From assembly GCA_028692765.1 (NCBI GenBank), contig JAQUWT010000004.1, positions 405-64,404 of the forward strand: a stretch of DNA of 64,000 nucleotides. Reading direction: 5' to 3'. The DNA comes from Patescibacteria group bacterium (GTDB lineage Bacteria > Patescibacteriota > Patescibacteriia > Patescibacteriales > UBA12465). The notes under the pieces were generated by a model. The model was not told the origin of the DNA and made no database searches. It saw nothing but the letters and a program-made list of their open reading frames with translations. How positions within the stretch are numbered: the stretch's first letter is position 1; the number at the start of each line of letters is the position of its first letter. Shown here piece by piece: positions 1 through 64,000 of the stretch. The position numbers and the translations under genes were made by a program.

Positions 1-162
1 CTCCTTTCTAGGGAGTAATTGTCCTTCATCATCGATGAAACAAGACAATAGTCGATATTGTACCTTTGGTACAATAAATTATCGCAAGATAATACAACAA
101 TATTATTATCCTGAATCGATGCCGATTAGACTCAAAATTTTTATATTTCCAGTCAACTTTAC

Positions 163-190
163 AAAAAAACCGCCAATATGGCGGTTTTTT
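163..190. terminator. bidirectional intrinsic terminator hairpin
   Basis: aaaaaaACCGCCaatatGGCGGTttttt: GC stem flanked by an A-run and a T-run. Confidence 0.6.
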
Positions 191-221
191 GTGTAAAATA
201 ACAATAATTATATTTTATATA

Positions 222-250
222 TTGACAAAAATATAATATAATGACATAAT
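222..250 (+). promoter_or_regulatory. sigma70-like promoter for ORF 299..721
   Basis: TTGACA (222-227), 17-nt spacer, CATAAT (245-250). Confidence 0.4.
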
Positions 251-298
251 AAATAGTTAAAATAATAAATAGAACATTCACATTTAAATTAAAGTAAA

Positions 299-721
299 AT
301 GAAAGGGAAACTTCCACAAACAGCTGAAATGATTTTGGAAAGCAACGAAGACCAATGGTATTTGCTTGTTAATGGCCTTATAAACACCTTAAAAACATCG
401 GCAATAATACAAATAAGCTCCGAGCGCAAAGCAAGAATACAATTGGTAATACACACAGCCATACCGCCAGAAAGCTTAGATACATATGTAGAAAATATAG
501 TCGAAACAAGCCTTGAAAAATCAATATCAAGCGGAATTAACCGAATATCTGATTTTATCGCTAACAAACTAGAAAAAAATAAATGGATATTTGTTGGCGA
601 AATCATCGGGGAAAACAATATACCAATTGTGATTGTTTATTACCAGACAATAAATCTTTTTGTTTATTCTCAAAAATTAGCCAAAGAAAAAAATAAAAAA
701 TTTTTTCCAGGTCTTAATTAA
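299..721 (+). CDS. hypothetical protein (140 aa), AT-rich
   Basis: ORF lies between a promoter-like site and a terminator hairpin; no motif recognised. The antisense ORF 289..618 lacks such signals. Confidence 0.4.
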   Translation: MKGKLPQTAEMILESNEDQWYLLVNGLINTLKTSAIIQISSERKARIQLVIHTAIPPESLDTYVENIVETSLEKSISSGINRISDFIANKLEKNKWIFVGEIIGENNIPIVIVYYQTINLFVYSQKLAKEKNKKFFPGLN

Positions 722-733
722 ATAAGACAATAA

Positions 734-766
734 AAGAGAGCGCCTTAAAAACGCCCTCTTTTTTCT
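734..766. terminator. terminator hairpin between convergent ORF140 and trpS
   Basis: AGAGAGCG...CGCCCTCT stem (7 of 8 pairs) followed by TTTTTT. Confidence 0.5.
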
Positions 767-783
767 TTTTATCGTTTTATATT

Positions 784-1773
784 CTATCTCACGCCGATTA
801 CTTGCCTGATTTTTTCCATCTTGGCTCGGGCTAAAGCCGCGGCTTGCTGGCGCCCGCTCTCTAAAACCGCTTTAGCTTCCTCATCACTAATATTGTTAAA
901 TTTATTTTGGAAATCAATTAAAAACTTAGCAACTACTTCCGCTAAATCCTTCTTGAATTCGCCATAACCCTTCCCTTGATAGTCTTTTACCAAGCGCGGA
1001 ATCTGGCGATTTCCCAATTGAGAATAAATTGTCAGGAGATTAGCTAAGGCCGGACGATTGGCCGGGTCATAATCAATATCGGTGCCGGAATCGGTAACGG
1101 CTTTCATGATTTTCTTCTTGGCGACGGCGATATCATCAAGCAAAAAGATATAGCTATTGGCATTGCTGTCGCTTTTGGACATTTTTTTGCTCGGGTCGCT
1201 AAGGCTCATAATGCGCGCACCCTCCTTGCGCACAATCGCCTCCGGCACTACCAAAGAAGGTCCATATTCATTGTTAAACCTCTTGGCAATGTCCCGCGCC
1301 AGTTCAACGTGCTGTTTTTGGTCATCACCCACCGGCACCGCCTGCGTGTCATATAATAGGATATCGGCCGCCATCAAGACCGGGTAGGTAAAAAGGCCGA
1401 CAGAAACAGCGTCTTGCTTTTCGCCCGCTTTATCCTTAAATTGCGTCATCTTTTTCAAGTCGGCAATATAAGAACCGGAACAACCTAAAATCCACGCCAG
1501 TTCTGTATGTTCAGGCACGCTTGATTGCTGGAAGACAATCGATTTTTTCGGGTCGATGCCGGCGGCTAAATAAATCTTGGTAATCTCCAAAATTCTTTTC
1601 TTTAACTCCTCAGGTTGGTATTTGACGGTTATGGCGTGATAATCAACAATGGAAAAAATACAGCGATATTTATCTTGCATCTCCACCCACTGGCTGATGG
1701 CGCCGATATAATTGCCGATAGTCAAATTGCCGCTGGGCTGGACTCCGGAAAAAATGGTTTTAGGGCTATTCAT
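784..1773 (-). CDS. trpS: tryptophanyl-tRNA synthetase
   Basis: 329 aa; class I N-terminus FSGVQPSGNLTIGNYIG, KMSKS motif (KKMSKSD), TrpRS length and layout. Confidence 0.95.
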   Translation of the reverse strand: MNSPKTIFSGVQPSGNLTIGNYIGAISQWVEMQDKYRCIFSIVDYHAITVKYQPEELKKRILEITKIYLAAGIDPKKSIVFQQSSVPEHTELAWILGCSGSYIADLKKMTQFKDKAGEKQDAVSVGLFTYPVLMAADILLYDTQAVPVGDDQKQHVELARDIAKRFNNEYGPSLVVPEAIVRKEGARIMSLSDPSKKMSKSDSNANSYIFLLDDIAVAKKKIMKAVTDSGTDIDYDPANRPALANLLTIYSQLGNRQIPRLVKDYQGKGYGEFKKDLAEVVAKFLIDFQNKFNNISDEEAKAVLESGRQQAAALARAKMEKIRQVIGVR

Positions 1774-1799
1774 ATAGTTATAACTTATATATTGATATT

Positions 1800-3026
1800 T
1801 TACTTTAATCTCCCTTCAAAAGCAATTTCCGGAAATTCTTGAGCAACAAAATCAATATCCTTATCACCTCGTCCGGAAACATTAACAATAATGGCTTGCT
1901 CTTTGTCCAGCGTCGGCGCCAAACGATAGGCGTGCGCCAGGGCATGGGAGCTTTCCAAGGCGGGGACAATGCCTTCGCGCCGGCTAGTCTTCACAAAGGC
2001 CGCTGCCGCCTCCTTGTCATCCGCGCTCACATATTCTACCCGTCCCATTTCTTTCAGATAAGCGTGGAAGGGGCCGATACCGGGATAGTCAAGGCCGGAA
2101 GCAATTGAGTGGACCGGAGAAGGACTGCCGTCTTCTTCTTGTAAAACATAGGTCTGCATGCCGTGAATTGCGCCGGCTTTGCCTAGAGTCAAGGTAGCAG
2201 CGTGCCGACCGCTTTCTAAGCCCTTGCCACTTGGTTCAACCCCAATTAAACGAACATTTTCTTCGTCGAGAAAATCATAGAAAATTCCTAAAGCATTAGA
2301 GCCTCCACCCACACAAGCAACCAGGGCATCGGGCAAGCGATGTAATTTTTCCTGAATTTGTTGCCGCACTTCTCTGCCGATAATACTTTGAAAATAAGCG
2401 ACCATCTCCGGATAGGGATGCGGACCGACCACCGAACCGATGGCAAAAAAAGTATCCTGATATTCCTGCATATAAACACCGAAAGCACTATCAACCGCTT
2501 CTTTTAATGAGCGGCCACCGACTTTAACCGGCACCACCTTCGCTCCTAATAGCTTCATCCGCTTGACATTATCCGCTTGCTTGGCGATGTCTATTTCGCC
2601 CATATGAATTTCACAATCTAGTCCGACTACAGCCGCCGCGGTCGCTAAAGCGACGCCATGCTGGCCGGCGCCGGTTTCGGACATCACTTTCTTCTTGCCT
2701 AGGCGCTTGGCTAATAAAGCCTCACCTAAACAATGATTAATTTTATGCGCGCCGGTATGGTTTAAATCTTCACGCTTGAAATATATCTGCGCCCCTCCCA
2801 ACTCTTCGCTTAAATTCCTCGCATAATATAAAGGCGAAGGACGGCCGACAAAATCATTTAACAGACGTCGATATTCTTCTTGAAAACCAATATCATCTTT
2901 TATTTCCCGGAAAGCAATCTCGACCTCTTGCAAAGCTTTTTCTAAGAGCGGCGGCACCAAACGGCCGCCAAAGGCGCCATAATAGCCATTTTTATCGGGC
3001 AAATTCGTATATTTAACATTATCCAT
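1800..3026 (-). CDS. trpB: tryptophan synthase beta chain, stand-alone
   Basis: 408 aa; PLP-lysine motif HTGAHKIN, ETGAGQHG, GGGSNALG loop; no trpA next to it. Confidence 0.93.
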   Translation of the reverse strand: MDNVKYTNLPDKNGYYGAFGGRLVPPLLEKALQEVEIAFREIKDDIGFQEEYRRLLNDFVGRPSPLYYARNLSEELGGAQIYFKREDLNHTGAHKINHCLGEALLAKRLGKKKVMSETGAGQHGVALATAAAVVGLDCEIHMGEIDIAKQADNVKRMKLLGAKVVPVKVGGRSLKEAVDSAFGVYMQEYQDTFFAIGSVVGPHPYPEMVAYFQSIIGREVRQQIQEKLHRLPDALVACVGGGSNALGIFYDFLDEENVRLIGVEPSGKGLESGRHAATLTLGKAGAIHGMQTYVLQEEDGSPSPVHSIASGLDYPGIGPFHAYLKEMGRVEYVSADDKEAAAAFVKTSRREGIVPALESSHALAHAYRLAPTLDKEQAIIVNVSGRGDKDIDFVAQEFPEIAFEGRLK

Positions 3027-3125
3027 ATATTTATAATTTAATTAATAAAAAATCTCCGCGTCAGAAGCGGCGCCAATATTCCGAAGAACGATTATAGAAT
3101 AAATAAAATTTCATACTATGTTTAG

Positions 3126-3395
3126 GCAAACAAAAAACCCGTCTTCGCCGCCAAATAAAATATTTAGCAGAAAGGACGGGTTCTCCCGCGGTGCCACCTT
3201 TCTTGCTCGTTGTAACAACGAGCCTCTTTAGCGCCTCCGCTTCTAACAGCGACAACGCCTATCCCTTGGTTACGGAGGATGCCGGGAAACCACTAACGCA
3301 GTTTCCGTTTTCGGCCTATATAACGGCCGTATCTGCGCCCAATCCCGAGATTATCCCGGGACGCAAACTTGAACTTTAAAAGTGTGTAAAGAATT
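3126..3395 (-). promoter_or_regulatory. T-box leader (tRNA-sensing transcription attenuator) upstream of trpB-trpS
   Basis: Minus strand reads AAAGGUGGCACCGCGGGAGAACCCGUCC (T-box core GGUGGCACCGCG = reverse complement of 3187-3198). It overlaps the terminator CCCGUC(3175-3180)...GACGGG(3138-3143) plus UUUUUU(3132-3137). Confidence 0.75.
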
Positions 3396-3401
3396 AATGA
3401 C

Positions 3402-3430
3402 AATATAGCAGAAGGAAAGTTAAAAGTCAA
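3402..3430 (-). promoter_or_regulatory. promoter of the T-box leader
   Basis: minus strand TTGACT (3425-3430), 17 nt, TATATT (3402-3407). Confidence 0.55.
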
Positions 3431-3431
3431 A

Positions 3432-3460
3432 GAAAAAAGCTTGCCATCAAGACAAGCTTT
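3432..3460 (-). terminator. terminator after tRNA-Lys
   Basis: AAGCTTG...CAAGCTT stem (3437-3443 / 3453-3459) with a U-run on the minus strand (plus-strand A-run 3433-3438). Confidence 0.55.
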
Positions 3461-3484
3461 AAAAAATTTGCTCAAAGAGCAAAG

Positions 3485-3557
3485 TGAGGAGAACGGGGAT
3501 CGAACCCGCAACCAAATGATTAAAAGTCATCCGCTCTGCCGATTGAGCTATCTCCTC
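3485..3557 (-). tRNA. tRNA-Lys: tRNA-Lys (anticodon UUU)
   Basis: Cloverleaf by eye: acceptor GAGGAGA/TCTCCTC, anticodon loop CTTTTAA, T-loop TTCGATC; no encoded CCA. Confidence 0.9.
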
Positions 3558-3606
3558 TTGCAAAGAACTGCGCTTATATTATAAAAGAAAATAAATCTGT
3601 CAAGAT

Positions 3607-3635
3607 TTGACTTATCTTAGAAATATCCTTACACT
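3607..3635 (+). promoter_or_regulatory. promoter of the tRNA Pro-Ala-Pro cluster
   Basis: TTGACT (3607-3612), 17 nt, TACACT (3630-3635), 16 nt before tRNA-Pro. Confidence 0.45.
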
Positions 3636-3651
3636 ATTGCTATCGTGTTTT

Positions 3652-3725
3652 CGGGGTGTAGTATAACGGTAGTACGCATGCATGGGGTGCATGTAGCCCG
3701 GGTTCAATTCCCGGCACCCCGACCA
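3652..3725 (+). tRNA. tRNA-Pro: tRNA-Pro (anticodon GGG), CCA encoded
   Basis: acceptor CGGGGTG/CACCCCG, anticodon stem CATGC/GCATG with loop ATGGGGT, T-arm CCGGG-TTCAATT-CCCGG, terminal ACCA. Confidence 0.88.
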
Positions 3726-3796
3726 AAAAAATATAGTAAAAATGAGCCTGCCATTCTGATGGCTCATATCTGTTTCCGAACTCATTTACATCGGCA

Positions 3797-3872
3797 GGGC
3801 TTGTAGCTCATCTGGTAGAGCGCTGCATTCGCATTGCAGAGGTAAGGGGTTCGAGTCCCCTCAAGTCCACCA
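3797..3872 (+). tRNA. tRNA-Ala: tRNA-Ala (anticodon CGC), CCA encoded
   Basis: acceptor GGGCTTG/CAAGTCC with the G3:U70 Ala identity pair, anticodon loop TTCGCAT, T-loop TTCGAGT. Confidence 0.92.
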
Positions 3873-3877
3873 AACCA

Positions 3878-3949
3878 CGGGCTGTGGTATAAAGGCTATT
3901 ATACACGCTTCGGGTGCGTGTGATCCCGGTTCAATTCCGGGCAGCCCGA
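3878..3949 (+). tRNA. tRNA-Pro: tRNA-Pro (anticodon CGG)
   Basis: acceptor CGGGCTG/CAGCCCG, anticodon stem CACGC/GCGTG with loop TTCGGGT, T-arm CCCGG-TTCAATT-CCGGG; D-arm somewhat irregular. Confidence 0.8.
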
Positions 3950-3954
3950 CAAAA

Positions 3955-3983
3955 TAAAAAAACGCTCAAAAAGCGTTTTTTTA
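3955..3983 (+). terminator. terminator after the tRNA cluster
   Basis: AACGCT-caaaa-AGCGTT followed by TTTTTT. Confidence 0.65.
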
Positions 3984-4030
3984 TACATTTGCTAAAAACT
4001 TTAAATATCATTATAATACAAAAGTAAAAA

Positions 4031-5596
4031 ATGACTTGCGTTCAAGGCCTGATGGTCGTTGGATTTTTTATATTTATGATAGATTTTAAGCAAAAATTAG
4101 AAGAAAAAGACCCTGAAAGCCGCAACCTACATCAAGCCGAAGAGGAAGAAAAGTTTATTAACGATTTAAAGAAAAACCGTAAAGCTAAAAACTACTTTAT
4201 CGCCATAATCGTATTGGCTTTGATATTCTCGGGCAAAGTGATTATGTCCAGCCAAGGAGCCGGACAATGGCTAGCTAATAATACTTTCTGGGGACGGGTT
4301 ACCCATCTGACCGAAAGCGGCGACAAGGAATTAATCGGCGAAGATAATGACCGCGTCAATATTCTGCTTTTGGGAATGGGCGGAGCTAACCATGACGGCG
4401 GCTATCTGGCTGATACCATTATGCTCGTCAGCCTGCGGCCCTCCACCAAACAAGCGGCCCTGCTCTCAATCCCCCGTGATTTGACGGCGCCGACAGACAG
4501 CGGCGTCTGGCGCAAGGTTAATTCCATTAATGCTTTAGCGGAGGCCAAAGAAGAGGGCAGCGGCGGTCCGGCCATGACTAAGTCCTTAAGTTCCATACTT
4601 GGCACCAGCATCAATTACTATGTCAGCATTGACTTTGACGGCTTTGTAAATATTATCGACGAACTGGGGGGTGTGGATGTCAATATTGAAAATACCTTTG
4701 ATGACTATAGCTATCCCATTCGCGGAGAAGAAGATAATCCCGATTATTACGCCCGCTTTGAACACTTGCATTTTGACCAAGGCTGGCAGCACCTGGACGG
4801 ATCATTGGCTCTAAAATACGCCCGCAGCCGACACGCCAGCGGTCTTGAAGGTTCTGATTTTGCCCGCGCCAAAAGACAGCAATTGATTTTAGAAGCAGTA
4901 AAAACAAAGCTATTGTCGCGCAACACTTTATTAAAACCGGCGATGTTAAGCCGCATTATTTCCGAATTGAACCGCAATATCAAAACCAATCTTGATGTTT
5001 GGGCTTTAATAAAATTATGGAACGACTATAAGGATATTGACCGCAGCCAAATTAGTAACAAAGTTTTAAATGACGGCCCCGATGGCATGCTGGTCGCTAG
5101 TCGCGGCGAAGACGGTGCCTATATTCTTATACCGCAAACCGGAAATTTTAAAGTAATACAAAATTTTGTCCAAAATATATTCGGCGAAAATACCGATACT
5201 GCCGTTAAAAATAACCAAGCAGATACTAAAACTACCGCATACCTAGAGCCGGAAAACTCCACCACCAGCAATCCTATTGCCATCGGCAAAGTTCAAGGTG
5301 AAGCGAAAGTAGCGGTTCTTAACGGCACTTGGATTAGCGGATTGGCCGCGAAGACGGCTGTTAATCTACAAAACTACGGCTTTAAAGTCAACGAAACCGC
5401 CAATGCGCCCACCAGAGAATATGAAGACTCCATCATTTATGATTTAAGCTACGGTCAGAAATTACAAAATTTAGAAATACTCCAAGCCGCCGGACAGGCA
5501 ACTTTAGCCTATGACGCCCCTTCTTGGCTGGAAACATATAAAAATAGTCCTGATAAACCGGATTTTATTCTGATAATCGGCGCTAAACAACAATAA
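4031..5596 (+). CDS. LytR-CpsA-Psr (LCP) family cell-envelope phosphotransferase
   Basis: 521 aa; N-terminal TM, LCP core LLLGMGG...ADTIMLVSL...SIPRDL, C-terminal LytR_C-like region; the true start may be an internal ATG. Confidence 0.85.
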   Translation: MTCVQGLMVVGFFIFMIDFKQKLEEKDPESRNLHQAEEEEKFINDLKKNRKAKNYFIAIIVLALIFSGKVIMSSQGAGQWLANNTFWGRVTHLTESGDKELIGEDNDRVNILLLGMGGANHDGGYLADTIMLVSLRPSTKQAALLSIPRDLTAPTDSGVWRKVNSINALAEAKEEGSGGPAMTKSLSSILGTSINYYVSIDFDGFVNIIDELGGVDVNIENTFDDYSYPIRGEEDNPDYYARFEHLHFDQGWQHLDGSLALKYARSRHASGLEGSDFARAKRQQLILEAVKTKLLSRNTLLKPAMLSRIISELNRNIKTNLDVWALIKLWNDYKDIDRSQISNKVLNDGPDGMLVASRGEDGAYILIPQTGNFKVIQNFVQNIFGENTDTAVKNNQADTKTTAYLEPENSTTSNPIAIGKVQGEAKVAVLNGTWISGLAAKTAVNLQNYGFKVNETANAPTREYEDSIIYDLSYGQKLQNLEILQAAGQATLAYDAPSWLETYKNSPDKPDFILIIGAKQQ

Positions 5597-5597
5597 G

Positions 5598-6989
5598 ATG
5601 ATAGCAAAAAACGAAAAACTACCTTTAGTGGCTATTTGCGGACGCACTAACGTCGGCAAATCAACGCTTTTCAACCGTCTGATAGAAAGACGGCAAGCTT
5701 TAGTTTCCGATATTGAAGGAACCACGCGCGACTGCAATCTCGGCTTAGTCCACTGGAATCGGAAAGTTTTTCGTTTAGTCGATACGGCTGGCCTGCTTGA
5801 TGCTGGCTTTATTTCCGGCAAGAAAAAAATTGGCGGCGACATCGACTCCTTAGCCCAGCGGCAGGCTTTAGACTATCTTCAAGAAGCAAAATTGTTGTTA
5901 TTCGTAGCGGATGGCAAAGCCGGCTTGCTGACTGAAGACCGATTGCTGGCCAAGGCTCTCCGCCAAAACCCTCTCTACTCTGCTAAAACTATCCTGGTGG
6001 TCAATAAAATTGACAGCGGTAAATGGCGAGCGGAAGCGGCCTCTTTTAATAAGCTGGGGCTGGGCGAGCCCACGACGATTTCCGCCCAAACAGGCGCCGG
6101 CACCGGCGACCTTTTAGATATTGTATTGGAAAAAATAGAAGCGGCTAAAGACCTAAACGAAGAAGATGAACAAGAAATCGCCGCGAAATTATGTATTGTA
6201 GGCAAGCCTAACGTGGGCAAATCCTCATTATTAAATGCGCTTTTAGGCTATAACCGCGTTATTGTCAGCGACCAGCCACACACCACCAGGGAATCGCAAG
6301 ATACTGAGTTAATTCATAAAGATAAATTAATACGCCTCATTGATACCGCCGGCATCTCCCGCCACGGGCATAAAAGTAAGGGCTTGGAAAAAGAAGGCAT
6401 CGCCATGTCTCTGCAATCCCTGCAAAGAGCCGATATCGCGCTGTTGGTGCTAGATATCAGCGAAGAACTAACCCATCAGGACGCTAAAATGGTGGAAGAA
6501 ATTGTAGAGCGTCAAAAAAGCTTAATTATTATTGCCAATAAATGGGATAAGGTCGAAGAAAAAAATCAGAAGCATTGGCAAGAAAAAATCTTCGGCAAAC
6601 TGCCTTTCGCCGCTTGGGCGCCCTTGCTTTTTGTCTCTGCCAAAACCGGAGCTAAAGTCAATAAAATTTTAGACATTGCCCTAGAAGTAGCCGCCGCCCG
6701 CAAAACCGAAATCAGTGAAACTCAGCTTAAAAAATTCCTAAGCCGCGTCGTCAAAGTGCACTTGCCCGCTAAGGGTAAGGGACTTAAAGCCCCGCATATC
6801 TACGAAATCGCGCAAAAAAGACACAATCCGCCCTCTTTTACCGTCAGAATCGGCTCCCGAGACGACCTCCATTTTTCCTATGTACGCTTTTTGGAAAACC
6901 GGCTCCGGGAACAATATGATTTTATCGGCACCCCAGTCAGGATGAGCGTCATTAAAAACAAGAAAAAACACGGCGTTCGCGAAGCCTAA
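5598..6989 (+). CDS. der: ribosome-associated GTPase Der/EngA
   Basis: 463 aa; two tandem GTPase domains (GRTNVGKST, GKPNVGKSS) plus a KH-like C-terminus. Confidence 0.93.
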   Translation: MIAKNEKLPLVAICGRTNVGKSTLFNRLIERRQALVSDIEGTTRDCNLGLVHWNRKVFRLVDTAGLLDAGFISGKKKIGGDIDSLAQRQALDYLQEAKLLLFVADGKAGLLTEDRLLAKALRQNPLYSAKTILVVNKIDSGKWRAEAASFNKLGLGEPTTISAQTGAGTGDLLDIVLEKIEAAKDLNEEDEQEIAAKLCIVGKPNVGKSSLLNALLGYNRVIVSDQPHTTRESQDTELIHKDKLIRLIDTAGISRHGHKSKGLEKEGIAMSLQSLQRADIALLVLDISEELTHQDAKMVEEIVERQKSLIIIANKWDKVEEKNQKHWQEKIFGKLPFAAWAPLLFVSAKTGAKVNKILDIALEVAAARKTEISETQLKKFLSRVVKVHLPAKGKGLKAPHIYEIAQKRHNPPSFTVRIGSRDDLHFSYVRFLENRLREQYDFIGTPVRMSVIKNKKKHGVREA

Positions 6990-7003
6990 ACGAATAACCG
7001 CCA

Positions 7004-7624
7004 TTGGCGGTTATTTTTATTTTATCGTCATTTCAAATAAAATGCGTTATAATGAAAAAGAATAATATGAAAATAATTATCGGACTAGGAAACCCCGGAG
7101 ACAAATATGCTCTCAGCCGACACAATGCCGGCTGGCTGGCCTTGGATATGCTTGCCGGTGCCGACGGCTGGCGCGCGGAAAAAAAATTTAACGCCTTAAT
7201 CAAAGAAACGGGAGGCGATATTTATTTAAAGCCGCTGACTTTCATGAATAAGTCCGGAGAAAGCGCTTACAAATCCCTGCGCTATTATCATCTTCTGGAA
7301 AAACAATTTGGCTGCCTCACTAAAAAAAATCAAGATTTGCGCGATTGCCTCATAGTTATCCAGGATGATCTGGACCTTGATTTGGGTAAATGGAAAATCA
7401 GCGATGATTCCCGCAGCGGCGGTAATAAAGGCATACAGTCAATTATAAACCACTTAAAAACGCAACGCTTTATCCGCCTGCGCCTAGGCATAAAAAATGG
7501 AGAACTGCGCCGCCTTATCCCTCCGGAAAAATTTGTCTTGCAGAAATTCGGAGCCGAAGAAATGCCAATTTTACAAGACAGTATCAAAAACGGCTTAACG
7601 GCGCTCCAATCATATATAAAATAA
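7004..7624 (+). CDS. pth: peptidyl-tRNA hydrolase
   Basis: IIGLGNPGDKYALSRHNAGW motif; ATG at 7052 or 7067 is a more plausible start than 7004. Confidence 0.9.
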   Translation: MAVIFILSSFQIKCVIMKKNNMKIIIGLGNPGDKYALSRHNAGWLALDMLAGADGWRAEKKFNALIKETGGDIYLKPLTFMNKSGESAYKSLRYYHLLEKQFGCLTKKNQDLRDCLIVIQDDLDLDLGKWKISDDSRSGGNKGIQSIINHLKTQRFIRLRLGIKNGELRRLIPPEKFVLQKFGAEEMPILQDSIKNGLTALQSYIK

Positions 7625-7735
7625 ATAAAAAGCCCCCTTGACTGCTTATACAAAAAGCTTAGAAAGCATTCACCGCTAGGAGGAAAGCGGATAAACACTA
7701 AAAACTTTTGTACAAGCAATCAAGGGGATTTTAAC
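7622..7735 (-). ncRNA. candidate about 110-nt structured sRNA (unassigned family)
   Basis: 22-bp stem (7634-7655 with 7706-7727). Its two non-Watson-Crick positions are G-U only on the minus strand (C-A on plus). Inner hairpin loop reads UUCCUCCU; GGGGGC plus a U-run follows on the minus strand. Confidence 0.4.
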
Positions 7736-7740
7736 ATTTC

Positions 7741-7769
7741 AGCTTAAACTAAAAAAAGCTTTATGTCAA
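7741..7769 (-). promoter_or_regulatory. promoter of the candidate sRNA
   Basis: minus strand TTGACA (7764-7769), 17 nt, TAAGCT (7741-7746). Confidence 0.4.
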
Positions 7770-7942
7770 GCTATGGCGGAGAACATTTTAACTCCAAATA
7801 TCTCTGAATTAAAGATTAAACCCAACTTGACACCTCCTCAATAAATAGTACACTGAGTATATTAGTAATATAAATTGAAATTGGCGCTATCTATATTTTT
7901 AGCAGTTTTTGTCTATAAACAGCCAATAAATAATAATAAAAA

Positions 7943-10174
7943 ATGGGAAATATGAAATTAATAATCGTAGAATCACCGACAAAAGCGAAGACAATCAGCA
8001 AATTCTTAGGCAAAGATTACCGGGTGGAATCTTCTTTCGGCCATGTCCGCGATTTACCGGCCAGAGAAATGGGCATCGACATTGAAAATGGCTTCGAACC
8101 GAAATACATCACCCCGCTCAAGGCTAAAAAAACAGTTACTTCCCTTAAAACTGCGGCCAATAAAGCCGCCGCAGTTATTTTAGCGTCGGACGAAGACCGC
8201 GAAGGAGAAGCGATTGCCTGGCATCTGGCTCAAGTGCTAAAACTTGACGCCGATAAAACGGAGCGCATTGTTTTTCATGAAATTACCAAGCCGGCAATTT
8301 TAAAAGCCCTAGACGCCCCGCGGCATATTAACCACGATTTAGTCGACGCCCAACAAGCCAGGCGCATCCTGGACCGTCTTGTTGGCTATGAATTATCCCC
8401 TTTCTTATGGAAAAAAGTAGCTAAAGGATTATCTGCCGGACGGGTACAAAGTGTGGCCATCCGCCTGATTGTAGAGAGAGAAAAAGAAATTCAAGCCTTT
8501 AAATCTCAAGATTATTGGACGCTTAGCGCCCGCCTGCAAGAAGAAAAAACTAAGGAAGAATTTATCGCTAGTCTTTTCCGCTTGGACGGAAAATCTTTTG
8601 ACAAATTAGATATTAGCCAGGAAATAGCGCTAGTCACCCAAAAAGAATTGGAAAGCGCCACATTCAAAATCAGCCGCATCGAGCAGAAAAAGATAAGTAA
8701 AAATCCGGGAGCGCCATTTATCACCTCGACCCTGCAACAAGGAGCCAACCGCCATCTCGGTTTCAGCGCCAAGCAAACCATGACCGTGGCGCAAAAATTA
8801 TACGAACAAGGCTTCATCACTTACATGCGTACCGACTCTTTAAATCTTTCTCCTCAATTTTTAAACGAAGCGCATGACTATCTACAAGAGGCGCTGGGAG
8901 AAAAATATACTCTTTCTGCTCCCCGAATTTTTAAAACTAAAGGTAAAAACGCTCAAGAAGCGCATGAAGCCATCAGGCCGACAGCCGCGGCGGCGACACC
9001 GGAAAAATTGAAATCTAAACTTGACCATAACGGCTATCGCCTCTATAAGCTTATTTGGGAAAGAACTATCGCCACCCAAATGCCGGCTGCCCAACTCAGC
9101 GCCACCACGATAGATACGGAAGCTTCCTGCCATAACGGCAAGCAACACACTCTCCGCGCCAATGGCCAAATTCTGATATTTGACGGCTATTTACGAGTCT
9201 ATCCTGAAAAAACGGCCGAACAGGAACTACCGGCGCTTAAAGAAAACGACCAAGTCGCCCTCTTATCCCTAGAGACCGAACAGCATGCCACAAAAGCGCC
9301 TGCCCGCTATAGCGATGCCAGCTTAGTTAAAGATTTAGAAAAATACGGTATCGGACGGCCATCCACTTATGCGCCGACAATCAATACTATCATCATGCGC
9401 AATTATGTCATCCGCAACGAAGACAAACGCCTGCAACCGACTGATATCGCGATGGTGGTAAATGACCTGTTAGTCGAGCATTTTCCAAAAATCGTCGACT
9501 ATAATTTTACCGCCGGAATGGAAAATGATTTGGATGAAGTGGCCGAGGGCAAAAAAAAGTGGCAGCCGGTCATTTCTGAATTCTATCAAGACTTCCATCA
9601 AAATTTACAAAACAAATACGACAGCCTAAAAAAAAGCGACATTATGCCTGAAGAAAAATCTGAAGAAATATGCGATAAATGCGGAGCGCCGATGATTATT
9701 AAAACCGGACGCTACGGTAAATTTTTAGCTTGCAGCGCCTTCCCCGATTGCCGCAATATCAAAAAACTCAACGGCGCCGCCACTAAAACTGATGATCCGG
9801 CTTTGAGCGCTCTGCAAGAAAAATATCAAGGAACAGTCTGCGATAAATGCGGAGCGGAGATGAGAGTCCGTTCCGGCAAATACGGTCCGTTTCTAGCCTG
9901 CAGCGCCTATCCAAAATGTAAAAATATCAAGAATATAAATGACGGCCTCAATCAGGAAAAAGAGATTGATTGCCCAGCCTGTAAAAAAGGCAAAATCGTT
10001 AAAAAATTTAGCAAGCGAGGAGTCTTTTACGCCTGTAATAATTATCCTGATTGCAAGAACGCCTATTGGGTACAGCCGACCGGCGATAAATGCCCTGATT
10101 GCGGTTCTCTGCTCATAAAAGATAAAACCGGCCAAACTGTCTGCAGCGACAAGGGCTGCGGCTATCAGGCATAA
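7943..10174 (+). CDS. topA: DNA topoisomerase I
   Basis: 743 aa; Toprim N-terminus LIIVESPTKAKTI, type IA core, four C-terminal CxxC...CxxC zinc ribbons. Confidence 0.95.
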   Translation: MGNMKLIIVESPTKAKTISKFLGKDYRVESSFGHVRDLPAREMGIDIENGFEPKYITPLKAKKTVTSLKTAANKAAAVILASDEDREGEAIAWHLAQVLKLDADKTERIVFHEITKPAILKALDAPRHINHDLVDAQQARRILDRLVGYELSPFLWKKVAKGLSAGRVQSVAIRLIVEREKEIQAFKSQDYWTLSARLQEEKTKEEFIASLFRLDGKSFDKLDISQEIALVTQKELESATFKISRIEQKKISKNPGAPFITSTLQQGANRHLGFSAKQTMTVAQKLYEQGFITYMRTDSLNLSPQFLNEAHDYLQEALGEKYTLSAPRIFKTKGKNAQEAHEAIRPTAAAATPEKLKSKLDHNGYRLYKLIWERTIATQMPAAQLSATTIDTEASCHNGKQHTLRANGQILIFDGYLRVYPEKTAEQELPALKENDQVALLSLETEQHATKAPARYSDASLVKDLEKYGIGRPSTYAPTINTIIMRNYVIRNEDKRLQPTDIAMVVNDLLVEHFPKIVDYNFTAGMENDLDEVAEGKKKWQPVISEFYQDFHQNLQNKYDSLKKSDIMPEEKSEEICDKCGAPMIIKTGRYGKFLACSAFPDCRNIKKLNGAATKTDDPALSALQEKYQGTVCDKCGAEMRVRSGKYGPFLACSAYPKCKNIKNINDGLNQEKEIDCPACKKGKIVKKFSKRGVFYACNNYPDCKNAYWVQPTGDKCPDCGSLLIKDKTGQTVCSDKGCGYQA

Positions 10175-10196
10175 TAACTAATACCTTATTAAAAAT

Positions 10197-10556
10197 ATGG
10201 TAATGGAAAAAGAATATTTCAAAGCTGAAAAAAATTACCAAGATAATAAAAATACCAGTCTTGAACCAGATTTTCCAGAAGAAAACCAAGTAAGCAGCTC
10301 CGCGATACCAGCAAACCGAGATAGCGAAGAACTGGCAAAAATCAGAGAAAACATAGCCTCAGAAATAAAGAAGCGAAAACAAGAACAGGGGTTACATTTA
10401 AAAAAAATAATGCCGGATATAAAATTTCCTAAGCAAATAAAAACAATTTTTCGCCCCCACTTTTTTGATTCATGGCTTCATAAAAAAGATAATCATACAA
10501 TTACAAACGACCCCGCCACTGCTCACGACCACTACTACGACGACGAAGATGATTAA
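10197..10556 (+). CDS. hypothetical acidic protein (119 aa)
   Basis: ORF only; followed directly by a terminator. Confidence 0.45.
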   Translation: MVMEKEYFKAEKNYQDNKNTSLEPDFPEENQVSSSAIPANRDSEELAKIRENIASEIKKRKQEQGLHLKKIMPDIKFPKQIKTIFRPHFFDSWLHKKDNHTITNDPATAHDHYYDDEDD

Positions 10557-10588
10557 AAAAAACCGCTGTTTATCACAGCGGTTTTTTA
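10555..10588. terminator. bidirectional terminator
   Basis: AACCGCTGT-ttatc-ACAGCGGTT flanked by an A-run and a T-run. Confidence 0.7.
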
Positions 10589-10612
10589 TTATACCAAACT
10601 TTTTTCAATAAA

Positions 10613-10963
10613 TTATTTCTTTTTCTTCTTAGCTTTTACGGGGGCATCATCGTCAGCTTCGGAAGAACGGCGCTTACTCCTTTCTTTGGCAAAATCAACC
10701 CCTCTCTTTAACAGCTCTCCCAAAATCATCAGGTAAGAAGCGCTGCCGCTCACTTTTTCCTTAATTAAATCAATAAGCGCTTCGGCTTTCTCCACCCCCT
10801 GCTCAACGTGCTTGATGAGGCGAAAAATTCTCTGTGCGCTGGCAATAAAATAATACAAAGACCAGCATAAAAAGAAAGCTAAGGCGCCGGCTGAAACGGC
10901 GAGAACCCAATTTAAAATGTCGCGTGAAGTTTCAAACATAAATTTCTGCCATAAAGAAGGCAA
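10613..10963 (-). CDS. hypothetical membrane protein with Lys-rich tail (116 aa)
   Basis: One TM segment and a C-terminal KAKKKKK. AGGAGG sits just upstream of a TTG start; an in-frame ATG lies 8 codons downstream. Confidence 0.5.
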   Translation of the reverse strand: MPSLWQKFMFETSRDILNWVLAVSAGALAFFLCWSLYYFIASAQRIFRLIKHVEQGVEKAEALIDLIKEKVSGSASYLMILGELLKRGVDFAKERSKRRSSEADDDAPVKAKKKKK

Positions 10964-10991
10964 AGATCCTCCTATATGCTTGAATTAAAAA

Positions 10992-13415
10992 TTAAAAATC
11001 TCTAATTTGCGCTTCAAATTGATCATGGCAACGATTCACCAAATCAGTTTGAATGGCGTCTATTTCTACGGCAGTCAAGGTACGGTCTTCGGCTTGATAG
11101 GTCAAATGGAAAGCCCAACTTTTCTGGCCGGCCCCCAAAGCTCCGCCTTGGTAAACATCGAAGAGTTCCGCCTTTACCAATAAAGGATGGAAAGAAATAA
11201 GCGTCCTCCAAAAATCATTATATAATATTTTCTCTTCAACGACAAAAGCAACGTCGCGGACAACCGGAGGATATTTGGAAGATTCCTGATAACGATGAGC
11301 GGGTAAAGACTGAAATAGCTCTAGCATTTCTTTAAAGTTAAGCTCGACGACGACAGTCTTTAACTTTAAACCGAAGGAATTTGCCAGCTTATTATCCAAT
11401 AATCCGGCCAGGCCAAGCTCTTTGCCGGCGCAAAAAACAGCTACCGCTTGACCGGCCTGCGACCAAGCAGGCTGATTTTCTAAAGCGGAAAATTCAATTC
11501 GAGAACCCGGCCATAGTTCTGTAAATAGCAGGTTAATCAAACCCTTGATGCGATTAAAAGCGGCCGAAGAATCTTGGCTAGCGAACAGCATGGCTAAGCG
11601 CTTGCCCTGATAAGGCAAGAATTCCCCTCGATCGTCTTTCATATATTCACCGGGCAAAGGCAGAAAAATACGGCCCAATTCAAAAATTCCGAATTGACTA
11701 AAATTGAACTGATTCACGCGGACGTCTTGCCATAAGCCCGCTAAAAGAGTGGGGCGCAGGAAAACATGCTGTTCCGAAATAGGATTAGCCAGACGCAAGC
11801 AACGACTGGGGTCAAGATTGAGTTTTGATAAGACGGCTTCACTGGCAAAAGAATAATTATATACTTCATGCAAACGTCCGGCGCCGCTTAAAATATCCTG
11901 AATTTTTCTTTCCAAAGACAATTCGAGATTATCAGACAGAGGCGTTAAAGGAGAAATCGGGGCCTGCGATTTAATATTATTATAGCCGACAATCCGAGCA
12001 ACTTCTTCTAAAATATCTTCTTTGATAGAAACATCTTTAACCGCCCGCCAGCTGGGAGGGGTAACGGCTAGAATGTTTTTAGAAACTGAAACCTTAAAGC
12101 CAAGTCTCTCTAAAATGCCAATCGCTTCTTTTCTGGTGAGGCTGTGGCCCATCCTTTTCTTCAGCCAAGAAAAATCTACTTCTATGGGAGCGGGCTCCAA
12201 TTTAAAATTAATTATATCTACAGGCTGGCCGGCTAATTCCGCTTCCGGCATAATTTCCTTAATCAGCTGCCAAGCCCTCTGCCAAGCCTGTGCCGGCAAA
12301 TTAGGGTCAAGTGTTTTTTCAAAGCGCATAGAGGCGTCTGTGCGCAAATTCAAAGCTTGAGACGCTTGGCGAACGCGCACGGCGTCAAAAGAAGCCGCTT
12401 CCAAAATAATACTTTCCGTATCAGAATTAACCGCGCAGCGCTTGCCCCCCATAATGCCAGCCAAAGCTATCGGCTCAGAGCCGTCGGTAATGACAATGCT
12501 ATTTTTCGGCAGGAGCCGCTCTTTCTCATCCAGGGTTTCCAGACTCTCACCCTCTTTAGAGGAACGGATGCTAATTTTTTTCAAACCGGTAGCGTCAAAA
12601 GCATGCAGAGGCTGACCTGATTCCAACATGACATAATTAGTGATATCAACCAAGGCATTAATCGGCCTCGCTCCCACTGCCACCAAGCGTTCTTTCAGCC
12701 AGCGAGGAGATTCCATCGCTTTCACTTTATTTATCTTCACGGCAATATAGCGGAAACAAGCGGATTTATCTTCTATCTTCACCTCTAATTGGCTTTTACC
12801 GCTACCCTGTAAATCTTTAACATCCAAATCGGCAAGATAGGGGCGCAAAGAGGTTTTTAACAAGGCACTAAGTTCTCTCGCCATACCATAATGGCCCCAC
12901 AAATCACCCCGATTAGACAGCGACTTATTATCAATCTCTAAAATAATATCATTAAAATTTAAATAATCGGCGAAGGGTTGCCCCACCTTAGCCTTATCCG
13001 ATAAGACCATAATACCCTCATGGTCGGAGCCCAAACCCAGCTCATCCTCAGCGCAAATCATGCCGTATGACTTTTCCCCTCTAATTTCCGACTCCTTTAT
13101 TTCCAAGCCATTGGGCAATTTGGCGCCAATCAACGCCACGGGAACTTTTTGACCGGCGGCGACATTGGGAGCGCCGCAAACGATATCAAAAACCTCGCCT
13201 TTGACATCAACTTTGGTCAGACGTAAACGGTCGGCATTGGGATGAGGGGCGACGGATACCACTCTGCCGACGACGACTTTTTCAAAAACCGCTTTCTGCT
13301 CCCTCCAAGATTCGACCTCGACTGTATGCAAAGTCAATAGCTCGGCAATGTCAGCTGGATTAATCGCCTTAGGCAATTTGACAAAATCTTTAAGCCAATT
13401 AAGAGATAGGTACAT
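10992..13415 (-). CDS. pheT: phenylalanyl-tRNA synthetase beta subunit
   Basis: 807 aa; N-terminal tRNA-binding OB (HPNADRL), B3/4 and B5 regions; directly downstream of pheS. Confidence 0.94.
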   Translation of the reverse strand: MYLSLNWLKDFVKLPKAINPADIAELLTLHTVEVESWREQKAVFEKVVVGRVVSVAPHPNADRLRLTKVDVKGEVFDIVCGAPNVAAGQKVPVALIGAKLPNGLEIKESEIRGEKSYGMICAEDELGLGSDHEGIMVLSDKAKVGQPFADYLNFNDIILEIDNKSLSNRGDLWGHYGMARELSALLKTSLRPYLADLDVKDLQGSGKSQLEVKIEDKSACFRYIAVKINKVKAMESPRWLKERLVAVGARPINALVDITNYVMLESGQPLHAFDATGLKKISIRSSKEGESLETLDEKERLLPKNSIVITDGSEPIALAGIMGGKRCAVNSDTESIILEAASFDAVRVRQASQALNLRTDASMRFEKTLDPNLPAQAWQRAWQLIKEIMPEAELAGQPVDIINFKLEPAPIEVDFSWLKKRMGHSLTRKEAIGILERLGFKVSVSKNILAVTPPSWRAVKDVSIKEDILEEVARIVGYNNIKSQAPISPLTPLSDNLELSLERKIQDILSGAGRLHEVYNYSFASEAVLSKLNLDPSRCLRLANPISEQHVFLRPTLLAGLWQDVRVNQFNFSQFGIFELGRIFLPLPGEYMKDDRGEFLPYQGKRLAMLFASQDSSAAFNRIKGLINLLFTELWPGSRIEFSALENQPAWSQAGQAVAVFCAGKELGLAGLLDNKLANSFGLKLKTVVVELNFKEMLELFQSLPAHRYQESSKYPPVVRDVAFVVEEKILYNDFWRTLISFHPLLVKAELFDVYQGGALGAGQKSWAFHLTYQAEDRTLTAVEIDAIQTDLVNRCHDQFEAQIRDF

Positions 13416-13427
13416 ATATTAGACTAT

Positions 13428-14456
13428 TTAAAATTGCTGTAAAAATCTTAAATCTCCGGCATTAAAAAGACGAATATCATTAATGCCGTATTTAAGCATC
13501 GCCAAGCGATTAAGGCCGAGACCGAAAGCAAAGCCGGAATACTGCTCCGGGTCGACGCCTCCAGCCCGCAACACGTCGGGATGAATCAAGCCGCAACCTA
13601 AAATTTCCAGCCAGCCGGAATATTTGCACACGCGGCATCCTTGGCCTTGGCATAAAAAGCAAGTATATTCACCATTGGAGCCGGGCTCAACAAAAGGATA
13701 GAATTTAGGTCTCATCCTAAATTTTGTTTCCGGCCCGTAAAGCTTTTTTCCAACCTCCTCAAGCACGCTCTTCATCTGGGCAAAATTAATATTTTTCCCG
13801 ACCATTACTCCCTCCAACTGATAGAAAGTGTGCTCATGACGGGCGTCAGTCGCTTCGCTGCGAAAAACCCGCCCCGGCATAATAACTTTTAGGGGGGCGC
13901 CATACTTGCGCATTGCCCTCACCTGAGTATTGGAGGTCTGCGTGCGCATCGTTAAATCATATTCGCCCTGCTTATTCTTCAAATCGACATAAAAGGTATC
14001 CTGCATATCTCTGGCCGGGTGATGCGGCGGCACGTTTAAAGCTTCAAAATTATAGAATTCGCTTTCTAATTCCGGCCCGTCCATCACCATAAAACCGAGG
14101 GTGGCAAAAAATTCCTCTAGCTCCCGACGCAATAAAGTCAGAGGATGGAGGCTGCCGGCAATAATTTTCTCTCCAGGCACGGTTGGATCGGAATAAGCGG
14201 CGGATTCATCTTTTTTTTCTATTTCCGTTTTAACTTCCTCAAAACGTTCCTGCAGCTCCCGCTTGATAACATTCGCCAGTTCGCCCGCTTCCCGCCGCAC
14301 TTCCAAGCTTAAATCTTTTAATTCGCCCAAGAGACCGCTAAGCTCGCCCTTGCGCGACAAATATTTCAGTTCCAAATCCCGCAAAGCTGGCAAGTCATTA
14401 ATTTTCTGCAAACCATCTAGAAACTCGTCTCTTAGTTTTTCTAATTTATTTTTCAT
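13428..14456 (-). CDS. pheS: phenylalanyl-tRNA synthetase alpha subunit
   Basis: 342 aa; class II motifs FRSEATDARHEHTFYQLEG and GFAFGLGLNRLAML. Confidence 0.95.
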   Translation of the reverse strand: MKNKLEKLRDEFLDGLQKINDLPALRDLELKYLSRKGELSGLLGELKDLSLEVRREAGELANVIKRELQERFEEVKTEIEKKDESAAYSDPTVPGEKIIAGSLHPLTLLRRELEEFFATLGFMVMDGPELESEFYNFEALNVPPHHPARDMQDTFYVDLKNKQGEYDLTMRTQTSNTQVRAMRKYGAPLKVIMPGRVFRSEATDARHEHTFYQLEGVMVGKNINFAQMKSVLEEVGKKLYGPETKFRMRPKFYPFVEPGSNGEYTCFLCQGQGCRVCKYSGWLEILGCGLIHPDVLRAGGVDPEQYSGFAFGLGLNRLAMLKYGINDIRLFNAGDLRFLQQF

Positions 14457-14483
14457 ATATTGGCTCTACGCCATGACCGCTAT

Positions 14484-14867
14484 TTAAAGACGGCTTTTTT
14501 TATAACTGGCGACAAATAATTCTAAAATTGAAAAAATAATTAATAGTAAAATCAGATTCAACCAAGTAAAGAGATTAATGGATAATAAAAACAAAGAAAT
14601 AACTATAAATAAAGCGAAGAGGAAAGACTGCCTGAAAGCGGTGGCTACTGCATAAAATGCCAATTCCCGACGCAAAGCCACAAAACGAATGATAAAGCCG
14701 ATTAAAGCCGCGGTGCCAGAAAGTGCTAGAAATAAAGCGACATAAAATAACACAAAACCGAGCCAATTGGTGGCAGTCGGGTCGATAAAATTCAGCATCA
14801 TGGCAAAGATTCCCCAACAAATGGCAGTCATCGCCCCCATGACGATTAAATAATTTTTTAAAGTCAT
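14484..14867 (-). CDS. hypothetical integral membrane protein (127 aa, about 4 TM)
   Basis: Hydrophobic ORF packed between valS and pheS. Confidence 0.55.
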   Translation of the reverse strand: MTLKNYLIVMGAMTAICWGIFAMMLNFIDPTATNWLGFVLFYVALFLALSGTAALIGFIIRFVALRRELAFYAVATAFRQSFLFALFIVISLFLLSINLFTWLNLILLLIIFSILELFVASYKKSRL

Positions 14868-14879
14868 AATTTTTTGTTT

Positions 14880-17543
14880 TTAAGAGGCTAAAGACGCTTG
14901 AATTTTTGCCAGTTCGGTTTCATATCTTTCTAGCTTATCCTTTTCCGCCTGGACGATATTGGCGGGAGCGCGCCCGATAAATTCCTGATTTTCCAAACGT
15001 GATTTCAGGCTACCAATCAAACCAAGTAGGTTCTCTGCCTCCTTCTGCAAGCGCGCCTTTTCTTTTTCCGGATCAACCGCTCCCAACAGATAAATATCCG
15101 TATCGCCCAAAACGACTTTAATGGCTGCTTCGGTGGGAGGCGCATCGGTTTTAAGCAAAGACTCGATACCGGTTCGTAAACCTTTAATCAAAGACGCTTG
15201 CGCCAGCAATAATTCCGATTTTGGTCCGAACGCCAAAGCTTGCAATTTGCGCGCCGGCTCAACTTTATTTTCACTGCGAGCATTCCGGATAGCGACAATA
15301 ATTTCCTGTACAACTTTAAAATCATTGCCCGGTTCATCGGCCGCCCCTTCAATTTTTTCCGGCCAAGACGGCCACTGCTCCACCATTAACAGGCCTTCGT
15401 TGAAACTCTGCCAAATCGCTTCCGTAACATAAGGGATGAAAGGATGCCACATGATTAACAGATTTTTCAAGACAAAAACCAAAATCTCTTCCTTGCCTTT
15501 CTCCACTTTTGCCGCTTCCAAATACCAGTCAGCCAGCTTGTTCCAAGTGAAGTCATATAAAGCTTCGGCGGCTATGGAAAAATTAGATTCAGACAAAGCG
15601 GAATCAACGATGCTGCGGGCGGAAAATAATTCATTCAATATCCAGGAATCAGCTAAAGTTTTAGCTTCGGGCAGGACATCGAGAGGCGCGGATAAAAATC
15701 TATCGTCCAAATCGCTTAAGATAAAACGAGATATATTCCAAAGCTTATTGATAAAATTTCGTTTGGCCTCTATTTTCTCTTCGCTGTAGCGGGAATCATT
15801 GCCCGGAGTCGCTCCCATCAGCAGAGACAGACGCACCGCATCGGCTCCGTATTTGGCAATCACTTCCAAGGGATCGACGCCGTTGCCTTTCGATTTCGAC
15901 ATCTTCTTGCCGGCCTTATCCAAAATCGTGCCGTGCAAATAAACCTGGGAAAAAGGCTTTTCGCCTAAAGCAAAAAATGACATCATCACCATGCGCGACA
16001 CCCAGAGCGTCAAAATTTCATAGCCGGTTTCCAGCACTTGAGTCGGATGGAAACGCGCCAAATCGCCGCTCTTAACTCCGTTTTTAAAATTATCCGGCCA
16101 GCCGAGAGTGGAAAAAGTCCACATCCCGGAAGAAAACCAAGTATCTAAAGTATCGCCGTCTTTAATCCAGCCCTCTCCGTTTGGCGCTTCTTCGCCGACA
16201 TATATTTCTTCATCCCGATACCAGGCCGGAATGCTGTGTCCGAACCAAATTTGTCGGGAAATGCACCAATCATGCAGATTCTCCATCCAATCAAGATAAC
16301 GCTTATTAAATCTCTCCGGCAAAAACGTAATTTCGCCACCGCTGGCGGCGGCGATAGCGGCTGTTTTCAAAGATTTGCCGTTTAAACGAGATAGGGGCTT
16401 ATCCACGGCAATAAACCATTGTTTGGAAGGCAGTGGTTCAATCGGGCTATCGCAACGATAGCAGCAAGAAAGATTATTGACTATTTCTTCCTCGCCAATC
16501 ATCAAACCCTGATTACGCAAAGAGGCAACCACTTTTTCGCGGGCATCAATCGCACTCAAACCGCTAAATTTGCCGAAGCCTTCGCGGATAAGGCCATCTT
16601 CATCAATAACTTTAATTTTCGGCAATGATTGAGCTTCTGCCATCTGCCAATCAACCGCCGAATGAGCCGGAGTTACCCCCAAGGCGCCGGTGCCAAAATC
16701 CATCTCCACATTATAATCGGCAATAATCTTAATTTTTAAAGCTTGACCGCAAAAATCAAGTTGATACTCTTGGCCGATATATTGTCGATAGCGTTCATCT
16801 TTAGGATTAACGGCCACGGCAGTATCGCCTAATTTAGTTTCCGGACGAGTAGTAGAAATAGCGATAGGAAAATCGGGGCTATACTTAAAAGTGTAAAGAA
16901 AGGCTTTCTGCTCCTTATACTCCACTTCATCGTCCGCCAAAGTCGAATGGCAGCGCGGGCACCAATTAACTATCCGCTCGCCGCGATAAATCACGCCTTC
17001 TTTATACATGTCGAGAAACATCCTCTGCACCGCTTGCTGGCGGGGCTCATCCAAGGTAAAAGCCAGGCGCGACCAGTCCAAAGAAGCGCCCATCTTGCGC
17101 GTCTGGCGCAAAATTGTCGCCTGAGTCTCGGCCACGAACTTATTAACTTCTTCCAAAAAAGCTTCCCGCCCTAAATCATGCCTAGTTTTGCCGGTTTCCG
17201 AAAAAATCTTTTTTTCCACCATATTCTGGGTGGCGATAGCGGCATGGTCAGTTCCCGGAAGCCAGAGGGTGCGATAGGAATTTTGCCGGCGATAACGCAC
17301 CATCAAATCTTCAATAGCAAGCATGGCGCTATGACCAAGGTGTAATTTAGCGGTAATATTAGGAGGAGGTAGAACAATGGTATAACTGGGAGCATTAGCG
17401 GGCAAATCAAGATTATCCGGATTAAAAAAACCAGAATCTTCCCAAAGATGATAAATATCATCTTCGAATAAGGCCGGTTCGTAGGTTTTGGCTAATTCGT
17501 TTTTCATACCTTTTAAATTACCAAAAATATGCCATTGCGTCAA
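14880..17543 (-). CDS. valS: valyl-tRNA synthetase
   Basis: HIGH (LHLGHS) and KMSKS motifs, C-terminal coiled coil; ATG at 17507 (MKNELAKTYEP) is the likelier start. Confidence 0.95.
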   Translation of the reverse strand: MTQWHIFGNLKGMKNELAKTYEPALFEDDIYHLWEDSGFFNPDNLDLPANAPSYTIVLPPPNITAKLHLGHSAMLAIEDLMVRYRRQNSYRTLWLPGTDHAAIATQNMVEKKIFSETGKTRHDLGREAFLEEVNKFVAETQATILRQTRKMGASLDWSRLAFTLDEPRQQAVQRMFLDMYKEGVIYRGERIVNWCPRCHSTLADDEVEYKEQKAFLYTFKYSPDFPIAISTTRPETKLGDTAVAVNPKDERYRQYIGQEYQLDFCGQALKIKIIADYNVEMDFGTGALGVTPAHSAVDWQMAEAQSLPKIKVIDEDGLIREGFGKFSGLSAIDAREKVVASLRNQGLMIGEEEIVNNLSCCYRCDSPIEPLPSKQWFIAVDKPLSRLNGKSLKTAAIAAASGGEITFLPERFNKRYLDWMENLHDWCISRQIWFGHSIPAWYRDEEIYVGEEAPNGEGWIKDGDTLDTWFSSGMWTFSTLGWPDNFKNGVKSGDLARFHPTQVLETGYEILTLWVSRMVMMSFFALGEKPFSQVYLHGTILDKAGKKMSKSKGNGVDPLEVIAKYGADAVRLSLLMGATPGNDSRYSEEKIEAKRNFINKLWNISRFILSDLDDRFLSAPLDVLPEAKTLADSWILNELFSARSIVDSALSESNFSIAAEALYDFTWNKLADWYLEAAKVEKGKEEILVFVLKNLLIMWHPFIPYVTEAIWQSFNEGLLMVEQWPSWPEKIEGAADEPGNDFKVVQEIIVAIRNARSENKVEPARKLQALAFGPKSELLLAQASLIKGLRTGIESLLKTDAPPTEAAIKVVLGDTDIYLLGAVDPEKEKARLQKEAENLLGLIGSLKSRLENQEFIGRAPANIVQAEKDKLERYETELAKIQASLAS

Positions 17544-17586
17544 CCGTAAATTGCCTTGACTCTAGCAAAAAATAATTATATATTGA

Positions 17587-18792
17587 ATGGTCGGGCTAAT
17601 GAGAAAAACTAAGAAAAACAAGGAGATGCTTACTTTAGAGCAACAAATTTTCAAGCAGATAGACAAAGCGGAAAACATCCTGATTGTCTTTAACGCTGAC
17701 TGGAATGGCGACGCAATAGCCTCGGCCCTGGGCTTGTTTTTATACCTGAAAAAACTCGGCAAAAAAACGGAGATAGCTGCCTATTTAGCGGAGGGTGATG
17801 CGGGCGCCAATAAAGCCGCGGCCGCTTGGCGTTTTCTGCCCTCATTCGAAAAAATTCAAAGTTCTCTAAAAAACCTGCGTAAATTCATTGTCTCCTTAGA
17901 TATCAGCCAGGCTACTATTAACCAGATAAAATATACGGTCGACGGCCAGAAACTCAACTTCATTATTTCCCCGGAAAAGGGTTGGTTCAACCCCGAAGAT
18001 ATCAGCACCTCTTCCAGCGGTTTCAAGCATGATTTAGTCTTTGTTTTGGATGCCCCCGACTTTGAATCCCTGGGAGCGATTTACGACAATAATGTAGAAT
18101 TCTTCTATAAAACGACCGTCATTAATATCGACCATCAAGCGGATAATGAAGAATATGGCCAAATCAACTATCTTGACTTAAACGTCGTCTCCACCGCAGA
18201 AATGGTATATAGCCTGATAAAGCAACAATCATCGGAATCGATTGATGAGGATATCGCTACCTGCCTGCTCGCCGGTATTATTAGCAAGACCAAAAATTAT
18301 AAAAGCGCCAATCTGACGCCGCGCACCCTGCTCACAAGTTCAAAACTTATCGGACTGGGCGCTAGAAGAGAAGAAATAATTAACCAACTATACCGCTCCC
18401 GACCCTTAGCAGTCTTAAAATCTTGGGGCAAAATTTTAAATAATCTGCAGACGGAAGAACAGGGGATGATTGTTTGGTCGTGGCTGGAAGAAAAGGAAGA
18501 AGTTTCCGCCCTTGTCAGCGGACAATTGGATGTCCAAGAAATATTTGAAGAAATAAGCGCCAGCGTTACTGAGGCAAAATTTATTTTTATCGCCGGCGCC
18601 GACCCGCAATCAGAAGGTGTATTCATATTGATACAGGCCGCCAAAGGCCTATCGGCCACAGAGATGCTGCAAAATTACTCCCCGGCCGGCAATGCCCGCC
18701 TTGCCAGCGCCATCCTCCCTTTCAGCCGGGAAGAGTGGCAAAAAAAATTTATCCCCGCCCTGAAAGACAAGCTTGATAAAAACAAAATCTAA
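17587..18792 (+). CDS. DHH-family (NrnA-like) phosphoesterase homologue with degenerate metal motifs
   Basis: 401 aa; DHH/DHHA1 layout, but motif I reads NGDAIAS and motif III reads IDHQ instead of DHH. Confidence 0.7.
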   Translation: MVGLMRKTKKNKEMLTLEQQIFKQIDKAENILIVFNADWNGDAIASALGLFLYLKKLGKKTEIAAYLAEGDAGANKAAAAWRFLPSFEKIQSSLKNLRKFIVSLDISQATINQIKYTVDGQKLNFIISPEKGWFNPEDISTSSSGFKHDLVFVLDAPDFESLGAIYDNNVEFFYKTTVINIDHQADNEEYGQINYLDLNVVSTAEMVYSLIKQQSSESIDEDIATCLLAGIISKTKNYKSANLTPRTLLTSSKLIGLGARREEIINQLYRSRPLAVLKSWGKILNNLQTEEQGMIVWSWLEEKEEVSALVSGQLDVQEIFEEISASVTEAKFIFIAGADPQSEGVFILIQAAKGLSATEMLQNYSPAGNARLASAILPFSREEWQKKFIPALKDKLDKNKI

Positions 18793-18868
18793 TGATATAA
18801 AGGAGAAGCATTGATTCGAAATTAAACGATTGCCGGATTTTAATTGCGAATCCTTGAATCATAAACAC

Positions 18869-18942
18869 GCGCCTATAGCTCAGTCGGTTAGAGCACAGCT
18901 CTTATAAAGCTGGGGTCGATGGTTCAAGTCCATCTAGGCGCA
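18869..18942 (+). tRNA. tRNA-Ile: tRNA-Ile (anticodon UAU)
   Basis: acceptor GCGCCTA/TAGGCGC, anticodon stem CAGCT/AGCTG with loop CTTATAA, T-loop TTCAAGT. Confidence 0.85.
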
Positions 18943-18988
18943 CATAATATTGCCAAGTTCGCACCTATACAATATAATAAGAAAATAA

Positions 18989-19062
18989 GGGCTCGTAGCT
19001 CAGTTGGTTAGAGCGTTACGTTGACATCGTAAAGGCCACCCGTTCGAGTCGGGTCGGGCCCA
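18989..19062 (+). tRNA. tRNA-Val: tRNA-Val (anticodon GAC)
   Basis: acceptor GGGCTCG/CGGGCCC, anticodon loop TTGACAT, T-loop TTCGAGT. Confidence 0.9.
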
Positions 19063-19077
19063 CATTATTTTTCTCAT

Positions 19078-19494
19078 ATGTTAAAATTTTTTTCTGGCAA
19101 TAAACATCACCTAGTCCAGACGGAAGACGCCTCAAGCATCAGCGACTGGATGGAAAAAGAAGCCGTCTCCGAAGGGCAGCTTTCGATAGATGTTTATCAG
19201 ACTGACAGAAAAATCATTATACAATCCACCATCGCCGGCGCCAAACCGGAAGATTTAAAGGTGTCCCTCCACCATGATTTATTGACCATCCACGGAACCA
19301 GAAAACAGCCCCAAACAGTAGCCGATGAGCAATATCTCTATCGCGAATGCTACTGGGGCCCATTTTCACGCTCAATCATTTTGCCGGCCGAAGTCGACCC
19401 CCGCAAAGTGGAAGCCGATTTGGAAAATGGCGTCCTTACTGTTTCCCTACTAAAAACCAAACCGGAAAATATTGCTGTTAATTTTAAAGACTAG
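19078..19494 (+). CDS. Hsp20/alpha-crystallin small heat-shock protein
   Basis: 138 aa; alpha-crystallin domain ending ...ADLENGVLTVSLLK. Confidence 0.85.
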   Translation: MLKFFSGNKHHLVQTEDASSISDWMEKEAVSEGQLSIDVYQTDRKIIIQSTIAGAKPEDLKVSLHHDLLTIHGTRKQPQTVADEQYLYRECYWGPFSRSIILPAEVDPRKVEADLENGVLTVSLLKTKPENIAVNFKD

Positions 19495-19496
19495 CT

Positions 19497-19685
19497 ATGA
19501 ATTACGAATTGACAGTGGCGGGATTCAGCGATGACCAAATAATACTCAAAGACGACAGCAATTCCCTTATCTACTGGCCAAAAAATAAATTGCCGCAAAT
19601 ACCGGAAATAGGACAAAAAATAAATTTTTCTATCGGCGACCAAAGAGCCGACATTCTCAACGAGCTCCTGCGCACTGATAATTAG
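19497..19685 (+). CDS. small hypothetical protein (62 aa)
   Basis: ORF starting 3 nt after the hsp20 stop; no motif recognised. Confidence 0.4.
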   Translation: MNYELTVAGFSDDQIILKDDSNSLIYWPKNKLPQIPEIGQKINFSIGDQRADILNELLRTDN

Positions 19686-19695
19686 CGACGCCAAT

Positions 19696-21531
19696 ATGTC
19701 AAAAAAACACTCATCAATCATCGCCATCATCGCCGTATTGGTGGTTTTTTTATTTTTAGCGGTCTTAACGGCCAATGTCGGAAAATCCGACTCGAATTTA
19801 AGCGACAATTTGCATTTCGGCGGCTTAGATATTAGCGGCCTCGACAAGGGTCAAGCAGAAATGATAATAAAAAAAGAATACCAAGCGATGGCCGAAAAAG
19901 GCTTAACCCTCAAATATGGAGACTCGTCTCTGTCTTTGCCGGCAACATCCGTATCCTTCGATGCCGATTTATCTTATCCAAATTTTCATTATACGGATGA
20001 TAATATTAAAGCCTCTTTAAGCGCTCATACTAAGCCAGGTTTGCTGATGCGCTGGTGGCGGCAGCTATTCGGACCTAAAAACATATATATCAAACCGACT
20101 TTCGAATTAGACGAAGAAAAAATCAAAAAAACGGTTCAAGCTTCGCTGACCGATGCTTTCTATCCGGCGGTCGATGCCGCTTTTGTCTTTACAAAAAATA
20201 ACATTGAAATTACGCCGGAAAGACCAGGCAAGACCATCGACTGGAAAGCTCTGTTTGGCGATATTAGAACCAGACTGGAGATGTTCTCCACCGAACCGAT
20301 AAGCGTTAAAACCGAAACAGAATATCCAGAAATTTATGCGCGTGATTTAACCGGCCTAGAAAGCGAGGCCGGCAATCTCAGCCGCAATCCCTTGACTCTC
20401 ACCTTCCAGAATGAATCCTGGCCGGTTACTCAGGAAGAAATCGCCTCTTGGCTGTACGTGCGCAAACAAAGCGGAAAATTAAATCTCGCCTTCAGTCCTG
20501 AGAGAATCGCTAAATACCTCGAAGACAACATCGCCAATAAAATCAACATCTTGCCGCAAGACCCACGCTTTGAAATAAAAGACAATAAAGTCTCCAGCTG
20601 GCAATTAGGAAAAGACGGCTACGAACTCGACTCTGTCGCCAGCGCGACGGAAATTATCAACCAATATTTTGCTTCTTCCGAACAGAATGAGGTGCAAATT
20701 TCCTTAATCGTCAAAACTCTAGCTCCTGCCAGCGCAGAAGATTTTGATATAAAAGAGGTAATCGGCACCGGCCATTCAAATTTCGCGGGCTCTCCCGCCA
20801 ATCGCCGGCATAATATAGAAGTAGGGGCGGCCGCCGTCAACGGCATGCTCATCAAGCCGGGCGAAGAATTTTCCTTAGTCAAGACTCTGGGGGAAATAGA
20901 TGCCAGTACCGGTTATCTGCCGGAACTAGTTATTAAGGATAATAAAACTATCCCGGAGTATGGCGGCGGCCTTTGCCAAATAGGCACCACTGTTTTCCGC
21001 TCGGCTTTAGCTTCAGGCTTGCCGATTACCGCCAGACAAAACCACTCCTACCGCGTTTCCTATTACGAACCCGCAGGAACCGACGCCGCTATCTACGATC
21101 CGTGGCCCGATGTCCGCTTTGTCAACGATACCCCCAAAGCAATCTTAATCCAGTCGCGCATTGAAGGAAACGATATCTATTTCGATTTCTGGGGGACAAA
21201 AGACGGAAGAAGCGCCACCACAACCACACCGGTAGTATATAATATCGTTAAGCCGCCAGCCACTAAAATAGTAGAAAGCGACGAATTAGCGCCGGGAGAA
21301 AAAAAATGCACCGAACATGCCCATAACGGTGCCGACGCCTATTTCGATTACACCGTCATCTATCCGGAAAATGCAACGAGTACACCTCTGGAAAAAACCA
21401 GACGCTTCAATTCCCACTATGTACCCTGGCAAGAAGTCTGCCTAGTCGGAAAAACTGCTACCTCAACTCCGGAAACAGAAACAGCTTCTTCTAGCCAAAT
21501 TCTAATAGATGAGGCGCAGCTACGACGATAA
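19696..21531 (+). CDS. VanW-family protein with N-terminal TM anchor
   Basis: 611 aa; VanW core GGGLCQIGTTVFRSALASGLPITARQNHSYRVSYYEP. Confidence 0.85.
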   Translation: MSKKHSSIIAIIAVLVVFLFLAVLTANVGKSDSNLSDNLHFGGLDISGLDKGQAEMIIKKEYQAMAEKGLTLKYGDSSLSLPATSVSFDADLSYPNFHYTDDNIKASLSAHTKPGLLMRWWRQLFGPKNIYIKPTFELDEEKIKKTVQASLTDAFYPAVDAAFVFTKNNIEITPERPGKTIDWKALFGDIRTRLEMFSTEPISVKTETEYPEIYARDLTGLESEAGNLSRNPLTLTFQNESWPVTQEEIASWLYVRKQSGKLNLAFSPERIAKYLEDNIANKINILPQDPRFEIKDNKVSSWQLGKDGYELDSVASATEIINQYFASSEQNEVQISLIVKTLAPASAEDFDIKEVIGTGHSNFAGSPANRRHNIEVGAAAVNGMLIKPGEEFSLVKTLGEIDASTGYLPELVIKDNKTIPEYGGGLCQIGTTVFRSALASGLPITARQNHSYRVSYYEPAGTDAAIYDPWPDVRFVNDTPKAILIQSRIEGNDIYFDFWGTKDGRSATTTTPVVYNIVKPPATKIVESDELAPGEKKCTEHAHNGADAYFDYTVIYPENATSTPLEKTRRFNSHYVPWQEVCLVGKTATSTPETETASSSQILIDEAQLRR

Positions 21532-21556
21532 ATAATTAACAAAGAATTAAACAAAA

Positions 21557-21584
21557 GAAAAACGCGACTATTCGTCGCGTTTTA
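21557..21584. terminator. bidirectional terminator between VanW and SPFH genes
   Basis: AACGCGAC-tattc-GTCGCGTT with flanking A and T runs. Confidence 0.55.
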
Positions 21585-21600
21585 GGTATAAAAAAAATTT

Positions 21601-22617
21601 TTATCGGCTTGGTGATTGTGGTTGGAGATGCCCAGTTTCAACTGGTATCGGCCCGTAATTATTTGTAGGCACATACTTACCATCCCAACGCTCCGCTTTT
21701 ATTCTCTCAATATCCAACTGACGCAATTGAATTTCTAGGGCCATATTTTTAGCTACAGCCTCATTATATTTGCGTATTCCTTCCCCCTCCAAAGCCTTAG
21801 CCTCGGCTTCTAAACCAGCAGCTATTTTTTTACCTTCAGCTGCGGTTACTAAAGCAGTCTTTTCAGCTTCTGCATTCTTTACTTTCTTTTGAGCCTCCTG
21901 TTCGGTTATTAGCAACTCTTGCTCTTTTTGCTTTACTTGCTGAGAACGATTCATGGTCTCTTTAATCTGAGCATCAAAGTCATCAGACCAATCATAATTG
22001 GTAATTTTCAACTCCGTAACAAAAAGGGGGTAAGCGGCCATCATATTTTTAATCTGCCGCAAAGTCTGCAAGCGAATGGTGTCCTGAGACATTGGCAAAA
22101 CAAAAATATCATACTTTCCAACCTGTGCTTTAAAAGACTCAGTCATCGACTTAGACAAAATTGTTCTTAACTTTTCTTCTCCGAAGTCTTTCCACATCAA
22201 AGGAAGCTTCTCTTGGTCATAAACATAGAAGAGCGTTAACTGGGCGCCAATAGTTTGGTTGTCCTTGGTGATCGCCCCACTGCCATCAACCGGTATATCG
22301 GTCTTTATTTCTAGGGGCTGGATAGATACCGTCTTGATAGTCTGCATGATTGGCCAATTAAAATGAAGGCCCGGCTCAAGTGATTGTGAAGATATAGCTC
22401 CAAAATTAAACCTTAAACCACGGGAGTCGCTGCTAACGGTTTTCACCCCCAAAGATATAAATAACAGAACTACGCCCAAAACAAGTAATAAATTACGCGT
22501 TTTTTTGGTAGTTGGCCCAATTGGTTTTCTGTTTACTGATGCGCCAGTTACGCCTAAAACATAATAGGCCAAAACAGCTACGGCTGCTAAAAAAAATAAA
22601 ACATTTAATAAGCTCAT
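21601..22617 (-). CDS. SPFH/band-7 (prohibitin-like) membrane protein
   Basis: 338 aa; N-terminal TMs, SPFH core, C-terminal Ala/Glu/Lys coiled coil. Confidence 0.8.
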   Translation of the reverse strand: MSLLNVLFFLAAVAVLAYYVLGVTGASVNRKPIGPTTKKTRNLLLVLGVVLLFISLGVKTVSSDSRGLRFNFGAISSQSLEPGLHFNWPIMQTIKTVSIQPLEIKTDIPVDGSGAITKDNQTIGAQLTLFYVYDQEKLPLMWKDFGEEKLRTILSKSMTESFKAQVGKYDIFVLPMSQDTIRLQTLRQIKNMMAAYPLFVTELKITNYDWSDDFDAQIKETMNRSQQVKQKEQELLITEQEAQKKVKNAEAEKTALVTAAEGKKIAAGLEAEAKALEGEGIRKYNEAVAKNMALEIQLRQLDIERIKAERWDGKYVPTNNYGPIPVETGHLQPQSPSR

Positions 22618-22708
22618 GGGATTTATAATTTTTGTTAAACAACTATTAGATTATGCCACCACAGCATAACATATAAACTTATCATAACTTATATATTTTG
22701 TCAATATA

Positions 22709-22880
22709 TAAAAAAGACCGTCTCAAACGGGTAGGCAAGAAAATTTCTTCTAGGAATTACCGAGCCCACCACTAACGCCTGCTAAAAGCGACAGTGGTAG
22801 GCCCAAAAAACCCTAGCAAGAAAGTCCCCATGCTTGTCGTGCCTGACCCGTTTCAAACGGCCTTTTTGTGTTTTAAGCAA
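22709..22880 (-). ncRNA. candidate about 170-nt rod-shaped sRNA (6S-like architecture, unassigned)
   Basis: About 22-bp closing stem (22716-22738 with 22840-22862), inner helices CTAGG/CCTAG and GCCCACCACT/AGTGGTAGGC, and asymmetric internal loops. Three of four non-Watson-Crick positions are G-U only on the minus strand. A U6 run follows on the minus strand. Confidence 0.42.
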
Positions 22881-22886
22881 CCATTT

Positions 22887-22915
22887 AATATATCACTTAA
22901 AAAACACTTTGTCAA
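22887..22915 (-). promoter_or_regulatory. promoter of the candidate rod-shaped sRNA
   Basis: Minus strand TTGACA (22910-22915), 17 nt, TATATT (22887-22892). A perfect DnaA box TTATCCACA (22921-22929) lies 5 nt upstream of the -35. Confidence 0.5.
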
Positions 22916-22947
22916 TAGTGTTATCCACAGCCAAATTCAAGCCCTCC

Positions 22948-23775
22948 CTACCAAGGTTTACTAACATATAATTGGCTATTTTTAGCATAAAATAGTATAT
23001 CCCCATCTTCGTCTGTCCGCCATACTTTAATACCGCTAAGTTGCGCCCTGTGAATAAGTTTAGCATCAGGGTGGCCATAATTATTAGCTCCCACAGAAAT
23101 AATAAGAGCCCCGGGATTAACCGCTTCGATAAAATCTTCGCTATTGGCATAAGCGGAGCCATGGTGGGAGGCTTTTAAAATCTGCGCCCTTAAATCATCC
23201 GCCTCCGCTAAAAGCGCCTGCTCTCTGCGGCCGCTAGCGTCACCGGCGGCACTAAGGCTTAAGCCGGCACAATTAAAGTTAATGGCACTAGATAAATCAT
23301 TATCATCGTCACTGTCTAAAAATTCTTTGCCCGGAGGAAACAAGCAAAGGCGGCAGTCAGTTTCTAATTCCAGACACAACTTGTCTGCCGGATAGCTGAT
23401 AACAGCCCCAGACTCAGTCAAAGAAGAAAAAAGAGCGGAGCCGGCATCACCATTAATGCGAGCGGGCAGAAAAGCGCGCTTAACTTGATAGCGTCTGGCC
23501 AGCTCCGGTAAAGCAGATAAATGGTCATCATGCCCATGGCTTAAAATCAATAAATCAATAACCGGTCGGTGTCCGGAAAAATATCGACCCAAGGCGTAAA
23601 GAGTATACCAGTCCGGTCCGCCGTCAACAAGGATATTTAATCCCCCTGGAGTATGCAGCAGAAAAGAGTCACCCTGGCCGACATTAAAAAAGATTGCCTC
23701 GGCCCTAGAAGTTTTAAAACCAGACCAAGAAAACACCGCCGTAGCGGCAATAATTATAATAATAAAAAAGCGCAT
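22948..23775 (-). CDS. secreted metallo-beta-lactamase fold hydrolase (ComEC C-terminal domain-like)
   Basis: 275 aa; signal/TM N-terminus, MBL motif LILSHGHDDH. Confidence 0.8.
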   Translation of the reverse strand: MRFFIIIIIAATAVFSWSGFKTSRAEAIFFNVGQGDSFLLHTPGGLNILVDGGPDWYTLYALGRYFSGHRPVIDLLILSHGHDDHLSALPELARRYQVKRAFLPARINGDAGSALFSSLTESGAVISYPADKLCLELETDCRLCLFPPGKEFLDSDDDNDLSSAINFNCAGLSLSAAGDASGRREQALLAEADDLRAQILKASHHGSAYANSEDFIEAVNPGALIISVGANNYGHPDAKLIHRAQLSGIKVWRTDEDGDILFYAKNSQLYVSKPW

Positions 23776-23832
23776 GGAGCAATTCTAACAAATACTTGAT
23801 GGGCGGGAGATAAAAAATAAATAAACGGGATA

Positions 23833-23856
23833 CAAAAACCGCCCTTACGGGCGGCC
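23833..23856 (-). terminator. terminator of the H1-like gene
   Basis: minus strand GGCCGCCC-gtaa-GGGCGG followed by UUUUU. Confidence 0.7.
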
Positions 23857-23892
23857 TTTGTATAATTTTCAAAAATTAATAAAACCAGAGTT

Positions 23893-24081
23893 TTATTTCT
23901 TCTTTGCGACTTTCTTCACAGCCTTCTTAACAGCTTTCTTAGGAGCTGCTTTCTTAACAACTTTCTTCACAGCCTTCTTAACAGCTTTCTTAGGAGCTGC
24001 TTTCTTAACAACTTTCTTCACAGCCTTCTTAACAGCTTTCTTAGGAGCTGCTTTCTTAACAACTTTCTTTTTAGTAGCCAT
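23893..24081 (-). CDS. Lys/Ala-rich histone-H1-like / nucleoid-associated basic protein (62 aa)
   Basis: AGGAGG 9 nt upstream of ATG 24081. Protein is MATKKKVV plus three repeats of KKAAPKKAVKKAVKKVV (last copy ends VA-KKK). It has its own promoter and terminator. Confidence 0.75.
   Translation of the reverse strand: MATKKKVVKKAAPKKAVKKAVKKVVKKAAPKKAVKKAVKKVVKKAAPKKAVKKAVKKVAKKK
23909..24069. repeat. three identical 51-bp tandem repeats plus an 8-bp partial copy
   Basis: Unit ACTTTCTTCACAGCCTTCTTAACAGCTTTCTTAGGAGCTGCTTTCTTAACA at 23909, 23960 and 24011, identical base for base. Confidence 0.95.
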
Positions 24082-24175
24082 AGTTATCACCTCCTTCCTG
24101 GGAAATTTCCCATTTATTTTTTTCTAAATAAATTTAAAAAATTTTTTTAGAAATATTTTTTTACTAGTTGCTTAT

Positions 24176-24204
24176 ATTATACCGCGCGCGTAAATTTATA
24201 GCAA
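24176..24204 (-). promoter_or_regulatory. promoter of the H1-like gene
   Basis: minus strand TTGCTA (24199-24204), 17 nt, TATAAT (24176-24181). Confidence 0.5.
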
Positions 24205-24281
24205 TAGTTTTTAGCCAAAAATGAAAAAACAAAAAAGAGCCGCAGCTCTTTTTTAAAATTTATCATCAAAAAAATTTATTT

Positions 24282-25670
24282 CTAAAACTTATCTTGAAAA
24301 TATTTTTTTACCTCATCGGAATTTATTTTAATCTGCTCCATGCTATCGCGCTCGCGTATAGTCAGCTCGCCCTTTTCCAAAGTATCAAAATCAACGGTCA
24401 AACAATAGGGCGTACCGATTTCATCCTGGCGGCGATAGCGCTTGCCGATATTGCCATTATCATCAAATTCACAGCGCCAATCCAGCTTCAAGCTATTATA
24501 AATTTCCCGCGCTTTCTCCACTAATTCCGGCTTGTTCTTCAGCAAGGGGAAAACGGCAATCTTAATAGGCGCTAAGCGCGGCGGCAAGGATAAGACTATT
24601 CTGGATTCATCGCCAACCGCTTCTTCGCGATAGCTTTCCGTCATCACCGCCAAAAAAGTGCGGCCGACGCCAGCGGAAGTTTCGACCACATGAGGAATAT
24701 ATTTCTCGTTATCAACAGGATCGAGATAATTCAAATCGGCGCCTGAAGCCTGGCTGTGAACAGAAAGATCGTAATTACCTCGGGCATGCACGCCTTCTAA
24801 TTCTTTGAATCCGAAAGGAAACTGATACTCAATATCATAAGCTTCCTGCGCGTAGAAAACTAAATTTTCATGCTTATGCCATCGCAAATGCTCCTCCTTG
24901 ATTCCCAAATCAAGATAGAACTGCCAGCGCAGCTGCCGCCACTGTTCAAAATACTTCATATCATCTCCGGGCTTTACAAAATACTGCATCTCCATCTGTT
25001 CGAACTCGCGAGTACGAAAAATAAACTGGCGGGCAGTAATCTCATTACGGAAAGCTTTGCCAATTTGAGCGATACCGAAAGGAACCTTCACGCGCGCGGA
25101 ATTTAAAACATTCTTATAATTCACATAAATTCCTTGGCAAGTCTCGCCACGCAAATAAGTCGGGTCTTTCGACCAGTCGCCGGTAAAATTACCGAGATTG
25201 GACTGAACCAATAAATTAAAATTCTTGCCCGGGGTAAAATCGGAAGAGCCGCAAATAGGGCACTTGATTTTTTCTCGATTCTTTTCAAAGATACCGTTTA
25301 TTTCCTCTTCGGACATCTTTTCATCGGCAAAAATACCAGCTTCTTCCAATAAAGAGTCCAAACGTAAACGGCTGTGGCACTGGCGGCATTCAGTTAAAGG
25401 ATCGGAAAAACCTTTAACATGGCCGGAAGCTTGCCACACTTTAGGGCTCATAAAAATAGCGGCATCCAGACCGACGACATCATCGCGCAGCTGGGTCATT
25501 GCCCGCCACCATTCCTTTTTAATATTATTAGCCAACTCTACGCCATAAGGGCCGAAATCATAGACAGCCGTGAAGCCGTCATATATTTCCGAAGAGGGAA
25601 AAACGAAACCACGGCGCTTGCAAAGGGAAACAATCTGTTCCAAAGAATTATCCGTATCTTTTTTACTCAT
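24282..25670 (-). CDS. glyQS: glycyl-tRNA synthetase (dimeric class II type)
   Basis: 462 aa; RGFVFPSSEIYDG N-terminus, class II core, anticodon-binding C-terminus. Confidence 0.93.
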   Translation of the reverse strand: MSKKDTDNSLEQIVSLCKRRGFVFPSSEIYDGFTAVYDFGPYGVELANNIKKEWWRAMTQLRDDVVGLDAAIFMSPKVWQASGHVKGFSDPLTECRQCHSRLRLDSLLEEAGIFADEKMSEEEINGIFEKNREKIKCPICGSSDFTPGKNFNLLVQSNLGNFTGDWSKDPTYLRGETCQGIYVNYKNVLNSARVKVPFGIAQIGKAFRNEITARQFIFRTREFEQMEMQYFVKPGDDMKYFEQWRQLRWQFYLDLGIKEEHLRWHKHENLVFYAQEAYDIEYQFPFGFKELEGVHARGNYDLSVHSQASGADLNYLDPVDNEKYIPHVVETSAGVGRTFLAVMTESYREEAVGDESRIVLSLPPRLAPIKIAVFPLLKNKPELVEKAREIYNSLKLDWRCEFDDNGNIGKRYRRQDEIGTPYCLTVDFDTLEKGELTIRERDSMEQIKINSDEVKKYFQDKF

Positions 25671-25710
25671 ATATATTAAGGTTGATTATAATTAATCTAA
25701 AATAAAACGG

Positions 25711-27423
25711 CTACATTTCTTCCAGGTAATCAAAACCGAGCAAGGCAAAGCCATTTTCTAAAACTAAGCGGAGCGAACCTAAAAGACCAAGCCGGGCAAA
25801 GCGCAAAGCTGGCTCTGCCTTTAAAATAGCCACTTCATGGTAATAGTCATTAAAAATTTGAGAAAGTTCAAACAGATAGCGCGCCAAAATGGAAGGATCG
25901 CGCTGAAGGCCTGTTTTAGCCACTACTTCCGGAAAGCGCTGCATAGCCAAGGTCAAAGACAGCTCTCGGCGATTGGACAGCATGGAATAATCAGCGTCAG
26001 CTGGCTTTTCTTTCCTTAGGATGCTAGCTAAGCGCGCGCCCGTATATTGCAAATAGGCGGCGGTAAAGCCGTCGAAGCGTAAAGCCTCATCCACATCGAA
26101 AGTAATTACCTTATCAGCGCTGACTTTCAACATTTCGAACTTTAAGGCCGCCACCGCCAATTTTTCTGCTGCGGCCTCAGCGCGTTCAGATTCCCAATCT
26201 TGATGGCGAGAAGATACTTCTTGGCGGGCGCGGCTATAAGCTTCCTCCCAAATCTGGCTATAAGTGATGACATTGCCACTGCGCGAAGACATCATGCCGC
26301 TTTTTAAAGTGACAAAATCATAGCCGAGATGGCTAATTTTGAAAGTCTCACCGGCCAGTTCGAAAATTTTTGCCAACTGCTTAAAATACAAACCCTGGCG
26401 GATATCAACAACATAGACGGATTCATCCAAATGATAATCGTTAAATTTCAACTTAGCCAGAGCCAAATCAGCGACCGGATACAAAGCGGTGCCGTCCGAA
26501 CGGATAATAGGCAAAACACCCAGACCATATTCCTCTAAATCGGCGATAACCGCTCCCTGGCTATTTTTTAATATTCCTTTCTGTAAAAATTCCGCCACCA
26601 TTTTCAGACCGTCACCGATGACTTCGCTTTCATAAAAAATATGTTCGAACTTAACGTCGAAGCGCTGATAGATTTCAGCAAAATAAGCGATACTCCAATC
26701 CCTGGTTTCTTGCCACAACTCGTAATTTTTCCCTTGCCGGCTTTCAACTTCTTTCATTACGGCCGAAATTTCTTTCTTTATCTCTTCTTTTTCAGCGCCT
26801 CCGTCTTCCCGAGCCTCGGCTTGAGACAATAAACCGGAAGCCTCGGCATAGCATTTGCCCAAAAGCCAGCCCTTAGGAGCATCTGAATCTTTATAATTAG
26901 CGCGTTGCCATTGCCACAAGGTCTTAGCGACATGGATGCCAAAATCGTTAATATAAGAAACGGGAATCGCCTGATAGTCATTAAAGGCCAAGATTCTGTA
27001 AACCGCATCGCCAAAAAATAGATTGCGTAAATGGCCGATATGATATTCCTTATGAGTATTGGCGTTAGAATATTCCAGCATTATTCTCTGCTGTCGGCCG
27101 ACAGCCATGCGACCGAAATCATGGCCTGCTTTTTCTATGTCTGACAAAGCATCCCGATTAAACACTCCGGCTTTAAAAAAGAAATTAAGATAGGGACCGA
27201 CTGCTTGGAAAGATTGAATAGCTGCCGGCAAATCCGACTGTTCCAACAATCTAATTTTCTCTTGAGCTAAAGCGGCCGGACTCATCCCCGAACTTTTAGC
27301 TAAGGCAAACAAAGGCAGGCTTAAATCGCCTAACTCCGCGGGTATCGGATAGACGAAATCATCGGCCGAAACCGATAATAAAGAAGCTAATTTATCTTTC
27401 AAGCTGACTAAAAACATAATCAA
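25711..27423 (-). CDS. argS: arginyl-tRNA synthetase
   Basis: 570 aa; HIGH-like YHIGHLRN, MSSRSGN (KMSK-like), DALR-type C-terminus. Confidence 0.93.
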   Translation of the reverse strand: MIMFLVSLKDKLASLLSVSADDFVYPIPAELGDLSLPLFALAKSSGMSPAALAQEKIRLLEQSDLPAAIQSFQAVGPYLNFFFKAGVFNRDALSDIEKAGHDFGRMAVGRQQRIMLEYSNANTHKEYHIGHLRNLFFGDAVYRILAFNDYQAIPVSYINDFGIHVAKTLWQWQRANYKDSDAPKGWLLGKCYAEASGLLSQAEAREDGGAEKEEIKKEISAVMKEVESRQGKNYELWQETRDWSIAYFAEIYQRFDVKFEHIFYESEVIGDGLKMVAEFLQKGILKNSQGAVIADLEEYGLGVLPIIRSDGTALYPVADLALAKLKFNDYHLDESVYVVDIRQGLYFKQLAKIFELAGETFKISHLGYDFVTLKSGMMSSRSGNVITYSQIWEEAYSRARQEVSSRHQDWESERAEAAAEKLAVAALKFEMLKVSADKVITFDVDEALRFDGFTAAYLQYTGARLASILRKEKPADADYSMLSNRRELSLTLAMQRFPEVVAKTGLQRDPSILARYLFELSQIFNDYYHEVAILKAEPALRFARLGLLGSLRLVLENGFALLGFDYLEEM

Positions 27424-27427
27424 ATAA

Positions 27428-28714
27428 CTAAGAAATCTTAATAAATTGGCGCTTGCCCCGCTGGATAATTAAGCCTGGAGACACCGTAATTTCCGCCTGG
27501 CTGTCGGTGAGCGTTTTCATATTATCGGCTAAACCAATCTTGATGCCGCCCTGGTCAACAAGACGGCGCGCCTCCCCTCGGCTGGCGCATAAATTCAAGA
27601 CAAGCAACAAATCGGCAATCTTGTAGGTACCAGCGGGCACGGCTTTGCTTTCCACCTCCTCGGGCATCTCCTTATTCTGAACAGTCTTAATAAAATAATC
27701 TTGCGCGGCATCTGCTTCTTTTCGGCCATGATTAATATTGGTAATCTCCCAGGCGAGTTTCATTTTAGCATCGCGCGGATTCAGCGTGCCCGCAGACAAG
27801 CCCGCTTGGATGTCTTTTATTTCTTCCCAAGGCAAAAAAGTGCATAGCTCAAAAGCAGACGGCAAAACGCCATCAGCCCAAGACATCACTTGGCCGTACA
27901 TATTATTAGGAGTCTCATCCAACATCACGATATTTCCTTCGCTCTTGCCCATCTTTTTGCCTTCGCTGTCTGTTAGAAGCTTAAGCGTCAAAACATCCTT
28001 ATCTTTCTGTTTTAAAGCTTTAAGAAGGTCCCGGCCGCACATCATATTGAATAATTGGTCATTACCGCCGACTTCAACATCGACATCCAAGGCCACGCTA
28101 TCATAAGCTTGGGCGAGAGGATATAAAAACTCATGTAAAAATACCGGTTTTTCTTCTGCCAATCTTTTCTGAAACATATCCCGCTGAATCATCTGCTGAA
28201 CGGTAAAATTAGAAGCTAAACCGATTAAATCTTTGAAGGAAATCTTATCATGCCATTCGTTGTTATACCTCAACTCCGCCGGATTATCACCATTAAAATC
28301 AAGATAGGCGCCGGCCTGCTTTTGAAAATTAACCGCGTTTGCCATCACTTCTTCCCGGCTGAGTTGCTTGCGGGCCGCCCCCTTGTCGGTAGGATCGCCA
28401 ATCATTCCGGTAAAACTACCGATAAGAAAGATGACCTGGTGGCCGAGACGCTGGAATTGAGCCAGCTTAGCCAAAGCGATGGCATTGCCGATATGCAAAG
28501 AAGAAGCGCTGGGATCAAAGCCGCAATATAAACGCAAAACCTCGCCGCTTTTCAGTTTTTTTTCTAGATTTTCCCGATTAGGATAAACTTTTTCAACCCC
28601 CCTGTCCAAAATTTCCAAAATTGAGTCCGGACTAGTATTCACATGAGCCATAAATGCTTGGTAATAATTTATTAAATATGTTATAATGGTAGCAAACCTA
28701 GCCGAATTTTTCAA
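27428..28714 (-). CDS. tyrS: tyrosyl-tRNA synthetase
   Basis: HIGH (SLHIGN), KMSKS-like KKMGKSEGN, C-terminal S4 domain; ATG at 28651 (MAHVNTSPD) is the likelier start. Confidence 0.93.
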   Translation of the reverse strand: MKNSARFATIITYLINYYQAFMAHVNTSPDSILEILDRGVEKVYPNRENLEKKLKSGEVLRLYCGFDPSASSLHIGNAIALAKLAQFQRLGHQVIFLIGSFTGMIGDPTDKGAARKQLSREEVMANAVNFQKQAGAYLDFNGDNPAELRYNNEWHDKISFKDLIGLASNFTVQQMIQRDMFQKRLAEEKPVFLHEFLYPLAQAYDSVALDVDVEVGGNDQLFNMMCGRDLLKALKQKDKDVLTLKLLTDSEGKKMGKSEGNIVMLDETPNNMYGQVMSWADGVLPSAFELCTFLPWEEIKDIQAGLSAGTLNPRDAKMKLAWEITNINHGRKEADAAQDYFIKTVQNKEMPEEVESKAVPAGTYKIADLLLVLNLCASRGEARRLVDQGGIKIGLADNMKTLTDSQAEITVSPGLIIQRGKRQFIKIS

Positions 28715-28736
28715 TCGAAGACGGTTTTGGTTTTAA

Positions 28737-29741
28737 ATGATTATCTTAGTAAAATTAACACAATCTTTTATGTTTTCCTACCGCTTTTTTCTTAAGCAAG
28801 CTTGGAATATTACCAAGCGCTATCGCTATCTCTGGTTTTTCGGACTTTTTGCCGCTCTAACCGCCCTCGGCGGAGAATACCAGATTATCTCCCAAGGTTT
28901 AAATAACAATCCCGGAGGCAGTTTCGTCAGTGTCGGCGTCTTCATGCTCTATAATCTTTTCAACCCCAGTTTCTATGCCGGCATCGGCTCTCTAGCAGCC
29001 AGCAACCCGGCCGCTCTCTGGTCTTTGGTCACAGTTCTGCTCTTAGCCCTGGCCCTGATAATCATCATGGCGTATCTGGCAATCGTTTCTCAAGCCGCTT
29101 TAGTGGAACACAGCGCCCAGATAATATTAAACAAAAAGAAGAAAACCGGTTTAAGCATCCACGAAGGCCTTGTTTTCGGACGTAAGCATTTTTGGAACCT
29201 GCTCGGCCTTAATATCAGCGGCAATATCATTATTACTCTAAGTTTCTTAATTATCAGCCTTCCCCTTGTCTTTCTCTTGATTACAGATGCGGGCGTATTA
29301 GCTTTAGCCTACACCCTGCTGTTTGTTATTTTTGTTCCTATCTCTTTATCTATCGCTTTCATTATTAAATATGCTATCGCCGCCAGAGTCTTAGAAAATC
29401 TGAGTTTTGTCGCCGCGATGGAAAAGGGTTGGAAAATATTTCAAAATAACTGGCTGGTTAGCTTGGAAATGTCTCTGATTCTTTTCTTGATAAACTTTGC
29501 CGTCGGCATCGTGACTCTTGCCGCCATTTCACTTTTCTTCCTGCCTCTTCTATTCCTCTCCCTCCAATTATACCTGCCCCTGCTGACCGCTTTAAGCTTT
29601 ATCCTGACTCTTGCCGCCATGCTGGTAGCCGCCTCTATTCTCAACACTTTCCAGATTTCCACTTGGACGAGCCTTTATATCCACTTGCAAGAAAAGAAGG
29701 GGTTAAGCAAGCTGGAAAGAATCTTCCAGCGCAAACGCTAA
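28737..29741 (+). CDS. hypothetical polytopic membrane protein (334 aa)
   Basis: About 7 hydrophobic segments; no motif recognised. Confidence 0.55.
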   Translation: MIILVKLTQSFMFSYRFFLKQAWNITKRYRYLWFFGLFAALTALGGEYQIISQGLNNNPGGSFVSVGVFMLYNLFNPSFYAGIGSLAASNPAALWSLVTVLLLALALIIIMAYLAIVSQAALVEHSAQIILNKKKKTGLSIHEGLVFGRKHFWNLLGLNISGNIIITLSFLIISLPLVFLLITDAGVLALAYTLLFVIFVPISLSIAFIIKYAIAARVLENLSFVAAMEKGWKIFQNNWLVSLEMSLILFLINFAVGIVTLAAISLFFLPLLFLSLQLYLPLLTALSFILTLAAMLVAASILNTFQISTWTSLYIHLQEKKGLSKLERIFQRKR

Positions 29742-29766
29742 CACAAAAATTTCAATTATCTCAAGC

Positions 29767-29810
29767 AGCCGCGGCCACGGCCGCCGATTATCGGCGCACA
29801 GGCCGCGGCT
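29767..29810 (+). other. GC-rich nested palindrome / stem-loop upstream of the ATPase gene
   Basis: AGCCGCGGCC (29767-29776) pairs perfectly with GGCCGCGGCT (29801-29810); inner CGCCGA-tta-TCGGCG; no T-run follows. Confidence 0.5.
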
Positions 29811-29825
29811 ATTAAATAAGCCGCT

Positions 29826-32800
29826 ATGAGCGACATCGCCTCGATAGAAAATTTGATTGACCCAGAGGCCGCTAAAGACGAAGACAGCGTCCAGGGTAAA
29901 TTTGCTAAAAAACAGCAGGAAATCAAATTAAAAGAAATAGAAAAACAAACCGAAGAAAATGCCGCCGCTATCGGCCTGCCTTATGTTAATCTCTTCGGCT
30001 TTCCTATCAGCCCGGATGCTTTAGTTCTAATTCCGGAAGCGCGATCGCGCGAACTTAACGCGGTCTGTTTTTTCTATGACGGCAAGAATATTCGCGTCGC
30101 CTGCCTGGAGCCGAACGAAGAAATCGCTTTGGAAATTCAACGCTTGAATGAACAATATTTTGCCGATGCCAAACTATACCTGGTTTCCCAAAACAGTCTT
30201 GACCAGGCTTTTGAAGCCTATAAAGCCGTGCCGAAAATCAAAAAATATGATTCTGGAGTGGAAATAAGCGAAGAAAGCCTGGAAAAATTCAAGCAAGACA
30301 TTGCCAGTTATAAAAATTTAAACGAGAAAATCAACGAAGTCAATGTCAGCGACATTGTCACTTTGTTGCTGGCAACAGCCATTAAGGTCGGTTCCAGCGA
30401 TATTCATATAGAAGCCGAAGAAAATGGAGTCGCTATCCGTTTCCGCATCGACGGCGTTCTTCAAGAAGCGGCGGTAATTGACCGGGAAAAGTGGAAAAAA
30501 ATAGCGACTCGCATGAAAATTCTGGCAAAGGTTAAAATTAATATTTCCAATAAACCGCAAGACGGACGCTACACCATCCACCTTAAAGACGGAAAAATCG
30601 ATGTTCGCTCATCCTTCCTCCCCACCGCCTACGGCGAAAGCGTGGTTATGCGCCTGCTCAATTCCAAAGCGGTTGCCTTGGAATTTGAAGGACTCGGCAT
30701 CCGCCCGGAAATACTGGAAAAATTAAGGAACGAAATCAGCAAGCCTAACGGCCTGATTCTCACCACCGGTCCGACCGGCTCCGGTAAAACTACGACCTTA
30801 TACGCAGTTTTAAATAAGCTTAATCAACCGGGAACCAAGATAGTAACCTTAGAAGACCCGATTGAATATCAGCTAGCCGGCATCAATCAAAGCCAAGTAG
30901 ACGCCAGCAAGGGCTATACTTTTTCCGACGGCCTGCGCTCAATCCTGCGCCAAGACCCCAATGTTATTATGGTCGGCGAAATCCGCGATTTAGAAACGGC
31001 GGAAATATCCGTGCAAGCATCTCTTACCGGACATTTAGTGCTCTCCACTCTGCACACCAATGATGCCGCCGGTGTTATTCCCCGCCTCATCGACATCGGA
31101 GTAAAGCCATATTTTCTCGTCCCTTCAATTAATGCCGTTATCGGCCAACGCCTAGTCAGAAAGTTATGCCCCTATTGCCGGGAGGAACACAATCTCTCCG
31201 CGGAGGAGGAAGAAAAAGTACAAAAAATATTAGCCGTCATTTCTCCGCGCGCCAATATCAATATTCCTTCCAAATTACCGACAATCTATAAGGCCGGTGG
31301 CGGATGCGAAAAATGCAACCACCTGGGATACAAGGGGCGCATCGGTATTTATGAAATATTTACCATGGACGATAACTTAAAACAGCTGACCATTGATAAA
31401 GCACCTTCCTTTAAAATCCTCCAACAGGCCATCGAAAACGGCATGATTACCATGCTCCAAGACGGTGTCTTAAAAGCCATGGATGGTATTACTTCCTTAG
31501 AAGAAGTCTATCGCGTCATTGGTAATTTTGATTATGTCGACGAGCTTTATGATATCGTCATTTCTCAAACTATCGGCCGAGGCGTTAAGATAACAGCCGA
31601 AGAATACGCCCGCGGCCAAGCCCTCACCAAGCACGTCGGCCAAGCCATTAATCTCAGCGACATCCCTTCTAAGGAATTGATTAAAATGATTATGAGCATG
31701 GCCAGTGCCAGCGATGCCGGCGATGTCCATATTGAACCGGAAGAAAACGGAGTAGCGGTTCGTTTCCGCATTGATGGCGTCATGCACGATATTCTGGATT
31801 TGCCTAAAACCAGCTATCTGCCGATTCTTTCGGAAGTAAAAATCTTGGCCGGCTTCGCCACTAACGTCAAGCGAGCGACTTTAGACGGCCGTTTCAGCGT
31901 CTACCTGCCTGAAAAGAAATTTGATTGCCGTCTATCAATCATTTCCGGCGGTTACGGCGAAACGATTGTTATCCGCCTGCTGATTAATTCAGCCGCCTCT
32001 TTAGACTTAGAGAAATTGGGCATCACTTCTGTCGCCAAGAAAGAATTAGACAAAGCGATGACAAAAACAAAGGGCATCATCATCACCACCGGTCCGACCG
32101 GTTCCGGTAAAACCACGACTCTTTACGGTATTCTTAATAAACTCAACAAATCGGATGTTAAAATAATTACCATTGAAGACCCGATTGAATATCAGCTCCC
32201 GGGCATCATGCAAACGCAGATAGACAACGAACATGGCTACACCTTTGCGGCGGCGATGCGCTCTTTGCTCCGGCAGAACCCCAACATCATGATGATTGGC
32301 GAAATTCGCGACGAAGAAACCGCAAAAATCGCCATTGAAGCGGCAATGACCGGACACCTTGTTCTCTCCACTATCCACGCTAACAGCGCTGCCGGTGCCA
32401 TTTCACGTTTTGCCGGCTTGGGCGTGGATAAATCGTCACTGGCCAATGCCATTGAGTTTTCCATCGGCCAGCGCCTGGCCAGAAGAATCTGCCCTCATTG
32501 CAAAATTGAAGATACGCCCAGCCCGGATTTATTGGCGCAAGCTAAATCGATTTTAGCGGGCATAAAAAATAAAGATATAGAAATTCCTAAAACCCTTAAA
32601 TTCTATAAAGGCGCCGGCTGCGAACAATGTAACCACCTGGGCTATAAAGGAAGAGTCGGCTTATATGAAACCATCCCGTCTTCAAATGAAATCCGCAAGC
32701 TCATTCAAAAAGAAGAAATGACCGATTATGACATCGAGCAGGAAGCGATTAATGAAGGCACAGTCAATATATCCCAAGACGGCATCCTCAAAGCTCTAGC

Positions 32801-32840
32801 CGGAGAAACCAGCTTAGAAGAAGTTTTCCGCGTAATTTAA
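29826..32840 (+). CDS. tandem-duplicated PilB/GspE-family secretion ATPase (two complete ATPase modules in one polypeptide)
   Basis: 1004 aa; T2SSE N-terminal domain, then two modules. Each has Walker A GPTGSGKTT (aa 315-323 and 756-764), IEDPIEYQL, GEIRD, LTGHLVLSTLH/MTGHLVLSTIH and a CxxC...CxxC motif. Confidence 0.9.
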   Translation: MSDIASIENLIDPEAAKDEDSVQGKFAKKQQEIKLKEIEKQTEENAAAIGLPYVNLFGFPISPDALVLIPEARSRELNAVCFFYDGKNIRVACLEPNEEIALEIQRLNEQYFADAKLYLVSQNSLDQAFEAYKAVPKIKKYDSGVEISEESLEKFKQDIASYKNLNEKINEVNVSDIVTLLLATAIKVGSSDIHIEAEENGVAIRFRIDGVLQEAAVIDREKWKKIATRMKILAKVKINISNKPQDGRYTIHLKDGKIDVRSSFLPTAYGESVVMRLLNSKAVALEFEGLGIRPEILEKLRNEISKPNGLILTTGPTGSGKTTTLYAVLNKLNQPGTKIVTLEDPIEYQLAGINQSQVDASKGYTFSDGLRSILRQDPNVIMVGEIRDLETAEISVQASLTGHLVLSTLHTNDAAGVIPRLIDIGVKPYFLVPSINAVIGQRLVRKLCPYCREEHNLSAEEEEKVQKILAVISPRANINIPSKLPTIYKAGGGCEKCNHLGYKGRIGIYEIFTMDDNLKQLTIDKAPSFKILQQAIENGMITMLQDGVLKAMDGITSLEEVYRVIGNFDYVDELYDIVISQTIGRGVKITAEEYARGQALTKHVGQAINLSDIPSKELIKMIMSMASASDAGDVHIEPEENGVAVRFRIDGVMHDILDLPKTSYLPILSEVKILAGFATNVKRATLDGRFSVYLPEKKFDCRLSIISGGYGETIVIRLLINSAASLDLEKLGITSVAKKELDKAMTKTKGIIITTGPTGSGKTTTLYGILNKLNKSDVKIITIEDPIEYQLPGIMQTQIDNEHGYTFAAAMRSLLRQNPNIMMIGEIRDEETAKIAIEAAMTGHLVLSTIHANSAAGAISRFAGLGVDKSSLANAIEFSIGQRLARRICPHCKIEDTPSPDLLAQAKSILAGIKNKDIEIPKTLKFYKGAGCEQCNHLGYKGRVGLYETIPSSNEIRKLIQKEEMTDYDIEQEAINEGTVNISQDGILKALAGETSLEEVFRVI

Positions 32841-32897
32841 TTAATAAAACCAATTCGGGCCGATAATAAGCGCCCGGCCAAAACTTATTAGAATAAT

Positions 32898-33473
32898 ATG
32901 ATTAACGCCGCTTTTATCACTAAATTAAAAAATGACTACCGCCAACGCGAACAAGAGCGCCGACAGATAATCAGCCGCTCCAACGACGTGCTGTTCCAAG
33001 CTAAAAAAACCATCTTTGCCCTCCAGCGTGAAGAGCTGGCTCTAGCTGAAGAAAAGTTAAAAAGCATGGAGGCGGTTCTGAAAAAAATGGAAAAAGACTT
33101 CAGTCCTAACCGCATCAGAGAAGAGGGCGCTTACCATGCCGCCGCTGAAGAATATGTTGAGGCCAAGACTCTGGCGGCAATCGTATCCGGTAAAAAAATT
33201 AATGCCGTTACCGGCTTGCATCTCGGTTATGACAGCTATCTCGGCGGACTCTGCGATTTAATCGGCGAAATGGTACGCTTAGCCACTAATCGAGCCGCCA
33301 AAGGAAAATATGAAAGCGTGGCAGAACTGAAAGAAAAAGCGGAAGAGATAATGAATAGCCTGCTTGATTTTGACTTAACCGGCTATCTCCGTACCAAATA
33401 CGATCAAGCGCGCGGCCATTTACGCAAATTAGAACAAATGGCTTATGAAATCCGCTTGCGCAAAGACAAATAA
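32898..33473 (+). CDS. translin/TRAX-family protein (C3PO-like nuclease homologue)
   Basis: 191 aa, all-helical. AAEEYVEAKTL resembles TRAX QEYVEA. SYLGGLCDLIGEMVRLATN...LRTKYD...KLEQMAYEIRLR resembles TRAX DYLLGVADLTGELMR and the translin C-terminus. Confidence 0.7.
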   Translation: MINAAFITKLKNDYRQREQERRQIISRSNDVLFQAKKTIFALQREELALAEEKLKSMEAVLKKMEKDFSPNRIREEGAYHAAAEEYVEAKTLAAIVSGKKINAVTGLHLGYDSYLGGLCDLIGEMVRLATNRAAKGKYESVAELKEKAEEIMNSLLDFDLTGYLRTKYDQARGHLRKLEQMAYEIRLRKDK

Positions 33474-33973
33474 TGACTATGCTCATCGCCATCGCCGCTG
33501 ATTTGCACGACAATCTCGCTAACTGGCATAAATTCAAAGAATATTCAAAAAAGCAGGGTATTAATACCCTGCTTTTCTGCGGCGATTTATGCAACAGCCA
33601 AACTCTAAAAAAAATAAATTCCGAATGGCCGGGAAAGATATTCCTAATTGCCGGCAATCAGGAACTGTATGACCAAGACAAAGTTAATAAGCTATCAAAC
33701 ATCAATTTTTTGGGACGCTATGGAAAGGTAAAAATAAATAATTTAAATATAGGTTTGATTCATGAACCTGAATATAAAGAAAGAACCATCGGAGAAAATC
33801 AAGAACTTAATTATTTATTTTATGGGCATACTCATAAACCTTGGCTAAGCCGAGACCGCGGCGTCATAATTGCTAATCCGGGAACGCTTGGCGGGGTTTT
33901 TTATAAAGCTAGTTTTGCCGTTCTTGACACCGATACCGGCAAATTGGAGCTAAAAATTTTAGAAAATATTTAA
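33473..33973 (+). CDS. YfcE/MJ0936-type metallophosphoesterase
   Basis: 166 aa; motifs AADLHDN, CGDL, AGNQE, GHTH; the start overlaps the translin stop (TAATG). Confidence 0.8.
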   Translation: MTMLIAIAADLHDNLANWHKFKEYSKKQGINTLLFCGDLCNSQTLKKINSEWPGKIFLIAGNQELYDQDKVNKLSNINFLGRYGKVKINNLNIGLIHEPEYKERTIGENQELNYLFYGHTHKPWLSRDRGVIIANPGTLGGVFYKASFAVLDTDTGKLELKILENI

Positions 33974-33983
33974 AGTCCTAATT

Positions 33984-34015
33984 AAAAAACTCTCCTTTTA
34001 AGGAGAGCTTTTTTA
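33984..34015. terminator. bidirectional terminator
   Basis: aaaaaaCTCTCC-ttttaa-GGAGAGctttttt. Confidence 0.65.
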
Positions 34016-34036
34016 ATATAAATATAACAGCGGCAA

Positions 34037-36514
34037 TTAAAGGCAGACTTCGCGCAAATACCGGCCGGTAACGCTCTCTTGAGATTTCATAACATCAGCC
34101 GGCGTACCGGCGGCAACGATATAGCCACCTTGAGAGCCGCCTTCCGGTCCTAAATCAATAACCCAGTCAACTGATTTAATCACATCTAAATTATGCTCGA
34201 TAATCAAAACGGTATTGCCCTGGTCAACCAGCATATTTAAAACTTTAAGCAGGCGATCAATATCGGCAAAATGCAGACCGGTTGTCGGTTCATCCAAAAT
34301 ATACAGAGTGCGTCCGGTAGCACGGCGTGATAATTCCGTCGCCAATTTAATGCGCTGGGCTTCGCCGCCGGAAAAAGTAGTGGCTGATTGACCAAGATGG
34401 ATATAGCCTAATCCCACCTCTTCCAGAGTGCCTAATTTCTGGCGTAAAGCAGAGTGGTCTTTAAAAAATTCAAAAGCTTCACTCACGGTCATCTGCAAAA
34501 CTTCATGGATATTTTTGCCCTTATATTTAATGTCCAGAATTTTTTGCTGGAAACGCTGGCCATGGCAAACCTCACAGGTTAGATAGACATCATTTAAAAA
34601 TTGCATTTCCACCTTTATAGCACCATCACCCGCACAAGCTTCACAGCGGCCGCCGGCAACATTGAAAGAAAAATGGCCGGGACTTAATCGCTTTAAACGG
34701 GCCTCGGGTAATTCGGCAAACAAATCGCGGATATAAGTATAAAGACCGGTATAAGTAGCGGGATTGGAACGGGGCGTTCTTCCGATAGGGGACTGATTAA
34801 TATCTATCACTTTATCAATATTATCTAAGCCTATGATTTCTTTATGAGCGCCGACATCGACTTTAGCCCGATAGAATTTCTTATTCAAAGAATTAGCCAG
34901 GATATCGGACATTAAAGTTGACTTGCCGGAACCGGAAACGCCGGTAATAGCCACAAATTTACCCAAAGGAATCTGCACATCGATGTTTTTAAGGTTGTGT
35001 TCGCTAGCTTTAACTACAGTCAAAAATTTGCCGTTACCCGGCCGGAAGGACTCGCGCTTGGCAATAGTTTTGGCGCCGGAAAGATAGGCTCCAGTCAGTG
35101 ACTGGCGGCAATTTTTAATATCCTCTGGTTTACCGGCAAACAAAATCTTGCCGCCGTGTTCTCCGGCCCCAGGGCCAACATCAACCAGATAATCAGATGC
35201 CTGCATCATTGCGGCATCATGTTCGACGACGATAACAGTATTGCCGTTATCCCGCAAATCTTTAAGCATGGCGATTAATTTATCGTTATCCCTCTGATGC
35301 AAGCCGATTGAAGGCTCGTCTAAGATATATAAAACGCCACTAAGGGTAGAGCCGACCTGGGCGGCCAAGCGGATGCGCTGGGCTTCGCCGCCGGAAAGAC
35401 TGTTGGCTGGCCGGCTTAAGGTAAGATAGGACAAGCCAACCCTCTCTAAAAATTCTAAATTCTTAATAATTTCTTTCAAAATCGGCTGGACAACCGCCTG
35501 GCTGCCGTTCCAAGAAGGAGCTTTCAGCCATTCGGATAGCAAAGGCCGTAAAATATCAATCGTCTTATCGGAAATATCAGCAATGCCTAAATTTTTTATT
35601 TTAGCGGCTAAATATTCTGGCTTTAAACGAAAACCGCTGCAAGCCGGACATACCGCCAAGCGCATACACTTTTCAATTTCTTGTTTAACAAAGTTTGATT
35701 TTGTCTCCTCATAACGTGACAATAATTCCGCATTCAAGCCCTGCCATTGCTTATCTCCATTCAATATCGCCGCCCGCTGGCCGGCATTCATATCTTGCAA
35801 GGGGGTATCCAAAGAAAAACCATAGCGCTCCCCCAGCTTCCGCAACTCAACAAACAAAGCGCTATTGGGACTGAGATTGGCGTGAGCCAGAGGCTTGATT
35901 GCCCCCTGAAGCAGATTGAGCTTCAGACTGAAAACTAATTCCGGGTCGATTTCCGTCCTCGTCCCCAAGCCGCCGCAATGAGAGCAGGCGCCATAATTGG
36001 AATTAAAGGAAAAATTTCTCGGCTCCAATTCCGACAAAGTAAAGCTACAGGTCGGGCAAGCGTAGGCGTAATGACTCGCTTCCTGTTTTTTCTTATCCTT
36101 GCGGCCGGAACTCTTACCCGTCTTTTTCAAGCGCGTCTGGCAGTGGGGGCAATATGGCCAAGCCACCCGGGCATAGAGAAGACGCAAATAATCATAAATT
36201 TCGGTAACCGTACCGACAGTCGAGCGCGGATTGTTGCCGACGGTCCGCTGATCGATAGCAATAGCGGGAGACAAACCTTCAATCAAATCAAAATCCGGCT
36301 TATCCATTAAACCGACAAATTGGCGCGCATAAGCGGATAAAGATTCGACATAACGCCGCTGTCCCTCCGCATAAATAGTATCGAACGCTAAAGATGATTT
36401 GCCCGAACCGGATAAACCAGTGATAACAATCAATTGATTGCGAGGCAAATCAAGGTCAATATCTTTCAAATTATGGGTACGCGCTCCTTTAATTTTTATA
36501 TTATTTTCAAGCAT
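34037..36514 (-). CDS. uvrA: UvrA-like excinuclease ABC subunit A lacking the UvrB-binding domain (class II / UvrA2-like)
   Basis: 825 aa; two ABC modules ([18 protein letters not shown]; LSGGEAQR and FSGGEAQR). Only 27 aa lie between the first zinc-module Cys pairs (C122/C125...C153/C156). Confidence 0.88.
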
Positions 36515-36610
36515 GGCCGGATAAATAAATTATTTTTTGAATAGTGTCCATTATATACTTAAAAACACAAAAAAACAAGAGCAGGCCTGCGTCGCTCTCT
36601 TTAAAATGCT

Positions 36611-37648
36611 TCAAAAAAATGGAAAGAAAATCCGCAAAGCCGCCATCAGCCAACGGCGGTGCCAGGCGAGGCGCTGAGAGGAGAAGCTCATTTTGGCGGC
36701 GCCATCGCGCCACCGCTTCCAAATCCTGAGCAAATCGGCTACCGCTTGCTTTTGCTCGAAAAACACCCCTAATTCAAGATTAAAATTAAAAGATAGAATA
36801 TCTAAATTCTGTGAACCGACTAAAGCCTCTTTATCATCGATTATCATTACTTTGGCATGATTCATTTCCGGGGTCAGATAAAAAGTCACGCCCGCCGGAG
36901 CTAAGCGGGAAGCATTAGCATAATTTATTTTATTTAGAAATTTAATATCCGTATCTTGAGGAATAATTATTTCCACCAATACCCCGCGGTGTACGGCATT
37001 ATCCAAAGAAGCTAGAAGCCAGCGCGGCGGCAAAAGATATGGAGTCACTATTTTAATAGAACTCTGCGCCTCCATTAATTTACGGCGATAGTAATTATTA
37101 AGGCTATATTTTTTTTCACCTATTTCCCAAGTATCAATCACCCAGGACTTGAACTTTTTTACCAAAGGCAAACGACTGCTAGCCAACACTTTAGCATCTC
37201 TACCGCCGCAACGCTCATAAGTATAAGCAAAAGAACGTAATAATGGCTTGACAATGCGGCCGCGGAGGCGAATCTGCAAATCATGCCAATGGCGTATTTT
37301 ATCCTCGATATTTACTCCGCCGAAAAAAGCGATTTTTTCATCAATAATTACCAGCTTGCGATGAGTGCGCTTGAGCCAGCGAGAAAAAAATATAAACTCT
37401 ACTCCGGCAGTTCGTAATTCGGCCACGGACACTGATTTCAAACTGATACTGCCGTAGGCATCGGCGATAACTATCACTTTTAATCCGGCTAAAGCCTTTT
37501 CTTTCAGCTTACCCAGGAAATCATGAGTCTGGCGGGTATCATCCAAAAAAATATACATTTCGATGTAAATAGACTGCTGAGCATTCTCAATGGCGCTTAA
37601 AATCCCGTCCCAGGCTTTATTGGAAGTAGTATAAAATTTATAACGCAT
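36611..37648 (-). CDS. phospholipase D / cardiolipin-synthase-like protein
   Basis: 345 aa; two HKD motifs (HRKLVIIDEKIAFFGGVNI and HAKVMIIDDKEALVGSQNL). Confidence 0.85.
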   Translation of the reverse strand: MRYKFYTTSNKAWDGILSAIENAQQSIYIEMYIFLDDTRQTHDFLGKLKEKALAGLKVIVIADAYGSISLKSVSVAELRTAGVEFIFFSRWLKRTHRKLVIIDEKIAFFGGVNIEDKIRHWHDLQIRLRGRIVKPLLRSFAYTYERCGGRDAKVLASSRLPLVKKFKSWVIDTWEIGEKKYSLNNYYRRKLMEAQSSIKIVTPYLLPPRWLLASLDNAVHRGVLVEIIIPQDTDIKFLNKINYANASRLAPAGVTFYLTPEMNHAKVMIIDDKEALVGSQNLDILSFNFNLELGVFFEQKQAVADLLRIWKRWRDGAAKMSFSSQRLAWHRRWLMAALRIFFPFF

Positions 37649-37723
37649 AGAACCATTATACCACGGAGATTAAAAAATAGGCAGATAAAAACCAGGCTAA
37701 CAGCCTGGTTTATTGTATATACT

Positions 37724-38524
37724 TTATGACAGTAAACTCTTAATATCCGGCAGAAAACGTTTGGCCTCGCGACGCCCGATATCAATTAAGGCTTGAGCCA
37801 CCGGCGGATCAAAGTATTTCTTATACCGGTTAGTCTGAATAAAGGCCGAGGTGTCGGGATTAATAACCACATCAGCTCCCCGCAGAGAATGCTTAGATAG
37901 ATTATGGACGGCGATGCGGGTCGCCCGCAAAGCCACTGTCGGCAAATTAAACCTTTTCTCCACAAATTCATGGTGATGATAAAGATTAACGGCTATAATC
38001 TTATCCGCGCCCATCTCTTGGACGAGATTAACCGGAACCGGATTACTCAAGCCGCCATCGACCAGCAGGCGCCCTTTGCTCCTGACGGGCTCAAATACCA
38101 GGGGAACGGAGGTGCTAGCCCTAACGGCCGTTGCCAGACGTCCTTGTTCCAAAGTACACGCCTGCCCACTAACAAGATCGGTAGCGACTATCTTTAAAGG
38201 CAAGCGACAATCGGAAAAATTCTTGCGCCCCAATACTCTTTCTAAAAATATTTCAAATTTACGTCCCGAAACCAAGCCGCCGCGAAAACCCAAATCAAAC
38301 AAAGTCGGCAATTTTTCCTTGTTGTTTAAAACGATTTCTTTCTCCAATAAATCTAAATCGGAATGGATAGAAAAATAGGCGCCGACTAAAGCGCCGATAG
38401 AGGTTCCGCTAATACAATCAATAGGGATATTGTTTTCTTGAAGCACTTGGATGACGCCTATATGAGCGAAGCCGCGGAAACCGCCACTGCCAAGAGCTAA
38501 ACCGATTTTAGAACGAGAAGGCAT
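37724..38524 (-). CDS. patatin-like phospholipase
   Basis: 266 aa; GSGGFRG oxyanion loop, GTSIG nucleophile elbow, DGG catalytic Asp. Confidence 0.88.
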   Translation of the reverse strand: MPSRSKIGLALGSGGFRGFAHIGVIQVLQENNIPIDCISGTSIGALVGAYFSIHSDLDLLEKEIVLNNKEKLPTLFDLGFRGGLVSGRKFEIFLERVLGRKNFSDCRLPLKIVATDLVSGQACTLEQGRLATAVRASTSVPLVFEPVRSKGRLLVDGGLSNPVPVNLVQEMGADKIIAVNLYHHHEFVEKRFNLPTVALRATRIAVHNLSKHSLRGADVVINPDTSAFIQTNRYKKYFDPPVAQALIDIGRREAKRFLPDIKSLLS

Positions 38525-38577
38525 ATAAAATAATAATTTTTACACCCTTAGTATAGCATAACGGAGGATAAAGACCA

Positions 38578-38610
38578 TAAAAAAAGCCGCACTACATTAA
38601 TAGTGCGGCC
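38578..38610 (-). terminator. terminator of the unknown two-gene operon
   Basis: minus strand GGCCGCACTA-ttaatg-TAGTGCGGC followed by UUUUUU. Confidence 0.7.
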
Positions 38611-38630
38611 ACACATCTTTACTAAACAAA

Positions 38631-39659
38631 CTAGTATCTGACGACGAGGTAAGCGCTAGCTGTTTTATATAGCACGTCATACCTAAATTCTACAATTAAG
38701 CTTCCCCTGTCTTTTGTATTCCAGCATTTATAAGCCTCTAGCGAAGGGGCAAAACGCCATTCTCCATCTATTAATTCGCTATTAATACCAGTGGCAACAG
38801 CAAGCCAGCCATGATTGATGTTCTTGCTTATAATTAGTTCATAATTATCAACGTTCCCAACACGGCGCCCATCAATCTTTAAAGCATACGTTCCCTTGGT
38901 GCTTATAGGACTAAAGTGCTTATAAAAGAAAATGGGGACTACCATATAGCTCGTGGCCTCGATATATAAATCCTGGCAAAAGAATTTGTCGTTGATTTCA
39001 CCAAAGCCGGATTGGGTACGAAACCAGAAATTTCCGGTTTTGACGTCATAGTTGACAAAGCTAAAATTGCCAAAACGCCCAATGTTCTTAGTGCCGACAA
39101 ACCCCCAATACTGTTCATAATCGCGGCCAACTTGAACGCCAGCGGAAACAAACAAATGTTCGGGATGATAAGCCGCCCAGGCGTAAACTACTCCGCCGTT
39201 ATCCCAGGAACTATGGACAGGATGGTAACCAAGGCCATAAGCCTCAGCGGTAAACCATTTATTGGCCACCCTCATGCCAACATAATCCCAAGGAATTTGA
39301 TTTTTGCCAATCATTCTGCCAACCTCTCCCATAACCGAAAATCTATTTATCTTGGAGGTCACCCAACCGTCAAAGGCAAACTGATTATTTATTTCGTCTC
39401 CGATTTTTACGACCATGCCGCTTATCTTGGTTATTGAGTCGCTCCAAATCTTAGGGAATGTAACCCCTAAAACGTCGCTAGCGGTCGCCTTATAATCATA
39501 GCGAAAATTGGCAATTGAAGTCTGCACTTCGGTCTTTAGTACCCCTAAATGTGCAGAAGTATCGGCACTTATGGCGCTCTCTATGTTGACCGACTGGCCC
39601 ATAGCTCCGCGACTCATAATGACGAAGAAAGCGAGAAGATGTATTCCTAAATTTTTCAT
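38631..39659 (-). CDS. secreted Trp/Tyr/Gly-rich beta-strand protein of unknown function (342 aa)
   Basis: Signal peptide MKNLGIHLLAFFVIMSRGAMG-QS, alternating hydrophobic pattern throughout, C-terminus ...ASAYLVVRY. Confidence 0.6.
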   Translation of the reverse strand: MKNLGIHLLAFFVIMSRGAMGQSVNIESAISADTSAHLGVLKTEVQTSIANFRYDYKATASDVLGVTFPKIWSDSITKISGMVVKIGDEINNQFAFDGWVTSKINRFSVMGEVGRMIGKNQIPWDYVGMRVANKWFTAEAYGLGYHPVHSSWDNGGVVYAWAAYHPEHLFVSAGVQVGRDYEQYWGFVGTKNIGRFGNFSFVNYDVKTGNFWFRTQSGFGEINDKFFCQDLYIEATSYMVVPIFFYKHFSPISTKGTYALKIDGRRVGNVDNYELIISKNINHGWLAVATGINSELIDGEWRFAPSLEAYKCWNTKDRGSLIVEFRYDVLYKTASAYLVVRY

Positions 39660-39735
39660 TGTGACTAATTTTTTGATTAAACATAATTATTTACATACTA
39701 TCTATTGCCACTATAAAAAGGCAATAAAAAAATAA

Positions 39736-40881
39736 TTATAAACTCAAAGGAATTGGGTCAGGAATACTTCGAAATCCCGCCTCTAATTTGCCATTTAACA
39801 AGCGAAACAACATAAAATTGCATAATGGCAGTGATGGCATAAATTCTTGCGTTCCGGAAATAGCGCCCCCCAGAGAATAATCATCAAAACTCGTAATATT
39901 CGGATGATGCCAGCATACAGCCGAGCAAGAAAAATTAACTACATCTTGATGATAATGACCTGCGACACCAAATCGTGGCCAAAAACTCAATACCAAGGTT
40001 ACCAATATAACCGGTAGTAACGAGTGACGAATAGCCAAACCGCCAGAATCGAGTCTTAGACGATAATCACTAAATCGCAGACTACTATTGGCAAACTTAC
40101 GCACATAAGCCAACTCATCATCGGCAATAAGAGCAAAAAGATTATGCTGGCGCCGTCTAAATTCAACCTCAAACGCCAGGCGACGAGCGCTATAACGCAA
40201 CTCCCTAGACCAAACACGGCCGATAACAACTGGATAAAAGACCACGCAAATGAAGAAACTGAAAGGATTGCTTATCTTCCAACTATCCTTTTCCTGGCGC
40301 CACCAAATGACAATGAGCACTAGGGCAAGTAAAATATTTTTTAGATAAGCTCGACAAAGCCATGCTAAAAACTTGAATAGGACACCTGACCAATATCCAG
40401 GAACAGCCATCTTTTTTTCTAAGGCCAACCTTCGGTAATAAGAATCAGGATCAACAAGGCGTTCATGTTTGTCGCGTTCCAAACTAATTCTTCCCATTAA
40501 AATTTCATAATCTTTTTCCGAATCATGAGCACGATGAAATTTAATACTGCGGTCAAAGATAGAAAGTAGCTGATTAATAGTTTGGCTTGCCTCAATGACG
40601 GCAAAACGATCAAATTCATTGCGCTTTTCACGTAAACGTATATCGCTTAAGTCAGCAAAATATACTTCTGGGGTATAATTTTGTTCGCCCAAAGATTGGG
40701 CCCGCTGCAACTTTTCATGTAAATATTGCCTATCCGCTTTTCCAAAATCAGGTTTGACTGGCGGTTGAGGACCGCTATCTATCCGAGAAAAAAGAGAAAA
40801 TAAGCCAATATTATAAAGAAAAATTACAGCCAACAGCGTTTTAACGGCCGCTAGCCCAATTTTTGTTTTCATAATATTCAT
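39736..40881 (-). CDS. hypothetical membrane protein (381 aa)
   Basis: N-terminal TM, soluble charged region, then about 4 TM segments; no motif recognised. Confidence 0.55.
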   Translation of the reverse strand: MNIMKTKIGLAAVKTLLAVIFLYNIGLFSLFSRIDSGPQPPVKPDFGKADRQYLHEKLQRAQSLGEQNYTPEVYFADLSDIRLREKRNEFDRFAVIEASQTINQLLSIFDRSIKFHRAHDSEKDYEILMGRISLERDKHERLVDPDSYYRRLALEKKMAVPGYWSGVLFKFLAWLCRAYLKNILLALVLIVIWWRQEKDSWKISNPFSFFICVVFYPVVIGRVWSRELRYSARRLAFEVEFRRRQHNLFALIADDELAYVRKFANSSLRFSDYRLRLDSGGLAIRHSLLPVILVTLVLSFWPRFGVAGHYHQDVVNFSCSAVCWHHPNITSFDDYSLGGAISGTQEFMPSLPLCNFMLFRLLNGKLEAGFRSIPDPIPLSL

Positions 40882-40899
40882 TTTTTAAGGTAATAAAGA

Positions 40900-40928
40900 A
40901 TTATATCATTAATTATTAAATTTGTCAA
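40900..40928 (-). promoter_or_regulatory. perfect consensus sigma70 promoter of the unknown operon
   Basis: minus strand TTGACA (40923-40928), exactly 17 nt, TATAAT (40900-40905); the start codon lies about 12 nt after the predicted TSS. Confidence 0.6.
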
Positions 40929-41093
40929 TGATAAAAATTACAAGTAAAAACTAGCCGGGGTTGGAAGATTGTCTAAAATGATGGTTTCTGGGGAGACCGA
41001 CAATATCCTGAAAATTATGAGCATCTTCGGATCTCATTGCCTAAACCCTCCTAAAAAAGCTTCAACAAAAACTAACTTGGACAGAAGCTCAAA

Positions 41094-41128
41094 CAAAAAG
41101 AGATTCCGTAAATATGGAATCTCTTTTA
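41094..41128. terminator. terminator hairpin downstream of tRNA-Glu
   Basis: GAGATTCC-gtaaatat-GGAATCTC with flanking A and T runs. Confidence 0.55.
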
Positions 41129-41133
41129 TATTG

Positions 41134-41205
41134 TAGTCCATAGGGGAATCGAACCCCTGTTACCAGGATGAAAACCTGGTGTCCTAACCACTAGACGAAT
41201 GGACC
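41134..41205 (-). tRNA. tRNA-Glu: tRNA-Glu (anticodon UUC)
   Basis: acceptor GGTCCAT/ATGGACT, anticodon stem CCAGG/CCTGG with loop TTTTCAT, T-loop TTCGATT. Confidence 0.9.
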
Positions 41206-41348
41206 GGATAAAAAAATAGAAACTTGGTTCCTAATTTCAAAAATATTGTATAGATATTTTCCGGCTTTGTCAAATAAAAAATCATATTAGCTAAGACTTC
41301 TCTTGCCTAATATTGCCTTTATTCTAAAAAGCCTTACAATAAGAATAT

Positions 41349-42386
41349 ATGTATATTCTTGGCATTGAAAGCAGTTGCGATGAAAGCGCCGCTTCAGTCC
41401 TTAAAGCCTCCGGACAAAAAGCGGAAATTTTAAGCAATATTATCGCTTCACAAATAAACATCCACGCCCAATATGGCGGAGTCATTCCGGAAATCGCCGC
41501 CCGCGAGCATGTTTTACATATCTTGCCCACTATTGATGCCTCCCTAAAACAGGCAAAAATCACAGCAAAAGACATCAAGGCAATCGCCGTTACCCAAGGA
41601 CCGGGACTAATAACCTCTCTTATTGCCGGGGTGGAAAGCGCTAAGGCGCTATCGCTAATTTGGAAAAAACCTTTAATTCCCGTCCACCATATTATCGGGC
41701 ATATCTATGCCAACTTTATTAACCGTCATCCGACCCCTAAATTTCCTCTCTTAGCCCTAGTAGTTTCCGGCGGCCACAGCAACCTTATTTACATGAAAGA
41801 ACACTACCAATTTAAAATAATCGGAGAAACCAGAGATGATGCCGCCGGCGAAGCCTATGACAAAGCCGCTAAGATGATGAGCTTAAGTTACCCCGGCGGA
41901 CCGATTATTGCCAAATACGCCGAGGAGCATCGCCAAAGCGGTAAAAAATGCACCCTTGAACTTCCCCGTCCGATGCTTAATTCCCCTGATTTTGATTTTT
42001 CCTTTTCCGGCCTTAAAACCGCCTTGTTATATCAATTGCAAAAAGACAAAAGCTGGAAAAAACGCTTACCTGAATACTGTTTTGCCTTTGAACAAGCAAT
42101 TATTGAGACTTTAATTCATAAAACCTTAAAAGCGGCCAATAAATATCAGCCAAAAAGCATTGTTTTAGCGGGCGGAGTGGCGGCAAATAATGCTCTTAGA
42201 ACACAATTATCGGCCAGTATTAAAGATAAAATGCCGACAATTAACTTATTTTTACCGGAAAAACAATACACCACCGATAATGCCGCTATGATTGCTGCTG
42301 CCGCTTATTTTAACTATTATAAGCATAAAAATAAAGCCTTTGTAGACTATTACCGCCTGAAGGCGCGCTGTGATCTCAAAATATAA
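41349..42386 (+). CDS. tsaD: tRNA N6-adenosine threonylcarbamoyltransferase TsaD
   Basis: 345 aa; ILGIESSCDES N-terminus, metal-binding HHIIGH, Kae1/TsaD layout. Confidence 0.93.
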   Translation: MYILGIESSCDESAASVLKASGQKAEILSNIIASQINIHAQYGGVIPEIAAREHVLHILPTIDASLKQAKITAKDIKAIAVTQGPGLITSLIAGVESAKALSLIWKKPLIPVHHIIGHIYANFINRHPTPKFPLLALVVSGGHSNLIYMKEHYQFKIIGETRDDAAGEAYDKAAKMMSLSYPGGPIIAKYAEEHRQSGKKCTLELPRPMLNSPDFDFSFSGLKTALLYQLQKDKSWKKRLPEYCFAFEQAIIETLIHKTLKAANKYQPKSIVLAGGVAANNALRTQLSASIKDKMPTINLFLPEKQYTTDNAAMIAAAAYFNYYKHKNKAFVDYYRLKARCDLKI

Positions 42387-42437
42387 TAATTTGCTTTTTT
42401 AAGCGCAATCCTTTAAAATAATCACATCCCGAAATAC

Positions 42438-42511
42438 GGCTCGATGGTGAAGTGGTCCAACACTGCAGTTTGCAAAACTGCCATTCGTGGGTTCGAATCC
42501 CACTCGAGCCT
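42438..42511 (+). tRNA. tRNA-Cys: tRNA-Cys (anticodon GCA)
   Basis: acceptor GGCTCGA/TCGAGCC, anticodon loop TTGCAAA, discriminator U73. Confidence 0.9.
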
Positions 42512-42523
42512 CAAATCATAAAA

Positions 42524-42561
42524 AGCTTTAGTCTAATTAATATTGGACTAAGGCTTTTTTG
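42524..42561 (+). terminator. terminator after tRNA-Cys
   Basis: GCTTTAGTC...GACTAAGGC stem followed by TTTTTT. Confidence 0.65.
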
Positions 42562-42588
42562 TTTATCATTAAAGGACATACTAAAACT

Positions 42589-42617
42589 TGTGGATAACTT
42601 GTGTTTCCTGTGTATAA
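42589..42617. promoter_or_regulatory. two DnaA-box matches
   Basis: TGTGGATAA (42589-42597, reverse complement TTATCCACA, perfect) and TGTGTATAA (42609-42617, reverse complement TTATACACA, fits TTATNCACA). Confidence 0.4.
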
Positions 42618-42726
42618 AAATTATTTTTTAGTCTAGAAATACCTAGACTTAAAAAGAAAAAATATCATTTATTTTACCTAATATTAAATAATATATTTAA
42701 TATTGGCAGAATAAACAAGGTCAGTC

Positions 42727-42755
42727 TTGCTTTGTCCCCAGATATATGCTATAAT
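42727..42755 (+). promoter_or_regulatory. strong sigma70-like promoter of an orphan noncoding unit
   Basis: TTGCTT (42727-42732), 17 nt, TATAAT (42750-42755) preceded by TGC. Confidence 0.55.
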
Positions 42756-42761
42756 ATCAAT

Positions 42762-43127
42762 AGTTAGAAAAAGTTCTCTTCACTAATTCTTGAATATTTT
42801 TATCGGAGCTAACACGATAAAGAATAGCAAAAATTGCTTACGGAGCAGAAAAAAGTGCTAATCAAAAAGAAGAAAAAGACTTAATAGAATCTAAAAAAGA
42901 AATTTTATCAAGTTTTTATCTGAAAATTAGCAAAATCAATTAAAATAAATAATTCTGCAAAGAAATTGGTAAGAGAAAAAGCTTAAAGTTAGCAAAGCTC
43001 CAAACATAATCCTGGAAAAAGATTGGCAAAAGCCAAAAAACAATTCACCAGGATTGGAGCTCAGACGAGGCCATTATTTATTACTTTATATATTATAAAG
43101 AGGGGCCCGTTCTGGGCTCCTTTTTTA
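42762..43127 (+). ncRNA. candidate about 365-nt A-rich noncoding RNA or long leader of ychF
   Basis: No ORF of 60 aa or more on either strand. Internal hairpin AGCTCC..AATCCTGG / CCAGGATT..GGAGCT (about 42996-43063). Ends in terminator GGGGCCC-gttct-GGGCTCC plus TTTTTT (43102-43126). Confidence 0.4.
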
Positions 43128-43209
43128 TTACAAAAATTAGGTCCTATATTTGCTTTTTTGCCTTATTTCTGATAAACAAATAAGAGTTAGATAATATATT
43201 TTAGATTTT

Positions 43210-44274
43210 ATGTCTCTTTCGATTGGTATTGTCGGTTTGCCTAACGTTGGCAAATCTACCTTATTTAATATTCTCACTAAAAAAAGCGTGGAGGCGGCTA
43301 ATTACCCTTTTTGCACAATCGACCCCAATGTCGGCGTGGTAAAAGTACCAGATAAACGCTTAGATAGCTTAGCGGCTGTTTCTAAACCGGTCAAAATTAT
43401 TCCCACCGCCATTGAATTCGTGGACATCGCCGGCTTAGTGGCTGGTGCCAGCAAAGGCGAGGGTCTTGGCAACCAATTTCTTGCCCATATCCGCGAATGC
43501 GACGCTATCTGTGAAGTCATACGTAATTTTCAAGACAAAAACATTATTCATGTTAGCGGCGCCGTTAACCCGCAGGCAGATAAAGACACAATCAATCTAG
43601 AATTAATCCTGGCCGACCTCGGCAGCATCGAGAAGCGATTGGATAAAACCAGAAGAGAAAGCAAAAGCGGCAATAAAGAATTGATTGCTCAAACGGAAAT
43701 TTTAGAAAAAATATACCAGCACTTAGAAAAAGGCTTAGCCGCCCGTTCGCTTGAATTTGCCGAAGAAGAAATGCCTTTTGTAAAAACTCTTAACCTGCTT
43801 ACCATCAAGCCCATCATCTATCTGCTCAACGCCGATGATTTAGAAAATATTCCCGACATAGGAGAGCTCGACGGTGAAATTATTGCTGTAAACGTCAAAA
43901 TGGAAGAAGAAATAGCCTCCTTACCAGAGGAAGAGCAAGCCGAATATGTCCGTGAACTCGGTTTAAATCAAAGCGGCTTGGATAAATTAATCGCGGCCTC
44001 ATATAAACTCCTCGGTCTAGACACCTTCTTTACTACCGGCCCGGACGAAACTAGAGCCTGGACCATAAAACACGGCGCCAAAGCGCCGGAAGCGGCCGGA
44101 GTTATCCATACCGACTTTATTAAAGGCTTTATCCGCGCCGAAGTGATAAACTGGGAACAATTCATTAACGCCGGCAGCGAAGCCAAAGCCAGAGAACAAG
44201 GATTGATTCGCACCGAGGGAAAAGATTACATCGTGCGCGACGGCGATGTTTGTAATTTTTTGGTCAATCGCTAA
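43210..44274 (+). CDS. ychF: ribosome-binding ATPase YchF
   Basis: 354 aa; P-loop GLPNVGKSTLFN, YchF/Ola1 coiled-coil insert and TGS-like C-terminus. Confidence 0.93.
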   Translation: MSLSIGIVGLPNVGKSTLFNILTKKSVEAANYPFCTIDPNVGVVKVPDKRLDSLAAVSKPVKIIPTAIEFVDIAGLVAGASKGEGLGNQFLAHIRECDAICEVIRNFQDKNIIHVSGAVNPQADKDTINLELILADLGSIEKRLDKTRRESKSGNKELIAQTEILEKIYQHLEKGLAARSLEFAEEEMPFVKTLNLLTIKPIIYLLNADDLENIPDIGELDGEIIAVNVKMEEEIASLPEEEQAEYVRELGLNQSGLDKLIAASYKLLGLDTFFTTGPDETRAWTIKHGAKAPEAAGVIHTDFIKGFIRAEVINWEQFINAGSEAKAREQGLIRTEGKDYIVRDGDVCNFLVNR

Positions 44275-44296
44275 TTTATTTACAATTATTTCTATT

Positions 44297-44324
44297 TAAA
44301 AATCCGCCCCTATGGCGGATTTTA
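44297..44324. terminator. bidirectional terminator
   Basis: aaaaATCCGCC-cctat-GGCGGATttt. Confidence 0.65.
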
Positions 44325-44326
44325 TC

Positions 44327-44887
44327 TTAACGAGATAAAGGAATCATCGGCGGACGGCTTGGCGGCGAAGAGGGAGTACTGGGATTAAGTGTCCCCATGC
44401 CTCCGGCCAAACCGGAACCGCGACGCTCCGCTTGTGCTTGGCTAATAGATACCATCGGACGAGCTGAGGGCCGATTAAGTCCCGGAGAAGAAACGCCGCT
44501 TAAGCCGGAACGGTTAGCCAATTGCGGCTGATTGGCTAAATGCGGAGCTTCGATTTCTTGTTCATCGGCGCGATTAATCTGAGCATGAGAAACATTACCG
44601 CTATCGCCCAAATGCTTTAAAACTTTTCTGACTAATATTTTTTGTCCGGCGGTAAGATTGGCGCTCTTATTAATTTGGCTTAAAGCGCTTTGTTGCTGAG
44701 TGTATTTAAAAGCGCCCTTGGCAATCAAATGCCTAGCCTTATAGACGGCTTTATTAATCGCTTCCTGATTAGAGGATAGAGAATTCATCAGGCTGCTGCT
44801 CTTTACTGCCGTTTTCAACTTCTTTTTAAAGCCTAGCGCGCTGAATTTTTCGCCGCCCTTAGGCAACATGTCAATGGCACCGCTCAT
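44327..44887 (-). CDS. hypothetical protein with Ser/Pro-rich C-terminus (186 aa)
   Basis: ORF only, 10 nt downstream of the methyltransferase gene. Confidence 0.45.
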   Translation of the reverse strand: MSGAIDMLPKGGEKFSALGFKKKLKTAVKSSSLMNSLSSNQEAINKAVYKARHLIAKGAFKYTQQQSALSQINKSANLTAGQKILVRKVLKHLGDSGNVSHAQINRADEQEIEAPHLANQPQLANRSGLSGVSSPGLNRPSARPMVSISQAQAERRGSGLAGGMGTLNPSTPSSPPSRPPMIPLSR

Positions 44888-44897
44888 AAATTTAAAA

Positions 44898-46076
44898 TTA
44901 TTTTTCTAAGATGATTAATTCCCGCCAGACTCTTTGGCCGGCACGATGATAGATTAAAGTATCGCGATAACTTAACTTCACCCAAGGCAGATGGGAAAAC
45001 TTCTCCGGCAGAGCCTTAACTGGCTTCCATTTATCCAGAGCCGGTTTGAGAAACTCCCGACCGAAAAATACCGGCCAGACCATGACTGCCCGACCGCCAG
45101 GAGAGAGAATTTGATAGAAATTATCCAAAGCCTGGGTGTACAGAGCTTGTAATTCTGTCTTAACCGCTTCGATATTATCCAAACCGCGCTGAGGACCGAG
45201 ATAGGGCTCGGAAACAATGGTGCCGATTGTCTTGGGTTTAAAAAATTGAGCCAAACGCGTAGCATTCTTAATATGGAACTTGGGATGGATATCCAAGCCG
45301 TAAAGTTCGCGCACCCATTCTGCGTTCGCCCGACTGTCTTTGACCGCTTTTTCCGATAAATCCGTACCGATAAGCTGCCGATAGCCCATTAGCATCGCTT
45401 CTGTAATAATTGTGCCCGAGCCGCAGAACGGGTCAAGCAGGGTATCGGAAAAATTACGAGTGGCGGCACAATTAATCATCATCTGCGCCAGCTTTGGCGG
45501 CAGCATCCCGGAATGGTCATCGCGCGAAGGACGGCCGAAATCACGCCGAGACAAATCTTTATAGGGTTGAATAGCTAAAGTACGGGCAACAAACAAATCG
45601 GAACCATGGCGGAAAAATATCAATTCCGCCCCTTTGCTTAATAATTTATTCTGACCGACAACGACGCTTGATAATTCTTTATCCCTGCTTGTTACCAAAC
45701 GAGCAGAAATGCCTTTGGTTTTAAGCTCTTTTTTAATATTCAAACCAAGCTTATCAGCGGCAAAACGCCCGCCGACGCCATTATCGGATAGGCCAAATAC
45801 CAATTTCCCTTCGCCACGCGCCGCTTTTTTCACCAGAATATCGGCGCAAATCTTAGCTATCTTAGCAAAATTAGTATCAGCCGGCACAAAAGTTTCAATT
45901 TGAGCGATTTTTAAAGTTCCGCCCAGACGTTTCATTAAACTATCCGCTGCAATTTCCGCATCTTTTTTTACTAAAATACGCTCATTTTCCCAATATAAGC
46001 CCGATTCCCCCAAAACCGATGCAATTTCCGCCACCGACCAAGCCGGGTGCGTACCTAAAATAAAAATATAATCCAT
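44898..46076 (-). CDS. class I SAM-dependent methyltransferase (Trm11 / UPF0020-like, probably RNA)
   Basis: 392 aa; SAM motif I DPFCGSGTI, motif IV-like SEPYLG. Confidence 0.7.
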   Translation of the reverse strand: MDYIFILGTHPAWSVAEIASVLGESGLYWENERILVKKDAEIAADSLMKRLGGTLKIAQIETFVPADTNFAKIAKICADILVKKAARGEGKLVFGLSDNGVGGRFAADKLGLNIKKELKTKGISARLVTSRDKELSSVVVGQNKLLSKGAELIFFRHGSDLFVARTLAIQPYKDLSRRDFGRPSRDDHSGMLPPKLAQMMINCAATRNFSDTLLDPFCGSGTIITEAMLMGYRQLIGTDLSEKAVKDSRANAEWVRELYGLDIHPKFHIKNATRLAQFFKPKTIGTIVSEPYLGPQRGLDNIEAVKTELQALYTQALDNFYQILSPGGRAVMVWPVFFGREFLKPALDKWKPVKALPEKFSHLPWVKLSYRDTLIYHRAGQRVWRELIILEK

Positions 46077-46333
46077 ATATTTTAATAATGCCCTAACTCT
46101 TGCTTTTTTTCAAGCTTTATGATAAGTTAAGAACACAAAAAAATATCTACATATCTTTCCCATATTCTCGCCTCAGGGCAGAATAATTCCGTTTCTTTAA
46201 ATAATAACGGAATTAAAGGTATTCCTAAGAAGCTCAAGATTTCTGAAGAATACTTGGGTTTTTGTTTAATTAAGGCAGTTTAAAAAAATGTTAGGTCTAT
46301 CTTACATTAATTTTAAACTCATTATGCTAAATT

Positions 46334-46858
46334 ATGTCTAAAAGCAAAGCATCCGGACCGAGCCGCTACGAAATGCTCTTCATCGTAGCCAATAACTACA
46401 CCGAAGAAGAAGCAAAAACAATCGTGGCTAAAGTTGAATCCCTAGTCACTGAAAATGGCGGCAGCATCGCCTATCGCGAATTCTGGGGCAAGAAAAAATT
46501 AGCCTATGTCATCAAACAGAATCATTACGGCTACTATAGCCTCTGCGAATTCGATGCCGAACGCGAAGCTATTGCCAAGCTTGACCGCACTCTGCGCCTC
46601 TCGCACGAAGTTCTGCGCCACCAAATTATCAGCATCAAAGCGCTAAGCGATGAAGAGCGGGCAAAAATAAAAGAAAAACAGGCTCAATCCGCGGTTAAAA
46701 ACGAGAAAAAAGAAGAAAAAACCGGCAAAGAAAAAATCCAAAAAGTAGTCGCCGGCAAGAATGAAAAAGCGGAAAAAGATGAAAGTAATAAGGCGGAATT
46801 AAAAGATTTGGACGAGAAGCTGGAAGGCATCTTAAACAACGCTCAAGATCTCTTATAA
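46334..46858 (+). CDS. rpsF: 30S ribosomal protein S6 with Lys/Glu-rich C-terminal extension
   Basis: RYEMLFIV...WGKKKLAYVI...YYSLCEFDA S6 core; 174 aa. Confidence 0.9.
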   Translation: MSKSKASGPSRYEMLFIVANNYTEEEAKTIVAKVESLVTENGGSIAYREFWGKKKLAYVIKQNHYGYYSLCEFDAEREAIAKLDRTLRLSHEVLRHQIISIKALSDEERAKIKEKQAQSAVKNEKKEEKTGKEKIQKVVAGKNEKAEKDESNKAELKDLDEKLEGILNNAQDLL

Positions 46859-46908
46859 TTAAAAATTTGATTTTATAAGCGCGTTTATAAAATTAAGTTC
46901 CAAACACT

Positions 46909-47352
46909 ATGAACTTAAACAAAGCTATGATTATCGGCAATCTGACACGCGACCCGGAAGTGCGCACCACTCCCTCAGGACAGAACGTCGCCTCTTTCAG
47001 TGTCGCTACCAGTCTGACTTGGACCGATAATTCCGGCCAGCAGCAGAAGAAAACGGAATTTCATAATATTGTCGCCTGGAGAAAACTGGCGGAAATCTGC
47101 GGACAATATTTGAAAAAAGGCTCTAAGATCTATATCGAAGGCCGCCTGCAGACCACCGACTGGACCGGTAATGACGGCGTCAAAAAATACCGTACGGAAA
47201 TCGTGGCGGAGAATATGATTATGCTCGACCGTGCCGGTAATAGTGAAAATTTTGGCAGCAGCTCGGCCGCGCCCAGGCGCCAAGAAGAAGAACTGCCGAC
47301 CATCAACGCCGATGAAGAAGAAGAAATTCGCGTTGAAAATATCCCCTTCTAA
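46909..47352 (+). CDS. ssb: single-stranded DNA-binding protein
   Basis: 147 aa; OB fold [16 protein letters not shown], acidic tail ending ENIPF. Confidence 0.93.
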
Positions 47353-47381
47353 AAATTAAACCAAAGACAAAATAATCTTAT

Positions 47382-47594
47382 ATGAACAACAAGAAACACA
47401 AAGACTGCTTTTTTTGCGTCAACCAAATGGACGTCGATTACAAGGACGTCCGCACTCTGCGCCGCTTCGTCAATTTCTATATGAAAATCCTTCCCGGCGA
47501 TCGCACCGGCATCTGCGCCTGGCATCAGCGCAAATTAACGCAGGCGATTAAACGCGCCCGCGTTATGGCCTTATTAGCTCCGACTCATAAATAA
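47382..47594 (+). CDS. rpsR: 30S ribosomal protein S18
   Basis: 70 aa; CFFC...DYKDVRTLRRF...TGICAWHQRKLTQAIKRAR. Confidence 0.92.
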   Translation: MNNKKHKDCFFCVNQMDVDYKDVRTLRRFVNFYMKILPGDRTGICAWHQRKLTQAIKRARVMALLAPTHK

Positions 47595-47609
47595 TTACGC
47601 CGCGCCAAT

Positions 47610-48170
47610 ATGCTAAATTTTAATGAAATCAAAACCGGCAAAGTCATTTTGCTAAACGAAGAGCCTTACGTCATCGTCAAAACTGATCATCATAAAATGG
47701 GCCGCGGCGGCGCTGTCTTGAAAGTAAAATGCCGCAATTTGATAAATGGCAACGTTCTGGAACGCACCTATCAGGGGGCGGAAAAAGCCGAAGAAGCAGA
47801 AACAGAAAGAAAAAAAGCCAATTTCATGTATAAAGATAAGGATGAAGCTTATTTCATGGATAATGAAAGTTACGAACAATTCAATCTCCATGTTGATGAA
47901 ATCGGCGACAAGGTGCAGTTCCTAAAAGAAGGCACCGATGTCAACGTCCTATATTTCAATAACAAGCCGGTAGCCATCGATTTGCCTATTAAAATGGAAT
48001 TCAAGGTTGTTTCTGCCCCTCCCGGAGTCAAAGGAAATTCTGCCGGCAACGTCAACAAGCAGGTAGAATTGGAAACCGGTGCTATGCTCAGCGTCCCGAT
48101 GTTTATTGAAGAAGGCGACATTATCCGCTTAAACACCGATACCGGCGAATACGTGGAAAGAGCCAACTAA
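47610..48170 (+). CDS. efp: elongation factor P (Arg32-type loop)
   Basis: 186 aa; three-domain EF-P; the loop tip reads HKMGRGGA with Arg at residue 32 (codon 47703-47705). Confidence 0.92.
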   Translation: MLNFNEIKTGKVILLNEEPYVIVKTDHHKMGRGGAVLKVKCRNLINGNVLERTYQGAEKAEEAETERKKANFMYKDKDEAYFMDNESYEQFNLHVDEIGDKVQFLKEGTDVNVLYFNNKPVAIDLPIKMEFKVVSAPPGVKGNSAGNVNKQVELETGAMLSVPMFIEEGDIIRLNTDTGEYVERAN

Positions 48171-48187
48171 ATATCTAACAAGAATTT

Positions 48188-48226
48188 AAAAACGCCTTAA
48201 GAATTATAAATCTTGAGGCGTTTTTA
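48188..48226 (+). terminator. terminator after efp
   Basis: ACGCCTTAAGA...TCTTGAGGCGT stem (10 of 11 pairs) followed by TTTTT. Confidence 0.7.
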
Positions 48227-48277
48227 AAGAGAAAGAGACAATCGACAGCAAAGCGATTCGTGCTATAATCAAATTAT

Positions 48278-49648
48278 ATGGAAATATTAACCATAATTAG
48301 CTTAGGCTTATTTGCCATCATTGCCATTCTTAAGTTAGATTGGGCAATTTTCATCACTTTAGCCGCCCTGCCCGCTTATCTTCTCCGCTTTAATCTCGGT
48401 CCGATTCCCATGACCAGCCTTGAGGCAATGATTATCATCGTTTTTGCCGTTTGGTTTTTTCAAGAAAAACCCTGGCGAAGACTGAAAAAGAATGATTGGC
48501 AGAAACGGCGACAAAAATACCCCTATCATTTAGAAATTATCGGGATTTTAATCGCCGCCTGGGCCGGGCTGGCCGTTGCCGGCTTTGATAATGCCGCTTT
48601 GGGAATATTCAAGGCTTATTTTTTAGAGCCGATAATGCTTTATATCGTTATCATTAATCACGGCCAAGGCTCAAGCAGAAAATTTATCTGGCCGCTGGCT
48701 ATTTCAGCGGCTGTTGTCAGTCTCGTCGCTTTCTTCCAACAGCTTACCGGCCTATTTATCTTTAATAATTTTTGGGCCCTCGCCTCTCAGCGCCGCGTCA
48801 CTTCCGTTTTTTCCTATCCCAATGCCGTCGGCCTTTATCTGGGGCCGATTATTTTCTTGCTGGCCGGAGCTTTTGCCTCCTATCCTCGGCGCACCAATCT
48901 AATAGGCGCCGGCGAAAAGATACTGCTTCTACTGATAATCATGGCCGCTGTCATGGCGATTTTCTTTGCCAAATCAGAAGGAGCTTTAATCGGCTTGGCC
49001 GGAGGAGCGATGATTGTTGCCTTATTATACAATAGGCGTTCGCGCCAAATTGCCGCCGGCTTAATCGCAACTGGAATTATTGTCCTAACATTTTCCGCTC
49101 CCGCCTGGCAATATGCCCAAAAAAAAGCGACCTTGATGGATTTAAGCGGACAGATTCGCCGCCAGCAATGGAAAGAAACAATGCAGATGCTATCAGACGG
49201 ACGATTCATCAGCGGCGCCGGCTTAAGCAATTATCAAGAAGTGGTCAAAACATTCCACCAAGAAGGTATTTTCGTAAAAAATGATGACCCAGACTGGTAT
49301 AGAAAAGTGGTTTGGAACGACGAATACAAGAAAAAGGTTTGGCAGCCGGTGGAAATATACATGTATCCGCATAACATCTTCCTTAATTTCTGGACGGAAA
49401 TCGGCTTGCTGGGCGCTTTGCTCTTTACTTGGCTCATCGGCCGCTATCTCTATGAAGCTATCCGTCTGCAAAGCAAGCTGGACAGAACGGAAAGAATGAT
49501 GACTCTCGGTTTAATCGGGGCCATGAGCGCGCTCTGCATCCACGGCCTAGTCGACGTGCCTTATTTTAAAAACGACTTATCCGTTCTCTTCTGGCTGCTC
49601 ATCGCTATTTTGGGCATATTGAAGATAAAAAGAAAACAAAACCTATGA
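48278..49648 (+). CDS. O-antigen ligase (Wzy_C)-like polytopic membrane protein
   Basis: 456 aa, about 10-12 TM with a large loop typical of O-antigen ligase/polymerase families. Confidence 0.7.
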   Translation: MEILTIISLGLFAIIAILKLDWAIFITLAALPAYLLRFNLGPIPMTSLEAMIIIVFAVWFFQEKPWRRLKKNDWQKRRQKYPYHLEIIGILIAAWAGLAVAGFDNAALGIFKAYFLEPIMLYIVIINHGQGSSRKFIWPLAISAAVVSLVAFFQQLTGLFIFNNFWALASQRRVTSVFSYPNAVGLYLGPIIFLLAGAFASYPRRTNLIGAGEKILLLLIIMAAVMAIFFAKSEGALIGLAGGAMIVALLYNRRSRQIAAGLIATGIIVLTFSAPAWQYAQKKATLMDLSGQIRRQQWKETMQMLSDGRFISGAGLSNYQEVVKTFHQEGIFVKNDDPDWYRKVVWNDEYKKKVWQPVEIYMYPHNIFLNFWTEIGLLGALLFTWLIGRYLYEAIRLQSKLDRTERMMTLGLIGAMSALCIHGLVDVPYFKNDLSVLFWLLIAILGILKIKRKQNL

Positions 49649-50355
49649 TTTATTTGACCAAATATCTAGCTCAAGCCGGCCTTGCCAGCCGCCGCCAAGC
49701 CGAAGTTTTAATTCGCAACGGCAAAGTTACCGTTAACGGCGAACGGGCGTCTTTGGGCGATATGGTGGCAGGAGATGAAGAGGTAAGAGTGAGGGGCAAG
49801 CTGGTAAACGGGCAAATGGCGGCGGACAAAATCGTCATTGCTTTTAACAAGCCCATCGGCTATACCTGCACCAACCGCCGTTTCAGCGGTGAAGACAATA
49901 TCTTCAGCCTCTTACCGCCGCAATATAAGAATCTGATTATTGCTGGCCGCCTTGACAAAGACAGCCGCGGTTTGCTTTTATTAACTAATGACGGCGAACT
50001 GGCCAATAAGATAACACATCCTCGTTTCGGACATGACAAAAAATACTTAGTGCGTTTTGCCGGCGAAGACCGGATGGACTTAGACGAACGCAAACTCTAC
50101 GCCCGCGCTAAAGAAGGCATCCGCTCCGAAGACGGAGAAATTTTAAGTGCCAAAAGCATTCGCAAAGAAGATGATCGCTGGGCCGTCACTTTGGGCGAAG
50201 GCAAAAAAAGGCATATCCGCCGTTTGTTTGCTGGCATGGGATTAAAGGTCACCGACTTGCAGCGCGTCAGTATCGGCAATCTTGGCCTTGGCGGCTTACC
50301 GGTCGGAACTTTCCGAATCTTATCGGAAAAAGATATTAAGAAAATAATAAAATAA
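49645..50355 (+). CDS. rRNA pseudouridine synthase, RsuA/RluB family
   Basis: N-terminal S4 domain, catalytic motif GRLDKDSRGLLLLTNDG; the start overlaps the upstream stop (ATGA). Confidence 0.88.
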   Translation: MIYLTKYLAQAGLASRRQAEVLIRNGKVTVNGERASLGDMVAGDEEVRVRGKLVNGQMAADKIVIAFNKPIGYTCTNRRFSGEDNIFSLLPPQYKNLIIAGRLDKDSRGLLLLTNDGELANKITHPRFGHDKKYLVRFAGEDRMDLDERKLYARAKEGIRSEDGEILSAKSIRKEDDRWAVTLGEGKKRHIRRLFAGMGLKVTDLQRVSIGNLGLGGLPVGTFRILSEKDIKKIIK

Positions 50356-50360
50356 AATTA

Positions 50361-50447
50361 GGAGAGGTGACTGAGTGGTTGAAAGTACCGCTCTCGAAAA
50401 GCGGCAAGGGTGAAAGCCCTTCGGGAGTTCGAATCTCCCCCTCTCCG
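50361..50447 (+). tRNA. tRNA-Ser: tRNA-Ser (anticodon CGA), long variable arm
   Basis: acceptor GGAGAGG/CCTCTCC, anticodon loop CTCGAAA, 18-nt variable arm, T-loop TTCGAAT. Confidence 0.9.
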
Positions 50448-50456
50448 CAGATTACA

Positions 50457-50496
50457 AATAGCCATTCTGTGCCATTCGGCAGAAGGGCTATTTTTT
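50457..50496 (+). terminator. terminator after tRNA-Ser
   Basis: ATAGCC.TTCTG.GCC / GGCAGAAGGGCTAT imperfect stem followed by TTTTTT. Confidence 0.6.
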
Positions 50497-50609
50497 GACG
50501 GCAAGTTTATTGTTTTATAACAGCATGTTATACTCTAAATGTATAAATAAACAAAAAAATGAAAAATATCATAGAAGCTTTATAAAAACCCTTTAAACAA
50601 AATAAAACT

Positions 50610-51002
50610 ATGAAAACAATCCTAGTGGATGCGGTAGATGGAATTATCATAAAAGAAAATGATGATTTTATTGTCTTTCAAGATATGTACAATATTTTAG
50701 AATCTTTCCCTAATGAAAAAATCATCCTTACCGGTGCTAATGATGAACAGTATAAACTATTTAATCTTGATAAAGCTCCATACAAGATTTTTAGCTTGCA
50801 ACACAATCCGGAAAAAACTGACCCCAAATATTTTGAAACGATGCTAAGCCAATATAATTTAAAACAGGAAGATGTTGTTTATTTTGAGCATAATCCCGAA
50901 GCCGTCCAAAGCGCCGAGTCGGTCGGAATCAAATCATATTATTACGACCACGAGAAAAAAGATTTAAAATCGTTAGAAAAATTTCTGAAAGATAATGCCT
51001 AA
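50610..51002 (+). CDS. HAD-superfamily-like small hydrolase (130 aa), AT-rich
   Basis: N-terminal ILVDAVDG and C-terminal VYFEHNPEAVQSAESVGI resemble HAD motifs I and III/IV; weak call. Confidence 0.45.
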   Translation: MKTILVDAVDGIIIKENDDFIVFQDMYNILESFPNEKIILTGANDEQYKLFNLDKAPYKIFSLQHNPEKTDPKYFETMLSQYNLKQEDVVYFEHNPEAVQSAESVGIKSYYYDHEKKDLKSLEKFLKDNA

Positions 51003-51008
51003 AATCTT

Positions 51009-51743
51009 ATGAAACTGATTTCTTTAAATTTATGGTGCGGGATAAAATACGAAGCTCTGCAGGCCTTCTTAAATCTCCACGCCCCGGAAATTGATATTTT
51101 CTGTTTCCAGGAAGTAAGAAACGGGCAATACGATAAACCGGAAGAGAATACGGGTGAAAGGGTAAATCTTTTTGATGACTTAAAATTAATTCTGACAGAC
51201 TTTAACGGATATTTTACAGAAATGGCGACCGGCGTGGGCATCGCTTCATTCGTCAGAAAAAATATTGAAATCAAAGAGTTTAAAGCAACGCAAATTCTAA
51301 GCGGCCAAGAAACATCCCATTTAAAAATGGCGAACGGAGATAGCTATTACCCCCGCGTCGCCCACTCCATTATATTAAAAGACAAAAATCTTATTATCCA
51401 TAACTTTCATGGCATCCCCGGCGAACACAAAAAAGATACCCCGGAAAGAGAGTTGCAGACGGACAGATTATTGGAAATGACGAGCGGCAATAATCACCAA
51501 ATTATAGTTGGTGATTTCAATCTGGACTTGCACACGCAAGCAATAGAGAGATTGGGTGATAAAATGCAAAATCTAATTAAAATATTTGACGTCAAAACGA
51601 CGCGCAATGCCAACTATAGACCCTTCGAATCTATTCCTTTCGCTGATTACGCTTTCTTGTCGCCGGACATAAAAATAAACGACTTTAAGGTCTTGCCGGA
51701 TGAAGTTTCTGATCATTTGGCCCTGTTTATAGACTTTGAATAA
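51009..51743 (+). CDS. endonuclease/exonuclease/phosphatase (EEP) family protein
   Basis: 244 aa; LNLW..., FQEV, GDFNL and SDHLAL motifs. Confidence 0.8.
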   Translation: MKLISLNLWCGIKYEALQAFLNLHAPEIDIFCFQEVRNGQYDKPEENTGERVNLFDDLKLILTDFNGYFTEMATGVGIASFVRKNIEIKEFKATQILSGQETSHLKMANGDSYYPRVAHSIILKDKNLIIHNFHGIPGEHKKDTPERELQTDRLLEMTSGNNHQIIVGDFNLDLHTQAIERLGDKMQNLIKIFDVKTTRNANYRPFESIPFADYAFLSPDIKINDFKVLPDEVSDHLALFIDFE

Positions 51744-51762
51744 ATTAGCGACCTCTACACGC

Positions 51763-51791
51763 AAAAAGACGCCTAACCGGCGTCTTTTTTT
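51763..51791. terminator. bidirectional terminator
   Basis: aaaAGACGCC-taacc-GGCGTCTttttttt. Confidence 0.7.
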
Positions 51792-51810
51792 AAATTAACC
51801 AATAAAAATA

Positions 51811-53394
51811 CTATCTCTTCACGTATAAATCCAAAGGGGAAAAGCGATTGATGGAAAAAATGGCATGGCGCCAGCCATTGGCTTCCAGCCATTCCTTCAG
51901 TCCGTAATTTTCATAATCGGCATAAGCCAGCCAGATTCGCTGCGGTTGTGATTGCTTGATAATATAATTCATTTTTAAATCCAGCGCTTCGGGGGAAACT
52001 GGCCAGATGCGAGATTGAGCCTCGTTTTCCAAAAATCCTATCGTTGCCCGGCTGGCATAAGCATCACTGCGCCAATCAAGCAGCTGAGGCGGATAGAAGC
52101 CTTCGGCAGAAATATCTGGATGTAAATAATAATTTAAATTACTGCGGTCATAGGAAAAATTATCAATAACAATATCTCCCGGCAAAAAGCCGGCATTTAT
52201 CTGTTCGGCAATTACTTTTTGCGCCCTATCGGCATCAAAACTATTTTTGGCTAATAATATCCTCGCATCAAAAGTGATAAGACTGGCAGTCAAAATACTT
52301 ATGACAGCAAAAGCGGCTTTAATTTTTAAATTAGCCAAGACGCCGGCAATGATAACGGCCAATAAAATCGTTAGCCAGAAAATATGCTTCTCAAAAATGC
52401 TAACATAATTTTCTGAAGCCGGAGAAAACATGAAGATAAGCAAGGAAATAACGATTAAAAAAGATAATTCTAAAAAAACAAGCAAATACTCTTTATTCTT
52501 TTTCCGGAAAAGAAGAAAAAGAGAAACCGCCAGAGCTATTTTTGCCAAGGCCATTGCTAAAATTTCTAAAGGCGCAATTTGCCTGTTTTTTACCGTCCAA
52601 ATCATTTGATTTAAGGACGATTCCAGAAAATAAACGGCTCGATTGGGGAAAAGCGTCCGCGGCAGATTCATTAACTCGTAAGTTCCCAACGAAATTTTAT
52701 ATAACATCGCCGGCAGCCACCAATAAAATCCTAAAAATATAAAAGTAATCACCGCTAAAAATCTGATAAAGTCTTGGCGCCGCCTATCAACAATCATTTT
52801 AAACAGCCACCAGACGGACAAAGGCAATAAAATCAAGAAAAAAGAATAATGGAGATAAACACCGATGAGGGCAAATATGGAAAAATAAACTAAGCGGTGC
52901 CAATGAGGTTTGGCTAAATAGGCATTAAGCTGATACAGGCAAAGAAGTCCAAAAAAAGAAAAGATAATATAAGGACGCGCTTCGACGCTAAAAATTATTG
53001 ACATTGGCAAAATGGCGGCCAAAAAAGAGGCAAACAGAGCGGCGCGCGTGCTTTGCCACATCTGCTTTCCCAAAAAATAGGCTAGCGCGACCGTGGCCAA
53101 GCCAAAAATCAGGGACAAACTTCTGACTGCTACCTCGCTAAAACCGAATAATTTAGTCCAAGCGACCAGCAATAAATAATATAAAGGAGGGTGGACCTCA
53201 ACCGCTTGTAAATATTGGAACAATCCACTGATATTATCTTGAAAATGCCTGGCAATCTGCAAGCTTAAAATCTCGTCCCCCCAATAAGGCTGTCCAAGAA
53301 TAGGCCAGCGCAGGCAAAAGGACAAAATTAAAATCAAAGCTAACAAAAAATAATTATTGGACAATAATTTAAATATTTTCATATCTCTATACAT
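51811..53394 (-). CDS. GT39/ArnT-like (PMT_2) membrane glycosyltransferase
   Basis: 527 aa; polytopic N-terminal two thirds, soluble C-terminal domain, typical of dolichyl/undecaprenyl-phosphate-sugar transferases. Confidence 0.7.
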   Translation of the reverse strand: MYRDMKIFKLLSNNYFLLALILILSFCLRWPILGQPYWGDEILSLQIARHFQDNISGLFQYLQAVEVHPPLYYLLLVAWTKLFGFSEVAVRSLSLIFGLATVALAYFLGKQMWQSTRAALFASFLAAILPMSIIFSVEARPYIIFSFFGLLCLYQLNAYLAKPHWHRLVYFSIFALIGVYLHYSFFLILLPLSVWWLFKMIVDRRRQDFIRFLAVITFIFLGFYWWLPAMLYKISLGTYELMNLPRTLFPNRAVYFLESSLNQMIWTVKNRQIAPLEILAMALAKIALAVSLFLLFRKKNKEYLLVFLELSFLIVISLLIFMFSPASENYVSIFEKHIFWLTILLAVIIAGVLANLKIKAAFAVISILTASLITFDARILLAKNSFDADRAQKVIAEQINAGFLPGDIVIDNFSYDRSNLNYYLHPDISAEGFYPPQLLDWRSDAYASRATIGFLENEAQSRIWPVSPEALDLKMNYIIKQSQPQRIWLAYADYENYGLKEWLEANGWRHAIFSINRFSPLDLYVKR

Positions 53395-53538
53395 ATTCTA
53401 ACATTAAAACCAACTGACTGATAGGAGACGGGGTAAAATAAAAAGTAATTATCTTTAAAAAGGTGCCAAATAACTTAAACTATTTAATTAATAATAAGCC
53501 AAAAAATAAACTTATATCAAATAACTGTCAGAAAATAT

Positions 53539-53568
53539 TTGACACTTATAAAATAAAAGATATATAAT
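53539..53568 (+). promoter_or_regulatory. promoter of the TrmB-glmS unit
   Basis: TTGACA (53539-53544), 18 nt, TATAAT (53563-53568). Confidence 0.5.
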
Positions 53569-53593
53569 TAATTCTATAAAAATAAAGAACGAT

Positions 53594-54334
53594 ATGGATA
53601 TTACTATCTTAAAAAAACTTGGTCTGTCAGATAAAGAGCTGACAATATATTTAAAGCTTTTAGAAAGCGGGCCAATTTCAGTTAGGCGCTTGGCGGAAAA
53701 TACTAAACTTAACCGCGGCATAGTCTACGAAGTTATAAAAACACTCAAGGAAAAAGGCTTAGTCAGCTACTACAACGACGCTACCAAGCAGAAATTTGTA
53801 GCGGAAAACCCGGAACAGCTGCGGCACCTGGCCGATGCCGAGGCTGATAGGATAAAAACTCTACAAAATGATATCAGCTCTCTGGTTTTAGAATTAAAAT
53901 CTATCCGCGGACAAGCCGACAAGCAACCAGTCACTAAACTATATGAAGAAGACGCTGGCATCCGAACAATCCTCAATGATTTATTAGACACTTTAAAAGA
54001 CAAAGAAGAAAAGGAATATTATGTTTATTCCGCTAAAGACGCCAGCGGCGATATCGGCCGCGCTTTTCCCGGCTTTAATACGGAAAGAAAAAAACGGAAC
54101 ATCTACGTCAAGGCTATTTCTCTGGCTGAAGGAGGGGGAACACATGGACTTGATGAGCGCCGCTGGCTGGGCACAAACGACCGCTCGGCCACCTTTATCA
54201 TCATCTACGCCGGTAAATGTGCTTTTATCTCCCGCGACAAACAAGGAGCGCCGGTGGGCGTCCTGATTGAAAATCAAATGATTTATAATACGCAAAAAAC
54301 GATTTTCCTCAATCTGTGGAGGCGTTTAACCTAA
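53594..54334 (+). CDS. TrmB-family transcriptional regulator
   Basis: 246 aa; N-terminal wHTH LGLSDKELTIYLKLLESGPISVRRLAENTKLNRGIVYEVIKTLKEKGLV. Confidence 0.8.
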   Translation: MDITILKKLGLSDKELTIYLKLLESGPISVRRLAENTKLNRGIVYEVIKTLKEKGLVSYYNDATKQKFVAENPEQLRHLADAEADRIKTLQNDISSLVLELKSIRGQADKQPVTKLYEEDAGIRTILNDLLDTLKDKEEKEYYVYSAKDASGDIGRAFPGFNTERKKRNIYVKAISLAEGGGTHGLDERRWLGTNDRSATFIIIYAGKCAFISRDKQGAPVGVLIENQMIYNTQKTIFLNLWRRLT

Positions 54335-54338
54335 ACTT

Positions 54339-56177
54339 ATGTGCGGCATCGCCTCTTATATCGGCCATAGAAACGCCTATCCTCTGATTTTAGAAATGCT
54401 CAAACGTTTGGAATATCGGGGCTACGACAGCGCCGGCATTGCCCTATGCTCCCAGGGAAAAATGAAAATATATAAAGAGCAAGGAGCCATCGCCGCTTTA
54501 GCCGAGTCCTTGTCCAAACAAAAACCTAAAGGCAACCTGGGAATAGGCCATACGCGCTGGGCGACCCACGGACCGGCAACAAAAATTAACGCCCATCCCC
54601 ATTATTCTCAAAATCGAAGAATCAGCATAGTCCATAACGGCACCGTGCTGAATTATTATAAATTAAAAGAAGGGTTGGAAAAAGCCGGCTATGAATTCTA
54701 TGGAGAAACCGACACGGAGATTCTAGCCAATTACCTTGATTATTGGCAACAAAAAAATAAGGGCAAGCTGCTAAGCGCCATTATAAATACCGCCCCTCTC
54801 TTAAAAGGGCATTCGGCCTTTGTTGCTCATGACAATCAAGAACCGGATAGTCTCTACGCCTGCAATCTGGGAGGCGAATTATTTGTGGGCCGAAGCCAAG
54901 AAAGTGAATACTTTATCTGCTCCGATAAAAACGCGCTGGCCGGCTATGCGGACGAATATTTAGCCTTGGAAAATGGACAAATAGCCGTTATCCAAAAAGA
55001 TATTAATTGCTGCCTCTTAAATTCAAGTTCCGCGGAAGAACTGCCTTGCTCCTGGGAAAAACTAAAAGCCAGCGCCGAAACTTTAGAGAAAGGAAGCTAT
55101 CCCCATTTTATGCTGAAAGAAATTTTTGAACAAGAAAATGTAGTGGCAAAAACGATTGATAACTTGATAAACGATAACGGGCAAGCTTTAAATTTAAGTT
55201 TAAATAATTGGCGTCAAAAAATAGCAAAAATGCGCAAACTGGTGATAATCGCCTGCGGCACTTCTTGGCACGCTGGCCTGGTAGCAAAACATTTCTTTGC
55301 GGAATTGGCAAAGCTGCCCGTCTATTGCGAATATGCTTCCGAATTTCTCCCCGAAAGCATCGATGCGGAAGATATAATTATTGCTATATCCCAATCAGGC
55401 AGCACCGCCGATACTTTACAGGCGGTACAAGCGGCTAAAGAAAGAGGCGCCAGCGTTATCAGTATTTGCAATGTTGACGGCTCGGCTCTCACTAGAACTG
55501 CCGATGTCTCCCTGCTAACGATAGCGGGGCCGGAAATTGGAGTTGCTTCCACCAAAGCTTTTACCACCCAGCTGGCCGTTCTCTATATCCTTTCCGTCAG
55601 ATTCGGCCGCTGGCGCAATCAACTAAAGGCGAACGAGGAGAAAAAAATATGGCAGGAGATAAAAATGATACCGGGAAAAATAAAAAAGATTCTTCTTTCT
55701 GGACCGGAGATAGAAAAGCTGGCAAAAAAATATAAAGATTATCCTAATTTTCTTTTTCTTGGCCGCGGCCAAAACTTTCCCATCGCTCTGGAAGGAGCGC
55801 TTAAACTGAAAGAGGTGTCATATATTCATGCTGAAGGTTTATCGGCGGGAGAAATGAAACACGGCTCCATCGCTTTGATTGATGAACAGATGCCTTCTTT
55901 CTTTATTGCCGTTAAAGACGGGCAATATGATAAAGTCATCAATAATCTGCTGGAAATTAGCGCCCGCCAAGGACATATTATTGCCGTAACTACCGATAAA
56001 GACCAGATAATTATCGATCGCGCGGATGATATTATTCCCATTCCGGAATGTCCGCCCCTCCTCTATCCTTTTCTCACTGTCATCCCCACCCAGCTTTTTG
56101 CTTATTATGTTGCCCGAGAGCGGGGCACAAATATTGATAAACCAAGAAATCTGGCTAAAGCGGTGACAGTTGAATAA
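54339..56177 (+). CDS. glmS: glutamine--fructose-6-phosphate aminotransferase
   Basis: 612 aa; MCGI Cys nucleophile, two SIS domains, C-terminal KAVTVE. Confidence 0.95.
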   Translation: MCGIASYIGHRNAYPLILEMLKRLEYRGYDSAGIALCSQGKMKIYKEQGAIAALAESLSKQKPKGNLGIGHTRWATHGPATKINAHPHYSQNRRISIVHNGTVLNYYKLKEGLEKAGYEFYGETDTEILANYLDYWQQKNKGKLLSAIINTAPLLKGHSAFVAHDNQEPDSLYACNLGGELFVGRSQESEYFICSDKNALAGYADEYLALENGQIAVIQKDINCCLLNSSSAEELPCSWEKLKASAETLEKGSYPHFMLKEIFEQENVVAKTIDNLINDNGQALNLSLNNWRQKIAKMRKLVIIACGTSWHAGLVAKHFFAELAKLPVYCEYASEFLPESIDAEDIIIAISQSGSTADTLQAVQAAKERGASVISICNVDGSALTRTADVSLLTIAGPEIGVASTKAFTTQLAVLYILSVRFGRWRNQLKANEEKKIWQEIKMIPGKIKKILLSGPEIEKLAKKYKDYPNFLFLGRGQNFPIALEGALKLKEVSYIHAEGLSAGEMKHGSIALIDEQMPSFFIAVKDGQYDKVINNLLEISARQGHIIAVTTDKDQIIIDRADDIIPIPECPPLLYPFLTVIPTQLFAYYVARERGTNIDKPRNLAKAVTVE

Positions 56178-56182
56178 AACAC

Positions 56183-56212
56183 AAAAGGACCTCCTACTGT
56201 AGGTCCTTTCTA
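56183..56212. terminator. bidirectional terminator
   Basis: AAAGGACCT-cctactgt-AGGTCCTTT. Confidence 0.6.
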
Positions 56213-56227
56213 ATAATCAATATATAC

Positions 56228-56473
56228 TTAGCGCCTCTTTTTACGGCGATACAATTCTTTTGATTTACGGGTAATAACCAGAATAGTTAAAACAGCAATA
56301 TAGGCGGACACGACCGAACCGGGGATTTCATAATGACTGCCATAGATAAAATCTAAAATTAAAAGACAAATCACCAGCCCCGACCACATAATCACAAAGA
56401 TTTCTCCCGGATGGCTTTCTTCATGGCGGTCATACCAGCGTTCAAATTCCTTGTTGCTCACATAAATCGCCAA
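56228..56473 (-). CDS. small membrane protein (81 aa from a TTG start); possibly the 3' part of an ORF interrupted by an in-frame TAA
   Basis: Two TM segments. The same frame continues upstream to ATG 56629 apart from one TAA at 56513-56515. Confidence 0.45.
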   Translation of the reverse strand: MAIYVSNKEFERWYDRHEESHPGEIFVIMWSGLVICLLILDFIYGSHYEIPGSVVSAYIAVLTILVITRKSKELYRRKKRR

Positions 56474-56639
56474 AATGCTGATATAAATAGTGGCGACCGC
56501 ATTTAATATTGCTTAATAAATATTGCCCTGCAAAAAATCAGCGATAATAAAGGCAAAAAACAAAAAAGACCAGACATTAATTAATTGGCGCCAAAAACGA
56601 AAATCATTTTTCAATAACAGTTTTTTCATATCAACCGGC

Positions 56640-57158
56640 CTAGAGACCAAGCAGCTTTAAAATCGGAGCGGCCAGAGGATCGGCGGCCGTACCATAGACC
56701 ATTACGCCGCCCAGCAATCCGGTCATAGCGATTAATAAAGCACCGACAAGCGATAACAACCACATAATCCAATTTTGGGAGAATACTTTTTTCAAAAATA
56801 AAAATACCGAATTCAAGGGCTTGAGAAAACTCAAATATTTATTATCCAGCCAAGCGGGTTGGAAAAAGATAAATAATTCGGCAATCAGGAGGACCACGTA
56901 AACATTTACGGAAGCCCCAGCAAAACCCTCATGCATCTCCAAAATGGAACGGTTAGGACGGGCAATATGACTAGCGATTTCTCCGGTAGCGTTAGAAAGC
57001 CAAGCGCCTAAAAGACCGGCCACTAAAATAACCACTCTTGGTAAATGCCAATCAACGGTTGGTAATTTTTTAGGCCAGGGGAAAAGACGCAAAAAAGAAT
57101 AAAGTAGAAATAGAGCAATCGGAAAATGGACAAAAATCGGGTGAAGATTATAATTCAT
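56640..57158 (-). CDS. DUF2231-like membrane protein
   Basis: 172 aa; N-terminus HPIFVHFPIALFLL typical of DUF2231, 4 TM. Confidence 0.65.
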   Translation of the reverse strand: MNYNLHPIFVHFPIALFLLYSFLRLFPWPKKLPTVDWHLPRVVILVAGLLGAWLSNATGEIASHIARPNRSILEMHEGFAGASVNVYVVLLIAELFIFFQPAWLDNKYLSFLKPLNSVFLFLKKVFSQNWIMWLLSLVGALLIAMTGLLGGVMVYGTAADPLAAPILKLLGL

Positions 57159-57215
57159 ATATTTTTATAATTATATGTATATAATAACATAAGCTACTCA
57201 ATAATTACCAGATAG

Positions 57216-57245
57216 CAAAAAGTCTCCTTACAGAGACTTTTTTCT
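57216..57245. terminator. bidirectional terminator
   Basis: aaaaAGTCTC-cttaca-GAGACTtttttt. Confidence 0.65.
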
Positions 57246-57263
57246 ATCCTGAATTATTTGATA

Positions 57264-57788
57264 TTAAGCGTGGCCGAGAGTCTTTTCGCCTTCATGCCAT
57301 TCCAGAGGGCATAAGTCTCCACTCTGTACAGCCTTTAAGACGCGTAAAGTTTCCGTAACCGACCGACCAACCGAACCGGCAGACACGACAATATATTTAA
57401 TTTTTCCTTCGGGGTCGATGATAAATAAACCGCGGTCAGCCGAACCGTCATCTTCGTTTAAGACACCATAAGCTTTCGCTAAGTTCTGGGTAGTGTCGGC
57501 TAAGACCGGATATTTTACCTCCGGAAGATCTTTCTCAAACCAATTCTTATGGGACCACTCTGAATCAGTGGAAGCGGCAAGAATGTCGCAACCTAAGGCC
57601 TTGAATTCTCCTTCCTGCTTGGCAAAGCCGCGCAATTCCGTCGGGCAGACGAAAGTAAAGTCGCGCGGGTAGAAGAATAATACCAGCCAGCGGCCGGCGT
57701 AATCAGACAAGCTGATTTCCTTGAATTCACCTTGGTAATAAGCTTTTAGCCCCTTAAAATCCGGAGCGGAATAATTGATGTTAAGCAT
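57264..57788 (-). CDS. typical 2-Cys peroxiredoxin (AhpC/TSA family)
   Basis: 174 aa; peroxidatic FYPRDFTFVCPTEL, resolving Cys in GDLCPLEW. Confidence 0.9.
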   Translation of the reverse strand: MLNINYSAPDFKGLKAYYQGEFKEISLSDYAGRWLVLFFYPRDFTFVCPTELRGFAKQEGEFKALGCDILAASTDSEWSHKNWFEKDLPEVKYPVLADTTQNLAKAYGVLNEDDGSADRGLFIIDPEGKIKYIVVSAGSVGRSVTETLRVLKAVQSGDLCPLEWHEGEKTLGHA

Positions 57789-57800
57789 AATATTTATATT

Positions 57801-58256
57801 TTACAAATAATAAATAACTTGTGCCTGTTTTACGCTCTTACCTAGAACTTTATTGGGCAGAGGCAAAGCGGCGGAAACCTCTAAATCGTAGACGCGGCCG
57901 GAAGCGGTATCAACCGCATGGCTGTGAGTATCTAACTTGGCGTCATAACGAGGACTTTCTCCCGGCACAGGAATTTCGGTAATTACACCTAAATCTACAA
58001 ACTTTTTTAAGTTCTTATAAACCGTAGCTAGAGAAATATTTGGGAAATCTTCCTTAACTTGCTTATAAAGTTCTTGCACTCCCGGATGGGAACAAGAGCC
58101 GGCTAATATCCGAAAAATCGCTAACTTTTGCGGGGTAAGTGGCAATTTATACTGCCGACTTACTTTTTTAAAATTTTCCAGACGAGCCTCAAGCTCCTGC
58201 TTGCTGACCATCATAAAATAATTGATAATATTTATTAATGGATAACTATTATCCAT
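57801..58256 (-). CDS. Fur-family (PerR-like) transcriptional regulator
   Basis: wHTH region LTPQKLAIFRIL...ISLATVYKNLKKF; internal ATGs at 58214/58211 are likelier starts; the C-terminal CxxC pairs are absent. Confidence 0.75.
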   Translation of the reverse strand: MDNSYPLINIINYFMMVSKQELEARLENFKKVSRQYKLPLTPQKLAIFRILAGSCSHPGVQELYKQVKEDFPNISLATVYKNLKKFVDLGVITEIPVPGESPRYDAKLDTHSHAVDTASGRVYDLEVSAALPLPNKVLGKSVKQAQVIYYL

Positions 58257-58342
58257 AATATAGGAAAAACAAAGAAAGTCAAGCGATAGTTTGGCTTGCC
58301 AAAAATATAGCCCTTACTTATAATAAAGCTGTCAGTTACAGG

Positions 58343-58414
58343 CCTCCATAGTTTAATGGATAGAACGCAAGCTTCCGGAGCTTGTAGTAGGGGTTCGATT
58401 CCCTTTGGGGGCGC
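58343..58414 (+). tRNA. tRNA-Arg: tRNA-Arg (anticodon CCG)
   Basis: acceptor GCCTCCA/TGGGGGC, anticodon stem CAAGC/GCTTG with loop TTCCGGA, T-loop TTCGATT. Confidence 0.85.
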
Positions 58415-58504
58415 TAAGATAAGACAAAGATAAGTCTTTACAAGCTAAAATCTTTTTGCTAAGATTTTGGCTGTACCGCTAAAAGCGGTATTATATTAAT
58501 AATT

Positions 58505-58578
58505 GGATCGGTAGCTCAGTTGGTTAGAGCGCTGCCCTGTCACGGCAGAGGTCGCGGGTTCGAGTCCCGTCCGTTCCG
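58505..58578 (+). tRNA. tRNA-Asp: tRNA-Asp (anticodon GUC)
   Basis: anticodon stem CTGCC/GGCAG with loop CTGTCAC, T-arm GCGGG-TTCGAGT-CCCGT; one T-T mismatch in the acceptor stem. Confidence 0.85.
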
Positions 58579-58583
58579 CAATT

Positions 58584-58609
58584 AAAAAACACCTTTACAG
58601 GTGTTTTTA
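58584..58609 (+). terminator. terminator after tRNA-Asp
   Basis: ACACCT-ttac-AGGTGT followed by TTTTT. Confidence 0.65.
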
Positions 58610-58679
58610 TTAATGGTTAATAAATAAAATTTGCCTTTTTCAAAAAAATCAGTAAAAATAAGTCTATAAATAATTAAAA

Positions 58680-58766
58680 GGAGAGGTGCCAGAGTGGTCT
58701 AATGGAACGGTCTTGAAAACCGTCGCTGGTGAAAGCCGGCCCAGGGTTCGAATCCCTGCCTCTCCG
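58680..58766 (+). tRNA. tRNA-Ser: tRNA-Ser (anticodon UGA), long variable arm
   Basis: acceptor GGAGAGG/CCTCTCC, anticodon loop CTTGAAA, long variable arm, T-loop TTCGAAT. Confidence 0.9.
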
Positions 58767-58794
58767 CAACATCGTGCTAGCACGAGGTACTAAG

Positions 58795-58824
58795 AAATAG
58801 AGCTTATTTAGGCTCTATTTTTTG
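58795..58824 (+). terminator. terminator after tRNA-Ser
   Basis: AATAGAGC-ttatttag-GCTCTATT followed by TTTTT. Confidence 0.65.
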
Positions 58825-58842
58825 TTATATCAAAAATTAACC

Positions 58843-58871
58843 TTTACTTTTTGGCCATTTTAAGGTATATT
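58843..58871 (+). promoter_or_regulatory. promoter of the structured leader
   Basis: TTTACT (58843-58848), 17 nt, TATATT (58866-58871); the predicted TSS coincides with the first base of helix P1 (58878). Confidence 0.4.
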
Positions 58872-58877
58872 TTAAAT

Positions 58878-59030
58878 GCGAAACCATAAATAATCCTGCG
58901 AAGTACGCGCTAACTATGTTGGCCGCCTTGGCTTATTTGCATACAGGAACGGGCACTCCGACCGCATGCAAATAGGCGTCTTCGCAGACACCATTTGTGG
59001 TTTCGCAACCAGGTCGGGTGTCCGTTTTTA
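58878..59030 (+). promoter_or_regulatory. candidate riboswitch-like / attenuator leader upstream of the zinc-ribbon genes (unassigned family)
   Basis: Nested helices: P1 58878-58891/58994-59007, P2 58895-58907/58976-58987, P3 58933-58943/58965-58975. A competing 14-bp helix pairs 58949-58963 with 59012-59025 and is followed by UUUUUAUUUUU. All wobble pairs are G-U on the plus strand. Confidence 0.45.
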
Positions 59031-59043
59031 TTTTTACTAATAT

Positions 59044-59271
59044 ATGAATTTACAAGAGATAAAACAATGTCCTTTTTGTGCCGAAGCTATTAAGGCTGAA
59101 GCTATTAAATGCAAACATTGTGGGGCGGATTTGAAACATAAACCCAATGATTTTAAGTTATTAACAAAAGAAAAATCAAAAGAAGGGTTATTTTTAAAGA
59201 CGATGAATTGCGGTTGCGCAGTTATCTTTTTTATAGCCTTTTTGGTCATTACCCTGGCCATTATAAACTAA
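59044..59271 (+). CDS. zinc-ribbon protein with C-terminal TM anchor (75 aa)
   Basis: CPFCAEAIKAEAIKCKHCG zinc ribbon, hydrophobic C-terminus. Confidence 0.6.
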   Translation: MNLQEIKQCPFCAEAIKAEAIKCKHCGADLKHKPNDFKLLTKEKSKEGLFLKTMNCGCAVIFFIAFLVITLAIIN

Positions 59272-59281
59272 TTAAAATTTT

Positions 59282-60454
59282 ATGAAAAAATGTCCTTTTT
59301 GCGCAGAAGAGGTTCTTGATGAAGCTATAGTTTGCAAACATTGCAAAAGTAGTTTATTAGAAAAAGAGAAATGCTCCTCAAAAAATGAGTTAAAAAATTT
59401 TAGAATAAATCCTAACGGGAAAAATAAAAAAATGTTAAAGATTATTAAAATTATCATTTTAATAATTATTGGTATTTGGTTATGGTATTTAGCATTACCG
59501 GCATTAGCGATATGGTATATTTGGAAAAAGGGCAAATTTAATAAAAAAAAGAAATACATTTTTAGCGGTATTGTTTTAGTTCTTTCAATTGTAATTTGGT
59601 CTAGCTTGATAAAGACTTCAGAAGAAAATAACATGGTTCCAAAATTAATTATTATTGAACCACAGGATAATCAAAGTATCCAGTCTAGCAGTATAACAAT
59701 TAAAGGTAGTGTTTTCCCGAAAAAATCTAAAATAAGGCTTGGGGATTCAGTAATTGAAAAAGATTCTGATGGTAATTTTTCTTACGAAGTTGCACTTGCG
59801 GACGAAAAAAATGTTATATCTGTTATTGCGGAAAATGGGAAGAAAAATGATCAAGCATCCTTAAATATAAATCGTATTTTTACCGAGGCGGAATTAGAAC
59901 AGAGGAAGATTGATGAAGCTAGAAAAAAAGAGCAAGAAGCTATGATTGAGAATGAGGCGGCGCAGAAAAAAATTGAATCAATTGAAAAGGAAATTGATTC
60001 AATTGGTAAATTCGATAATACAAAATATCGAGGCACTCCAGAAAACTTAGCCTTTGAAGTGGCTTTATTTAAAGTATGGGCTATCGAGATACAGGAGGCA
60101 AAAAATGATAGCAACCAAGAAGTAAAAAATATTGGCCAACAACTAGAAAACAAAGTTAAACAATTGCAGATCAAAGAATTTCCCTTAATGAGAAAAGAAT
60201 ACGGGAGTTTGATTGGAAAGAAATTATGGGAAAATGATATAGATGTAAATGTTAGTGGTCAATCATATAATACTATAGAATTTATAGGCGGTATATTTGC
60301 TGCAAATAAAAATATCAAAGAAATCCATGCGACTCTGATAGAAATGCTAGAAATGTTAAGATTTGATAGAGCAAATTATAAATGGTATGAGTATGATTCC
60401 AGTTATTCTTATTTTAAGATTGAGAGTCATGCTGATAGTGATATAGTCCAATAA
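59282..60454 (+). CDS. zinc-ribbon membrane protein with Ig-like and coiled-coil extracytoplasmic region (390 aa)
   Basis: CPFCAEEVLDEAIVCKHCKS (paralogous to the upstream gene), 2-3 TM, beta-rich segment IIIEPQDNQSIQSSSITIKGSV..., Glu/Lys coiled coil. Confidence 0.65.
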   Translation: MKKCPFCAEEVLDEAIVCKHCKSSLLEKEKCSSKNELKNFRINPNGKNKKMLKIIKIIILIIIGIWLWYLALPALAIWYIWKKGKFNKKKKYIFSGIVLVLSIVIWSSLIKTSEENNMVPKLIIIEPQDNQSIQSSSITIKGSVFPKKSKIRLGDSVIEKDSDGNFSYEVALADEKNVISVIAENGKKNDQASLNINRIFTEAELEQRKIDEARKKEQEAMIENEAAQKKIESIEKEIDSIGKFDNTKYRGTPENLAFEVALFKVWAIEIQEAKNDSNQEVKNIGQQLENKVKQLQIKEFPLMRKEYGSLIGKKLWENDIDVNVSGQSYNTIEFIGGIFAANKNIKEIHATLIEMLEMLRFDRANYKWYEYDSSYSYFKIESHADSDIVQ

Positions 60455-60520
60455 CGATATAAAAATAAAATTGAATATTATTGGACGCTATCCAAAAGTG
60501 AAGATATTTTAGATATATTA

Positions 60521-61804
60521 TTATTTTATTTTTATTACTTTATTACTTAATAAAATCTTCCCATTTAAGCACATCAGCAGCTCTCGCTTCTCCTGATCAT
60601 CGCCTTCCTTTAATAAAAATTTAATATAGTTTTTAACATCGACGTCACTCACGTCGATGTTTTGATTTCTGCCAGTAGCCATCATTTGGAATTTCTTGAA
60701 TCTTTTTATCTCTCCCTCAATCTTGTCTTGAACTGGTAACTTTTTAAAATCCAATTTATTAATTTGTTTTTGTAATTGCTTAATTAAATCTTCTTCGCTG
60801 ATATATCCGCACTTACAATTTTTATCCTTTGCCTTGGTGCAACCATAATAAATATGACGGTTATAACCGCCATTTTTTAATTTCTTAAACTTTTCGGTGG
60901 CTGATATTCCTGAACCGCACAATCCGCAGGTCATAATTTTAGTAAAAGCGAATTCAATGTTTTCTCGTCTGACCAGTTGCGAGTTTTTCATTTGATCCTG
61001 AACTAAATCAAATAATTCTTTAGTTATTAATGGTTCGTGCTTTCCTTGATACCAATTGCCACTGCCTCGCGGGTATTCAAATGGGCCATAATAGAAGGTG
61101 TTTTCTAATAAACGATAGATATTGCCAAGACTTAAATGTTTTTTGCCCAGTGCCGTTCGAAAGTTTAAATCAAATCTTAACCAATTATATAGTTTTCTGC
61201 CTGACCATTTTTCATAAGCGACTTTTTCAAACATTTGTCTAATCACGTGGCCTCTATCTGGATCGATTAAGCATTGTCCTTTGTGATCAACTCGCTTTTC
61301 TTTAAAATAACCAGTTGGCGGACAAGTCGGCCATAAACCCCTTTCACATCTAGCTCTTAAGCCTCTTTTTACATTAATACCCCTATTGTCATTTTCGAGT
61401 TTTGCTTGAGAACACAAAATCATAAGCAAAAACTTTTCATTTGGTGAGTTGCTAAATGTCTGACCAAAGGTGCGAATGCTCATTAATTTTTTCTCATCCA
61501 TTAAATCAACTAGTGATCCTAAGTCGCCAGCGTTTCTTGATAATCTATCAGGAGCCCAAGTTAAAATAGCGTTAAATTTTTCTTCTGCTATATCTTTTAG
61601 TAATTCCTTAAAAATGGGACGATTGCCAGAATCTTTAGCGGATTTTGATTCTCGTCTAATATCGACGATTTCTAGATTTTCTCGTTCGGCAATTTGAAGC
61701 ATCTCTTTAACCTGAGAATCAATGGACTGAACCTGTCTTTCATCTGATTCAGTGCTTTTTCTAGCATACAGGCAATACTTTAAGGGAGCGTCTAATGGAG
61801 GCAT
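60521..61804 (-). CDS. large serine recombinase (phage integrase type)
   Basis: 427 aa; resolvase catalytic N-terminus YARKSTESDERQVQSIDSQ, recombinase domain, Cys-rich zinc ribbon CGLCGS...GCTKAKDKNCKCG. Confidence 0.88.
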   Translation of the reverse strand: MPPLDAPLKYCLYARKSTESDERQVQSIDSQVKEMLQIAERENLEIVDIRRESKSAKDSGNRPIFKELLKDIAEEKFNAILTWAPDRLSRNAGDLGSLVDLMDEKKLMSIRTFGQTFSNSPNEKFLLMILCSQAKLENDNRGINVKRGLRARCERGLWPTCPPTGYFKEKRVDHKGQCLIDPDRGHVIRQMFEKVAYEKWSGRKLYNWLRFDLNFRTALGKKHLSLGNIYRLLENTFYYGPFEYPRGSGNWYQGKHEPLITKELFDLVQDQMKNSQLVRRENIEFAFTKIMTCGLCGSGISATEKFKKLKNGGYNRHIYYGCTKAKDKNCKCGYISEEDLIKQLQKQINKLDFKKLPVQDKIEGEIKRFKKFQMMATGRNQNIDVSDVDVKNYIKFLLKEGDDQEKRELLMCLNGKILLSNKVIKIK

Positions 61805-61927
61805 ATGGTTTAATTTTAATTATTAGTTAAATCTACGCCTCCATTAATGACACACTTTTAAGCTTTTGCTAAGCAGCTAGCTGTTGGCAACTTGTCGATA
61901 ACTTCCCCTTTAATATTAAAGGAAATA

Positions 61928-63400
61928 TTACCAATATAAGGTATAAACTCTAGGTGGATTAGGGCGTTTATCCAGTAAACTGTGGGCTAAATTAACAAAA
62001 GCATCAGCCAGATCATCATGTTTTTCTACTCCAAAATGAACTATTTGTTGAATTAACTCCTCAGCTCCTTTTCTTGGAAATAGTATTTGCCCGTTTTTAA
62101 TCATATTAGCTGTCAGAACAAGTCTAGTCCGCTTATCTTGGCTTCCTGGATGCGTAGTCATGACGTTACCAATCCCCTCAACTTTTAACTGTTGAGGAAG
62201 AGCTTTTTGATAAGCGACATCTTCTACAACTAATTTAACAAGGTCATAATCTTTTTTATAACTCTCATACATAACTTTGCAAGTATCGATTGTTTCAGGG
62301 AAGTTAAGTCGTCTGTTGATTATCTTGGGTAAGATATAAATGTTATAACCTGTTTTAGTTTCAAATAGTAACCCAGGAACCATAGCTGTATAATCAGCGA
62401 CAGAACTTTGAGAGATAGCAGGATCAATACCGATTCTAACTTCAAGATGTGATTTATATCCGCCGTACATATCCATCCTTTCTGGAATCTCATCATAATA
62501 ATTAATCCATTCAGGGTAAATAGCTTGGTCATCGCTAGGAACAATATTTAACAGATATTCTTGTTGCCAAGTAATCTCATTGCCAACTTTTTTCCGCTCT
62601 GCTTCAATATCTTTATCGGTTGGGTATTTACCAGGCCACAAGCAAATACCTTTTTTATTGATTAACGGGTAGAAAAGGAAATTGCCATCAATAATTTCTT
62701 TTTCCTTTTCTTCTTTTAATCTCATAAGCAAAGAATCTTCATGTAAGAGGTTTCCCACTATAACCAGTCTTGTGTCCTTATCGCCAGCAGGGATTACTTC
62801 GCCTTTAAGCCATTGATAGGTTTTATTGCGACCATCTCTAGTTTTGGTCGAGCTGATATCTTCTACATCATCACAGATAATCAAATCTGGTCGGCTTTCA
62901 TAATGTCTAATACCTCTAATACTTTGATCAACGGAGGCGACAGTAATTCTGGCATCGGTATTTGAGAAGACAATTGACTGTGCGCCCCATTCATCGCTGT
63001 TTTCTCGAAATGGACCAAGGTCTTTTTTAAGTAAGTCGTTATCTTCTAATTCTCGACGTAAATTCATCATATGCTGTTTAGCCTGGGCTTGGGTTTGACA
63101 GAAGATAACAACAAACTTTTTCTGTTGTTTGCCAAGGATTGCCCAAATCGGATAAGCGGCTGTGATAATGGTTGATTTGCCTGAGCCTCTAAAAGCGACT
63201 ACAAATAAATTCTCTTTATGACTTGATTCAATCAGGGAAATTATGTTTTTCTGAAAATCCGCTGTTTCATATTTAACGTAATGAGCGTAATAGAAGTGAA
63301 AGAAATAAGAAAAACTTTCTCTAGTTATCGCCGTTCTTATTTTCTTGTCCTGGGTCATTTGCTCCACCATCTCTTGTGGAATCATCTTGTTTACTATCAT
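61928..63400 (-). CDS. phage terminase large subunit
   Basis: 490 aa; Walker A-like AFRGSGKST, Walker B LIICDDVED, C-terminal RNase-H-like nuclease half; an internal ATG (for example 63358) may be the true start. Confidence 0.85.
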   Translation of the reverse strand: MIVNKMIPQEMVEQMTQDKKIRTAITRESFSYFFHFYYAHYVKYETADFQKNIISLIESSHKENLFVVAFRGSGKSTIITAAYPIWAILGKQQKKFVVIFCQTQAQAKQHMMNLRRELEDNDLLKKDLGPFRENSDEWGAQSIVFSNTDARITVASVDQSIRGIRHYESRPDLIICDDVEDISSTKTRDGRNKTYQWLKGEVIPAGDKDTRLVIVGNLLHEDSLLMRLKEEKEKEIIDGNFLFYPLINKKGICLWPGKYPTDKDIEAERKKVGNEITWQQEYLLNIVPSDDQAIYPEWINYYDEIPERMDMYGGYKSHLEVRIGIDPAISQSSVADYTAMVPGLLFETKTGYNIYILPKIINRRLNFPETIDTCKVMYESYKKDYDLVKLVVEDVAYQKALPQQLKVEGIGNVMTTHPGSQDKRTRLVLTANMIKNGQILFPRKGAEELIQQIVHFGVEKHDDLADAFVNLAHSLLDKRPNPPRVYTLYW

Positions 63401-63815
63401 ATGTGTTTGTATTATTAATTATTAATTGCTCTTCAGCTGGTAATAGTTTAGCCAGTTTCAAAGCGTGTTTTACTACTTCTGCCTGCGCAGGAGTTAGCTC
63501 GTCAGTATCTTCTATTTTAGAAGTTACTTCTATCTTGTCTTTAAACCTTGGATTGCGATGTCTAAGCCAAAAGCTAATCGCCGACCAATTTTTCTCCTTT
63601 ATCATCGTTAAGAGTTGGCTTTCACTCATATCATTTACCAAAGCCTCGCCTTCAGCTAAAGCTTCATCCATCACCTTGGAAAATTCTTTATCTTCTCGTT
63701 TCCAGCGATAAACACTATTGCGAGAGATGCCTGATTTTTCACAAGCGACTAAAACAATTGGCACTTTTTTAAGCTCATCAAAGAAGGCTTCTTGTAATCG
63801 GCTTTTTTTAGACAT
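63321..63815 (-). CDS. HTH protein, probable terminase small subunit
   Basis: 164 aa; N-terminal HTH ACEKSGISRNSVYRWKRE; sits directly upstream of and overlapping the terminase large subunit. Confidence 0.6.
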   Translation of the reverse strand: MSKKSRLQEAFFDELKKVPIVLVACEKSGISRNSVYRWKREDKEFSKVMDEALAEGEALVNDMSESQLLTMIKEKNWSAISFWLRHRNPRFKDKIEVTSKIEDTDELTPAQAEVVKHALKLAKLLPAEEQLIINNTNTYDSKQDDSTRDGGANDPGQENKNGDN

Positions 63816-64000
63816 GCTCCACCACCTCCTTTCTGCCTGTTAGTTTTCGATATCTCGCTATCGCCAGATCACAGAAAACTGGCTCAAGCTCCATGGCATA
63901 TACTTTTCTTTTTAGTTGTTCGCCAGCAATTATTGTGCTGGCTGATCCTGAGAAAGAATCAAGGATAATATCACCTGGCTTGGTACAGCGCCTTAAAGCC
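63808..64000 (-). CDS. DNA methyltransferase (N4/N6 family), C-terminal fragment cut by the window edge
   Basis: Translation ...PGDIILDSFSGSASTIIAGEQLKRKVYAMELEPVFCDLAIARYRKL. The stop overlaps the next gene's start (ATGTCTAA). Confidence 0.65.
   Translation of the reverse strand, partial: ALRRCTKPGDIILDSFSGSASTIIAGEQLKRKVYAMELEPVFCDLAIARYRKLTGRKEVVEHV

Follow-up and report, generated by a model that had tools for sequence, protein, structure and literature searches.

Large structured RNAs such as OLE, ROOL, GOLLD, and the raiA motif entered the literature as orphan bacterial non-coding RNAs, their function being unknown at discovery. The RNA described here shares with them a length of hundreds of nucleotides, a multi-helix fold with covarying long-range or pseudoknot contacts, and confinement to one lineage, as well as a genomic setting, since those RNAs often adjoin tRNA or housekeeping genes. 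However, Rfam gives no match in sequence or structure to any of them, the hosts are Patescibacteria, the RNA comes in two size forms, and it occupies a fixed slot between tRNA-Cys and ychF, behind a promoter accompanied by a helically phased array of predicted DnaA boxes. The Patescibacteria (CPR) account for much of the diversity of bacteria, and their minimal genomes encode few regulators. To our knowledge, almost nothing is known about their non-coding RNAs.

Other described systems resemble the locus in part. RNase P RNA, which in CPR bacteria can escape the Rfam thresholds (Lui et al. 2021, PMC8172020), is comparable in length, in having a long-range pseudoknot and strong expression signals, and in its neighbourhood of tRNA and translation genes. 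Leaders of the terminator type (T-box, the Bacillus L20 leader RF00558, riboswitch expression platforms) likewise lie upstream of one co-oriented gene, end in an intrinsic terminator, and contain one strand with two conserved, mutually exclusive partners. Regarding the promoter, the likeness is to DnaA-controlled promoters, with a consensus box TTATCCACA accompanied by TTATACACA, a sequence counted among the DnaA-box variants of B. subtilis (PMC2533591), and a weak box placed 2 bp from the perfect one, as in the paired double boxes of E. coli (PMC11317965). In Bacillus, a conserved DnaA-box cluster with no known role is found downstream of gcp (tsaD) (PMC2533591), and the boxes predicted here also adjoin tsaD. 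Finally, CcnA from Caulobacter, a short base-pairing sRNA under the control of CtrA and located at the origin (PMC8959179), provides a precedent for a non-coding RNA promoter tied to the replication and cell-cycle machinery, whereas the RNA considered here is large, highly structured, and not placed at a strand-switch point.

The locus and its relatives

Within the window, a stretch of 64,000 nucleotides of Patescibacteria DNA, positions 42762 to 43126 of the forward strand are probably a gene in their own right, whose product, a predicted transcript, would be a highly structured non-coding RNA. A direct check of the sequence confirmed the coordinates of the promoter, the ORF-free body of about 365 nt, and the terminator that had been assigned to this region. 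The unit and its neighbours are the following:

42438 to 42512, forward strand: tRNA-Cys (GCA), adjoining the RNA gene upstream in 24 of the 25 family loci
42727 to 42755, forward strand: predicted promoter, with the -35 hexamer TTGCTT at 42727-42732, a 17-nt spacer, and the extended -10 TGCTATAAT
42762 to 43126, forward strand: predicted RNA of about 365 nt, its 5' end inferred from the -10 hexamer and its 3' end from the U-tract
43210 to 44274, forward strand: ychF (ribosome-associated ATPase), with its ATG at 43210, the downstream neighbour in all 25 loci

The promoter had been called strong on account of TTGCTT-17-TATAAT with a TGC just upstream. Its positions hold, and so does the extended -10 (TGC at 42747-42749, TATAAT at 42750-42755), which is TGCTATAAT or differs from it by a single mismatch in 19 of the 20 long-form homologs; the -35 hexamer, by contrast, is poor, matching the consensus TTGACA at only three of six positions, which explains the silence of a consensus promoter scanner. 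The predicted promoter strength rests on the perfect extended -10. Most members of the other clade have TTGACC-17-TGCTATAAT.

Two size forms of the RNA can be distinguished, one of 330-385 nt and one of about 180 nt. Homologs of the long form are present in at least 20 distinct Patescibacteria loci (nhmmer E-values from 7e-10 to 1e-78), in all 20 of which the RNA sits between the DnaA-box block and ychF, and promoter, body, and terminator are kept together as a unit. The order of RNA and ychF, in the same orientation, is maintained in 25/25 loci, comprising both size forms and the rearranged locus L209, where the upstream tsaD and tRNA-Cys have been replaced and boxes, palindrome, promoter, RNA, and ychF are still found together. 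The wider neighbourhood of the family consists of translation genes (tsaD, tRNAs, rpsF-ssb-rpsR, and efp). A scan of metagenomes with a degenerate DNA pattern gave at least 120 matches, most of them due to chance, with true homologs at seven or more loci, so the distribution given here is a lower bound. When nhmmer was run on the sequences upstream of ychF at 75 more distant loci, it returned no further homologs, and these searches limit the family to one clade of Patescibacteria. BLAST of the locus against phages and plasmids gave no match.

As had been noted, no ORF within positions 42762-43127 reaches 60 aa on either strand; the longest have 23 and 49 aa on the forward strand and 35 and 29 aa on the reverse. 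The two forward ORFs of the window copy (23 aa from a TTG at 42790, 49 aa from a TTG at 43023) could be taken to mean that the region encodes one or several very small proteins or is a pseudogene in decay, a reading to which we give practically no weight. A conserved small ORF, named in the initial annotation as a possible objection, is absent among the 20 homologs, whose longest ORFs vary in strand, frame, start codon, length, and position. Frames are broken by indels between close relatives, and substitutions follow base-pairing and not codon periodicity.

The initial annotation had also recognised no RNA family, and had found no hallmarks of tmRNA, RNase P RNA, or SRP RNA. The covariance models of Rfam agree: with the gathering score and with E<=10, a search of 42500-43250 (751 nt, relaxed filters) and of seven homolog loci brought up nothing beyond tRNAs and terminator-driven noise (snoR03, STnc430, and L20_leader), hence none of the three families, while ARAGORN detected no tmRNA in the window. 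A literature search found no described RNA of this kind. From its sequence, the predicted RNA belongs to a previously undescribed family, new in the sense that it fits no described one; this applies to the family, not to the mechanism.

Predicted fold of the RNA

The region folds far beyond chance, with z=-6.95 on the forward strand and z=-5.47 on the reverse. In a 12-sequence alignment, 92.4% of the cells are paired, against 32-48% with the partners slid, and 30 pairs show compensatory change, against 3-8. A comparative alignment with covariation testing had been proposed in the initial annotation; carried out on 20 loci, it yields compensatory changes that support the fold. G.U pairs are preserved only on the forward strand, in the 12- and in the 20-sequence alignment, and their retention in all sequences shows the forward strand to be the RNA strand. 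The predicted elements, from 5' to 3', are:

42773 to 42791, forward strand: 5' strand of P1 (GUUCUCUU.ACUAAUUCUU), pairing with 42960-42977
42800 to 42820, forward strand: H2, a hairpin with a 6-bp stem and the 9-nt loop GAGCUAACA
42808 to 42813, forward strand: 5' strand of the pseudoknot (GCUAAC), within the H2 loop, pairing with GUUAGC at 42988-42993
42845 to 42850, forward strand: 5' strand of P2a (GCAGAA), the base of the long arm, pairing with UUCUGC at 42953-42958
42856 to 42932, forward strand: P3 (UGCUAAU/AUUAGCA), enclosing H3
42877 to 42917, forward strand: H3, an AU-rich hairpin inside P3 with a conserved A-rich apical loop
42960 to 42977, forward strand: 3' strand of P1 (AAGAAAUUGGUAAGAGAA), partner of its 5' strand
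42988 to 42993, forward strand: 3' strand of the pseudoknot (GUUAGC), inside the conserved linker UUAAAGUUAGCAAAG
42996 to 43061, forward strand: bipartite hairpin of the initial annotation (outer stem, H4, and cap)
42996 to 43001 with 43056 to 43061, forward strand: outer stem AGCUCC/GGAGCU
43008 to 43015 with 43048 to 43055, forward strand: H4, the inner stem (AAUCCUGG/CCAGGAUU)
43056 to 43120, forward strand: H5, a long 3' helix (GGAGCUCAGAC.AGGCC at 43056-43072 with GGCCC.GUUCUGGGCUCC at 43104-43120)
43102 to 43126, forward strand: local terminator hairpin (GGGGCCC-GUUCU-GGGCUCC plus U6), an alternative to H5 that shares its 3' strand

The predicted 5' domain is a three-way junction formed by P1, H2, and the long arm P2a-P3-H3. 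P1 shows compensatory changes and does better than shuffled controls in 18 of the 20 sequences, and P2a is significant against such controls in 16/20. H2 has compensatory change at all six of its pairs and is 100% paired in the 20 sequences. This domain is locked by a predicted pseudoknot of 6 bp, in which the H2 loop pairs with the linker right after P1; the two strands lie about 180 nt apart, five of the six positions covary, and 98-100% of the pairs form. In L208, the two strands, as read by eye, are of swapped type. Three-way junction and long-range pseudoknot are the dominant features of the fold and were absent from the initial annotation.

The predicted 3' domain consists of H4 followed by the long H5, which reaches the U-tract. 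This part had been described as a perfect bipartite hairpin with a cap. Alone, the hairpin folds with z=-4.2, and both of its stems are real, seven of the eight H4 pairs showing compensatory change in the 20 sequences and the outer stem lying at or below a shuffle fraction of 0.05 in 15 of them. However, the outer stem and the base of H5 compete and are mutually exclusive, H5 being the better-covarying helix (10/16 pairs with compensatory change, 94% paired in the 20 sequences), the apex of H4 is variable, and the cap UUGGC-AAAA-GCCAA (43023-43036) shows no conservation among the homologs. Thus, the GGAGCUC strand has two conserved partners, one upstream, which extends H4, and one downstream, which forms the base of H5. 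H5 is prolonged inwards by an AU-rich extension (43074-43100). This defined fold, with its conserved two-state 3' element, offers a direct handle for testing, and it makes the RNA a concrete new object for structural studies of large RNAs, as well as a marker in the annotation of these genomes.

The clean terminator reported at 43102-43126 has the sequence described (GGGGCCC at 43102-43108, GUUCU, GGGCUCC at 43114-43120, and U6 at 43121-43126) and lies 83 nt before the ATG of ychF at 43210. Every aligned sequence, of the long as of the short form, has a GC-rich stem with a U-tract behind it. A terminator scanner missed it, apparently because an A/U extension of the hairpin takes up the U-run. 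The recurring GCAAA motifs pointed out earlier correspond for the most part to places where the 3' strand of a conserved helix (UUCUGC, AUUAGC, or GUUAGC) runs into an A-rich linker. In an AT-rich genome, unpaired stretches can be expected to be A-rich, and the invariant unpaired bases, few and A/U-rich, say little about function. On inspection by eye, no specific support emerged for a K-turn within the H5 internal loop, for GGA sites of CsrA, or for Hfq-type ARN motifs located in the A-rich linkers.

Five further genomes carry the form of about 180 nt, which has the same architecture and lies right behind tRNA-Cys, starting 2-5 nt past it and lacking a promoter of its own. The outer stem of the long form corresponds to the base of H4 in the short one. 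A sequence profile of the short form barely detects the long forms (best E=0.02), and the proposed equivalence of the two is based on position, on overall architecture, and on the loop and partner motifs that they have in common. A pseudoknotted RNA of 330-385 nt kept in a streamlined genome, with a form of about 180 nt preserving its core, very likely has an important role.

RNase P RNA, tmRNA, 6S RNA, and SRP RNA all need pairing of their 5' and 3' ends. In the predicted fold these ends are not joined to one another: a P1 of the RNase P type is absent, as the 5' end has its partner some 200 nt downstream and the 3' end belongs to a helix of its own. This bears on whether the RNA is a diverged housekeeping RNA of one of these kinds beyond the reach of the Rfam models, for which its size of 330-375 nt, strong promoter, and translation-gene neighbourhood would speak, together with the fact that CPR RNase P RNAs often score below the Rfam cut-offs (PMC8172020). 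We consider this extremely unlikely. At E<=10, neither the relaxed 751-nt search nor the seven homolog loci show any of these families, including the RNase P RNA models RF00010/RF00011 and those of 6S and SRP RNA. A 6S RNA would be a rod with paired ends and a central bubble, and an SRP RNA would have a conserved domain IV apex; the apex of H4 is variable. Regarding P4 and CR-I/CR-V, the alignment contains neither GAGGAAAGUCC nor GGCUUA motifs, nor conserved regions of the ACAGAA..GGCUUA type, and the pseudoknot, unlike that of RNase P RNA, joins a hairpin loop to a linker. Moreover, the family is confined to one clade of Patescibacteria, and canonical RNase P RNA features were recovered in all CPR genomes studied by Lui et al. 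(PMC8172020). An apparent CR-V in the window copy (ACAUAAUCCUGG), a resemblance by eye to this copy alone, was rejected since it is not conserved.

Relation of the RNA to ychF

The initial annotation had left the choice between a stand-alone non-coding RNA and an unusually long leader of ychF, structured and non-coding in both cases. This view is supported, and the evidence favours the stand-alone RNA. As expected of an independent gene, the long form has its own conserved promoter, terminator, and body, and it shows compensatory substitutions with no conserved ORF. A leader would call for a ychF without its own promoter; instead, a predicted -10-like element stands before ychF in 17 of the 25 loci, at the distance typical of leaderless genes, compared with a background of 17%. 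In the window, this element is as follows:

43173 to 43200, forward strand: promoter-like site TAAACA-16-TATATT, whose -10 hexamer ends 10 nt before the ATG of ychF

In L147 and L207, TGCTATATT is found 9 nt before the ychF ATG. The host genome is almost devoid of Shine-Dalgarno sequences and its mRNAs are mostly leaderless, a background in which a leader of 365 nt would be exceptional.

As a cis-acting leader, the RNA would be an attenuator or autoregulatory element, and ychF would be transcribed only upon failure of the terminator. Against the base of H5, the outer stem AGCUCC:GGAGCU would then serve as an antiterminator, with a factor, possibly YchF itself, choosing between them, and in the short form transcription would come from the tRNA-Cys promoter. 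We regard this reading, in both its long-form and its short-form versions, as possible but rather unlikely. It is kept alive by the strict linkage, the RNA lying directly upstream of ychF and co-oriented with it in every locus, and it draws on the conservation of both alternative GGAGCUC pairings, which resembles an expression platform. In the short form, in addition, there is no separate RNA promoter and the 3' hairpin ends only about 12-24 nt upstream of the ychF ATG. A weak resemblance to the L20 leader also exists (17 bits in the window, 22.6 bits in L135), although these scores are far under the gathering threshold of 58.7 bits, and T-box or specifier features are lacking.

For the switch itself, the picture is mixed. 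The outer stem does exclude the base of H5, yet the 3' strand thereby freed forms the local terminator hairpin in all 12 long-form sequences folded (-8 to -18 kcal/mol), so that the strand before the U-tract is closed by H5 or by the local hairpin alike and, in contrast with terminator-type leaders, both conformations keep a terminator hairpin. No sequence able to free the 3' strand of the terminator was found in these 12, so that no terminator-free state is predicted, and the short form shows no overlap between H4 and the terminal hairpin. The junctions have few invariant bases, unlike those of ligand-binding aptamers, and the spacer between RNA and ychF, of 28-131 nt, is not conserved. Spacers this variable also give no support to antisense pairing with the ychF start region, which was rejected. 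A stand-alone RNA is thus favoured because the terminator appears constitutive and ychF has a promoter-like element. The fixed partnership with ychF and tRNA-Cys provides a second handle for testing.

Candidate DnaA boxes and a possible role

Upstream of the promoter, the long-form loci carry two further conserved blocks:

42589 to 42617, reverse strand: predicted DnaA-box array, with a perfect box TTATCCACA at 42589-42597, a weak box at 42600-42608 (5/9 match), and TTATACACA at 42609-42617
42630 to 42649, no strand assigned: inverted repeat AGTCTAG-N6-CTAGACT, a conserved block with the family consensus TTAAGTCYA-N8-TRGACTTAA

The three boxes share one orientation, the perfect and the near-perfect one being 20 bp apart and the weak one lying 2 bp past the first; an AT-rich stretch follows them. 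TGTGGATA is present in 20/20 long-form loci, the next base being A in 19. The distance from the boxes to the -10 takes only values of 159-161, 169-172, or 181-182 bp in the 20 long-form loci, steps of about 10.5 bp that indicate helical phasing. Consensus boxes conserved in such a fixed relation to the promoter are what would be expected of a DnaA-regulated promoter, here a predicted one, and the inverted repeat is a candidate operator. Contrary to the DnaA-controlled promoters mentioned above, the predicted boxes are placed about 130 bp upstream of the -35 and not over the promoter, a separate palindrome is present, and the target is a non-coding RNA gene.

The conservation of the boxes (a perfect and a near-perfect one 20 bp apart, with a weak one between) in all 20 long-form loci, the AT-rich stretch behind them, and the precedent of the conserved Bacillus cluster downstream of gcp (tsaD) (PMC2533591) would also suit a locus whose functional element is the DNA, the transcript being secondary: a replication origin, or a site titrating or reactivating DnaA (datA, DARS-like, or as in the Bacillus clusters). 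This is very unlikely. The extensive compensatory base-pair changes of the RNA body would be unexplained by a DNA function, there are only two or three boxes, the helically phased distance between boxes and promoter points to promoter control, and the genomes with the short form keep the RNA without boxes. The raw GC skew changes slope near 42-43 kb, but the GC3 skew taken per gene strand shows no sign change at 42.6 kb (-0.33 versus -0.26 for forward-strand genes, -0.03 versus -0.01 for reverse-strand genes), so that there is no replication strand switch, and an oriC at this site was therefore rejected. No dnaA signature was found within the window.

For the preferred reading, an independent RNA gene, a mode of action can be proposed. 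Synthesis of the RNA would be controlled by DnaA together with a factor binding the palindrome, which may tie the RNA level to replication or growth status, and the RNA would be released at its terminator. It would act in trans as a folded, probably protein-bound particle and not by antisense pairing, and its constant adjacency to ychF may mean that it is functionally tied to YchF or to translation. A more specific proposal, which we consider doubtful and clearly improbable as a whole, is that a DnaA-gated RNA particle works with YchF and couples the replication state to global translation. It builds on the inhibition of leaderless translation by YchF in E. coli (Landwehr et al. 2021, cited in PMC9031893): where almost all mRNAs lack a leader and a Shine-Dalgarno sequence, as in these hosts, YchF could be a central control point. 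The RNA would then be made in proportion to the status of DnaA, and its conserved 3' switch and A-rich loops would serve to bind or sequester YchF or the ribosome; the fixed RNA-ychF pair, found with the long and the short RNA alike, would be what this partnership has left in the genome. In broader terms, the helically phased candidate boxes are a third handle for testing and suggest that the initiator of replication and control by RNA are connected in a way so far unexplored.

The DnaA-box array lies upstream of the coordinates covered by the initial annotation. In many relatives, a third half-site of the palindrome, AAGTCCACAATA, adjoins the -35 hexamer.

The transcription unit between tRNA-Cys and ychF

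The initial annotation described here a promoter, a body without ORFs of 60 aa or more and a terminator, all of which are present in the sequence:

42589-42617: DnaA-box array, same orientation throughout (perfect box, weak box 2 bp on, TTATACACA)
42727-42755 (+): promoter, TTGCTT (42727-42732), 17-nt spacer, TGC plus TATAAT (42747-42755)
42762-43126 (+): predicted RNA of about 365 nt, with both ends deduced from the sequence
43102-43126 (+): terminator GGGGCCC-GUUCU-GGGCUCC plus U6, 83 nt 5′ of the ychF ATG
43210 (+): ATG of ychF

The strength of the predicted promoter is its perfect extended -10 element; it was not listed by a simple scanner because only 3 of the 6 bases of its -35 hexamer fit the consensus, and the terminator was also missed. 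The largest ORFs in the body have 23 and 49 aa (+) and 35 and 29 aa (-), and no ORF conserved in strand, frame or position was found across the homologs. The predicted RNA folds much better than shuffled sequence (z=-6.95 on the plus strand, z=-5.47 on the minus strand), and the G.U pairs kept in all sequences assign it to the plus strand.

The source genome belongs to the Parcubacteria/Falkowbacteria-type Patescibacteria, the closest YchF proteins coming from such MAGs. The entire tRNA-Cys to ychF spacer shares 88% identity with the nearest relative and 69% with the next, with recognisable blocks still present in remoter ones. A profile search with the RNA, present once in the window, returned at least 12 distinct homologs in genome and metagenome loci, and YchF-anchored look-ups added 8, giving at least 20 loci of this long form. 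In 19 of 20 the order is tsaD or another gene, tRNA-Cys, the DNA block (boxes and palindrome), promoter, RNA and ychF; in the remaining one (L209) an unrelated opposite-strand gene replaces tsaD and tRNA-Cys, and the DNA block, promoter, RNA and ychF remain together. The RNA is absent from 75 other ychF loci, of more distant bacteria.

As the initial annotation had proposed, no known family fits: neither the window nor 7 homolog loci gave an Rfam match at the gathering score or at E<=10, ARAGORN found no tmRNA, and phage and plasmid records showed nothing similar. The RNase P RNAs of CPR are diverged (PMC8172020), and this identity was ruled out because paired ends, P4 helix and conserved regions are all lacking. 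No description of such an RNA was found in the literature. The best fit is a new family within the orphan large structured RNAs.

Downstream, the order ychF, rpsF, ssb, rpsR, efp (43210-47600) is kept in relatives, and is reminiscent of the oriC-proximal yyaF(ychF)-rpsF-ssbA-rpsR region in Bacillus subtilis. Three nearby minus-strand ORFs (38631-39659, 39736-40881 and 44327-44887) have no Pfam match. The 186-aa low-complexity one among them sits between ychF and an RlmK/L-like methyltransferase gene, with an unannotated counterpart of similar size and position in three relatives (L201, L203, L205).

Covarying fold and the short form

The fold was derived from RNAalifold and explicit pair counts on alignments of 12 and 20 sequences, and is supported by compensatory changes. 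In the 12-sequence alignment, pairing reaches 92.4% of cells and compensatory changes occur at 30 pairs; sliding the partners by 1-3 columns lowers these values to 32-48% and 3-8.

Compensatory change and pairing in the 20-sequence alignment
Helix; pairs with compensatory change; cells paired
H2; 6/6; 100%
H4; 7/8; 93%
H5; 10/16; 94%
Pseudoknot; 5/6; 98%

P1, a bipartite helix, joins the 5′ end to a strand about 190 nt downstream, and is better than shuffles in 18 of 20 sequences; P2a, better in 16 of 20, extends it into a long arm (P2a-P3-H3). The 6-bp pseudoknot pairs the H2 loop with a strand about 180 nt further 3′. Variants of it are GCUAAC/GUUAGC, GCUAGC/GCUAGC, ACUGAC/GUCAGU, GUUGAC/GUCAAC, GCUUAC/GUAAGC, GCUAGU/ACUAGC and GUUAGU/ACUAAC, plus, by eye, the swapped-type strands GUUAGA/UCUAAC in L208. 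P1, H2 and the long arm thus meet in a three-way junction, which makes up the 5′ domain and is locked by the pseudoknot.

In a Falkowbacteria locus (L008), the tRNA-Cys to ychF spacer has only 194 nt (folding z=-7.05) and holds, at 3808-4003, an architecture of about 180 nt with the same plan: P1, a loop hairpin, a short second arm, a long H4 and a terminal GC-rich hairpin, with loop GCUGAU pairing with AUCAGC just past P1. Four relatives (L213-L216) share this plan, and their pseudoknot covaries (GCUGAC/GUCAGC, ACUGAC/GUCAGU). This short form starts 2-5 nt past tRNA-Cys, without a promoter of its own or DnaA boxes. Sequence profiles barely connect the two forms, which position, architecture and shared loop and partner motifs suggest to be homologous. 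In L008, the H4 5′ strand GGGAUUAA has a further complement in UUAAUCCC, immediately 5′ of the ychF ATG.

The 3′ domain and the relation to ychF

The nested hairpin of the initial annotation, AGCUCC..AAUCCUGG / CCAGGAUU..GGAGCU with its UUGGC-AAAA-GCCAA cap, is found in the sequence; its inner stem (H4) and outer stem hold up across relatives, but conservation does not extend to the cap. The outer stem is real, with 15 of 20 sequences at the 0.05 shuffle level and coordinated changes of both strands in L203 (AGCCUC:GGGGCU). Its GGAGCUC strand doubles as the 5′ strand of H5, which pairs GGAGCUCAGAC..AGGCC with GGCCC.GUUCUGGGCUCC and shows strong covariation, even in the would-be loop of the local terminator hairpin. 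This alternative use makes a conserved two-state element. Energy minimisation gives H4 plus H5 for each 3′ domain. With the outer stem in place of the H5 base, the 3′ strand can still form the local terminator hairpin of the initial annotation, at -8 to -18 kcal/mol (12 of 12 sequences tested), so that a hairpin precedes the U-tract in both states. In the short form, the H4 base is the counterpart of the outer stem, and the terminal hairpin that of the H5 base.

Such a switch looks like an expression platform and, together with linkage to ychF in 25 of 25 loci and the compactness of the short form, would suit a leader of ychF, a reading we consider unlikely. The predicted terminator would be constitutive and is doubly encoded, and the RNA-ychF spacer is variable (28-131 nt) and not conserved, both of which count for an independent gene. 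Most mRNAs of the source organism appear leaderless, as suggested by the scarcity of Shine-Dalgarno-like motifs (2 of 43 window genes with ORFs >=150 aa) and by TATAAT-like -10 boxes seen by eye 6-10 nt 5′ of many ATGs. A -10-like hexamer at such a distance, which also counts for an independent gene, precedes ychF in 17 of 25 family loci, versus a 17% background; L147 and L207 carry TGCTATATT 9 nt 5′ of the ychF ATG. We lean, with some reserve, towards a stand-alone RNA gene.

The upstream DNA block and other features of the window

The perfect first DnaA box is kept in 20 of 20 long-form loci. Next come a palindrome (consensus TTAAGTCYA-N8-TRGACTTAA) and an AT-rich spacer, and in many species a third palindrome half-site adjoins the -35 hexamer. 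The first box lies 159-161 bp (n=13), 169-172 bp (n=4) or 181-182 bp (n=2) from the -10 hexamer, and these steps of one and two helical turns argue for control of the RNA promoter by the block. DnaA would bind the predicted boxes. Among the DnaA-box variants recognised in B. subtilis is TTATACACA, and in that species, too, a conserved box cluster lies downstream of gcp (tsaD) (PMC2533591). In E. coli, boxes paired at 2-3 bp are the preferred targets of DnaA (PMC11317965). By analogy with large structured bacterial RNAs, we infer that the RNA would act in trans, probably as a protein-bound particle, with its level set by DnaA. A replication origin at the block was rejected, since GC3 skew, taken for each gene strand apart, does not change there and the window has no dnaA. 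In L135, the half-site (TTTAAGTCTAG, TTTAAGT) recurs 25 nt 5′ of the ychF ATG, and the same DNA-binding factor may also act on ychF there.

The only other perfect DnaA box of the window (TGTGGATAAC, 22921-22929) lies 4 nt upstream of the -35 hexamer of a second candidate:

22700-22930 (-): candidate ncRNA gene, between two minus-strand ORFs

Its promoter would be TTGACA-17-TATATT, and its RNA of about 185 nt, ending in GACGGUCUUUUUU, is predicted as a single long rod-like hairpin (MFE -85.9 kcal/mol, z=-9.13) that could be 6S-like; it has no Rfam match even at E<=10. Each of the two perfect boxes in the 64 kb thus stands ahead of a putative ncRNA promoter, with the same orientation in both cases.

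The tRNA-Ile that ARAGORN reports at 18869-18943 has the anticodon UAU, unusual in bacteria, where AUA is normally read by a lysidine-modified CAU tRNA. The stretch at about 58000-62000 has low GC (0.33-0.35) and may represent foreign DNA or a point where the replication strands switch; in the last three ORFs of the window, GC3 skew is opposite in sign to the rest, and AT skew flips too.

Follow-up and report, generated by a model that had tools for sequence, protein, structure and literature searches.

The window, i.e. the whole 64-kb stretch of DNA analysed here, carries on its plus strand a tRNA-Ser(UGA) gene (58680-58767) with its own terminator hairpin (58797-58824), followed by the genes of a 75-aa zinc-ribbon protein with a C-terminal membrane segment (59044-59271, ATG at 59044) and of a 390-aa protein (59282-60454) composed of an N-terminal zinc ribbon, transmembrane helices, an Ig-like domain, a coiled coil and a small alpha/beta domain. 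An AlphaFold and Foldseek analysis of the latter returned matches to the Ig-like domain only. The large serine recombinase of a prophage-like element is encoded next, on the minus strand (60521-61804). The tRNA-Ser(UGA) gene is likely the integration site and the left boundary of this element; in relatives, a different tRNA-Ser gene precedes an identical 3' flank, and contigs break at that point.

Sequence comparison identifies, between the tRNA gene and the first zinc-ribbon gene (58843-59035), a predicted structured RNA of about 150 nt, strongly conserved and belonging to a previously undescribed family in prophage-like elements of Patescibacteria. An earlier note on this DNA, made from the sequence alone, had described the region as GC-rich within AT-rich surroundings; since the window as a whole has 42% GC, these surroundings are AT-rich only locally.

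A consensus scan located a sigma-70-type promoter on the plus strand at 58843-58871 (-35 TTTACT at 58843-58848, a 17-nt spacer, -10 TATATT at 58866-58871), and the predicted transcription start, G58878, coincides with the first base of helix P1, just as the earlier note had placed them. The same distance from the -35 and -10 boxes to the start of P1 is kept in L131, L137, L151, L144, L138, L105, L162 and L214, with a different spacer sequence; in the family as a whole, promoter and U-run hold fixed positions. P1 joins 58878-58891 (GCGAAACCAUAAAU) to 58993-59006 (AUUUGUGGUUUCGC), P2 joins 58896-58906 (CUGCGAAG-U-AC) to 58978-58987, and P3 joins 58931-58942 to 58966-58977 and is capped by a 23-nt apical loop, L3 (58943-58965). 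These helices and the loop lie where the earlier note had drawn them, and covariation in homologues supports all three. The 23-nt junction of that description, on the other hand, is mostly a fourth hairpin, P2a (58907-58926, GCGCUAAC-UAU-GUUGG-C-CGC), which appears in the minimum free energy fold and is itself supported by covariation; the core is therefore a three-way junction and not three simply nested helices.

The 3' part of the element consists of a conserved segment, J2/1 (58986-58993, consensus GGAYACC, AGACACCA in the window), the 3' tail (59012-59025, GGUCGGGUGUCCGU) and a U-run (59025-59035, UUUUUAUUUUU), which is the predicted 3' end and terminator tract and stands directly 3' of the tail in all 13 family members. 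The RNA folds at -62.5 kcal/mol (z = -5.7), and none of 200 shuffled sequences was as stable. Its sequence is single-copy in the window, and a repeat or MITE was rejected on this ground.

At least 12 homologues were found in metagenomes, with covariance model (CM) E-values from 1e-8 to 1e-24; the pattern used for this search is too permissive for GC-rich genomes, and among the matches listed 9 of 120 loci were genuine. L214, from a viral contig, is a diverged member of the family (28 bits, E = 3e-4). In the nested structure 96.3% of cells are paired and 27 of 42 pairs show compensatory changes; none of 500 shuffles did as well, and slid controls reached 36-45%. Such changes affect 7 of the 14 pairs of P1 (98% of cells paired), 8 of 10 in P2, 6 of 12 in P3 and all six modelled pairs of P2a, a hairpin that differs in length between homologues and is missing from L214. 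The J1/2 strand facing the conserved J2/1 also differs in length and sequence, and L174 lacks the 5' strand of P1. The search for homologues and covariation that the earlier note had proposed as its check thus came out in its favour, and none of the outcomes that it had named as counting against it was encountered.

Conservation reaches beyond the fold. The 194 nt that span promoter, RNA and U-run are identical in the window and its relatives L066 and L072, whereas the flanks differ by 2-10% and the 390-aa gene by 14-22%, which we count as support for probable purifying selection on the whole unit. L138, L105 and L162 have the upstream gene in common and RNAs about 97% identical, and their sequences are wholly different right after the U-run.

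The RNA belongs to no recognisable class, as had been claimed. Rfam 15 gave no match over it, whether at the gathering threshold or at E<=10 (window 58700-59150), nor over seven homologous loci at E<=1. A blastn search of the GenBank phage collection did not match the RNA; in IMG/VR, an exact 15-mer from the loop gave chance matches only, and an 18-mer from the junction and a strict loop-plus-tail pattern gave none. Literature searches returned no description of such a family. SRP RNA, 6S RNA, RNase P RNA, tmRNA, Y RNA, retron msr/msd, omega or bridge RNAs, T-box and integron attC were each considered and set aside, there being no signature sequences or partner genes and no Rfam match.

Within L3, positions 58949-58963 (ACGGGCAC-U-CCGACC) are complementary to the tail over 14 bp with a single bulge, U58957, and the U-run follows at once, as the earlier note had seen. 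The duplex has an energy of -26.4 kcal/mol (RNAduplex), equalled by 2 of 2000 shuffled tails, and L3 is always the best partner of the tail within the whole RNA. It is near-invariant in 11 homologues, the bulge being its sole freely variable base. The tail is essentially invariant as well: 11 of the 14 loop-tail pairs never vary, and the tail changes are one G to A in L091 and a G to A at the first base in L086 and L091. Pairing in the helix reaches 98.7%, and a terminal pair has changed once from C:G to U:A.

As loop and tail barely vary elsewhere, the evidence for this pseudoknot comes mostly from a few diverged sequences. L214 carries three C:G to G:C flips in the loop-tail helix (in RNA numbering C73G, C79G and C85G in the loop, matched by G147C, G141C and G136C in the tail), and both helix and bulge are kept. 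A scan for tail-to-upstream duplexes in the loci of homologues of the 390-aa protein yielded a variant, L074, and RNAs of the LOOT motif (see below); in L074 and four LOOT RNAs loop and tail have quite different sequences and still form 11-16 bp (0/2000 shuffles as good). The scan of genomes for the 390-aa protein covered 11 loci, in none of which the CM detected an RNA of the window family.

No local GC-rich hairpin with a 3-8 nt loop followed by a U-run was found at 59000-59036, because the strand that completes the stem is 50 nt upstream. Locally, the tail can form just one hairpin, of 3 bp, which falls short of a canonical intrinsic (Rho-independent) terminator in the window. The sole stem fit for intrinsic termination is the L3-tail helix, and such a terminator would therefore be a long-range pseudoknot; L074 has a local hairpin as well as the loop-tail pairing. 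In the rest of the 64-kb window, neither loop nor tail has complementary targets beyond chance. A resemblance of the loop to the 3' ends of tRNA-Pro is weak and was judged to be fortuitous.

The tail has another candidate partner in J2/1, with which it can form an alternative helix of 6-10 bp (94% of cells paired in 11 sequences). Variation in J2/1 is of the Y-to-Y type opposite G throughout, plus a U-A pair in L091. As a partner of the tail, J2/1 ranks second in L138 (-18.7 kcal/mol) and L214 (-14.0 kcal/mol) and third in the window (-11.3 kcal/mol). In our reading of its sequence, L214 seems to preserve the J2/1-tail helix by two flips, and the pairing co-varies in L214 and L091. A tail that co-varies with two partners, L3 and J2/1, suggests a conformational switch.

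The earlier note had assumed that the three helices compete with the terminator. The loop-tail helix uses no strand of P1-P3, so a simple competition is not evident, and any mutual exclusivity would have to arise from topology, i.e. the linker of 1-5 nt after P1, together with the second tail partner in J2/1, which that note had not noticed. From the length of these linkers we judge, on geometric grounds, that P1 is probably sterically incompatible with the tail helices. Since both tail helices end at the U-run, neither pairing is an obvious antiterminator.

In every locus the RNA is followed by a co-oriented ORF, which starts 16-62 nt past the modelled 3' end and 8-54 nt past the U-run, an interval in which no promoter can be recognised; the 75-aa gene, beginning 8 nt after the U-run, has no room for one of its own. 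The neighbourhoods are almost wholly co-directional, and the shared orientation is therefore weak evidence of action in cis. Across the 13 members the first downstream gene encodes a DZR zinc-ribbon membrane protein, a Zn_ribbon_15 or Zn_ribbon_Top1 protein, an Mrr-like nuclease, a type III R-M methylase (with a ResIII helicase also among the downstream genes), an 859-aa secreted protein or proteins of unknown function. Small zinc-ribbon membrane proteins of three Pfam families occupy this position in 8 of the 13 loci. The loci are prophage-like or integrative and usually contain a large serine recombinase, whose position varies and which is missing at some (L131); homologous recombinases flank the family members L151 and L214 and the LOOT RNAs L075, L215, L221 and L223.

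Based on these observations, we suggest, at roughly even chances of being right, that the element is a cis-acting leader (attenuator) or small-RNA module, in which a pseudoknot terminator gates the cargo genes. Transcription from the conserved promoter would begin at the first base of P1 (58878), and the RNA would fold into the closing P1, then P2, with the variable P2a and P3 on the three-way junction. The near-invariant P3 loop would pair with the tail (59012-59025) directly before the U-run and thereby make the terminator, and alternatively the tail could pair with GGAYACC in the P2/P1 internal loop. Most transcripts would stop at the pseudoknot terminator and yield a stable small RNA, and readthrough into the cargo would be set by the partner of the tail, i.e. 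the P3 loop, J2/1 or neither. The last state could result from P1 closing first or from a factor masking the loop. Computation establishes the fold and its covariation, the complementarity of the tail to two partners, the conservation of promoter and U-run, and the genomic context; termination at the U-run, the switching and a controlling signal are what we infer from them.

Short leader transcripts are known from other phages. The lambda PR'-tR' '6S' unit has a constitutive promoter, a short leader transcript and a strong terminator before variable moron or late genes, and its leader relies on the Q protein. The put element of HK022 is a structured promoter-proximal leader RNA, with two simple stem-loops suppressing termination. 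The window RNA resembles the former in being, by prediction, a short terminated leader before variable genes, and the latter in being structured and promoter-proximal. However, the '6S' leader is not known to have a covariation-supported fold, put acts against termination, and neither is known to use a loop-tail pseudoknot like that of the window RNA.

The closest analogue is the LOOT RNA motif (RF03000, typed 'Gene; sRNA' in Rfam; Weinberg et al. 2017, PMC5737381). The LOOT model scores 62-85 bits on L075, L077, L078, L215, L221, L223 and L226, where the gathering threshold is 46.4 bits. It matches neither 58700-59150 of the window (E<=10), nor the whole window (at the gathering threshold), nor seven homologous loci (E<=1), and the window-family model R2 finds nothing on the LOOT loci L075 and L077. 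The window RNA is not a member of LOOT: it stays below the CM threshold and lacks the four-hairpin layout.

The two RNAs nevertheless share a niche. LOOT stands directly upstream of the more distant homologues of the 390-aa protein (L075, L077, L078), and in the viral contigs L215, L221 and L223 it adjoins homologous large serine recombinases. The order in L075 is recombinase (leftward), LOOT (rightward), the 387-aa homologue (rightward) and terminase (leftward), compared with RNA, 75-aa gene and 390-aa gene (all rightward), recombinase and terminase (both leftward) in the window. Both RNAs are promoter-proximal, precede variable co-oriented cargo genes and have a long hairpin, the 21-29 nt apical loop of which is complementary (11-16 bp) to the 3' tail, with a U-run after the tail in most examples; this feature lies outside the Rfam LOOT model.

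The scaffolds, on the other hand, differ. LOOT has four hairpins in a row (H1 CCUAA...CAUGG, H2 and two of GNRA type) and no enclosing helix, whereas P1 and P2 of the window RNA enclose a three-way junction with P2a and P3, and LOOT sequence signatures are absent. LOOT linkers are long, making cis pairing feasible, unlike the linker of 1-5 nt in the window family. An anti-tail follows the U-run in three of the four LOOT loci examined (L077, L078, L215), and a copy of the H2 5' strand lies near the start codon in two of the four (L078, L215); the window family has neither element, and no significant complementarity in the stretch from U-run to start codon, L214 excepted.

Very few non-coding RNAs have been described from Patescibacteria (CPR) and their phages, and the family contributes a well-supported structured RNA to this small set. 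The orphan LOOT motif, known before only from metagenomes, gains its first biological setting, i.e. Patescibacteria prophages, in which it lies next to large serine recombinases and leads variable cargo genes for defence and membrane proteins. Two unrelated scaffolds would share one trick, a distant hairpin loop and a 3' tail making the terminator stem. If termination truly depends on the pseudoknot, it would be a compact, re-addressable gate for horizontally acquired genes.

A somewhat unlikely explanation, although one to be taken seriously, is that the RNA stands alone, as a small RNA acting in trans or binding a protein, with the promoter and the pseudoknotted terminator doing no more than setting its ends and locking the 3' end into the fold, and the downstream genes expressed by leaky readthrough or other means. 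The predicted transcript begins at precisely the first base of P1 and the two ends of the RNA pair with each other, as in stable RNAs, while helices, loop and tail are conserved in sequence beyond what pairing needs, and the neighbourhoods are co-directional in any case. The mutually unrelated downstream genes, which share no function pointing to a signal, and the filing of the positional analogue LOOT as a small-RNA gene also agree with it; these two observations count against a cis-acting attenuator. However, the cargo starts so close to the U-run that its expression would need readthrough, there being no recognisable promoter between them. The want of a complementary target for loop or tail in the 64-kb window likewise speaks against a stand-alone RNA, and no candidate partner protein is consistently adjacent: the recombinase is frequent, but its position is variable and it is absent at e.g. 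L131.

We consider it unlikely, though worth stating, that the window RNA, its relatives and LOOT form a loop-to-terminator superclass defined by a matched, lineage-specific pair of loop and terminator addresses, the released RNA acting in trans or assembling into multimers. If this were true, a trans-acting RNA of the superclass would build or block the terminator helix on nascent transcripts of the same or an incoming phage and would be an RNA-programmed immunity or cargo-control switch in Patescibacteria phages. Alternatively, intermolecular loop-tail pairing would assemble multimers, as in phi29 pRNA or the ROOL and GOLLD cages.

Quite unlikely, in our opinion, is an immunity or specificity device like P1 c4 or P4 CI, in which the P3 loop would pair in trans with nascent-transcript tails of the same or an incoming related phage, form the terminator helix and silence the genes downstream, with loop and tail sequences defining specificity groups. 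The P4 and P1 immunity RNAs are characterized by the complementary arrangements seqA/seqC or a1b1/a2b2, which the two tail-complementary copies per transcript of the window RNA may recall by analogy. Like the P1/P7 c4 and P4 CI RNAs, it is prophage-borne and its gene lies in the leader of the operon downstream, with a loop complementary to sites on the same transcript and matched loop and target sequences that differ between phage lineages: here, both are frozen within a lineage and differ as matched pairs among the window family, L214, L074 and the LOOT variants. The linker of 1-5 nt after P1, which makes cis pairing sterically awkward, fits too. However, the long linkers of LOOT make cis pairing feasible there. 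The window RNA also matches no Rfam C4 family, is larger, contains a three-way junction and has its target inside the same RNA, at its own terminator, and the genes downstream are cargo (R-M enzymes, nucleases, membrane proteins) and not antirepressor, lytic or replication regulators.

The earlier note had read the locus as riboswitch or attenuator architecture, with zinc or another metal as a first guess for the ligand. A cis-acting attenuator stays our best reading; a metabolite or metal riboswitch, with P1-P3 as the aptamer and the ligand deciding whether the tail forms the terminator, we regard as distinctly improbable. Terminating riboswitches and attenuators (the pbuE adenine, ZTP and SAM-IV types) likewise have a promoter, a P1-closed domain, a helix with a U-run and then the genes, as well as a 3' segment with alternative pairing partners, and in SAM-IV and ZTP riboswitches the 3' tail is bound by a hairpin loop in a pseudoknot. 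The window RNA combines an aptamer-like, covariation-supported fold in a 5' leader shortly before a co-oriented ORF with unpaired nucleotides conserved in L3 and J2/1, a tail with two partners and, at most loci, a small zinc-ribbon protein gene first in line. However, zinc ribbons are structural motifs and not transport or homeostasis genes, and the remaining downstream genes (R-M methylase and helicase, Mrr-like nuclease, 859-aa secreted protein, unknowns) belong to no common pathway. The loci are prophage-like or integrative elements, not a metabolic regulon, and with a downstream gene that varies across the 13 members the metal guess finds no support. The conserved 'unpaired' nucleotides are accounted for by tail pairing, the variability of J1/2 is unlike that of a binding pocket, and in related phages this position is taken by LOOT, with its other scaffold. 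Further differences from riboswitches are the lack of a clear antiterminator, a terminator stem that is itself a pseudoknot, and long, nearly perfect helices that are partly conserved in sequence.

The earlier note had also taken the wobble pairs as the mark of a plus-strand RNA. This stands for the pattern across homologues, where G-U pairs fall on the plus strand and several pairs switch between U-G and C-G or U-A; combined with promoter and U-run, it identifies the plus strand as the RNA strand. Fold energy does not tell the two strands apart, being just as good on the minus strand. That the locus is a DNA-level element, such as a recombinase attachment site, a single-strand origin or another palindrome, is hardly credible, even though it is a GC-rich imperfect inverted repeat beside a tRNA gene and a serine recombinase, both strands fold equally well and the homology of close relatives stops right after the U-run: the alternation would give A-C mismatches on the opposite strand, promoter and U-run are conserved and strand-specific, covariation keeps a three-way junction and a pseudoknot that duplex DNA sites do not need, and the CM gives the plus strand 193 bits and the minus strand 23 bits.

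Every sequence element listed in the earlier note, i.e. promoter, P1, P2, P3, loop-tail complementarity and U-run, was found at its site, and the observation itself is confirmed. A consensus scan places the promoter, TTTACT-17-TATATT, at 58843-58871 (+), and the minimum-energy fold of the plus-strand RNA that follows contains P1 (58878-58891 with 58993-59006), P2 (58896-58906 with 58978-58987) and P3 (58931-58942 with 58966-58977), the last capped by a 23-nt loop. The segment between P2 and P3, previously described as a 23-nt junction, exists but contains a small hairpin, P2a (58907-58926). The fold of 58878-59036 has an energy of -62.5 kcal/mol, versus -41.8 +/- 3.6 for dinucleotide shuffles (z = -5.7; 0/200 as stable). 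A segment of the P3 loop, ACGGGCAC-U-CCGACC (58949-58963), is complementary to the 3' tail GGUCGGGUGUCCGU (59012-59025), and RNAduplex pairs the two in 14 bp with one bulge at -26.4 kcal/mol, a value equalled by 2 of 2000 shuffled tails. Directly 3' of the tail lies the U-run UUUUUAUUUUU (59025-59035), and the nearest gene beyond it, on the same strand, encodes a 75-aa zinc-ribbon protein (ATG at 59044). As the minus strand of this region is equally stable by folding energy, the strand call requires comparative data.

An ordinary terminator hairpin (AUAGAGC-loop-GCUCUAU plus U6, 58797-58824) ends the tRNA Arg-Asp-Ser cluster just 5' of the promoter; since the cluster has its own terminator, the window RNA is a separate transcription unit. 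The element is single-copy within the 64-kb window. Rfam 15 at gathering thresholds returned only tRNAs from the whole window, and over the RNA it gave no match at E<=10, in line with the earlier statement that the fold matches no recognisable class; no relative was found in GenBank phages.

Among the contigs fetched for comparison (L-numbers), L066-L072 encode a protein 76-78% identical to the 390-aa product of the second downstream gene. Promoter, RNA and U-run show 0 differences over 194 nt there, and the nucleotide differences from the window amount to 2.4-9.6% in the upstream flank, 4.4-7.9% in the 75-aa gene and 14-22% in the 390-aa gene. Homology of the latter (window 59282-60454 versus L066/L072) ends directly past the stop codon, at window 60482; the explanation is either mosaicism of the locus or diversifying selection on the gene. 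A single-sequence covariance model detected diverged copies of the RNA 5' of homologous gene pairs in L085-L090 and L091, and a metagenome pattern scan gave at least nine further family loci, most of the matches listed being GC-rich chance hits. One recurring GC-rich match, accccgtcacgaACGGGCACGTCGA-49 nt-GTCGGGAACCCG (L102, L124, L135, L146, L166, L178, L184, L205), probably belongs to coding sequence conserved among high-GC bacteria and has no relation to the RNA.

Eleven distinct sequences were aligned to the family model, which has 42 nested pairs. Standard pairs occupy 96.3% of the cells, and compensatory double changes occur in 27 of the 42 pairs: 7/14 in P1, 8/10 in P2, 6/6 in P2a and 6/12 in P3. 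None of 500 shuffles did as well, pairing fell to 36-45% when the partners were shifted by 1-3 columns, and RNAalifold agrees. By this alignment all four helices are supported by covariation, so the search for homologues and covariation that the earlier note had suggested speaks for P1, P2 and P3. On the plus strand several pairs swap U-G for C-G or U-A, where the other strand would have A-C mismatches, and the covariance model gives 193 bits for the plus strand versus 23 bits for the minus strand. Together, these settle which strand is used and that the element is RNA, not DNA; the plus-strand RNA proposed earlier is borne out. The same strand-specific wobbles rule out a DNA-level site. Members share a -35/-10 pair at constant distance, with the predicted start at the first G of P1, and all have a U-run 3' of the tail. 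We conclude that the RNA is genuine and new to Rfam, and that selection on it is strong. One copy (L174, reverse strand, 56-192) is a natural 5' truncation, which lacks the P1 5' strand and promoter region and retains P2, P3, tail, U-run and downstream zinc-ribbon genes.

The predicted terminator stem takes the form of a pseudoknot, in which the P3 loop pairs with the 3' tail. In 11 close members, 11 of the 14 loop-tail pairs are invariant, 98.7% of cells are paired and the bulge is the only freely variable loop base. In L086 the terminal C:G has become U:A. The family member of IMG/VR contig L214 (28 bits, E = 3e-4), with the same promoter spacing and P1/P2/P3 order, has three C:G pairs flipped to G:C while the bulge stays put, and L074, of the same architecture, carries a quite different, 12-bp loop-tail pair. 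With covariation contributed by the more diverged members, comparison of the sequences indicates that this pairing is real.

The tail can also pair with the conserved GGAYACC at the P2/P1 internal loop (J2/1, 58986-58993), in a helix of 6-10 bp that is 94% paired and varies exclusively from Y to Y opposite G. As a tail partner J2/1 ranks second in L138 and L214 and third in the window. A G-to-A change in the L091 tail disrupts the loop pairing (C.A) and adds a U-A pair to the J2/1 helix; in L214, by our reading of the sequence (the duplex was computed), two tail changes are also matched in J2/1. In L074 the second partner adjoins the tail, giving an ordinary local terminator hairpin. A segment kept from changing by two partners at once is a typical feature of RNA switches. 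As the linker from P1 to the tail is just 1-5 nt long, we infer, from geometry rather than a computed model, that fully closed P1 is poorly compatible with either tail helix.

At more distant homologues of the 390-aa gene, the covariance model found no RNA of the window family. A scan there for GC-rich tails pairing 35-95 nt upstream revealed other structured RNAs in the same position, which Rfam identifies as the LOOT motif (RF03000, 62-85 bits). LOOT lies directly 5' of the homologue in L075 (3794-3950), L077 (3733-3873) and L078 (3822-3960), and occurs in viral contigs fetched via homologues of the window recombinase and terminase, i.e. L215 (6170-6308, minus strand), L221, L223 and L226, directly adjoining the recombinase gene in the first three. 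The L075 order, leftward recombinase, rightward LOOT, rightward 387-aa homologue and leftward terminase, matches the window module. LOOT consists of four hairpins in a row, and homology to the window RNA is not detectable; however, as in the window loop-tail pairing, the long hairpin has an apical loop that can pair over 11-16 bp with a tail beyond the Rfam model in four examples (L075, L077, L078, L215), in place of the Rfam upper stem, and in most of them a U-run follows. In the L075 and L077 alignments the upper stem of Rfam consensus hairpin 2 is largely unpaired. An anti-tail, complementary to the tail, lies just past the U-run in three of the four loci (L077, L078, L215), and L078 and L215 have a copy of the hairpin 5' strand beside the start codon, a hint that LOOT acts in cis; neither feature occurs in the window family, L214 excepted. 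LOOT has been reported from metagenomes only and is listed with no functional data in PMC5737381, PMC7779021 and PMC7657543. The window RNA is a LOOT-like prophage RNA on a different scaffold, the known kind being itself uncharacterised.

We favour a role as a leader or attenuator module that lies close to the promoter of prophage cargo operons. The bulk of transcripts would end at the U-run as a stable small RNA, and cargo readthrough would be set by which partner the tail pairs with. The two partners of the tail and the LOOT parallel argue for this role, as does the tight spacing to cargo start codons with no promoter between: a co-oriented ORF begins 16-62 nt past the modelled 3' end (8-54 nt past the U-run) in 13/13 members. 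The earlier interpretation, a riboswitch-like leader with a competing terminator, is partly supported. On the other hand, both tail pairings abut the U-run, so that an antiterminator is not evident, the neighbourhoods are co-directional regardless, and LOOT is filed as an sRNA; the main rival of the attenuator is a stand-alone sRNA. An attractive minority reading is a c4/CI-type RNA-based immunity device, since the matched loop and tail sequences differ from lineage to lineage. The zinc riboswitch suggested previously finds no support beyond the downstream zinc-ribbon genes, which are frequent but not universal.

In the window, L086, L091, L137 and L174, one or more DZR-type zinc-ribbon membrane proteins (two in L137) precede a larger zinc-ribbon/TM homologue of the 390-aa gene product. 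The first downstream gene is Zn_ribbon_15 in L105 and L190, Zn_ribbon_Top1 in L162 and an Mrr-like nuclease in L144; L214 has an N6_N4 methylase and a ResIII helicase, L151 an 859-aa secreted protein, and L131 and L138 a gene without assigned family. L138, L105 and L162 have a common upstream gene and ~97% identical RNA, and their sequences are unrelated just past the U-run. Modelled with AlphaFold (pLDDT 85.5), the 390-aa protein has a zinc ribbon, TM helices, a coiled coil and two domains, one Ig-like and one small and alpha/beta; its structure matches were Ig-like folds only, giving no functional clue.

The family neighbourhoods are prophage-like, with large serine recombinases (window, L086, L137, L151, L174, L214), terminase (window, L144), a tyrosine integrase (L137) and PHROG-matching proteins (L138, L190). 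That of L131 looks more chromosomal; the 500-aa gene two genes upstream there presumably encodes prolyl-tRNA synthetase, read from its N-terminus. In the window, the module has tRNA-Ser on one side and the genes for recombinase and terminase on the other. L066-L072 carry tRNA-Ser(GCU) at positions 1-120 versus tRNA-Ser(UGA) at window 58680-58830, the 3' end and flank (CTCTCCGCAACATCGTGCTAGCACGAGG...) being identical, and five relative contigs break within the tRNA-Ser 3' end. This combination suggests an att site, and the tRNA-Ser 3' end is probably an attachment site or an assembly branch point.

Window 60521-64000, continued in L065 (reverse complement), encodes a large serine recombinase, TerL (phrog_38) and an HTH/TerS-like gene, followed by an N6_N4 methylase, S24 repressor, RusA and a 632-aa ORF. 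As these ~9 kb contain no capsid or tail genes, the prophage-like element may be a remnant or a satellite. Relatives and viral contigs also have genes of diversity-generating-retroelement type (bAvd and reverse transcriptase), at a distance of a few kb from the RNA or LOOT modules (L066 4203-5599; L214 11375-12490; L215 4083-5481). In L093 (57-1120), an IS3-type insertion (HTH_Tnp_1 and rve) cuts the N-terminus of a 390-aa homologue and takes the place of the leader region.
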